DNA from: Girardia tigrina
Taxonomy: Eukaryota
DNA: 51,007 bases
Direction of reading: 5' to 3'
Assembly (NCBI GenBank): GCA_001938485.1
Contig: MQRK01218487.1
Location: 25,671-76,677, forward strand
Numbering within the stretch: position 1 is the first letter of the stretch; each line of letters opens with the position of its first letter. Below the pieces are notes generated by a model that saw only the letters and a program-made list of their open reading frames with translations, searched no databases and had not been told where the DNA came from. Shown one piece after another: positions 1 to 51,007 of the stretch. Position numbers and translations under genes: made by a program.

Positions 1-157
1 TCATTCGTAAGAGTAGCTTCTGCCATGTCTACCAGCAAAAATAAAATTATGTAATTATAACACACAAAAAGATATGGTGTCTATATTACGTGTTCTCAAA
101 TAGCTGCCGCACCCTTTAAGTATCAAAAAGACAAAGAAGTATATCCAAAATCATTTT

Positions 158-1021
158 ATGCAACCAGATTTAGCGAAAGAGGTGCAAATCGTTATAGGAG
201 AATGTCAGGAATGTATACGCAGAAAAATTCCAAGTGGAAAAACAAAAGAGAAGTTGATTCCAATAAGAAGTGTGGAGTGTTTAGAGCAAGTCGTGATGGA
301 TATCGCATATGTGGGTGACAAGAATAGCATGTACCCATATCTATTGGTCATAGTGGACCAGTTTTCGAAATTGGTCTCTTTGACAGAGATTAGAACTCAA
401 AACGAAGACACCATAGTTTAATGTGTGTTGATAAAATGGATATATAGATATGGGAAGCCAAAAACAATATTAGCAGACAATGAAAAATGTTTTACTGGCG
501 GAAAATTTAAAGATTTTTGCAGGAAATATGGAATCGAACAAAGATTTAGTAGCCCATTTCAACATCAATCAAACGGGTTGGCAGAAAGAACTATTCGAAT
601 AATGAGAGACATGATAGTAAGAAGCAGAGGAGACACATACAAACGACCATGGGGGCAAATTGTTCCGAAGATAGAATTCTGTCTAAATGCAACAGTTCAG
701 AGTACGACCGGATATTTGCCCTTCGAAGATGTGTTTGGTAGAAAAATAAACTTACATGAGGCAGCAGAAATAGCTAAAACGGAAGAGAGCAACGTGATCA
801 AGATGAAGGTAAGAGAAAATTTAGAGAAAGCGGCAAGACGAATGGAAAATTGGGAGAGAGAGAAGAGAACAAATCGACATTTCGAGGATGGCCAGATAGT
901 CTTTGTAAAACAAGATCCTACAAAACTGAGAAAGAACACTTTCCCATTCGATGGACCTTGTAAAAATAATGGATACTCTGGTTTGGACCGATCCACTATT
1001 TTTACAAAAAAAGCAAATTAA
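158..1021 (+). pseudogene. Ty3/Gypsy LTR-retrotransposon integrase, disrupted
   Basis: The two ORFs are in frame and separated by a single TAA (419-421). Motifs: Zn-finger CQEC, core VVMDI..LLVIVDQFSK, RYGKPKTILADN, SPFQHQSNGLAERTIR, and a GPY/F-like FDGP. Confidence 0.93.
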
Positions 1022-1459
1022 TAATAACAATGTTGAAACCAGATTAATCCAAAAGTTAGGACTACAGTTGGTTTAATCTGGTCTTTGGTATTATCAAAAA
1101 AATAAACTATAATCAAAAAAAATTAAACAAGAACGCTTATAATTTCCAATAAAGTATACATACAGAATCTTGAAAAATCATCGGTAAGTAAAAATAATTT
1201 AATTTTTAATTGTCGTCGTCAATCGATTCCATTATTGCTTTTTTAGTAATATTACATAACCTTTATTGTTATATTATCTCATTTATATATATAAATCACA
1301 TTTCATGACACACATAAAATATCTATAACACCACAATCTTAACTGGAATGGAACAAAGCAAAACTTTAGACCAAATGTTTTGACTTGATAATTTTGTTTT
1401 CATCATGAAACAGAACTGTCGTCATTAAGACTATCGGTTTCCATAGATTGATCGGGGTA

Positions 1460-2360
1460 CTATTCACTTGTTGTGCTTATTAATGACGGAGAAAAAATAG
1501 AATCGAAACGGGAATCACAGGATCCGTACACGATTTCACTGACTGACCATTTTTCATAATCATTGAATTGATCAAATCTGATTTTGGGTAAAGATTCTGT
1601 CCAGATATTTTGAATCAGAGAGTTTATAAGGAGCACCGATCTTAATCGTTCTACGTCGAGGTAGACAGAAAAATTCTTAACAATGTAGGATAAGTGTTCG
1701 AAAAAATTTGATATAAATTTCAACTTTCGGCTAAAAATGATTTTCCATATATGAGATAATTTTGTCCCTTTGACATAGTAAAAAAATGGAAAGTCTATAA
1801 TGAATCGCGAATACATGTACTTTTTCACGTAATTTTCATCAAGATCTGGATGAGGCTGGAAACCGTTAACAAGTAATTTACAGAACTTTAGTAGTACTCC
1901 TCCTCAGATTTGGTCTGGGGAAACCAGAACTATAAGTCTATTATATAAATGCTGTAGAGCTTCTTTAATGGAACGCTATGTAGATTCTATCACTACTGTT
2001 AGATAAATACTTTCATTTATAAGATTGCTGCGCTTATTAATAAAATGAAGAGCTGGATCTAGTTTGATCATTTTGGCAAGAACCGACAATCTTACCGATA
2101 GGAAATTCCGTGCTCGAAATGAATCTCAATTTTTTTTCAAATCGGCCTTCGATTCATGAAAACTCCAAAATAAATAAAATACAACCGCAAACCAGCCGCA
2201 CATCACGCACAAGAATGCATATGTACAACTACCACTTCAACAAAACAAGATCTTGTACAAAAAACGAAAGAGAGATAACATCATCCTTACACAAAACACA
2301 CGGAAGTAGGGTATCACAGACCGTACCAAATTTTAAGACATATATCGCCACACCAATTGG
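1460..2360 (-). repeat. Decayed unknown ORF preceded on the - strand by a TG-rich tract; probable fragment of a large unclassified mobile element
   Basis: 122-aa ORF 1460-1828 with coding-like broken sequence up to ~2170. CA-rich tract at 2180-2360 on +. Same layout as 25590-26780. No domain recognised. Confidence 0.35.
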
Positions 2361-2749
2361 AACTACAGAATTTGAAAGATGGAAACATAATTCGTTGAAG
2401 AATTGAATGGATTCAGAAAGTAAATAACGAATTATAAAAAAGAGGAAAGTTATGATTATTATTTGTTTAAGTATTCTAAAAAGATTGTAAATAATTAATA
2501 AATTCTACTTGTTGATATTATGAATCCTGAAGTGCAACCTAGAGATTTAACTCTGCCATTTAATGACAAAATCGATTTTGCTACAACCACTCACGATCGG
2601 ACGAGCAGACAATGTCTTCTTCCCCAGTAGCTGGATTCTTTAAATACTACACCCAGTCATCAACACCGGCATTTCCTTCATGTCTGCCGCGTGAAAGAAT
2701 TTGTGTTGGATTGCGTTTGGATCCATCCTAAAGCCACACTGTCCTACTT

Positions 2750-3100
2750 CTGCCTCAAAAAGCACCAGTAGCTTCTAAAGCATGCAATGAGAGCCTCTGT
2801 GTTACTGTATTATGGACCAATCATGAATCTCGTTCGTACACAGTACTATTCATCGAGAATAAGCTTCCATGTGGTACTGCTTAAAGTTCACTACAGACAT
2901 CTTTGCCCCTTAAGTCACATATCATGCCGCTGATTTTGATCTGCTGTCTCTAATGAACAGTTATCTCATATCAAGGCCCGGTTGATCGATCCGCAAAAAG
3001 CGATGATGGGATTTCACAAAAATTAAGATACTCTTCCGGCACTCCAAACTTACCTAATCTCTCCAGAATACACTTCTTGATTTCACGGACGTTCTCACAT
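2750..3100 (-). pseudogene. Highly decayed second Gypsy-like integrase fragment
   Basis: Minus-strand translation ILERLGKFGVPEEYL..ADR resembles the integrase 'rFGvP..l.sDrG' motif; many stops and frameshifts. Confidence 0.35.
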
Positions 3101-3109
3101 TCTTTTCCA

Positions 3110-4601
3110 CTTCTGCAGCCATTTCCTCTATTCTTCTTTGAATTGTGTTATCAGAAAGAGAAATCATCTTCTTTACATACTTTACTTTATATAGCTTGAG
3201 AGTCCAGAATTTCAGTTGCAACTTCAATAAGACACGGTTTTATTAAGTTTTCAGCATCTATGAATGCTTTTTTTACATTTTGCTATGTTCAAAGCAACAT
3301 AGAACGATGCCTTCAGAAGAGATTTATCAGCAGTCTTTGCTTTCATCAAAGATCTTGACTGATTATCCAAATCTTTACGGAGTCGTTCAAAAAGTGACAG
3401 TGGTTTCATTTTAAGACCTAGGTGCTTCGTATTCATATGTCAACCAAGCTTTCATGGCTTCATGGCATCATTGGATATCATCTTAGAACAAATGAAGCAA
3501 AGTGGTCAAGGTAAAATTTCATTTTCTAATATCATAATGAAACCAAACTTCAGGTACTCCTTATCATAATGTCAAACAAAACTTTGTCTTAGCTTCTTTC
3601 TTGTATGAATTTCACTACTATAATTGTCTGATTGCTTTGTCACCTGAACATCAGAAGCCAATAAACTCGACACACATTCAGCACTTGTATCAGTACTACG
3701 TAATTTTTCTTGACGAAGCCCGCGCTTCAAAAAGCTTTCAATCTTTTGCTGTTTCATTTTGTATCACTTTCAACCCCTAGATTTGGAAATGTAAAAATAA
3801 ACAATTTAAATTCTAAATTAATTACACTGATTCAAACAATTATCAATAAAACTTATAAATTTTATAATTATAGAGTTTTCATTTTAAATTGAGAATTTTT
3901 CATAGTAAAATATGGTATTTTCATTTTAAATTGATACTTTTGAATTTGAATTGATTTTTTATTTTGAAACTATTCTTTTTTACTTTCACTTGAGATTTAT
4001 TATTTTGAAATGATTTTTTATTGAAAAGATTTTTCTATTTTGAACTGAATTATTGTCTTCAGTTATAATTTGGCCAAATTTATATTTTGATTTTGTCAGG
4101 AATATTTTGAATGTTTGATGTTTTGTGTTTGAATGTGTATGTTGATTTGGAATTGGGTCTCTCCTACCCAGATGGATGAATAATATTTGAATTCTTATTA
4201 TCTAAAAATATGTTAGGTTTAAATTTATTTTTAATTTCAAAAAATTTTAAATAAGTTAATTAATTTTTACAATTTTTAATAAATAAATCAAATTAATATT
4301 TTTTTAAATAATTAATAACCATTTTAATTATTATCCAATAAGTTTTTAGTAAATATTTTTTTAAAATATTTGTTTCTCTATTTGCTCAAAAAATAATAAG
4401 AATTAATTCATTAATCAATTTAGTTTAGAATTCAAACGTACGAAAGTTTTGACAAAGATTGTCTTAAGGACAATCAAAGTTGTTGTTTAAATTGAAATAT
4501 GAAGTCAAATTGGTGTTCTATATATATTTAAAGTTTAAATTGTCAAAAATAATTTTAAAGAATAAAGAAGTTTTACACGGACCGGCGGTTGAAGACCACT
4601 A
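3110..4601 (-). mobile_element. hAT Buster/Charlie-type transposon, 5' half (transposase N-terminus 3757 to ~3110)
   Basis: Translation YDKEYLKFGF..PLCFICSKMISNDAMKP..HMNTKH..LKASFYVALNIAK..AENLIKPC..SLSDNTIQRRIEEMA (ZBED5/FAM200-type). Terminus TAGTGGTCTTCAACC..CCGGTCCGTG on - (ends at 4601), flanked by tctTAgaa, which matches the Buster nnnTAnnn target. Confidence 0.9.
4100..4560 (+). repeat. Unclassified repeat family A, copy 1 (nested in the Buster 5' region)
   Basis: TG-rich tract, then TGTATGTTGATTT..TCTCC..CCAGATGGA (4136-4176), then AT-rich sequence and the ATTGTC..AGGACAAT motif shared with 6900-7350. Confidence 0.7.
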
Positions 4602-5879
4602 TCTTAGAAAACCTTATTTTGCCACGATAGCTTCTCAAAAACAAACGCGACACGAATACGAAATAAGAAAATTACCACAAAACCGGAAAAAATCGATTTA
4701 AAAAACTTGTGATTTACATAAAATATTTTTGTAAATTTCATTTTTTCTGAAATAAAGTATTTAAATTCTATTCTAAAATTTGAGTTTTTTTGATTTGGAA
4801 ATTAATTAAGAATAAGATTGACCCTTCGAGAACGAATGTCCAAAGGATGAGCAATAATTAATAATGACATTTGTTACAAAGGGTTTGAGTTTCAAGGATT
4901 ACTTTAATTCAGTAAATTTCAATCATATGAATCGATTTGAATTTATTTTTTTTCTTTATATTTATTTAATTATTTTACCACGTTTTTTGCTTCACATGAT
5001 AAATTTCATTTATTTGTTAAATTTATTTCTAAAATTTGCATCAAAAAATTGTTTTTTCTTTTAAGTTTTTTTTCTCTTTTTTTTCGGATGTTTAATAAAT
5101 AAATACATATTTTCATTCATTTAGTTTCTTATATTATATTTTTTTATTCATATAATATAATAAATTAAAAATTATAAAATTTAATTGGAAAGTTTTTTAA
5201 ATTATGAGTTATAATTATTTAAACTAGCAATTACTTAATTTTTTAATTAAGTTTTTTAGGGTTTTATTTTGAATAAGTTTTTTTAGTCTTATTTTTTTAT
5301 AATACGCGATAAACAGTTAAGGGCTTAATAAAAAAATAGATTTGATTATAAGCTAACAAATTTTTTTTTATTTATTTAATCTCTTTTTATTAATTATTAT
5401 TATAATTTTTTTATAAAAAATATTTTTTTATTATATTTTTCTATTAAAATAAATTCAATTATAATGGAATTTTACAAAAATTATTTTATTTTTAATTAGT
5501 GACTTAAGTAATTTTGACATAAATGACAGAACAAAAAGACGAAGTAATAAATTAAGATAATTTGGTAATAAATATAATAAATATAATACAAAAAATTCAT
5601 TTTTTATTTTTCTTTTATAAATAGAGCAAAAGTAGAAGAGGTTTAAAGAAAAACGTCAAAATTTGTAATAGTTGCAAATTGAATCCGATGTTAAATAACG
5701 AATGTTATTTGAATGACTTTTTGGAATGATAATTGAAATTATAAATATTATAAATATTATAAAAAAATTTAATAGCTTATGTACTTTTATATATTTTTTA
5801 TAATTTTACCACAAGTTTTTAAAAACGTTTTTGCCATTTTTTTAAAAATTATTTTAATTTTTTTTAATTTTGTAATTAA

Positions 5880-6420
5880 TTTAATTAAAAACTTAATTAT
5901 AAAGCAATCAATTTCTTCCTAATTATTAAGAACATTTAAATAAGTCTCTTTTAAATCTTTATTGCAATTACATTTAGAGTCATTAAGACGCTCAGAAGAC
6001 GCTCGTTTGCCATCGTTTTAATGGGTTTTCTTATTTCTGTTTTTAATCATGATTATTCGAACAATTTTTCTGTTATTTTTTTAAAATATTTAACCTCTAA
6101 AAATATTAATTAAAAATATTAATTTTTACCATTTTTAAATAAAAGCCAAAATAATAAAAATGACATCAAATTATTAAAAAATGCATTTAATTTAAATTTT
6201 ACTAAAAATTATTAAACTTAATTTTAATTCTGAAATTAAAGATATGAACTTATAAAATGATTATTTTAATTATGTTCGAATAGTCAATCACTTTGAACTT
6301 AATAAAAAATACCAATTTCCATCTGGGGGGAGAATCACCATTCTAAATTCAACATACTTAAATCAACATACAGCATCCATACATTTACACATTCAAACAA
6401 TTTAAAATATTTTTCACACT
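5880..6420 (-). repeat. Unclassified repeat family A, copy 2
   Basis: Reverse complement aligns along its length with 29302-29333 plus 29868-30340 (e.g. tatggatgctgtatgttgatttaagtatgttgaatttagaatggtgattctcc and aacgatggcaaacga). Confidence 0.9.
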
Positions 6421-6899
6421 AATGTTTAAATATTTTACGAAATTTTTATAATTTTTCGTTTACTGTGACTACTTCAGCATTTGGAAAATAATGATTAATT
6501 AGAATTTTAAAAATTTAGCCATAATAAACGATTAATAAAAAAAGATTGGAATACAAAATTATATAATAATTACCCACCGTTTATGTTTTTATAAGAACAA
6601 AACCAAAGCTACTACAATTTCAAGTATTAAAATTTCTTTTGAAATTTACGAAAGAAATATCACTAAACCGCTATTAATAAATATAGGATATATTTCTTAA
6701 ATCTGCAGAGGGAGACATTCAATCTTATTAAAGTGTTCTCAATTGAGAATTATTATAATAAAATTCATGACGCATCAAATAGTATCAACTTGACAATTTC
6801 TATTATTACCAATAAATGTTCATGTAAGTTTGATATGTAAAATTTAAGTAAACAATAGCACTATGCTTACAATAGCATTTATATTTTAATTTCATGGTT

Positions 6900-7350
6900 A
6901 ACATTGAATATTATCAAAAGTAATTTTGAATTATCAGTATTAAGAACACTAATTGGATTTTCAATACAATTATTGATATCTCAATTTGAATTGTCTTTAG
7001 GACAATTCTCCACAAAACTTTTGTAACTAGTCATCGTTATGGATTGATAAATTTAATTCTAATTCTAAACGTCTTATTATTCAAACAAATTTAAATTACA
7101 ATTTAATTTACAATTCGATTGCAAAATAATTTATAATTTAAATTACAAAGTAATTTAAATTATTGTATAAAAAATATTTTAACTACATTATTTATGATAT
7201 ATTAATTTAATTTTAAAGTTTGTAACTTAAATTCTAAAATTGATTAAATTATCTGACGTTATAAAATATTTTAACATCGATCTTTCATCTCGGTGGAAGA
7301 AACACAATCCTAAAGCAACATACAATAAGCAACATTAAAAAATATTCTTT
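6900..7350 (-). repeat. Unclassified repeat family A, copy 3
   Basis: Reverse complement reads tgtatgttgctttaggattgtgtttcttccaccgagatga; attgtctttaggacaat at ~6991 matches ~4458. Confidence 0.65.
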
Positions 7351-8075
7351 ACAATCAGTTGGAATAACTTTATTTTGTGGCATTTGATTACTGTTAGATG
7401 TTCTTCCAACATCCTCAGAATTACAATTAAAAATAAATTCCGACATAAAATCCAAATTTTGTCATATTACAGCGTTTTCAAAATCAATGATTAACACTAA
7501 TATTTAAACAAACAACTTTTTTGAGAAACAATATTTTTATAAATCATAAATCGGTATAAATAAAAAGCTCATATTATTAATATTTTATTTTATTTTAATT
7601 TTATAAATTTTGCCTGAAATAATGTATACTAATTTTAAATTAAGAAAACATTATCGAATACTTAATCATTTCTTGAAATTTTATTAATTTAAAAATCTTT
7701 ATTATCCTTATCTAATAATTAATCAAAAAATTAAAATAAAATAATTAATAAAATTTTATAATTTTAAATTACATAAACACTAACAATTCAATAAATTCGT
7801 CAAATTTTATTAATTAAAAAATATCTTATATCATCAAATAATTATATATTTTATAAATTTTCTACATTTTAATTGGAATATTTAAATTAACATTCTTTCA
7901 AAAAATTTTTAATATCATTTCTGAATTCAAAACTGTATAATTGTAAAACGCTACATTAGATATTGGTTTAGTAGATCTACCTACTAATTTTATAAGTTAA
8001 TTCAGTTATTATTTTTTAATAGATATAATTTATTATTATTGTTAATAATAAAATTATTATCTCTTATTTATTTAG

Positions 8076-8231
8076 AGGATCATCATTATTTACTCGATTC
8101 GAATCACTGAATATCTTTGACAAATATGTAAAATCTGTTTTAAAGTGGCAACATTCGCCTTATATTCAAACTCCACCAGATCCATCCATTGTCAACCAAA
8201 CTGGTCATCATCTTTCGGATATGCTTAAAAT
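8076..8231 (+). CDS. Internal exon of a DEG/ENaC (ASIC-like) channel gene
   Basis: tttag| acceptor, |gtatgg donor, 156 nt, phase 2-2. Encodes GSSLFTRF..IVNQTGHHLSDMLK. Joined to 33634 it gives GHHLSDMLKICRIGTTRC, the DEG/ENaC GH.l.DMl..C....C motif. Confidence 0.88.
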
Positions 8232-8499
8232 GTATGGTAATAAGATCTATATCGGTTCTGTTTGTTCATATTAATGTGTTTAAAACTTTAAATATTAATA
8301 AATCATTTTAATAGTGATATCTACAGAAATATATATTATTATATCTTTAGAATATATTTGTAAAAGCATTGTTTTAAGAAATCAACATCGGATATATTTC
8401 GATCACAATATTTGATCATCTTCAGTAATTTTATTTGTGTTGTAATATATTTTTACTTTTATTATTATTTTTTAATTTAATTGTAATAATTTATTTAAT

Positions 8500-8980
8500 T
8501 TTTATAATTGTAAAGAATATTTAGTGTGTTGATGTTTTTGTGTAGTGTTTGCATGTTTGAATGTTGTATGTTGATTTGGGATTGTGCCTCTCCTAATCAG
8601 ATGGATGATCAATATTTTAATTCTGATAATCTGAAAGTAATTAAGTCAAATTAAGATTTAATATTCGAATTTTTAATTTTTATTATTGTAAATTTTAAAT
8701 AATTTATTAATTTTATTTGTAAACTTTTAAATAATTAAAATCAAATTAATGTTACAAAAAGATTATAAAAAGTAATTTTATTTTAGCAAATAAAATTTAA
8801 ATTAAATATTTAAAATAAAATAATGTTCTTCAAGTTAGTTCAGATTGTAAGGAGGAGTATTAAAACATTGAGTGATGGATTTAAGTGAGAGCAATACTAT
8901 TGATCATCATAGAGATGATCAAAATTGTGAATGTAATAAATGTTCTCTCAAACGTGTGAGTTCTCTTAACAATAATGTTT
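8500..8980 (+). repeat. Unclassified repeat family A, copy 4
   Basis: TG-rich tract, then tgtatgttgatttgggattgtgcctctcctaatcagatgga (8566-8606), an AT-rich spacer, and an ATG-initiated remnant MDLSESNTIDHHRDDQNCECNKC. Confidence 0.7.
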
Positions 8981-9372
8981 ATCGAAACTATTTTTAAGAA
9001 AAATAATATCAAAGTTCAATTTTATTAGTTAATATTTTAATTAATATTTAAATATATTTAATATTGAGACTGCTCGACTTTTCCTATTTTGGATGTTAAT
9101 CAACGGGTTATAGATTGTTCTTAGCAACTAGAAAAAGACCCGTCATATATGACGGAAGAGCTGAATTTTCTTCTTTGAAAGTTTCTGTTTTAATTTTAAA
9201 ATCATAATTTTTAAATATATTAATATCTTATATTAATATATTATAATAATATATTATAAATGCTAATTTTAGGCTTGTAATTTCATATTAGCCGGAGTTA
9301 TTATGCATTTATTAAAAAATTANNNNNNNNNNNNNNNNNNNNNNNNNNNNNNNNNNNNNNNNNNNNNNNNNN

Positions 9373-9415
<43 letters not shown>
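9373..9415. repeat. (TA)n microsatellite abutting an assembly gap
   Basis: Directly visible. Similar TA runs occur at ~9520, 27702-27746, ~42375 and ~45991. Confidence 0.98.
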
Positions 9416-9418
<3 letters not shown>

Positions 9419-9629
9419 TACTAGTTGGCTACTACACACCGCAAATATTGTTAAGATGGATGAATCGATTTAAAAGATGAATCCTCTATTCTTCAGAAAA
9501 ATTTTACTTATGTATATGTATATATATATATATATATATAAATATTATTTATATATAGAAATATTTATTAAATATATATATATATGGAATATTAATTATT
9601 ATTGATTTAATCAATAATCAGAATTAAAT

Positions 9630-10300
9630 AATTGGATGGTTGGAATTTTCAGTACGTTGTTTGAAAAATCGACCAGAACATGAAATGACGTCATAATTAT
9701 CGTGGCACAACATTCCCGATGTCCATCGTAATCCACGTGACAATGAGAAGAAATTACATGCGACAACAACAATTATTCGGATGTATGAAGTTATGAAATC
9801 CTAGTAATACAACTTTAAAAAAAGAAGTCAAAGAATTAATTAGTAATTGCCAACAACAGAACATGAGGTGACATCAAACACAAAATAATATAATTCAATT
9901 GTTCATGTTCAATGCTTAAGTATTCTGGTTCAGTTGAAGTCCGCTGATTTTCGTCGCATTTGAAAAATCTACAAACCGATTTCTCCATTGTTTATCTGTG
10001 ACGCATCCAACCGGATTCATTTTGTTCGAGTTTTGTGGTTAAGTCGGTATTGGAAATTCATCTCACATGGCACTGTAGCCGAAGAATTTCCATCAAACTA
10101 TCGGCACCTAAACCTGCTTGCATTGCGAGTTCACCCGACTAATGTTTAGTAACAGACTAAACAGGGAAATCAGCATTTGTATAATGAATTCCATGTGACA
10201 ATTTCGGCAACACTCATTCGTACTTGAACAGAAAAATACTTATTGACATTGAATGATTTGACGATTAATTGTATTCATAACAATCTGATATCAATTGTGT
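9630..10300 (-). pseudogene. Very decayed mariner-like transposase remnant
   Basis: Raised GC. Minus-strand fragments loosely resemble the LGY...WVPxxLT and downstream mariner blocks; no clean catalytic motif. Confidence 0.3.
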
Positions 10301-11819
10301 TATTAATAAACATTATTCATCACCGTATTTAATTATTTTAGAAAGTTAAAGGAAGAAGAAATGATATTTGTTTTCACTTCCAATACGTACTGATATAGAA
10401 CCTTACTCAATTTATTCGACTGTGAACGCTCACTAATCCGTGTTTTGAAATGACGTTACATTTACATTTGACGTTTACATTTACATGACGTTAAATTTAC
10501 ATCTGTCTAATGTAATAGTTTTTATATGTCAATTAAATTTGAACACAAGATTATTCTTCACTAAATTATCATTTTGAGATTTCACTGTAAGGTAATTTCT
10601 TACTTTAGATGTTACGCCACTATTTTTACATTATCCTACTGTCTTAAAATTGCAGATTTCACGAGTTACGGCTACCCCTGTAAGCCTTTTTTTAAGTAGT
10701 GTAACAAAATAATTAAAATAGTCATCTTGTCAGTAATTCTACATGAATATAATATATTAAACTAACAATAAAAAACAATTATATAACAAAAATATATAAA
10801 ACTATCCAAGATCTTCAATATATATTTTTTATTTATATTTTTTTATTGAAAGTTAAATTAGATGTTTGAGTAATTTCAACACCAGAAACATTTTATGTTT
10901 CTTTCAGTTTGTCATATTTCGATATTTGTAGTAGCTGAGATCATTATTTATGACATTGAGAGAAACCTTTTATCCTTACCGAAATTTATTTTACTAATTT
11001 TAATGACTTATAACTTAAACCAACATAAATAAGTATTCTTGGTGCAATGGTTAAGGAGGGTCAGAATTGGAAAGCTTTTTTGGCAGATTTATTCATCATT
11101 CTTGCTTTTTTTTGCAATCCTATGAATAATTATCTTTGGAGCGTAGATGAGAAAGATAACAGCAACAGGATTTATAATGTCAAGAAGCAGTTGATTCACA
11201 AGGGAGACATTAAATGTTCTTCATGCGGATAAAACCTTAGATGATTGTTACAGCATCGAAATCGAAGCTGTGATGTTTTGATCATTCCAATTTTATGTCG
11301 CTTTTCAATCTTTTCAATGCAAAATTGACTTGTTCTCTCTTAAACGAAAACTGTCAAATTTAACTTGATAATTTGTAATAAATTTTTGGGAATCTGATTA
11401 AATTAATTTAAATGTCAATTAATATCCAGAAAATTTAATAATTAAATTAAAGTGACTCAATAAAATTTTTTATGTGTATTAAGTCTTGTAAATTATAATT
11501 TGATATTTTTGAAAAATAATTTGTTACGCAAAATGTTTCGGAGTTGGTTCTTCATCATAAGTAATTATAATTTAATTTGTAAAATATGTTTTTCAATACG
11601 ATCAATGGGTAATATTGAGCTGAATTATACAGAAAACAATAGATAGAGTCAATACACTCTAAATTGTTTGCCGGTATTCCAATTTTGAAATCTCATATTA
11701 TGGTCTAAATATTTCTAGTTGACGCTTGAGGGACAAACAAACATACATAAACAAATAGTTAGATCACACATTAACGTTACATTGGACAAATTATGTACAC
11801 AAAGATGGGTTAAAAAAGG

Positions 11820-13030
11820 ACAAGAAAAGAAAACTTTGAGGAGCACAAACAAATAACCAAAATACTATCTTCTACAGTATGCAAATTGATGGAATTCCAC
11901 TGGATTTTCCGTTGGCTTCGTTAATGGCTTCAATTTTCTTACAAAATTTGGAGCAAAAATTTAAAAATTTTCCGGTTGAATTATCAATCTTCTATTCCAG
12001 GTATGTTTAATATGTATGTTCTAATATTTAAAAAGAAGGAAAATGTGAATGGTTTTTTAAACTTTATAAACAATTTAATTCCAAACATTAATTTTACTTG
12101 TAAAAATAAAAATAATAATAAAATATCGTTTTTGGATGTCTTGATTGATAAGAAACAGAACAGATTCTTGACAGGGGTCAAAATAAAACCAAAAACACTG
12201 GTATTTACAGCACTCCGAGTAATTTCTGTGACACAAAATATAATAGAAATATGATTAAGGGTCAAGTGCATAAACTGTGGAGTTTAACTTCTTCTCCATA
12301 ATAGACTTCGTAATATTGGTTATAATAAGAAATATTTAAATAACATAATTAAAAATACTGTAGAGTCAATATTATTTAAAATCAATAGACAAAATTAATC
12401 AAAATTTGAATGCAACTGATGAAGAGACTAATTCAAAGAAATTCTATTTAAAAATTCCGTATTCCAAAGGTGATATGTATTATAAACGAATTTTAGAAAA
12501 ACAAGCCCAGTAGGTGTGACAATTAAAATATTTGTTTCTAACTAATAAAATTTCTTATTATTTTTCAAATAAATCTAAAACACAAATTGTATGAAAGCAA
12601 ATTTAGTTTACCAATATAAATGTCACAAGTGTGAATCCTTGTACATTGGAGAGACAAATCGTCACTTCCGTACCAGAATTGCAGAACATACCCAATAAAG
12701 TAGAAAAAGCACAATTTTGAACCACATACTGAAATATCCTGGAACTCAGATGAGGGTATATCATAATGATTTTCGGGTTTTGATTAGTAACTTTGATCAC
12801 AATTATGAAAGGACAATTACTGAAGTACTGTTGATAAAGTTTTGTAAACCTAGTTTAAATGTACAAAGTGATTCGCCCAATCATATTAGAGTATTTTGAT
12901 ATAACACATTGTGATGTAATGGTCATCTTTCTATATAAACAATAACTTTCTAATTAAATACAGAACAGAAGATGCCACAAAAGTGGTCAAATATGTTTTC
13001 CAATAAAAACTTAAAGTTGAAATGGTGTTA
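11820..13030 (+). mobile_element. Penelope-like retroelement, 5'-truncated, decayed RT plus GIY-YIG endonuclease
   Basis: QIDGIPLDFPLASLMASIFLQNLE (PLE 'Q..G.aMGSPLS..lA'), FLNFINNLIPNINFT..ISFLDVLI, NLVYQYKCHKCESLYIGETNRHFRTRIAEH, and E.LLIK..KPSLN. A degenerate hammerhead and AATAAA follow at ~12966-13008. Confidence 0.93.
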
Positions 13031-13366
13031 TTTGAGTTTAATTGCTAACTTACCATTTGATTTAATCATTAATTTTTAAATTGATTAAATTAATTTTTTT
13101 TCTTTAAATAAAATTATTTTTGAAATTAAATTAATTTTTAGATGAATCATTACCAAAATTTTAATATTAGAACTTTAAAATAAAATCTAAAAATCATTTA
13201 AAATAAAAATTTGTTCAAATAATTTTTTATTAAAAAACATTAACAAAACTATCAATTTAGAAAGATGTCAAATTCTGAAAGCTTGGCTGAGAGTTGTTCA
13301 AAAGGATATCCAAATTGTAATGAAAATAAATGTTCGAAAACCCATTTTGGTGTTCTTAATATATAT

Positions 13367-14543
13367 ACTAGAACTAGTAAATCAAAAAATTAAATTTTTT
13401 ATATCCATTCTTTATGTAGGCGGAACTCTACTTTACCAACAAAGATTTTTAAATTTAAAAAATTTCAATTAAAAAAAACATTAAACATTAATATAAAATA
13501 CTTATAATTTATAAATAGATATCTTGCAATTAATATTTTTCGATAACTCCGAATTTTCTGTTTTTTTCCCATTTTGGGATCTTAAAAAGAGTTTGCCGAA
13601 CAAAAGGAGCTAAATATACATCTCAAGCGGAATCTCACACGGAATCCACAGTAAGCATCCCGCTTCAGCTCCCAGAAGATGAAAAACCGTTCAAATGTAC
13701 CAAATGCAGCATAGGTTACAAAACGAAAGGATGGTTCACTAGGCATCTGCGTAAAGATCATCGAATAGAAGCGAGGGAGAATATCAATGAACATCCGACA
13801 GAATCATTAATGCAATCCAACAGAAGAAGCGACAATCCAGACAGAGACGAAGAACCCACACTTATCCAAACGACCAATTTTCAGCCAGCAACAGTCACCC
13901 CGACTATTTCAACTGTGGTGGAGCAAACGACTTATCCCGAAGATACACATTTGACTTTTAGGATTGCAGATCCAAATGCGAGGGGAAAGTTCAAATGTCC
14001 CTTTCGCGGCTGTACCAAGTCCACCAATACATCCAAAGGGATGCTCAATCATGGTACCACAATTCATGATTGGTCGTTTGCAACAGGGAAGCCGATGAAA
14101 CTTTGGAGACTGAAGCACTCCGTCCCCGTTGGAGGCCTATCGGGGGGAAGCTAGCACTCTTTAGTTTGGGTGGACCCTCTAAAGAGCCTAGTGGCTCAAT
14201 ACCATTTGAAAGAGATGGGAGGCCCATTTAGCGAATAGTATTTTATTAGTATTTTCATAAAACTTTTCACGAAATTTCTTGTAGGAATCATTAAAATCGT
14301 CATTATTCAAAATCAGTGTTAATTTAACCTTTTAACGACTTGTACGGTTTTCGATCGATTTCATCGGCTTCCGGGCGTCTTTCGGCGAAGGCGCTGTACT
14401 GACAAAATTTTATTGATGCAGCCTATTCAAATTTACCACGTTCTTAAATGGATTCATTCTGGTTCCTCCGCAATTTCACATTGAACAGCGTGACCGACAA
14501 ACAAACAAACAAACTTTTTAGACAAATATTATTTATATATATA
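13367..14543 (-). mobile_element. Non-autonomous Helitron-like element interrupted by a zinc-finger insert
   Basis: The left end ACTAG reads as a CTAG 3' end on -. The right end has (ACAA)n followed by TATATAT. 13371-13583 aligns with 42066-42270; related ends occur at ~26918 and ~27490. Confidence 0.6.
13585..14250 (+). mobile_element. Triple-C2H2 zinc-finger module, copy 1 (probable 3' end of a non-LTR retrotransposon)
   Basis: KEFAEQKELNIHLKRN / frameshift / KPFKCTKCSIGYKTKGWFTRHLRKDH / KFKCPFRGCTKSTNTSKGMLNHGTTIH. Stop at 14154, hairpin at 14157-14186, tail of two TAGTATTTT units. Absent from the related Helitron-like copy at 42066. Confidence 0.7.
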
Positions 14544-15938
14544 CATGTAAGAAGTTATATATTAAGAATTTAAAATCTATAAATAATAAAAGAATTTCAA
14601 AACTTTTTCTTATTAAAAATATTTTATTCTATTAGTTTGTATTACAATTTTTCGAATAATACATTATTTTATAAAGGTAATTCATGATTATAATAAAAAT
14701 AATTAAACCATACTTTATTGAGTCTGCAAGACTTAAAAAGTTAAATGAAGGGTTTTATTTTTACAAAATAATTTTTTTTGTATTATTTATAAGAACAAAA
14801 ATATATTTAAATTACTTCCATCTATTATTAAAAATATAATTGCATAAATTAAATAAAATAATTTGTGTAAAAAATAAAAATTTATATATTAATGGTAATG
14901 CAATTGTAAATTTATAAAACTACAAATCAAAATATAAATATTATATATATATTTTTATTCTAAAGAATAATGAGATATTTAAAAGAAACTTAAAGACCTC
15001 AAAATGAAAATAATATTTTATTGGTAATATCGACGTCTGTCAGTGTCTACTTATTAACTGTCAACTCGAATTTATATTGCTATTCTTCAATAGGACGAAA
15101 AAGTTGCCGAAAATCTTTAAATTTTTCCCAAAAGAAATATTAAATCTATTTTTTGTTATAATTGTGTGTCAGGAAATCTTGTTTGTTTTAATCGGTATTA
15201 TCGTTTAATTTTCTAAAGTGATCAATTATAGTTAAAGTCATTTTTTTGTTTGAAATGATATAATTTCAAATATTAATCATTTTTATTCAAATATTAGTAA
15301 ATAATCAGTATTAATTTAATTAATTTATGTATTAATTTATTTCAAAAAATATTGTTTTATTATTATTAAGGACACAAGAGTGATTTTCATAAGATTTATT
15401 TTTATGAAAAAAATCAGTGATCAGTCTCTGATTGTACATTTCAATGTTCTGCGAAAACAACCAATATTTAAACAAACTGTCTTTTATCAAATTTATAAAA
15501 AATAAATTAATTAATTTAATTTTAAGACAGTTTCCAAAAATACTAATTGTTTGGGAGAGTTTGAATTTTAATTCACATCATTGAAGAATACATTTACATT
15601 AAACATTTCATACAAACATGTATAATTTCAGACATACCTTACAATTAGAATGTACAATTTTTATATTTTGAAATTTGGTAGATTTAATAAATAAAGATTT
15701 TTATTTCTGTATTTCTTACAAAAGTACAAAAATTAGGAAAACTATAAAACTGGAAGCAAGATATATTGAGGTCGGGACGTTTCGACACCAGACGTTATTT
15801 AAGTGTACTGACATCATGATTATATTATTTAAAAAAATATAATGTGAATGTTTTTACAATTTTATTATAAATATTTTTTCAAGGATATGTTTTATTTTTT
15901 AATACTTTATTTAAATTATAATATATATTTTAAATATA

Positions 15939-16800
15939 TTAGGTCGTCAAGTATGAAAATTGTAGAACTTAAGTCAAAGTTTATTAATAATCCACCAATA
16001 CAAATATTTACGACATTCATCAAAGTATACAATAATATTACCGACACATTTTCATGAAGTCATAATTCGTTAAACCACAAAACACTCACCATCAGCTTCG
16101 TTTGATGATTTTGTGTTGAAGACTGTTTTTGGTGCTTCATTCTTGTCCACCCAGCTTACTGAACATTTGCGATTGTCAAAATATATCGACTTTTTATCAC
16201 AAGTGACGGTTCGATTCAAAAAGTGATCACATTTATAACAAGAAAGCATCATCAAGCAAGCATCCAAATGCTTTTGCTTCTGATTTTTATTCAACTCATG
16301 TAAAATCCACTTATCAAACTTTTTCAATTTACCAATTTGATCAAGTGATTCAACAATGTTTGATTTGTAACAGCAAACGTTAGAGATAAATCATGATCAC
16401 TTTGTAATAGATTTGACTTCAGTTCGTCATTGTTTACCAGCGTTCCTGAACAGCCCTGAGACTCATTATTGAGGTTAAATTACCTTTCTCGAATTTCTTG
16501 AACCAATTTAAGACTGTCCGATAATAGGGATCAATCTTACGCACTTCATCAAAAACTTTCCAAATAAATGAATGATATAATCAGAGCTTTTGAATCAGTT
16601 TTCTGTGAACAGATTCTATAAGTTGTCATGTTTAGATTCATGGTTTATTGATCTAAAAATTTTTTTAATTGTGAAAATTAACAATTACTTGTAGTAAACG
16701 TAGGAGTGTCTTTTTAATATTTTGCCAATTTTTTTCACTTACGCTCTGAGAAATGTTCTAGATAAAAGAATAATTTGATCTTCCGACCAAACCATGCAAA
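15939..16800 (-). mobile_element. mariner transposon, internally deleted and decayed
   Basis: KKFDKWILHEL (WVPHEL) and FLNRTVTCDKKSIYFDN (first catalytic D, TxDEKW). TTAGGT-type terminus at ~15939. Confidence 0.85.
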
Positions 16801-16989
16801 AAAACCATAATCCACATTTTCATCTTTGGTAAAACAAGATTTTTTTATTTTTCAGCTAGTAATTTTATCAACGTTGGGCCATAACGTGAGCATATTATCT
16901 TATTTTACATAGACATATCTGGCACACAAGATAAATTTTGATATTATTATTATTATTATATAATTGTATGCTATTTTGAAATTGCACTA

Positions 16990-18900
16990 TTGTAGACGCA
17001 ATGGACAAAAATAGACTTTTTCCAGTTGAAATATATATCAAGTAAACCAAAATCTTGATTCAAAAAGAATATCTGTAGCTTTGGTACAGTGTTAATAACG
17101 AGCCAGATCTACAAACTAAAGTTGAAGATGTTCTGCAAAGACACAAAATTACTGGTCACAAAAAGAAGTGAAATTAGTTAATAATGTTAACAAGACAAGA
17201 GAACAAGATTTTTACAACTTCACACTTTCCTGTAGATGATACTCGGCCAATGTTAACCATACACTCATTCATTGTAGGTCAAAAACTAAAATCCCTAGCT
17301 AACTGGAGCTTTATCTTCTAAAAGTCATCAATGTAAAATACCTGTGCAAGATAAGCTATAAATTGACTTTACCAATAATATGTCCAGAAATGTTGTTTTT
17401 TCAGCAATCAGAATAATTTAAATGTTTTTTTAAATCAAGCGGAGAAATACGAATCTCTACTCTACATGAAATTTATTGAACAGATCCGTAAGCAGAGAAG
17501 CCTTTAAAGAAAAGTACGAGGTTGGATGAACTTTGAAAGCAGTAATACAATATAATTCTTCAAAAGAATGAAAAGAAGAAAATCAGCTTGAGCTGTTGAA
17601 AATTATAAATAATATTGTCTGTTATAATTCTGAAGAAGACAGAAAGTGTTTTATTTAAGCAAAGGAACCCTAAGAAAATTGTCAGATAAGCTCAAGAAAA
17701 ATGACGTTTTGATTTAGAAAGTGCGGTCATTAAACCGTTATTTCTAAAGCTAAACTCTAGCATGGAAGAAGCAATTCATTTTAATACTATTCGAGATCGA
17801 CTGATTAGAGCTCAGAATAATAAGCAAGCTTTCCACCTTAATGATGAATAATTGTTAAAACTTTTCGATCCAAGATATGTCTACTTTTCAAGCGAAGATG
17901 ACAAAGCAAAACTTCTGCCAATGAACAAGTCTAAATAGTGATGCATGTGGACTACAGAATTCATTTACTGGATCATGATATCGTTATTGCAATATATATG
18001 AACCTAATTCCTTAAGTTAAAACTAGAATTATTATTAATCCTATTATTAATGCACTAGGAAAGTTGAATGCAGTTGGTTATGTTGGACAGACTTTTGCTG
18101 GTGTAAGACTTGAAACCCCTACAGCACAACTGTTTATCGTTATAGTCTGATTTTTGAACAATTACTTCAACTTCCTGAATTTGATAGCATCAAATAATGT
18201 TCAAATATTGGTAAACTAATTATTGCCATCATTATTTATAGAGGTACTTATAAAAATCCAAAGTACCAAAAATTCACTGATGTCTTTTTCAAATTTATGA
18301 TGCATGATATGGATGCAATGTATGTTGCGAAAAATGATTTAATCGAAAGACATTTAAAAAATTTGGAAGCAGAATGACACTGTTATCAAATGAACTTGCT
18401 GTTGAAATATTGCCCCATGATAACTTTGGAACTCATCTGGATTCTCTAGGTCCCACTAATGACATAAATCTGGACAAATTAAACTTCGAGCATGCAGGGA
18501 AAGTGATAGTAGAAATATAGTTTTAATATTAAGGCATATCAAATTGTATTGGAATATATTCATGCTAATATGCCTGGATTGAAAACCAATAGTTTGATTA
18601 ACAAGGTCTCTGATTAGTTTACTAAACATGCTCGTACAAGCCAATATTTTTTAAAAATCATAAAATTTACAGAAGTTCATGGTTGCTTGAAAGTTTGTTG
18701 AAAGTTATTCCGGAACGATATCCGCATCCTACAAATCCAGTCATTCAGAATTATCAGGTTTACAAGCACAATCTCTTAATGAAAGTGACGCACATTTTCC
18801 GAATTCCTTTATGAGCCAAATGCTTAAGGATAAAACTATTCTTTCTGGAACGTTCAACAACTTTTCACAGTTTCTATATGTCAAAAATTGCTCTTTCAAT
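16990..18900 (+). pseudogene. Decayed DDE transposase, most like the Zator superfamily (TP36/ISAzo13-related)
   Basis: Fragments FSSEDDKAKL, VMHVDYRIHLLDHD, YRGTYKNPKYQK..DAMYVA, and RMTLLSNELAVEILPHDNFGTHLD match the SQDDKA / EYRV.LPDHD / DGGPDENPRY / RRMAPLS.EL...LPHD.FG.HLD series. Many stops. Superfamily name is from recall of these motifs. Confidence 0.7.
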
Positions 18901-19133
18901 CAAAGTTATTGTGAGAAATGATTGTAACATAAACTTCAGAAATCTTTTTTTCTTTATTTAATTTCTAAATTTATTATTGTAAGTAGCGTTTATGCCACTT
19001 TCATTATTTTCAAATTCAGAACTCATAATTTAACACCACAATTTATTAATATAACAACAATTAACATATTTAAAAAAATTTTCATGTTAATTCAATTATC
19101 TTACCATATATTAATCTATTAAATTCTTTTCGA

Positions 19134-20549
19134 AGGAATGTAAAAAAATGGCAATTGATATTCATTATTAAAAAGTGAACGCCATTTTTCACAATTTATT
19201 TTCGTAATTAATTTCGGCGGATTACTCGCCATCTTCAAACTAAATTAACACTGGCTTTGTGCAGCTTATATATGAGAAAGGTGATTATGCAATCAATCAT
19301 GTAATAAAGGCTCTATTTGAAAATGTTTAACAGAGAAGTTGAGTGTGAAGCTTGAATATTAATTTTTATATCCTTGGATCTTATTAATAAGGCCTCACAC
19401 GTTACTCTCTCCCAGTAATTTTTAAATCGATTACACAGAATTTTAAAATCATTTTCTCCGATTTTCTTTTTACATTTTAAATTATGTTCGGCANNNNNNN
19501 NNNNNNNNNNNNNNNNNNNNNNNNNNNNNNNNNNNNNNNNNNNNNNNNNNNNNNNNNNNNNNNNNNNNNNNNNNNNNNNNNNNNNNNNNNNNNNNNNNNN
19601 NNNNNNNNNNNNNNNNNNNNNNNNNNNNNNNNNNNNNNNNNNNNNNNNNNNNNNNNNNNNNNNNNNNNNNNNNNNNNNNNNNNNNNNNNNNNNNNNNNNN
19701 NNNNNNNNNNNNNNNNNNNNNNNNNNNNNNNNNNNNNNNNNNNNNNNNNNNNNNNNNNNNNNNNNNNNNNNNNNNNNNNNNNNNNNNNNNNNNNNNNNNN
19801 NNNNNNNNNNNNNNNNNNNNNNNNNNNNNNNNNNNNNNNNNNNNNNNNNNNNNNNNNNNNNNNNNNNNNNNNNNNNNNNNNNNNNNNNNNNNNNNNNNNN
19901 NNNNNNNNNNNNNNNNNNNNNNNNNNNNNNNNNNNNNNNNNNNNNNNNNNNNNNNNNNNNNNNNNNNNNNNNNNNNNNNNNNNNNNNNNNNNNNNNNNNN
20001 NNNNNNNNNNNNNNNNNNNNNNNNNNNNNNNNNNNNNNNNNNNNNNNNNNNNNNNNNNNNNNNNNNNNNNNNNNNNNNNNNNNNNNNNNNNNNNNNNNNN
20101 NNNNNNNNNNNNNNNNNNNNNNNNNNNNNNNNNNNNNNNNNNNNNNNNNNNNNNNNNNNNNNNNNNNNNNNNNNNNNNNNNNNNNNNNNNNNNNNNNNNN
20201 NNNNNNNNNNNNNGGGAGCAATATTGCCGAACATAATTTAAAATGTAAAAAGAAAATCGGAGAAAATGATTTTAAAATTCTGTGTAATCGATTTAAAAAT
20301 TACTGGGAGAGAGTAACGTTTGAGGCCTTATTTAATCAGATCCATGGGTCCAAAAATTAATATTCAAGCTTCACACTCAACTTCTCTGTTAAACATTTTC
20401 AAATAGAGCCTTTATTACATGATTGATTGCATAATCACCTTTCTCATATAAGCTGCAAAAAGCCAGTGTTAATTTAGTCTGAAGATGGCGAGTAATCCGC
20501 CGAAATTAATTACGAAAATAAATTGTGAAAAATGGTGTTCACTTTTTAA
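19134..20549. mobile_element. Penelope-like element with head-to-head inverted 3' ends around a gap
   Basis: 19165-19493 (-) and 20225-20549 (+) are near-identical inverted copies encoding a GIY-YIG C-terminus (AEHNLKC..FKILC..YWERVTCEALLI..INIQ). Flanked by the direct repeat TAAATTCTTTTCGA at 19120-19133 and 20550-20563. Confidence 0.88.
20471..20524 (+). ncRNA. Minimal type I hammerhead ribozyme (PLE-associated)
   Basis: CUGAAGA (20479-20485), stem II GGCG/CGCC, GAAA (20502-20505), palindromic stem III AATTAATT, and stem I AATTTA-GT pairing with AC..TAAATT. Confidence 0.75.
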
Positions 20550-22339
20550 TAAATTCTTTTCGATTCAATTTTTAAAATCTTGCAAATTTTAAACTTTAAA
20601 CTTATTAAATAATTTTGTCATTAAAACTAAAAATTTATTTAAAATCTTTTCATAACTAATAAAATACATAAATTGTTATAACTGTAAAAATATTTCTATT
20701 TATAAATAAATATTTAATATTTAATGGTTTTCTTATCATTTTTAGTTTTTAAAATATTTAAAAAACACATTAAAAACATATTTTATTTTTAAATACGTAT
20801 TTAATTTTTTAATAGTTGCTTCATTATATCATTTTTAATTTTAAAATATTTAAAACCACATTAACATTAAAATATTTTAACTTTTAAATTAAAAAAATAA
20901 TAAATTATTTTGGTGAGATTCAAATTTAAATTAATTATTAATTATTAATTAATTTTCATTTTCAAACAAATTTTGCATTTTTTTTAAAAACGTTTTTTTA
21001 ATATTTTTACTATTTTTAGAAATTTATGAAAATACGTTATTTTTAATATAATTTTTTTTATATTTTAAGAATTTAATTTTTTTACTCATCTCCTTTAAAA
21101 TAATTTAAAATTTGGAAAATAAATTTTTTACAAATATTAATAAAATATTTTAATAGAATTCAAATTATTTTTTTAAAATACTATTTTCTCTGTTATCTAT
21201 TTTGATCAACTCATTTTTCTACGAATATAATATTTTAATTCAAATAAATTTATAAAGAATATTTTAAATTCTAATTTAAAATATTTAAGTATTATTCTAA
21301 TTAATTTTTAAAATATTTAATTAGGTTTCAGTTCCAAATAATCGTTTTTTTAAAAACTATTTAAATTTTGATCAGAGAACTAAAATTAATTTCCTCCTCA
21401 TAGTTATCTTTTAAACCTCATCTGCAAACTTTGTGGTTAACAAAATACAATGAAAAAACTCTAAGACTCGTTATGAAATATAAAATTTACAATGTTTGAA
21501 CAACATTTGTTACAAGTACCAAAAAACATTCATTAAAATTGATTTTTCATTAAATTTTAATATAAACCTAGAAAAAGGGTAGACAAAACTTTGAAAAATA
21601 TGGAAAAGTTTATAGTGGTGATTTTTCATCCTCAGCAATCCTTTAATTATTGGTTGAAAAAGTTCAAACAGAACCGGTATTCAGAAAGTTGTACTACATA
21701 TTTGGACTTAATTTTTAGAATCCAGAAATGGAAAAGACGCTTTTGGTCAGTTTTGACCAACCTTACAATTTCCAAGTAATGGAGTTCAAAAGTAGCTTAT
21801 GAAAATAATTACTTTTGTAAAAGATGAAGATGTTAAATGGTAAAATGAAGTAGATGGAGAAGAAACCGACTTAGAGGTTCCAAATACTGAAAACGAAGAA
21901 AACATACATCTTCCTTTGGTTGCGCTTAGACAGGTACCATAAATGAACTTAGCTGAAAAACTGATTTTTGATTCGATATGACAGATGCTTGATATTATCA
22001 AAACGTATAATAAACGAAACTGTTATGTTAAAACTTAACTGTACATTGGGAAATAAATAAAGTATTTTTATTACATTTTTACTATTTGCTTTGAAGATTG
22101 GATCCACTCACTGAGTTACTGCGCTTAAATTATTTGCTAAATAAGCCGTTTTCTTTAATTCTTCTTTTGTAAACTCATCTCTTTATGATTCTTCTTACAT
22201 TTATATATGATTTCTTCTTTTTCTTGATTTGACTACAAAAACCACATTTTCCTTATACGGCAATACATTCACTCTTCTCTGGGTTAAAAGTTTAAAACGT
22301 TTTCCAAGGGATGATGTGGCAGATATTTTATCATAATTA

Positions 22340-23535
22340 CCGCATATACTCGAGTATAGGTCGGTTCGAGTATGTCGAAGTGTACTTTTTCGACTTGAAA
22401 AGTGAATAAAATTAAAGGTTCAAGTATAAGTCAAAACATGAAAAATTGTTTCAATTTTAATTTACAACACAAAAAATTAACATGAAAATTCATGTAAAAA
22501 TTCAGAGACGAACTTAACATTTTTTGGCACTGTTTTTCGTTTGAAGATCACCACTGGCTTTAACTTAGTTCCGTCTGCCATGCATGCTAGCACGACAGTA
22601 AATCGCGTTTTTTCTTCTCCTGTAGTTTTTATCATGATCATTTTGGCACCAGCTGAATTAACGGTTCGATTTGATGGCATATCAAATGTTATTGGGGATT
22701 CGTCCATATTTCCGATCTGCGATAAATCATAATCGTGTAGTTTTCTGTGCTTGATAACAAATCGATGAAAAGATTGAATCTTTTCTTCCAACGCAGCTGG
22801 CAGTTTCTGTGCAATCTTTGTTCTTTGGCGTAGAGTTAATGAAAATCTGTCCATAAATTTCGAGCACCAACCCGAAGATGCTAAGAATGTAGTGATGCTA
22901 GGCAAGGTCTTGTACTTTTCACTTTTCTTAAGCTGGAGGGCTCGCAGTCTAATGCAGTTACGTGTGACGATGTAGCCTTCTTGCCGTTGAGATACTACCC
23001 AATCATTTCATTCATCTTCCAAATTTTGGAACTATGATATATTTCCACGGCGTGCACGCTTCGTTCTTGGCATACTATTTAATTCCTCCTTGATCTTCCG
23101 CCAATCGCGAATTAGTTTTTCATCAACATTGAATTCCCTCATTGCATTCGAGTTGCCGTAAATTTCTGCAAACGCAACAACTTTAATCTTAAATCGAGAT
23201 TCATATGATTGCCGTTTCCTTTTCGATTCGGCCATTGTATAAGTAAACATTAAAATATTTTATCATAAAAAATTTTATTAACGCAATAGTTTAAAAGAAA
23301 TAACCATAGAAATAGCAGAAATATATAGTCAATAATAAAATAAAACAAATTAATTTAATTATTTTAAACAAAATATAATTTTTACTAGTTTTTTCAATAC
23401 TGTTGATGGTAAGCATGTTCATTCTCTCTAAAATTTTACTTTTTTAAACGTTTTTGTCTCGAGTACAAGTCGAAATGGTATTTTATCATCCAAAAAACAG
23501 AAAAAAATGTCCGACTTATACTCGAGTATACACGG
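22340..23535 (-). mobile_element. pogo-family (POGK/Tc2-like) DNA transposon, internally deleted
   Basis: TIRs CCGcaTATACTCGAGTATAgGTCG and CGACTTATACTCGAGTATAcaCGG with TA on both sides. Transposase has a Brinker-like DBD (RQSYESRFKIKVVAFAE), a CENP-B HTH (FLASSGWCSKFMDR) and the DDE_1 start (IGNMDESPITFDMP..GTKLKPVVIFK), then is truncated. Confidence 0.95.
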
Positions 23536-23723
23536 TAATTTAGATAGGTTTAAAAAAGTTTTGACATGGAGGAATACGGGGATAAAAAACGGGAAATGTA
23601 ACACCCTTTATGGACAGTCCCTTAAATTATAAATTGTAACGAAATTCAAACTTTTGCAACAATACTTCGTTATGTAATATCGACATGATTCGATACTTTT
23701 TTCAAAAATTTTTTTTGAAATTA

Positions 23724-24400
23724 CAGTGAAAGCCGCCTGATAGGATCACTGGTTAATAGGACCAGCCGCTTATTAGGACCAAATTCTGTGGGACCGGATC
23801 ATTTCCTATGTTTCGAATATTAAAGCAGCCGCTTAATAGGAGCAGTAAAAGTCGGTTAATGGGACCACTCATGAAACTGTTTGACCTTTCAAACAACATG
23901 AAAGTCATGAAAAACGTATATTTAGCGTAGGTCATACACCCACCCCAATCAACATACACATACATACGTAACAAAGAAGTAGGTGTTGACTGAATTTGTA
24001 TTTACTGTATTTGTTCTTATCTCTTTAGCTGCAGAGAGCCCTGTAACATTTGTAGCACACACACACAGGACACAGCAAGAGGAAAAGTGTCCTGCAAGCA
24101 AACGTACAGTTAGTGGCGGTAGCTCCATACACTTACCATCCCAGGTACACATGCGTGTGTGTCGCCTAACTCGACATCAATCTTGCTAGAGCACAATGGG
24201 AGGGTTGCAGACTAGCTGCTGACGAGAGCTGCAGCAAGCTCACACCCTCTTATGAAATCGTCACCACCAACTTCTCTCTTGTAGCAACTTGAAAAGTGTA
24301 CTTTGTCAAAAAATAACACCACTTCGCTTAATGGGACCAGTCGATTAATAGGACCAGTTGGGCTTGGGACAAATGTGGTCCTATTAAGTGCCTTACACTG
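23724..24400. mobile_element. Tigger/pogo-type MITE
   Basis: TA|CAGTGAAAGCCGC.. and ..AAGTGCCTTACACTG termini. Repeated subterminal TAAT(A/G)GGACC motifs at both ends; no coding capacity. Confidence 0.8.
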
Positions 24401-25019
24401 AATTTAAAAGATCCTAAACTTTCATCAGAAACAGAAATGAATGTTTATGCAACGGTTAATTTAATCTATAAATAATATATCATGCAAATCTAATATTCAT
24501 ACTTTATGATTCTGGGTTTATAAAAGTATTTTTGATAAAAATTTAAAATTCATAGAACAAGAAAAATTTTTAAAACGACCAAAAAGGATCAAAAATCAAT
24601 ACATTTTGAAAAGTTTTCAATGTCCTCAAATTGTAACAAAAATAAAGACAAGAAAGATAAATAATTGACAAACAATTAAAAAAAAAGAACTAATTAAATT
24701 GGATGGGTCAAATGAATAATTTATTTTGTAAAATGAATTCAAATCTTCTGATGTCCAAGACAGGAGATGGAATTACAATTTATGTAGACGAAAAATTAAT
24801 TGCTTTTAATTTTCTTTTTTTTTGTTATTTTATTCCAATGAAAATTAAATTGAGTCATAAATTTGACAATGTCAATAAAAAATAATTTAATTAAAAATGT
24901 TTTCATATATTTGTATTTTAATTTTTTTGTCAATCTGTAATTTTGCTTATTAATAATTTAGTTTTAAAACAAAAGAAACTCAAATCTTCCTTTCTTTTTA
25001 GTTCTTTATTATGATTTAA

Positions 25020-25575
25020 CTTAATAAATGATAGGGAATGACCTAATGTTTAGATTTTTATCTCTAAACGCTTTGTGACCGTTCAATCTCTATTATGGTA
25101 CTGAGCCTCAGGCTCTTTAGTGGGTCTAACCAAACTAAAGAGCCTTTCAAGTCTCGTTAGTTCTCCTACGAGCCCCCTTTTAGAATGTCCAATAATGTAC
25201 ATTATACCAATGACTGACCATACACTTGGAGGTGTTCATGGACTTAACACAGCCTTGAAACGGACATTCGAATGTTTCTTTTACATATATTTCTGCTATT
25301 TAGAACTCAAAGTTGGTTTCAGTATTCATCTTCAATGTTACTGTCTTAGTTAAATTCGGATGCTCTGTAGGTAGCACATTTGTTGGAAATCGGTTCATCT
25401 TGGTCTTTGAGTTTCCTTCAGCAACTCATTTTCTCCTTTCTTGTGGTAGTTTCTAAGGTGGCATGAATTGGAATAAAGGGAGTAGTGGAAACCTTTGCTC
25501 GGTTTGGTTAATTGGTGGTTCTTATTCACCTGCCGGTTGAGTTCCATTTGTTCCACGAATATTTTCATATTGGTG
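25020..25575 (-). mobile_element. Triple-C2H2 zinc-finger module, copy 2 (older, diverged)
   Basis: Minus translation KIFVEQMELNRQVNKNH / TKPSKGF..HLRNYH / F*IAEIYVKETFECPFQGCVKSMNTSKCMVSHWYNVHYWTF is collinear with copy 1. Same downstream hairpin at 25110-25145. Confidence 0.75.
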
Positions 25576-25589
25576 TTTTTTTTTAATTT

Positions 25590-26780
25590 TCTTAATTTAG
25601 TAAGTGGATAGGAAACCATGTCTCCATTATTTTTCTGAACTTTCTCATGGTCTGCGACTGATCTAATGAATTTCTCAGAAATATCTTAGTTTGGATCGAT
25701 TTATTCTCAATGACTCTCAGATGGTCTTTCTCCAAAATAACCGCATAAAATTTTATTTCTGCATCTCCTCTTTTGTGAATCAAATCTACGAACAAATTGA
25801 CCAACTGGAATTCATTTAAATCGGGCTGGAAATAAACAATTTGTTTCGAATATTTCTCGAGATATTTAAACACATTCGATCAATTTTTCGATTTAACAGC
25901 TATTAGTTTATTTTCCGTTTAGGATTTATTTTGCCATTTATTAATGAATTTTTCGAAAATATATTCAACTGAGAATCGTTCAAGAAAATATAATCTAACT
26001 CATGTTCGAAATCACAGAATGCGCACATCGAAGAAATAATGTTATTTGTGTTATTTTAAAAATTCAATTAAATTCAACGCTGATTTATTGAGATACTTTT
26101 AAATAAACTCTTCAAATTTTTATTTGGTTGAACAAAGACACTTTATTTGAAAGTTTTTAATTGAATGAAATTTTACACTTTTCACGATTGCCAACATTTT
26201 TCCCCTTTGAAACATCGAAATTCTGACAAAATTACAAACCCAATCATAAACACAAAATCCAATCCTTTCGTACATTTCACACGAAACACACTTACACGTC
26301 ATATTCAAACACACATACATCACAAACACAATCCAGCCATTTATTGGCAGAGAAAAATTAATTAAAAAAGAAGGCTCACCATTTGATTTAAAATTAGAAT
26401 TCATAGAATTTTAAGAGATGATTAATGAATTCAATTCAAATTAAACCTTTGAATCAATCTTAAATGTCATATCTCTTTTCGAACTATTTGAATTATTTCT
26501 TGATGATTTCTCATCACTATAATCTAGCATCGTCATAAAGCGCATCAGTGAATAACGAAAACGGAAAATGTCGATCAAATCGCTCAAATTCTCATTGAAA
26601 ATAATTTCAGTGAAAAAGAGCTCTATAAATTTTATTTTTCTTATTTAATTATTTTAATTACTTTATTTATTTAATTAAAGAATTAATTTAATTATTTTAT
26701 TGTAATTTATTATCTATTTTATTTATATACTTTCCTTTAAACTGGCAAATGTTCAGTCAAACCAAATTTCCGCTCCAGTA
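25590..26780 (-). repeat. Unclassified repeat family B, copy 1, with decayed unknown ORF
   Basis: Head TGGAGCGGA..TTGAC.GAACATTT..GCCAGT..AGTATATAAATAAAA, AT tract, GTGAGCCT..TTCTCTGCCA, then a TG tract; all shared in order with 50513-51007. 93-aa ORF remnant at 25592-25873. Confidence 0.7.
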
Positions 26781-27036
26781 AGTAAGCCATTTAAGGGATC
26801 ATTGTATCATCCTTATTGTAAAAGTTAAATAGTACTAACTGTTCTAAAAACTGAATTATTCAAAATTTAAATTAAATTAAATTAAAAAGAAAAATGAAAT
26901 TTTCAAATACAGTAAATTACTAGTAAATCAAAAATAATTTTTGTCTATTAATGCTTCATGCAAGGCGAACTCTGCTTGGCCAACAGATTTTTTTTGTTAT
27001 CTTTTGTAAAAGGGAAAATTACTATCACATATTTAA

Positions 27037-27261
27037 TCGTTAGAGTACGGAGTGGGGGACTTTAGGTTCCCCAAGATTAGTTTTCGTGTTTGTTTATTAA
27101 AAATAAATGTTGTAAATCTAATTAAATAATCGTTTTTTAATTTACTAACAGTTTGTTATATTAATATGCCAACTTATAAACGAAACAAATTTTTTGTGTG
27201 GGGGACTTTAGTGACACCACTCCGTTCTTTATGTTATAAAATAGACTCCGTACTCTAAGGG
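27037..27261. mobile_element. piggyBac-type MITE
   Basis: TTAA|tcgTTAGAGTACGGAGT ... ACTCCGTACTCTAAggg|TTAA: 14-bp perfect inverted core and TTAA on both sides. GGGGGACTTTAG occurs twice internally. Confidence 0.88.
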
Positions 27262-27700
27262 TTAATAAATTTTTTACTATTAGTTACTATTTAAATCTTT
27301 TGAAGAAAGGAAAATCTCATAAAAAAACATTTTTCAACTTAATTTTACAATTAAATAGTTGCAAATAACATAATAAATTTATTATAAAGCATTGAAGGAA
27401 GACAACCAAAGCATTTCTATTTAATACAATTTAAATTTTTGGGAATAATCGTATAAACGTTTTATGAAAAAGAATATTTTTGATTTACTAGTTTGATCGA
27501 ATTTTCACATAATTATTTATTGTCATCGAAAATGAGTAATTTTGCATAGTTTGGAGAAAATTGTGACAAAATTTCAAGTTGAAATATGTAAAGATCCTGG
27601 GATATACATTAGATGCTCAAAGCTATGGTCGCTGTATAGAGCACCTTTGACTTGTGTTATTATCACTTGTGTGAGTAAAAAGCCGTAGGAAAAATAGAAA

Positions 27701-27746
<46 letters not shown>

Positions 27747-29301
27747 NNNNNNNNNNNNNNNNNNNNNNNNNNNNNNNNNNNNNNNNNNNNNNNNNNNNNN
27801 NNNNNNNNNNNNNNNNNNNNNNNNNNNNNNNNNNNNNNNNNNNNNNNNNNNNNNNNATATCGTGCGAGCTGTGAATTTGTGTACGTGACAAAATTGTGTC
27901 GTCGTTCTTTATGAAGTGGATCAGTGCAGTGTGAATCGTAAATATATATGTAGAAACTAAAATTTTTAATATTGAATCGTTTTCAATGTCGTTTTATTTT
28001 TTTAAATACCCCAAAACTTTCTTTAGTGATCAATTGTGGGTCGGTATATTGTGTTTGATGTGTATATTTAAGGGTTTATTGAGTGACAAGATACATAGAG
28101 TGTTTGAACGGCTATCATTTTAGAGATTTAGATCGGTTTATAATCAGCATTGAAATCTATTTTTGAATTTCATATTTATGTGATCTGTGGTAAAATAATA
28201 ATTTTTGTTTCCAATCGTCATGGACCTTGTTTGCTGACATCCATCAATCTACTAATTGATGAAATCGTACGATATGTTAACATTTGAGAGGGATGCTGAC
28301 TTATAAATGTACTTTCATTGGAACACTTACATATAATTGTAGTGACTATATAGAATATTTTTTTAAACTCAATATCTCGATTAGTCCCTTCTGGCGAGCC
28401 AGTCATTATGATGCTGCGTTCAGATGAGTGACTTCGATATTATTTTATATCAACATTTTGTTACATGGAAATATATATCAATTATCAAATAAATTAATTA
28501 AAATTTAAAAAGCATATTTTCAAATTATTTTAAAACCGAATTATCGCAATCGCTGAATGACACCTTTTCTATCGAAGAAGAAGAGTTTTTCGAACAATTT
28601 TAATTATTTCAAATAATTTTTTCTCTTTACGACTCCTGTCAAGCAAAAATAACAAAATTTGTTCGAAAGAAGTCATAAAATTCTAACTTTATCTATATCA
28701 TAATAAAAAGAAGACAACAAATCTCATACCGTCCTCCAAAGAATTCATTAAGAAACGACCCTATTGTTCCTAACTGATAGATCTTTTGATATCATTCCCG
28801 AGTTTCCAGCACCCAGATAACTACCACTCTACTCCAAATCACTGATTTTATTAATCGAAACAATCAAATTTCTAAGGAGCATTTACAACGACTCGACAAA
28901 AAATAAAGTAATTCTATCATTTAACATTTTTCTCCTATTCTAAACAATCTTTTTAGTACTATACTAAAGTACTTCTTTTAATCTTTCTCTTCCAAGTTGT
29001 TAGTTACACATATTTCATCATTATTAGGTAAACTGTTTTTGTATCTGGACTTTTCATCCCTTTGTAGAATGATCCATAATATGGATGGAAGTAATAATAA
29101 AGAACACAGAAAAGTTTTCAATCTTTATATGAATGTAACGATAAATAATTTCAGAATTCTAAATACTCTTTAATATGTTTCGGAAAAGTTGCTTAAATAA
29201 GCTGTATATTAGATATTTTTATTTTAAATTCAATATTTTTATTAAAATTTTACATGATTTTCTTGACCGACTGATGATGAGGATTCAATCATTGTGGGAG
29301 G

Positions 29302-30340
29302 AATATTTTAAATTGTTTGAATGTGTAAATGTATGTAAAGCGTGGGGCGTGAGAGTATGTGCTTGACACGCGGAAGTACGCCTGGAACCACACTGTTTTT
29401 CCTGCCAAAATGGACGGGCAGGACGGACTACAATCAAAATCGAGTTACCGTCTTTTGATGGCGTATTTTGTAGTAGAACAGGGCTGCCATCTAACCCACG
29501 CGCACCGAATTTTGGATCGCCGCAGCTCAAGATCAATGTACCGCAGATCGAACGGTTATGTGCTTGATCGAACTTGATAATTCGTTTTAAATTCACCCGT
29601 GAGGAGAACGGGTTTGACAGAAATAAATTCTTCGCCATGATTACAAAATTCAAATCCGTGAATAATTGTGTATTTTTATTAATTCAAACAAATGCATTTT
29701 TTTTCTTGAAAGCAATATTTTTTTACATTTTTTTATACAATTTGATAATAGTTTTTTTTAAATCATATTCCAGGAAAATTTTTTTCAGTTTCAAAACCGC
29801 GTGCAAATATATGTATTTTTTTATTTTGATTAAAAAAATTTTAATTCTGCTTTACTAAATCACTACAGTATGGATGCTGTATGTTGATTTAAGTATGTTG
29901 AATTTAGAATGGTGATTCTCCAAACCAGATGGAAATTGGTATTTTTATTTAAATTTAAAGTGATTGACTATTCGAACATAATTAAAATAATCATTTGATA
30001 AGTTTATTTTTTTAAATTTAACAATTAAAATTAAGTGTAATATTTTTTTAGTAAAATTTAAATTAAATGCATTTTTAATAATTTGATAACATTTTTATTA
30101 TTTTATGTTTCATTAAGAACTGATTAAAATTATAATTTTTAATTAATATTTTTTAGAAGTTAAATATTTGAAAAAATAACTTCGAAAAATTGTTCGAATA
30201 ATCACGATTAAAAATAGAAATAAGAAAACCAATTAGAACGATGGCAAACGATGAAAGGCCTTCTGAGATTCGTAATGACTCTAAACGTGATTGCAATAAA
30301 AATTCAAATGAGAATTGTCTCAATGTTCTTAATACATTGG
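29302..30340 (+). repeat. Unclassified repeat family A, copy 5 (split by a solo-LTR-like insert)
   Basis: Removing 29334-29870 restores the sequence seen uninterrupted at 5880-6420 (-). Confidence 0.9.
29334..29867. mobile_element. Probable solo LTR (534 bp)
   Basis: TGTA...TACA termini, GTA duplicated at 29331-29333 and 29868-29870, no long TIR, and one GC-rich and one AT-rich half. Boundaries are fixed by the empty-site copy. Confidence 0.7.
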
Positions 30341-31656
30341 AATTTATTTGTGTCCAAATTCTTCTGATTTTTACGATGATTAAAAATTAATTGATAATTA
30401 TATGCTATAAGTCTCTTTAAAATAAACAAGTATTCATAAGAGAATCAAATAAAGCTAAAAATCATTTGCAAGCGAAGTTTCGTTTTGATAGATTCTTAAG
30501 AGAAATAATTCATAGACAGCTTCCTTCCATCCATCAACATAAATATGACCAACATTGTAACACATTTCCGCTCAGTGTTAATACTGACAACTAAATTTGG
30601 ATTCTTCTTCAAACTCACAATTGTGAATCGTTTCTTTCTTGTTTGATTTTCCTTTTTAAAGTCTCACTATTGCTACTTGAGCTCTAAAGAACTTTAAAAT
30701 TAGGAGCTCGACATAAATAAGATCTTTCTGCAATCAAAAAAACAGCGAAAATAAAAGAAATTGATAAAATAGTTAAAACAATAAAATTAAAATTTCAATA
30801 ATTAAAACAAAAAAATAAAACAATTATATAATCAATTAAATGATATTAATTAAAGCAAATTGAGGATTTTAATGTTATTAATTTTGTTAATTGATTAAAA
30901 TTTACAAACTCCTTATTATTATTAAAAGCCTTAAAATTATTAATCTAATAAATTATTCTAAGTTAATTAATGCAAACATTAAACATATTAATAATTAATT
31001 AAAAATAAGATTCTTATGCAATAAATGAAAAATTAGATTAAATTTAATTTAATCTCGATTTGTACTAAAATAATAAATAACTAAATAAACAAAAATCATT
31101 AATTGATAATATTAAATAATTTTCAAAAAATGCTGAAGCAACAAATTCAAAAAAATGTAAATTAATTAAATTGAATTAATAATAAATTAAGTAGTGCAAA
31201 TTGTTGGTTTTGATAGATAATAATGCCATTTATATATATATATATATATATAAATTCTTTTCTTTTGCTAAAATCATTTTACCAATTTATGTTATTTAAA
31301 AAATCTTTAATGTATCCAAAATATTATAAAGATTTAAAAAAAAGAAATATTTATTTCGATCATTATTTTAAATTATTAAATTTTCAACTTTTTATATTTA
31401 ATTAATGTAAAATGCAATTCTTTAAAAATTATATTTTAATTGTAAATATTTAATCCAAATTATTTATAATCAGAATTTTTAAATCTTCTTTTTTATTAAA
31501 TTAAATTATTTAAATTTCGAACAGCGAAAATGAAAATTACCAAACACGTCATACAAATATTAAACATATTAATAATTAATAAAAATAATATTCTTAGGTA
31601 ATAAATAAAAAATATTATTCGAATTAATTCAATATCGGCGTTCAGTTCGATTCTCA

Positions 31657-32727
31657 GGTTACCCCAAAGACAGGACGGTGGTAGTGGTAGAGTGGCAAGT
31701 GACGGAAAGGAAGCTTGGGCATTTCCTGTTCATGCTTAGCAAATTTTATTATGGAGTGTAAATGTTTGCGCATCAAAATTTTTTTTAACTTTAATCGTTA
31801 ATTGAAAAATATTTTTCGGATTTAGAAAATTTAATTCGTAAAAAACAAATATAAGGGAATTTTAATTAAAAAGACGGATTGAAAAAAACAAATATACAGG
31901 GGAAAACTGTTTTAAAAAAAATGAATCTCGACTTAATCGACTACTAAAACAATTCAATTTTTTAAGGAGAAATGGTTTGTTAAAAAGTATTTTACATTGT
32001 AAAATATGTGAAAATTTACTACACGAAGTCAAATATGAAAGAAATATCGTTTGTTATAAATCATTTTAACCAATCATTTTTTTATAAATCATTTTGTGTA
32101 AACAAATTAAAATATATTTCGAAAAAGTTTTTTTTCGAAGAGTTTAAAGTTAAATTAATAGTTGGTTTTTGGGTTTGTTTTTAAATCAATCAATGTCTAC
32201 CACAATAGTTCACGTTGTTGGGTTATAAAAATTTATAAAAAATTAAGAATTCTATGTGAAAAATACTTTATTGAAAATCCAACTAAACTCGGTGGAAATG
32301 GCATTATTTACCAAATAGATAAGTCAATGTTTAGATAAAAACATAAGTATTACATTGGCCGAGTCAACAGTGATTACAAGTGGATTTTTGAAATTTTTGA
32401 CACCACGATTTCCCCGGCAAATTATTATGTTGAACTTGTTGAAAATGGTAGAAGAAAAACGTTTTTGCCGATAATTGATCGAGTTTGTAGACATGGAAGT
32501 ATTATCTGGAGTGATTAATTATTAGGCGTAATTTAACACATCAAACTGTAAATCAGTCTGTTTTTGTTGATCCAGTTACAGGTGTGGATACACAATGTGT
32601 AGAATTCTTATTAAAAAAAGTGTATTTTTTATTTTCATTTTATTAAACTTTATTATTATGTAATTTTAATAATTTATTAAAAAAAGTGTAATAGTTGAAA
32701 AATGACTGTTTTGACAGTAGGGTAACA
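31657..32727 (+). mobile_element. Merlin (IS1595/ISXO2-like) DNA transposon, decayed
   Basis: KLGGNGIIYQIDKSMF..KYYIGR..WIF..LPIIDRVCRHGSIIWSD..TVN.S..FVDPVTGVDTQCVE. Degenerate GGTTACCC / GGGTAAC termini. Confidence 0.9.
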
Positions 32728-33633
32728 ATAGACAATGCTCACAAATTCTTTTAAAATTTAAGTGATTTTAACATCTGTAACTATCTCAAATTATCTAAAT
32801 CAATAAATGAGAGAAATATCTCTCTTGAAAAAACCTCTCTATTTCAACCAAAAAATCAAACCAAAATTGACAGAAAAAATTGTTGGAAAATTTTAATTAA
32901 AAATTATTGTGACAGGAATGTCTGGCTCAAGGCTTGCTCTGATTAGGTAACCAATCAGAGCGAACAATTTCACTCACCAATTGATACAAAATGGCACACA
33001 GACTGCGACAGTAATTGAATGCATATTTTATTTATGAGTCATCATCGATTTTTTTTGTTTCGTTGAACAAAAATAAAACTATATTTTTTAAAAATTACAT
33101 TTGTTATTTTGTTTATTTTTTTATATTATTTATATATTTTTATATGTACAATGAAACAATAAAAATTTCAGCAATTACCATTCATTATTTACTTTGGATT
33201 TGAATTGACTTTGGACAAGGAGAGAGAGGAATTTATAAATTAATATAACAATTTATAATTCAAATTCCGAAACACTCGGTTTTAATTAATATAATAGTCG
33301 AACAAATAAAAAAAGTAACAAAACAGATAAAATAAAACAATTTATTAGAAATATTTAATAATTTTCAAACCATTTACTAAAGCAATGAATTGGAAAATTA
33401 AATTAAAATTAAATAAAATACTGATTGAAAATCTTCATAAATATTTAATTTGTTCAAAATATTTTGTTTGTTAATTTTCAGTTAATTGTCCGATTTAAAC
33501 GATCGACAATTAATAAAAAAATGAAGAAAATTAAACAAAAACATGAAGACGTATAAGTTAACATTTTTCGCAAATAATTTAATATAATTTTATTAATTAA
33601 AAGAAATTAATTAATTAGGTCATATTTAATTAG

Positions 33634-33728
33634 ATGTCGAATTGGGACGACTCGCTGTTCAAACAAACAATTTATTCGACATGTATCCGAATATGGAGTT
33701 TGTTTTTCCATTCAAATGAATTATTCCG
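33634..33728 (+). CDS. DEG/ENaC-like gene exon
   Basis: ttag| ... |gtaaat, 95 nt, phase 2-1. Encodes CRIGTTRCSNKQFIRHVSEYGVCFSIQMNYS, the C....C....F.....yG.C(Y/F) motif. Confidence 0.9.
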
Positions 33729-33978
33729 GTAAATATCTTTTATCGATTTTTTTTAAATAAGGGACAAATTCTTTTTTTAAAAAAAAATCTCAAAGAAGAT
33801 AAGTGAAAAATAATCAATAAAATTGAATTTATTAAATTGACTAAAACAAATAAAAGTATTTTTTGTTGAGAAAAAGTGTTTTTTTATTGAAATTATTTTG
33901 GGGGAAGAACGGTAAAATGTCAGAAATTTTCGAAAAAATATTTGAATTTTTATTTATTTTTTTTAAATTTATTTTTAG

Positions 33979-34224
33979 AGTTAAATTGGTTAAAAATTGC
34001 ATTGGACCCCGAGGAGTTTGATTATTTGATACCGAATGATGGAATTGTGGGGTTCAATGTCTTCATCCATGATACCTTACCTCTTGACCAAAATTCAATG
34101 GCGAAGAATATGGTTGTTGTGGGACCAAATTTCGAGACTATCGTTCGAGCGAAAGTCGTTCAAACTATGACCAATGTTTGTAAATCACATTTTAAGTGTA
34201 TGGTACAAATGAATTGCAATAAAG
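33979..34224 (+). CDS. DEG/ENaC-like gene exon
   Basis: ttttag| ... |gtaaat, 246 nt, phase 1-1. Encodes LKIALDPEEFDY..GFNVFIHD..P..VVGPNFETIV (palm/beta-ball L.L..eY..G.v.IH..P..v.P.f.T motif), then CKSHFKCMVQMNCNK. Confidence 0.92.
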
Positions 34225-34266
34225 GTAAATTGTAATATTTAAATGAATTAAATTAATAAATCTTAG

Positions 34267-35050
34267 ATTGTTGGAAGACCAAATTATCAGTGTCTCCAGG
34301 AATCATTACCCAAGCCATAAGATCTCCGTATTATATGGAAATCATTTCCAGAAAATTAGATTATCAGGCCAACTTACAAAGAAGTATTAACCGAGTAAAT
34401 CTGGGTCTTAGTCTTCAACAAAGAAGTTTCCTTCAAGCGACTAATAAAACATTATATCATATCCTTTCAAATTTAACAACAACTTTTGTCTTGACATTAA
34501 AAGACATTTTGAACAAAATTGATGATATAATGACTCAAATTCAAGCGTATTCTTCGAATCAGTTAAAATTCGACGAAGAATGTCTTCATGGTCTTTCTCT
34601 ATCCTTATCACGACTAGGTCTTTTATCCCGAGATTATTGGCACAAACGAAAGTCTCAGGATGTGTTAGAATCGAAATTTCTTCACAGTTCTGGACATATA
34701 CAACTCTATGTGATTACCTGTTTTTTCTCCGGTTTAAAAATCAAATCTCCAATTTTGCATTTCCTTCAATCTAATTTAGCAATTGTATCAAATTTTAAAG
34801 TCCAGCTTCAAAATGGAGACTTATATCAGCTTCAATCAGAATCAAATCGAGATTGTTTGACTCCCTATAGTAAACATAAAATCGTATTTTTTCGATCACA
34901 AGTAGAAAAATTGGAAAAATCCATCGTAATGTATTTGGGTCAGTTGAGTGAAGCAAATACAAAACTATATTTGTTGGCCGATGAGCACCGACACATAAGA
35001 GCTAAATTTCCTATTACAAAATTGCAAGCTCAAAAACCAGTTACGGAAAA
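34267..35050 (+). CDS. DEG/ENaC-like gene long exon (helical insertion)
   Basis: Follows a 42-nt GT-AG intron in frame (DCWKTKLSVS..). 784 nt open in a very AT-rich background; probable phase-2 donor AA|gtaaaa. Confidence 0.88.
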
Positions 35051-35239
35051 GTAAAATTATATTTATTATTTTTGTATTGTTCAGATATAAACTAGACTTA
35101 TTTTTTATTAATTCATCTTTTATATAAAAACTCTCAGAAACCCGCATATATATATTATTGTAAAAAATAATAATATGTTAAAGTATGAACACTACACAGA
35201 AGTATAAATCGTCTTTATTACCGTGTATAACTTATCCAT

Positions 35240-35800
35240 CATCAGATGCAAATTCAATTTATGTTTCGATGTCTGGATCCTTCTAAGTCTTATTTTAACA
35301 GCTTTTTACTGGGCACCCACTTTCTGACAATGTTGTGAAAATGAAAACTATCTTTCTGAAACGCATCTTTTTCAAACCATATGGGAAATAACTTTTAGTA
35401 TTGATACCCTTCAATGAATAACTCTGGTTGACCACTGTACACGTGCACAGTCACAACTTGATCTATAGAAATGGGACTGTGATTATCATCAGAATAATGA
35501 GTTTATGAATCAGCTAAGAGTAAGAGTCAAAATGGGGGTGCAGCGATAAAGAAGGATAAAGTTTATCTCTAAAGATTATTTATCCGATAAACCAGTTACA
35601 TCTGGAGGTGGAAGAAGATGGAGCTACTCCACGGAATATTCTAGGTGGTTGCCAACTTCATCTATTAATCAATGACTGTGCACCCATTTGGATGCCCAGT
35701 TATAATGTTAAAACATTGTATGGATCCTACTCATTTCGACTTCTAACATATTGTGCTTGCACTAGTGTAGTCTGAGACCTTTCCACAGATTTTTCATGGA
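35240..35800 (-). mobile_element. Decayed Penelope-like 3' end (GIY-YIG remnant plus hammerhead-like core)
   Basis: Minus fragments C.WFIG and LADS*THY..H..I..V..LFIEG resemble the PLE endonuclease. CTTAGAAGGATCCAGACATCGAAAC on - at ~35264-35289. Confidence 0.4.
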
Positions 35801-36721
35801 GTAGTTGAAAATCCTCCAAATCTCTAAAATAAAGTACAATAATTAAATTGTCAAAAAGTCATTCATTGAAAAATCTGATTAATCAAAATTTGATTGTATC
35901 ATTTTGGTGATTATTTGTCTTCGTTGTGTAGTCTCGTAATTCCATCATACTGAAAAGACTTTGTGTACCGTTTTGTGTTTTGATGGAAGTCTCCACATGT
36001 AACGTCTGATGTTGCTGTGCGTTCTCAATGAGTATCTTTTTTTGCGACTTAGACCTTTTGGAGTTAGTTATAGCAAATTTTAAGTCAATAAGTTTTCAAT
36101 ATATTAATTTATTTTTATTTGGGATAAATTTATTTTATTATTTTTCTTTTTTTTCCTTGTTGATTTCATGAGTGATGGATTTGAAGAATATTTTAGCAGT
36201 GGATCAGTCTACAGGCAACGCAAGGAGCTCATAATGTATGTCAAGACTGTAACAATCTAGCAGTGAAGAGAAGATGACACCTTCTAAAATGTTGTTTACA
36301 TCGATCATTGAAAAACATTCATGGCCACCGATTTGTCGATGGATAATGACAGGTGCTTATAGTTTATCCCGAGACTATAGGCGATATGGTAGTCAATTAG
36401 AGTCAATACGTCATAAAACCTCACGATATTATTATGAGACAAATTGTGTAAAATAGTTCCGATGTGTCAAACATTCATACAACTTAGCTTTTGTTTTCTG
36501 TTTTTAATATTAATCGTCATCATCTCGTTCGTTCATCCAAAGCATAGTGAGAGGATTGGAGGCTGTTGTATTTTTGAGCTTTCTATCCGATACAGAGTCT
36601 ACTATTCTCTTTCCTATGCTTCAATGCCTTGAATCTTAGTTTAACGCAATTATCCATCATAGTTGGGGGACACTTAATTAGAAATAAAATTAAAAAAAAA
36701 TAAAGATTAAAGTTGCATACA

Positions 36722-36891
36722 GGTGTTGCACCCCGCGGACCGTTGGATTCACCAACGGAGGCTTGCACGTCGCGGAACGGTATGTCGGGTTTTGAATCTT
36801 CGTTGTTCACAGTGAGCCGCGATCGAGAGAACCCGCTGAGTCAGGAAGTCCGTCTGATCTCAATCGGCACCGCACCGAGTCGTGCTTTTTT
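36722..36891 (+). other. GC-rich structured island ending in hairpin plus T6 (unknown ncRNA/SINE or part of an LTR)
   Basis: CCGTTGG/CCAACGG stem (36740-36758) nested in CCGCGGAC/GTCGCGG; ends in GCACCGAGTCGTGC-TTTTTT. Confidence 0.4.
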
Positions 36892-38399
36892 CAAGTTCTT
36901 TATTTTTTTCAACGACATTTTTAGGGCTATTTAAACGTTTTATTTATCTATATTTTTATGGATTTGAGATTAACTACAAAGATAATATTACTTTAATTAA
37001 TATCATGTATTTAAAAGACATTTCCACCGTATTTTTGGGTGCTGGGTAAATTATTTACTTAGATTATTTAAAAGTTAAAATACAAACTTCATGAATTTCA
37101 TAAAACAGGTGCTTATGAATATTTTGTAATCTCATAAGGTATGGAAAAATAACGATTTTCTTCTTAACATTATCATTCCTTTAGAGTATTTTTAAAGAGT
37201 ATTTTATGAGCCTCTAAAATAAAATTCATTTGATCATACTTATTCCTATGTCACTAATGATTTGTTCGTAATTTGCTTTCAATTGTTACATTTAAAATTT
37301 TAATTTGCAATTAAATGAATTAAAGATTTTTATTAAAATTGTCATAAGTCAAAGTATAAAGTAAAGAAAAAATGATTTTTCAGTTTGTTGGTAAAAAATG
37401 TATTGCTGATGTAATAAAATTATATTCTGAACTGGAGGAATGTTAAATAATTATATTTTTGAAATTTAGTTAACAAAAATATCTTATCAAAAAATTTTAT
37501 TATTCCTTAAAACTATGTTTTAAATTTGTCACTGAGATTATATTTTGTTTCAAAATGTTAAAAAAGAAGAAGATTTTCCAAGAAGACTTGAAAACCTTTT
37601 CAAAACTAGATTTTCAACAAAACATATGTTCTATAAGTTTAGTTAAGAACGGAAGATTTTAATTGAATATTGTATAATAAAAATTATAAAATTAAAAAAT
37701 TTTGACCAGTAAAACAGATTAAAGAGAAAATTGTACTTCGGAGGGTAAAATTCAGATTCAAAGATAAATCAGTTTGTAATTATTAAAAAAAGAAATGTTA
37801 ACATTTTGTTTTTGTTTTTGTGAAAAATAGTTCTAAAAGATTTTTTAAAATCAAGTTTGTCTTAATTTAATGACTGTCGTGTATGTTTTGTTATAATCTG
37901 CTATCAACAATGACCTTGACATTAACTTACTTAAATATGATTGGATGAATCACTTTGAATTATTTAATGGATAATTTACTTAACATCACATGTTGTATGA
38001 ATGTCTTTTGTGAATTTTGTTCTAAGCATTTATTACATAACTTTTATTTAAAATTAAATATATTTTTTTATTAATTTATTAGAAATTCAAAATTTGGTGT
38101 TAATTAAATTTAATTAAAGATTCTTTATCAAAAAAAGAAACAGTATATTTATATATTTAAATTGTTCTAAAATTCAAATATTTTTTCATTTTTAAATTTA
38201 ATTTTGTAGAAATTAGAAAGCGCTTTCGGCAGAATCTGTTTATTAAATTACCGCGATTCATATTTTAAGAGTAATAAAATTTTAGCCATAATTTGGCATA
38301 ATTTAATAAGAAACTTAAATTATATTGATTATTCATCCTCTATTTTTTACCATTAAAACGAAACAAAGTATTGATTTTAGTTCGAAGTACCTTGCAAAA

Positions 38400-39360
38400 T
38401 GTTTCTTTAACTGTTAAAGTCAATCAAATATATGCCACTTACAATAACCAAAACTTTAAATTCTGACATAAGCGGCAGCAAGGATTCCAAATATCAGTTC
38501 CTTTTGGCGTTGTCATACTGAATTGAAAATTCGAATTAAACTGAATCTTCATTGTGTAGGCTGCAGTAAGATGTACCGACAAGATGGAAAAGTATTTTGA
38601 CAATACCGCAGAGTCTTCTGCAGACTAGAGAAGCATTAACTATTTAAAATGTCAAATGACTGAAGCAAATAATTTGACCAAAATAGAAAGATTTTGAATA
38701 GGAGATTTCTTATATTTTCACAGTTTTAAAACTTATTTTGTCAGGTTACTGTTCTGCTGGATGATCTAGATTATGTTTCATGAAGTTGCAAATTCTCATT
38801 GCTTTTATAACTGGCAAAACACATAACTAATGGTGATCCGGCTACATAGCAAGATTCAAGGCAGCATTTATTAAGAACTTCAATAAACGGGTAATTGATA
38901 TGACAAAGTGTTGAAATACTACAGCTTGCAACATCATTAAATCCATGCTACAAATACATGAAGTGTTTTTCGGAAGTTGCAAAAGAACTATCATGTTCCT
39001 GTATTGAACAAAAAATATTAAGTTAAAGACAGATAAAGACAGTTGCAACTGACGGGTATGATATTGACAGCAACCAAAAGTGTATTAAGCTAATGAAGTA
39101 TGATTAAGGTACAGAAAATATCCACAACTCGTCTAATGAATTACTGCGTTATATAATGGAGATTAAAAGTTCTGAATCCGTTGTTCCTCTGTAAAAATAT
39201 CCAAAATTGTCATTTTTTGAGAAAGACCGTTTGTGCGTACCAGCTGACTCAGTTCGTGTGAAAGATTTTTCAGCTTGGCTGGTGATATTGTTAATAAGAC
39301 CTGTTCATCACTTGAACCAAATAGTGTCAACCCACCTGTATGTAGTGTAGTTGGTTAAAG
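38400..39360 (+). pseudogene. Decayed hAT (Ac/ZBED1-like) transposase, C-terminal part
   Basis: PTRWKS (TRWNS), AT*QDSR (AT.LDPR), and dimerisation-domain KYPKLSFFEKDRLCVPADSVRV..FS..GDIVNK. Confidence 0.8.
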
Positions 39361-39561
39361 ATAACGTATAAGGAAGACATACAGTTTCATTTATATTATT
39401 TTTGTGTTATTTATTGCAGTGTTATTTACGTTTAATAAATGTTACTTATGACAAAAAAGTGTAATTTTGCCATTAATCGAAAATAAATTTTATTAAAAAG
39501 TTAAATTTTCAAAATTTAAGTAATACATTTTAATAATTCGTTAACAGTCATAATATATATA

Positions 39562-40818
39562 CGTGATGCGTTAAATAAATCATTAGACTGGGGAATAGAA
39601 TGATGGCAAAAAAGACGTTATTCATATTAGTTGTAATATTTTAGGCTCCGTATATGTTATTTTGCTTATTGTTTTGTTTACGTTCCTAAGATTTTGAGTT
39701 CGGCAGATTGAATTCAATTATTTATGCGCATTATTATATCGAGATTTTAGTACAGATGTTTCTTCGAATCCCTTAAGCTAAAAGGGCCAGCTAGCCAAAG
39801 TATTGTTGAGCAGCTGTAGAACATCGCTCCCTCTCGAGCAACAATTTACAAATGGATTTGCGACTTCGTCATGATCTGCAATCCGTTCTCAACGAAGAAA
39901 GATAAAGGAAGACCATTCAAAATTTCATATGACAAGCGTGATTTATTGCTGACAATTATCATTTCTAAACTCAGAATCAGCATACAAGAGTTCTCATAAC
40001 TGCTACACATCAGTTCTTTTTTTCACTCATGTAATCCTGAAGGAACTTGACATCCGAAATCTGTGTTCATGCTTTATGCCGAAGATCATTAGCTGTAAAA
40101 TGGCTGCCATTTGCCTCGCATGCTGCTAGTACAATATCTTGCTCTACGATAAATACGGCAACATATTCTTGGAGAATATCATAACCGAAGACGAGACTTC
40201 TATCAGTCTCTAATTTTCTGATAGCAAGAAAATTTCTGGCCAGGGATTCACGACATCAGAGTCAGCGTCATGCATGCTTTGTAGTGGAACATCTTATCGA
40301 AAAGATTCCACACTCAGTGTCTTTTGGATCATTAGAGGTGTGATTTTCATTGACTTTCTCGAAAAGAGTGCTACAATGAACTCGCAGTACTATTGTTGTG
40401 TCATTCGTGATGTGCATAATCGTCGAGGCAAGTTTCCACTCATTTCTCTCAGGCTACTGTATGACAATGCGCTGATTCACACATCGAACCTCCTTTCTAC
40501 GACCACAACAGAAGACTGTGGATTCCAGATAATGTGACTCCCCTATATAGCCCTGATTTCGCTACCAGTAATTTGGCGCTTTTCCGCCATTTCAAACAGC
40601 ATCTCCAAAGTTAACATGTTAAAAACACAATCGCACTGAAAGAGAAAGTGGAAGAAATTCTAAATTTTCTTGACCCAAATTTCTTCAAATCACATGCGTC
40701 GAACTTTTTCGCCGTTGGAAGAAGTGCCCGGATGAGGTTTGTGTTTAAACAGTAAAAATTTAAATGGAATCTGACTTTTATTTCGTGTCGAGTCTAACAG
40801 CATATCTAACGCACCATT
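39562..40818 (+). mobile_element. Full-span decayed mariner transposon
   Basis: Imperfect TIRs TA|CGTGATGCGTTAAATA and TATCTAACGCACCATT|TA. Motifs FLENIITEDET, SVFWIIRGVIFIDFL, LLYDNALIHTS and PYSPDFATS. Confidence 0.9.
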
Positions 40819-41677
40819 TATATTGAAAATATTCAAAATGATTAAAAATTATTTTGATTTTAATTTTATGTTTTCAAATTATCATAATTTAAAATTTTTC
40901 AGTGTATTTTTTATCATTTAATATTTTTAGAACTGGACTTGAAAGCATTCGATAATGAAACATCAAATTTTTATAGCAAATGTTTAATTAATAAAATAAT
41001 TATAAATAATTGAAAATTAGTTTTGTTAAAATTTTCTGAAAATTATACAATTGTTCATTTGTTCTGTTTATATAACCCCTTTGTGAGTTTTTCATAAAAG
41101 TTATTATTGATTTTTTTTAAATTAATGATATTTAATTTCCTAAATAAATTTCCAAAAAAAATTTAATTTGTAGTGATTTATTTAAAATCAATCGGGGTCA
41201 AACAGTCCTACCCTCATATGGGATGATTAAAATAAATCCTAGGGATAAACTGTAAGTAGAATCAATAAAAAAGTACCCAAAAATAATATTATTTTAAATA
41301 ATAAAATTCGTAGTTATTCCAATATTTTCAATGATTTAAAAACCAATTTTAATACGAATTTAAAGAATTTTCTTAAAATATATTTTGTAATTAAACTTGA
41401 AAGAACAAATCTAGCCAAGTTTTGGAGAACCACTTGGCAGTCAATGAAATAAAATATTGTAAAAAAATTTTAAATTATTGAGATAAAATTTATGCCAGAT
41501 ATTTCGATTTTGAAATTAAAATGTGTTTTTCCAATATTTTTTTAATTAAAATATAATTTCCAATAAAATTGTTAGAAAGTTTGGTAACTTATTTTTCCAA
41601 AACTGAATTACTGAAATAATAAGGCATAAAGAAATAAATTTAATAAGCTTACATTGTTGATAAACTTTCCTTTTTAA

Positions 41678-41760
41678 CCTTCAACCGTTCCTCAAATCGT
41701 CTGTACACTAAAAAGACTGTACACTTCGGGTCGACAAAGACCCGAGGGACGGATGAAAGG
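41678..41760. mobile_element. Miniature piggyBac-like inverted-repeat element
   Basis: TTAA|CCTTCAACCGTTCCTC ... GAGGGACGGATGAAAGG|TAAA with an internal CGGGTC/GACCCG hairpin. Confidence 0.6.
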
Positions 41761-42065
41761 TAAATCAAGTTCTTAAATAAAAACGTTTTCACAAGAATCT
41801 GTTGAAAATTGAAAGTCCAAGGTTTTCAAATATCCGAGAAAAGTCCTCAAAAATTGAAAAAAGAACTATAGGACAAGATTCCTTTTATTTTTAAGATGAT
41901 TCTTGTAAAAATTAATATTTTTGTGTGATTCTTGAAATTTCGTAATTAAAGATTTTTTGCGTCCTGGCTGGGATTGTTTTTCTATGAATGCGAGTCTAAT
42001 TTTGTCTTAAATATTGCCAAAGATCGAATGGAGTGCGAATTGAAAATACGGTTCAAATTTGCTCT

Positions 42066-42320
42066 GAACTAGTAAATCAAAAAATTAAATTTTTTATATC
42101 CATTCTTTATGCAGACTACTTTGTCAACAAAGTTTTAAAAATTTAAAAAATTTTAATTAAAAAAACACCATAAAAAATAATATAAACTACTTATAATTTA
42201 TAAGCAGATATTTTGCAATTAATATTGTTCGGAAACTCCAAATATTCCGTTTTTTCCCATTTCGGGACTTTAAACAGTTTTTTTCGATCAAATTTTTATA
42301 TAATCATTTATTGTCATGTT
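42066..42320 (-). repeat. Helitron-like family fragment (empty-site relative of 13367-14543)
   Basis: gaactagtaaatcaaaaaattaaattttttatatccattctttatg is identical to the sequence starting at 13371; similarity continues for ~200 bp. Confidence 0.85.
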
Positions 42321-42370
42321 TAAGAAAATCGATTGAGTAAAAAGCCTTCAAAAACAAGTTTCTAAATGCC

Positions 42371-42410
<40 letters not shown>

Positions 42411-45400
42411 TAAGGTAATAAAAAGAATGGAATAAATGAAAAATTTCCTTGTTTGTTTTCATTTAATTCTAAAGAAAAATATTTTATTATTAAACAAAGA
42501 ATATTTTCGAAATCGTCTCTAATATCTCATGCTTCTCCAAATATAATAATTGAACCATCTAAGAATCTTGTGCAATGCGGGAGCTGTCGAAACCACCCTA
42601 CTGGCTGCGATTTAAGTATTAACCCTATAATATTCTTATCAAAATATTATAGCGCGTCTTTTATAATAAAAAAACTGATTGTCTCATAATATTAAGGTCT
42701 TTTTTGGAGTGAGACATTCCTCTCTGATGTCTTTAACAATTATGCAGACCAAAATAGTTATAAAATAATTATAATTTTTAACATTTATATTCGTTATTAA
42801 ATCAAAACGACAAATAAAAGTTGAATTTAATTTCATATTTTTAAAAACTTGTGTAACTGAAATCTGTCTCTATTAATAGTCGTTAAACGATCGTGATTGT
42901 CGGTTCAACCGTAAACTTTCAAATTCTTTTCCATCGTCATTGAGTGGAATTTGAGTCTTCGAGAGTGTAATCGGCGGTGACTTTTCATGTGACGAAAAAC
43001 ACGATTTTTTTCAATCTAAAATATGAGAACGTAAATATTTTAGACTTCTTTTTTCCCAGAAATATTCTTAAAATTAGTCTTTAAAACTAATTAAATAAAA
43101 CATAAACGTTACCCCAGCTTTGATGTAGTAATGTAACTAATTAAACCTTAAATTCATGTTATCCTCGATGCTTGTAGCAATTTATTTTACTTTGGATATC
43201 GTGCTTATTCATGTTTGTATTCGATATTTTTCTTTTTTAACCTCTTACAGGATACTTTGTACATCAAGAAACGTTATGATTGTAAATAGTGAACAGACGT
43301 CTAAGGCCTCATCTTAAAGTCTTTGGTAATTTTGTATACATTACATGAATCTTGCAGTAAAGTAATAAAAACATATCATATCGATCTTTTGTTCCTTTTA
43401 TTTTTTCACTAATTTCTAATAGGGATATTTGAATAAATTTTGTAATTTTAGCAACTTTATCGTTTTGTAATAACTCTCGATAGATTATTATCATATTTAT
43501 GTAAACTTTATTCGCCCAGAGACGCAATTTTGAATGAATTGTTGAGAAGCTTTGACTTAGTACCAGAAAATGGAAACAAAACTTGAGCTTAAAAGTATGT
43601 CAAAAAAGTTTATTTTGTACTTTAGAAATGAAATAGGATGTTTATAGTGAAAAAAGGTATTTTAATTATATACAATCACTAACCAAACTTACAAAACACC
43701 TCAACAACGCCTATGAAAAGTTATGTATACAATATTTATGTATACAAAATTTGTACAATAAGAATGAAAAGTGGCAATTTTACAGACCCTCATTAGCAAG
43801 CCATGGACTCTAAACAATCTGATGCAATAAATATCGGGAAAACATTTAGGTTATATAACGAATGACAATCACATAGATTATTATTATGAAGCCATATCTA
43901 GTGGTAAGTACTTCTGTCGGTAAAAGGTACTTTTAAATGTAAATTTATTTTATTTAATTAAGTTTATGTCCAAAACGGTACCATATAAAAATATTTTTCA
44001 TAATAATTAAATTATAAATATTCCTTTTATACTGTAATTTATTTAACTGACTACAAAATTGTACACTATATTATGTATAGATGAACAGAGAAATGTGTAG
44101 ATTCAACTTTTTTGACTCGAATTTTATTTATTTTTAATTCAGAATTGACATTTTGGTAACAATTGCCCCCCTTAGGGAGGTGTGTTCATATGCTTACCAC
44201 AAATGGATTAAATTGATACATTTTACGTAAGAAAGTGCAGTGTTTGATATTGTATTTTGATGAGGAACAAGATTGAATGTAACCATGTCATTAGGTTTCT
44301 CTATGCTCATGATTTTAAAAAAAATTTAGAAATTAATTAATAAATTCTGAATGATATTTGTATTATTATTAATTTTTAAGCAATATTCAAGAATATTTTT
44401 TCTGTGGTTAATTTTGTAATTAGAAAGTAGATATACAATCCAAATGTAAAGATTTTAATAAAAATCCTTCGAACATTTGTTATTTTGTATATCGTTACCA
44501 TTTTTTAAGTTATTAGTAGATGAAAATTGTGTTATAATGTACATAGTTTACGATGACTGACAAGAGGACCTTAGCAAGCTGGAGGTTCAACAGGGTTGAC
44601 AAGAATTGTTTCGATACAAAGTTTAGAAAATATAAAGCGAGATGTGATATTTTCTTATTTCTTATATCACAACTTAAAACATTTAGTCTGTCTTCTGTTT
44701 TGATTTAACTACCCGATTTGGTATTCAAACGAAGTAGAATAGTAAGGAATCATCATGCTTCCTCAACATGTTACTGTTATTCGACTTCTTCATTAACCAA
44801 AATATTGCTTCTCCTGGATTCCGGAATAATAAGTTACTAAGTAAGAAGGAATAGTGTTTTAAACAGAAAATTTTGTCTCTCTCTTTTATGGGATTCAGGA
44901 CATCAAATCAGGGATGTTTCTTAAGACATAAGTCCTATATGTTTGTCTTTTAAAAAGAGAGATCTGAATCTCCTTCCTTTTCTTTATGTAAAATAATACC
45001 GTCGTTAATTATATTAACATTGAAGATTTCAATTCATCAATTAAGTATAATCTTTTACTTGAAAAATATTTAATAATCGTGCTTCATAAGGGGTGGCTCA
45101 ATTTATTCTAACAGGTTTGACAAGTTTGTACTCCTTTAAAAAAAATTCATTATAACCAATTATTTGCTTATAAAAATAAAAATCTTTGATGTTAAGTAAT
45201 ACCGACTTACACATAGCAAAGATTGTTTCGAAAGCAATTTGGGTTAGTAAATCACCATCATTATTACAACCACCCTCAAACTTCAGCTGAATTCATCTTT
45301 CTAAACTAAAAATAAAAATGCATAAGAAAATATTACTTTTAATTTATTTATTTATTATATATTATTTGAACTAAACTGAATAATAATTTGATAATTATTT

Positions 45401-45465
45401 ATTATAATGATTAATCGAAAATGTTTTTTTTTATTTTTTTTGTCTTGACTTATATTTTCCTTCAG

Positions 45466-45551
45466 GCTCGTATCGATGATTATTCTCGTTGACCGGAATC
45501 ACTTGTCCGAGGCAGCATTTCTCACATCTATGAATACACGAAATAATATAG
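45466..45551 (+). CDS. Probable DEG/ENaC-like gene exon leading into TM2
   Basis: Long polypyrimidine tract plus cag|, donor |gtgggt, 86 nt. Phase-2 start fits 35050. Encodes LVSMIILVD..AFLTSMNTRNNIG, ending where the pre-TM2 'dIGG' motif is expected. Confidence 0.55.
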
Positions 45552-45987
45552 GTGGGTCGATTTTTTATAAGAAATACTTATTTTATCTAATGTCTTCCGT
45601 GTTGTCAAGTGAGATCTAGGAGTTTATATCACGAGAGTTTTTTCTAATTTGCTTTAATAATCAATAATTATGTTCTCGAAGAATGTGTAAGTCTTTTGAT
45701 TGTCCGCATGAACAGTTGTCGTGCGAAGTTTAGATACAGACGTAAACAAAATTTCTACTAATTAATAAACATGGATTCATTAACCGTTCTACGAAACGTA
45801 TCAACATTTAAAAGTAGACAATTATAAGGATATTTATGTTTAAATATTTTTAATTTATTAAAATTTATTATTATATCATAAATTAGGAATTTCGTAGTTC
45901 AAAAATGTTTATCATGAATGAATGAAATATTTGACGCCGTTTTAAATATTTTATATTTTTTTATTTTGATTCTGATTTTAGTATTAT

Positions 45988-46024
<37 letters not shown>

Positions 46025-47233
46025 TATAACATTTATATTTGACATTAGGCTTTTGTATTTCTAAACTACACTAAAGTAAATAAGCCACAAGATTTAAAAT
46101 TTTTTGTTTACTCAAAAAATTCATTCAAATTTAAAATTTCAAAAAAATAAGTATCCATCATAATTTGGCAACCCACTGTATACATATATATATATACAAT
46201 TCTTTTTTTGAAAAAATAATTCTATAAAAGCTTTTTTAAGAAAATAATAATTACACATGTTTCTTAAATTCTTTTTACATCATCAGAAATTATATTTATA
46301 GGTTATAATGTTAGCTTTTTATAACTTTAGTTTAAAAGGAAATATTTATTTATCTTCATTTAAATATTCTTGGATTATAATGTAAAAGGTTTTAAAAATT
46401 TTAATTAAAGGTTATAAGATTTGAAACGGCTTTACTTTGTCCACTTTAAATGTTTATTAATGAGTTGAAGTGTCTTATCAAAAATGATTCACAAAATACC
46501 GCTCACAAAGTGAATCAAAGCCTTTCTATAAAACAGAAAACTCATCCTGAGAAATAGAAGAAGTTCTATTTTTACAATGTAACCAATGATCAATAAATGT
46601 ACACCACCGAATTGATTGTGAATGCTCACTAATCCGGGTTTTGAGATGATGATTTGTCTCTCCAATGTACGACACCTGTATTGGCGCATGTGACAATTCA
46701 ATTTATAAACCAAATCAGCTTACAATCCACAAATCGTTTTCGATTTATTCGAGAGAAAGCTTTGAACTTTGGATGTCATTGAAACAATTTTGACACTACT
46801 AAATATAATCAATTTTATTACAAAGAATAACTAGTTGAAATAACTCGACCGACCTAAAATAGAAATACAAATTCTGATAATTTGATCGCATTTTTAATAT
46901 CTAATAAATATGTAATATTTATATTTCATATACGTTCGTCAGTAATAAGTATTCTTAATCGAAGTATATTTTATCAGACTCATACAAAATTGTAATGACT
47001 GAAAAAGTATAAAAGTGTACAGATACTTTGCACAGAATTTTAAAAACAGTAGTAAATTATTTTAAAATTCCATTTAATCGATAAAAATCTATAAAATCTA
47101 TAAAAATTATATAATACTGAGTATATTTTTGATAAACCAAAAAATAATTTAATACACAATGAAAAAGTTTCCTTTCTACTTTAAGTGCATATTGCATTTT
47201 TATTATTAAAAATAAACAACCATATTAACATAA

Positions 47234-47483
47234 GTGGCTGTCCATAATTTTAGTAGATTCATGCCATTTTAGTAGATTTCCAACCACCCCCCTTCGTCAC
47301 ATTTCGTCACAAAAAGCCTGACCCCCTCACCCCTCGTCACACTTTTAAACATAATTCTTTCACTAAATACTTCAGCCTTTCGATTTGACGTTACATTTCC
47401 TAAACTCCCCCTCCCCTCACGTCACACTTCGTCACATAATTCTGCCCCCTCTCCCCCTCCTGATGTCTTTTAAGGACGTCCCC
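47234..47483. mobile_element. MITE with GG-type termini and TWA-like target (Zator or PIF/Harbinger type)
   Basis: TAA|GTGGCTGTCCATAA ... TTAAGGACGTCCCC|CAA. Internal repeats of CGTCACA and C-runs. A related end TTTATGGACAGTCCC|TTA occurs at 23607-23624. Confidence 0.7.
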
Positions 47484-47679
47484 CAAGAAAACTTGTTACA
47501 AAAATTTATCTTTTTTAAATTGAGTACCATTAAAAATGCACTTTACCTTTTAAAGCACTAATTTTAAGAATTCTTGTTGTTATTTGAGAATAATAATACA
47601 GCCTTGACCATTGCATAAATTAATTTAGGTAAGTAAAGAAATGAAATTTAATTTTAAAGAAATTTTAAAAATGGATTTT

Positions 47680-48350
47680 GGTGAAATTGTTAAATTAACG
47701 AGAAGAATTTTGTTAAAATTTGTGTGTAAATTTTTTTAATAAATTTTTGTGTGAAATTATGACTAATGATCTGGAGTCAAACATTATCGAAGATTATGTT
47801 AATGCTACTAATAAGGAGTGTACTTTGGAATACAAGATATTCATATATCAGTAAAAAGATGTGTTTTTGTAGATACAAGTGAATTTAATTTGCTTTTGAC
47901 TGCAACCAAGGCAAGATGTTTTGAATAAACAGAGTTTCTATATTTTTTTCATACATCTGTTGGAGATCTATCTCTGTTACATCACTAATAGGTAGTGGTG
48001 AATTTCAATTTTCTAAGATTATTGACTGTAAAATATAATGACTTTATGATGGAATTTGAGCCGAACAAACTCAGAATTTATACGTAAGCTCTGTGTATTT
48101 TATGAATAATGCCCCAATTCACCATCGGCTTGACATTGAAGATATTTTGATAGGAAATTCTTTAACATCAAAGTTTCTTTCACTATAATCATACATTAAA
48201 AATCCTTTCGAACATGTATTCTCGATGTATTCACAAATTTTAATAACTTAAATGATGAATAACGACGGTGAGGAATATATTAGAAAAAGGTCTGAGACCG
48301 TCAGTAGAATTGCAACAGTTACTCTATGAGGACGATAAATATTTCGATAG
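47680..48350 (+). pseudogene. Decayed Tc1/IS630-like (DDE_3) transposase
   Basis: VFVDTSEFNL (VFVDEsGFN), VYFMNNAPIHH (MDNA.IH), and FLSL*SYIKNPFEHVFS (FLPPYSP.LNPIE.vFS). Confidence 0.8.
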
Positions 48351-49599
48351 TAACATGGAGGCGAAATTCAATATCTAATGAAATAAATATTAATTGGTTA
48401 CCTTATTTTCGATTTTCATGAAAAAAACTTTTAAAAATTTACTAAAATAATGATTTTTATTTGTTTTCTTGGTTTAGTAAATAATTTTATTAGTTTGTAA
48501 AATTATTTTAATGGTATATAATGTAAGAATGTTGGTCGTTTAATCGCCCGATTATTGGGGTTCAGTCAAATTCTATATAAATATTTGAGTACTTAAAATA
48601 TTGTTAATATATTTCTTAATATAATAAAGGCATTTATTAAGGAGACAAAACATAAGTTATTTTATAAAATAAATAATTTCCAATTCTCATTAAATTGTTT
48701 TACTCTACAAGTTTGTAAACAGATTTTGACAATTTACATCAATATTTTCTTGTGACATAAATTTCGTTGATAACGTACAAAAACTTTTTTGAGTCCAAAA
48801 TTTTTAATAAATATTTCATCAAACCAAAATTATATTTATATTAGTAAAAACTTAATTACAAATTTTTAATGATAATTTCATGATTATAAATTAATTTTAA
48901 ATTTTTATATAATAAAAAAACATAATTAATAATTAAATGGTTTTTAACATGTTACAATTAAATTTATTAATTTATTATTATTTTTTTCTATAAAACATAT
49001 ATTAATTATTTAAAATAATTAAATTTTTAGAATTTATTTTCTAATTTGAAAGCATATTTTTAATAATTTAGTTGATTATTTGATAATTTTATTTATTAAA
49101 TTTTATAAATAGTTTTGAAAAATGAATTTGAAGAGAATAAAAATATATTTAAAATAAAACTTTATTCTTCAAAAATTAAGTTTCATTGTAATGTTTTTTA
49201 TAATAAAATAAAATTTTTAGAATTAATAAAAATAATTTTCAGAGAATTCATGATATCAATGATTTTGTAATGTTTTTTTATGTGAATGTTTGACGAAGAA
49301 AAAGCGTAAGGAAAATTCTTAAGATTAGATGTCCTGTAAATTTATAAAACATAAAATAGGACATGATATAAAGTTTTAGTTATAATTTGTTCTATAAAAA
49401 ACAAATAATTTAAAAAGGATAAAACTTAAAGATGTTCAAAACTGCTGAATACATTATTATTTTTGCAATTTTTTAGTATTGCTCATAATCGATATATCAT
49501 AACATTTTTTAAAGTTTTTATCTCTAATCGCATTTATAATTCAGAAAACATTTTTTGAGAACCATTAAATATAGTAAGTATAATAAATATCCAATGTAT

Positions 49600-49800
49600 C
49601 ATTGTTCCAAACCCTCGAAAACTTCGTTTAATAACTTGACCTCTAGCATTCCTTTCACCTATTCATTAGTCTCTTTAAACATCTCCAGAGAGACTCCAGG
49701 ACATAAAATCGAATGCTTTCCTTAAATTGATAAAAAGCTATTACAGTCACTTTCTTTTGCCAAGGCAAAAGTTTGTGATAACATTTAGTCACTCTATGGT
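49600..49800 (-). pseudogene. Non-LTR reverse transcriptase fragment
   Basis: VIAF/INLRKAFDFMSW (F.D..KAFD, RT domain 3) followed by LWRCL after a frameshift. Confidence 0.5.
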
Positions 49801-50099
49801 ACTAGAATTTGTAACTCGACAAATCAAAGGTTTTAAAATAAAACAAAAACCTGATAAAATAATTATAAATTTCTTAAAATATAAAGCAATACCATTTTAA
49901 TACTTTAATTTTACAACATGCGTGGGATTTTGACGGATTTACTGTCAGTCCATCTTTGTACAGTTATGGTTTTTCAAAATAAAATTATCCAAGGTAGACT
50001 GGAGTTTAGAATTAAGATAAATGTGTGTAAAAGAAATTTTAAGTTCGTTGAGAACAAAAAAATCTTGTTGACAGCTCGAACATTGTAGTAATGTTGAGA

Positions 50100-50490
50100 A
50101 GTAATGAGTTCAGTGGCGATGGCGTTACGAGTATCTATTTTAATTGTTTCTGGAAGAGAAAATGCCACTCTTAGTCGATCAAAGGTATCACCGAGGTCAA
50201 GCGGAATTTATTTTCAAATGCTTGTTGGTGCTACACTATCTGATGACTCTTGTACAAAACCGGCTGCCCTGAAGCATTTGACGATTTTCTCTGTCTTGAT
50301 GGTGTCCCATGCATTCTTCAACCCAACCAGATATGTCAAAACATATTAACATCCCCCTTTTCATCATTTGAGTTTAAAAGTTGGGCCATCAGATTTTTCT
50401 GATAATACGCCTTTAGACACCATATAACACCTCTATCCCTTGACTAAGCCTTCGATGTCCGGTTAGGGGAAGGAATATTAACATTTGTTA
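50100..50490 (-). pseudogene. Tigger/CENP-B-like DDE_1 transposase C-terminal fragment
   Basis: LIFLP at the start, then NAWDTIKTEKIVKCFRAAGF (AW..v....I..CF.kAGF). Confidence 0.75.
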
Positions 50491-50512
50491 ATAGTAATAG
50501 TTATAATATTGT

Positions 50513-51007
50513 TGGAGCGGAGAATTGCCAATTTTGACCGAACATTTTTGCCAGTCTCAGTATATAAATAAAAATATAATCAAATAATTAAATTATTAAA
50601 TTAAAAGAAAATAAATTAATTAAATTAAATAAACCAAAAAAAAATAAATTAAATAAATAATTAAAAATAGTTAAATAAATTAAATAGATTAATTAAATTA
50701 AATAAATGGGTATCTGAATGTGGAAACAATTAAATAAGAGACAGATATTTAGTATTTTTTTTGATTGCCGAATTTCATTGAGTTTCTTTATTGAAATTCT
50801 CGAATTTTTAAAGAGAAGGAAAATGTTCGTGGTAATCGATCGATTTGAATGAGGTCAAATTATGCAATTTCACCAATTGTGAGCCTCGTTTTTTGTGGTT
50901 CGGTGTGTTGTTTCTCTGCCACTGTGTAAGTAATTTTCTTTGTTTGTGTATGCATGTGTTTGTGTGTATGTTATGTGATATATAATTTGTGAATGTAAAT
51001 GTAAATT
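50513..51007 (+). repeat. Unclassified repeat family B, copy 2 (runs off the window)
   Basis: Same ordered motifs as 26777 down to ~26230 on the - strand. Confidence 0.7.

Follow-up and report, generated by a model that had tools for sequence, protein, structure and literature searches.

Channels of the DEG/ENaC family, among them ASIC, BASIC and ENaC (PF00858), have an extracellular region in which finger, beta-ball, palm, thumb, knuckle and beta11–beta12 follow one another in a fixed order. Five of the ectodomain disulfides sit in the thumb, and the thumb disulfides and the second transmembrane helix (TM2) are treated as constants of the family. Even the non-conducting or silent subunits, such as ASIC2b, ENaC beta and gamma and MEC-10, keep both transmembrane helices and the thumb. 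According to excerpts of a structural account, the palm forms the centre of the trimer, the knuckle its top, the thumb joins the pore through the wrist, and the family shares seven conserved disulfides (PMC6197857). Excerpts of further papers place a G/SxS selectivity filter at positions 10′–12′ of the pore helix (PMC8536179), describe an acidic pocket between finger and thumb in ASICs (PMC10507113) and review tether models for MEC-4 and ENaC (PMC10148893). For platyhelminths, the parts of the literature available to us report no true ASICs in two species (PMC9949801), many divergent sequences dropped as singletons (PMC10507113) and three Macrostomum channels that gave no peptide currents (PMC9234716); these same parts of the three papers do not mention the architecture described below. 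In titles and abstracts, the scope of our literature search, we found nothing on a thumbless or TM2-less DEG/ENaC protein or on the insert.

Here we describe a spliced, conserved, DEG/ENaC-derived gene that belongs to a known family and has an unusual architecture. It keeps the domain order given above, and differs from ASIC, BASIC and ENaC in a thumb reduced to a stub, a knuckle region of 259 aa that holds a predicted helical insert, and the likely lack of the pore helix and its G/SxS motif. The reading that we favour, with a probability of roughly 55%, is a non-conducting, membrane-anchored, DEG/ENaC-derived trimer that would display a predicted helical domain at the cell surface.

Gene structure

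The window, that is, the whole stretch of 51,007 nucleotides analysed (G000:C218487:25671-76677), comes from a fragmented, AT-rich animal assembly of 1.43 Gb, possibly that of a free-living flatworm. Its 3′ part is repeated on two further contigs at 99.98–100% identity, one of which reaches 14 kb further. Assembled contigs of four runs from four studies, among 17 runs listed, were aligned to 33962–35110. None of the runs that contain this stretch is recorded as RNA; we presume that they are, and read their joints as those of processed transcripts. In one of the four, 64 of some 1,030 aligned letters differ (about 94% identity). The resulting gene model is as follows.

8076..8231, + strand: coding exon, finger and GH motif, phase 2 to 2; AG/GT ends, homologous exons in three paralogues
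8232..33633, + strand: putative intron of 25.4 kb; transposon remnants, three assembly gaps
33634..33728, + strand: coding exon, beta-ball/palm, a C-x6-C pair and a third Cys; profile of ASC paralogues, contig ends
33979..34224, + strand: coding exon, palm strands and three of the four Cys of the thumb stub; identity to paralogues, contig cover
34225..34266, + strand: GT-AG intron of 42 nt inside the thumb stub; joint in 4/4 runs
34267..35050, + strand: exon of 784 nt, final Cys of the thumb, beta10 and knuckle insert of 252 aa (predicted helical bundle); contigs, homologous exons
35051..45465, + strand: intron of 10.4 kb, contains TAA at 35052–35054; loose ends match 45467 onward in 4/4 runs
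45466..45619, + strand: last coding exon as read through, beta11–beta12, N-I-G-G, degenerate TM2 remnant, stop at 45617–45619; first 30 letters from contigs, the rest from translation
45620..45800, + strand: likely 3′ UTR with AATAAA at 45764–45769; projected contig ends, GC

The contigs of all four runs leave the genomic sequence at 35050/35051 and resume in sequence located at 45467 onward. Because they pass over the TAA at 35052 and go on to the exon at 45466, this codon is intronic, and termination at 35052–35054, which the original prediction had named among the outcomes that would overturn it, does not occur in these transcripts. At the other end, the 3′ end of exon 33634–33728 is the upstream loose end before 33978 in 4/4 runs, and the exon scores E 1e-4 against a profile built from ASC paralogues in the genome, under our own scoring model. 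One contig starts exactly 94 nt upstream of the palm exon, which corresponds to exon 33634, and another exactly 250 nt upstream (94+156), which corresponds to exon 33634 plus exon 8076, a single-copy sequence in this genome. These start points lend indirect support to the joining of exons 8076 and 33634 across the 25-kb intron. Two in-frame acceptors lie 15 nt apart at 33619 and 33634, and the contig start exactly at 33634 is consistent with a splice branch.

The proposed DEG/ENaC origin holds. The palm exon (33979–34224) matches those of paralogues at 41–44% identity, with E 4e-9 and 2e-8, and the domain order is kept. Taken singly, the window's own exons have no Pfam ASC match and the palm profile has no PDB match, so the family call rests on paralogues and motif order. 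Exons of the closest paralogue, on contig C254564, match PF00858 in order, at profile positions 22–79 (E 1.9e-4) and 205–261 (E 0.015), scoring below the curated cut-off. A profile of three TM1 exons of the subfamily found only DEG/ENaC structures in the PDB (14/14 matches, all weak, E 0.03–1.1), with no preference for ASIC over ENaC or FaNaC. Should the animal be a flatworm, the subfamily ought not to be called 'ASIC', given the lack of true ASICs in the two platyhelminths covered by the available part of PMC9949801.

Four related intron-containing genes in this genome share the palm exon and three share the insert exon type; paralogues lie on C254564, C213769 and C179754. The C254564 gene resembles the present one in its short finger, a palm exon of 44% identity and a homologous insert exon (823 nt) of identical phases; it differs in having a thumb exon of 100 nt that carries 5 Cys, followed by an assembly gap and then a C-x-C-x3-C motif that heads the insert exon. 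Another member (L038, G000:C179754) is compact, with TM1, finger and palm exons inside 1 kb; in the 22 kb downstream, a region with gaps, we found no convincing thumb exon and neither an insert nor a TM2 exon. The genome has at least 93 Pfam ASC matches, scored of 266 candidates and many of them on redundant contigs; most are single open frames, and a large intronless DEG/ENaC expansion (G000, L001–L020) is apparent. From these 93 matches we took 20 loci, which yielded 14 distinct intronless paralogues. They belong to the same family and their knuckle region is already 75–88 aa long, yet they have a full thumb and an intact TM2 and lack the long insert; their filters vary (for example, GIT, GLT and GCS).

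Selection was measured on the 40 differences listed of 63, pooled over runs, of which 31 are synonymous and 9 non-synonymous. Among these, the palm exon holds 11 synonymous and 1 non-synonymous differences (pN/pS 0.02, p ~1e-7) and the insert exon 20 and 8 (pN/pS 0.11, p ~2e-8), with no indels. The palm is thus the most constrained part, and the insert too is under purifying selection. These counts bear on whether the locus is a decaying pseudogene or an assembly artefact, as a thumb and pore that look lost and a fragmented, redundant assembly might suggest. We consider this very improbable: the gene is spliced in four runs, one of them only about 94% identical, and strong purifying selection with no indels among the differences listed argues that it is not decaying.

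The thumb is reduced to a stub

From its first to its last Cys the thumb measures 17 aa and holds four Cys spaced C-x5-C-x5-C-x3-C, compared with 95–114 aa and 8–10 Cys for the same segment in the 14 distinct intronless paralogues. Both the translation and the removal of the 42-nt intron in 4/4 runs bear out the four-Cys, 17-aa thumb of the original prediction; since the intron is spliced out, no thumb exon is hidden in 34225–34266, and this stretch would carry stops if retained. Palm and thumb remnant share one exon here, whereas in C254564 an intron follows the palm strand. The view that thumb loss is more unusual than the insert also stands.

Measured against the seven ectodomain disulfides of the family, the gene falls short, as the four thumb Cys can form at most two. 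Since Cys are even in number at the two thumb ends, two nested disulfides may seal its base. Proton gating in ASICs involves a wrist His, a palm Lys and the finger–thumb acidic pocket; the thumb half of the pocket is absent here.

The finger had been described as minimal as well. It is short, with 42 aa before the GH motif in exon 8076–8231, although not in a way special to this gene: the exon encodes 51 aa and the matching exon of three paralogues 53–57 aa. Judged by these exon lengths, a short finger is typical of the four-gene subfamily. In intronless paralogues the finger spans 55–74 aa, against about 50 here if some 6 upstream residues are assumed.

A long, predicted helical insert in the knuckle

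Between the last thumb Cys and beta11 lie 259 aa, compared with 75–88 aa in the 14 intronless paralogues. The insert itself measures 252 aa and is rich in Leu (15%), Ile (8%) and Gln (8%), in line with the length of about 250 aa and the composition first noted. The heptad-like pattern claimed for it did not survive: a 3.5-residue periodicity reached p<0.05 against shuffles in 1 of 11 windows. We therefore rejected a canonical heptad coiled coil, as there is no periodicity above shuffles and the model is a bundle of long helices. AlphaFold2 on the insert exon alone, with a three-row alignment, predicts an all-helical fold (pLDDT 57, pTM 0.44), with long helices placed at low confidence at exon residues 20–96 and 199–246. 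The paralogue insert folded alone reached pLDDT 41, too poor for use. A Foldseek search with the insert model gave no match at E<=0.001, and the structure search matches are generic four-helix bundles (VIA Z at most 11.9, within the range of generic helical bundles).

The caution that the insert may not be unique was correct. Its exon (784 nt) is homologous to exons on C254564 (823 nt) and C249944 (838 nt; G000:C249944:29088-29925, L063), with identical phases and 17–21% identity; in three leave-one-out tests of 500 shuffles each, no shuffle scored as high as the real sequence. The exons upstream of the third copy are absent from contig C249944. This copy has one Cys at its head where that of C254564 has three (C-x-C-x3-C), and thumb erosion may for this reason have occurred more than once. 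Outside this genome, where similar inserts had been suggested for some spiralian ASIC-like proteins, protein searches with the insert exon found no relatives at longer and near lengths, nor did a search with the palm-exon alignment at longer lengths or one among 1.84 billion representatives; these results are weak evidence of rarity.

The pore helix and the end of the transcript

Read through, the exon at 45466 carries N-I-G-G in register with the family motif and with a conserved upstream Glu. Preceding it is T-R-N, in the place of an apolar pair and S or G in 14/14 paralogues. What follows contains two Lys, no G/SxS at 10′–12′ and a stop at 45617, and the best 19-aa hydropathy of this tail is 0.91, compared with 1.60–2.35 in the 20 paralogue loci. 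A hydrophobic TM2 with G/SxS is thus absent from exon 45466 as read through. Beyond the last joint the contigs extend 296, 329, 335 and 340 nt, of which the first 30 letters are shown; if unspliced they would end at 45762, 45795, 45801 and 45806. Three of these four projected ends fall 26–37 nt beyond the AATAAA at 45764–45769, a motif that 11% of random 36-position intron windows hold by chance. GC content is 0.31–0.32 up to 45800 and 0.17 thereafter; three other intron starts of the gene have 0.15–0.22, although a GC of 0.31 is also attained by 39% of intron windows of 250 nt. Contig ends, AATAAA and the GC step together point to a transcript that ends near 45800 and has lost the second half of the pore helix (TM2b), which we regard as probable.

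The competing account is that the transcript is spliced after 45551 into an unseen TM2b exon, which would make the protein a real channel subunit whose insert would stand in for the thumb, as a tether or ligand site. A good donor-like site in phase 1 does follow 45551, presumably near an intron position of ASIC genes, and we take the paralogues' upstream intron phases to be ASIC-like as well. The 211–255 nt of contig left over would leave room for TM2b and a tail, and with introns of 10 and 25 kb in a fragmented assembly such an exon could lie outside the contigs analysed. Set against this, the TM2a stretch is polar whether read through or spliced at 45551, the 19,534 bases downstream hold no TM2b-like motif, the AATAAA and the GC step coincide with the projected contig ends, and reading through completes the family I-G-G in register with the conserved upstream Glu. 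Splicing to a TM2b exon is on balance unlikely. Loss of the thumb upholds one half of the initial description of a channel without its normal gating modules; the other half, that it is a channel, is doubtful, as the read-through holds no credible pore helix or G/SxS. We do not annotate the gene as a working channel, because its thumb disulfides fall short of the family pattern and TM2 is probably missing too.

Other candidates for the C terminus were rejected. A TM2-like peptide at 26445 (E 0.8) lacks I-G-G context and is in the wrong order, mini-introns after 45551 give a TM2 in no frame, and a GPI signal is in our judgement unlikely in a weakly hydrophobic, Lys-interrupted tail. In the genome we found neither a paralogue of the last exon nor TM2 exons of the insert-bearing paralogues on C254564 and C249944. 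A TM2 pattern run across the genome matched 152 times, compared with 95 times in the control. Twenty loci taken from 100 of these matches include an orphan, intron-split TM2 exon of an intron-containing DEG/ENaC gene with an intact G-L-S (L133 1492-1689, G000:C157174; also on C90027), with no tie to the subfamily.

The N terminus and the membrane anchor

No TM1 exon was found in C218487, a contig with gaps that offers about 33 kb upstream, and the HG motif was not located. Genome-wide, a TM1-exon pattern matched 19 times, compared with 4 times in the control; among the 19 are the TM1 exons of the three paralogues and an orphan on C56656 that encodes a hydrophobic helix, has a compatible phase and measures about 174 nt. 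As there are four TM1 exons for four palm exons and the phase fits, the orphan is the likely first exon of the present gene, although we found no overlap joining the two. A Cys-Asn-Pro stretch at 5626–5690, which we take to resemble a transposase tail, was rejected as the first exon (no hydrophobic helix, weak donor).

A protein with no transmembrane anchor, secreted or loosely bound to the membrane as an ectodomain, would account for the 33 kb upstream without a TM1 exon, the mere 208–273 nt that contigs carry upstream of exon 8076, and the weakly hydrophobic tail. Yet assembly gaps lie just upstream, the match in number between TM1-type and palm exons and the fitting phase and length of the C56656 orphan speak for an anchor, and an unpaired Cys in the beta-ball needs a partner, such as the Cys in the C56656 exon. 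We judge a secreted form improbable and keep to a membrane-anchored protein.

Proposed function

How might a membrane-anchored, non-conducting trimer have arisen? The subfamily would first have gained a long helical knuckle domain with the thumb retained, the state that C254564 displays; the present member would then have lost the thumb, as its transcripts show, and probably the pore helix. TM1, probably encoded by the C56656 orphan exon, would serve as an N-terminal anchor, and the four Cys may pair in two nested bonds and so close the thumb at its base. By analogy with solved structures, the conserved palm would still build the core of the trimer and place three helical bundles at its apex, where they may bind an extracellular partner (matrix, mucus or a protein). 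Since the ectodomain is coupled to the pore by way of thumb and wrist, a loss of gating and conduction with display preserved fits the loss of thumb and TM2 and the retention of palm and insert. More tentatively, at slightly less than even odds, we propose the fuller account of a DEG/ENaC protein turned non-channel: thumb and pore helix deleted, the palm a trimerising pedestal for a helical domain specific to the lineage, the product a single-pass adhesion, tether or receptor protein of the cell surface, and the gene part of a small stalk-bearing subfamily with thumb erosion in at least one other member.

A regulatory role would draw on the same palm. Here the protein would co-assemble through it with thumb-bearing paralogues (for example, that on C254564) and silence, traffic or anchor them. 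The palm exon common to four genes, the insert exon type common to three and the strong constraint on the palm are in keeping with co-assembly, as are the knuckle–finger contacts between ENaC subunits described in excerpts of PMC6197857. Simple inhibition, however, needs no strong selection across the whole insert, and this role seems to us rather unlikely. Display of the helical domain by a non-conducting trimer has a likeness to the silent subunits and to the MEC-4 and ENaC tether models in the lack of conduction alone and in extracellular tethering; it differs in that the silent subunits keep the very modules that are deleted here. If correct, it would give the DEG/ENaC ectodomain a role apart from ion conduction. 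The gene would also be a natural deletion for probing the thumb's part in folding and trimer assembly, and in its sister gene, which has both thumb and insert, the knuckle itself would supply the tether, so that the long-standing tether model of DEG/ENaC gating could be tested directly.

Other features of the window

An Rfam search gave 0 matches. At 1463–1903 on the − strand, antisense to the DEG/ENaC-derived gene, lies the C-terminal part of a FAM46/TENT5-type nucleotidyltransferase (Pfam NTP_transf_7, E 5e-11), with no N-terminal half seen in the next 2.3 kb. An LTR integrase, Tc5/pogo and mariner transposase remnants and a C2H2 zinc-finger ORF occupy 104–1018 (+), 22480–23259 (−), 40214–40534 (+) and 13534–14151 (+), mostly within the long introns.
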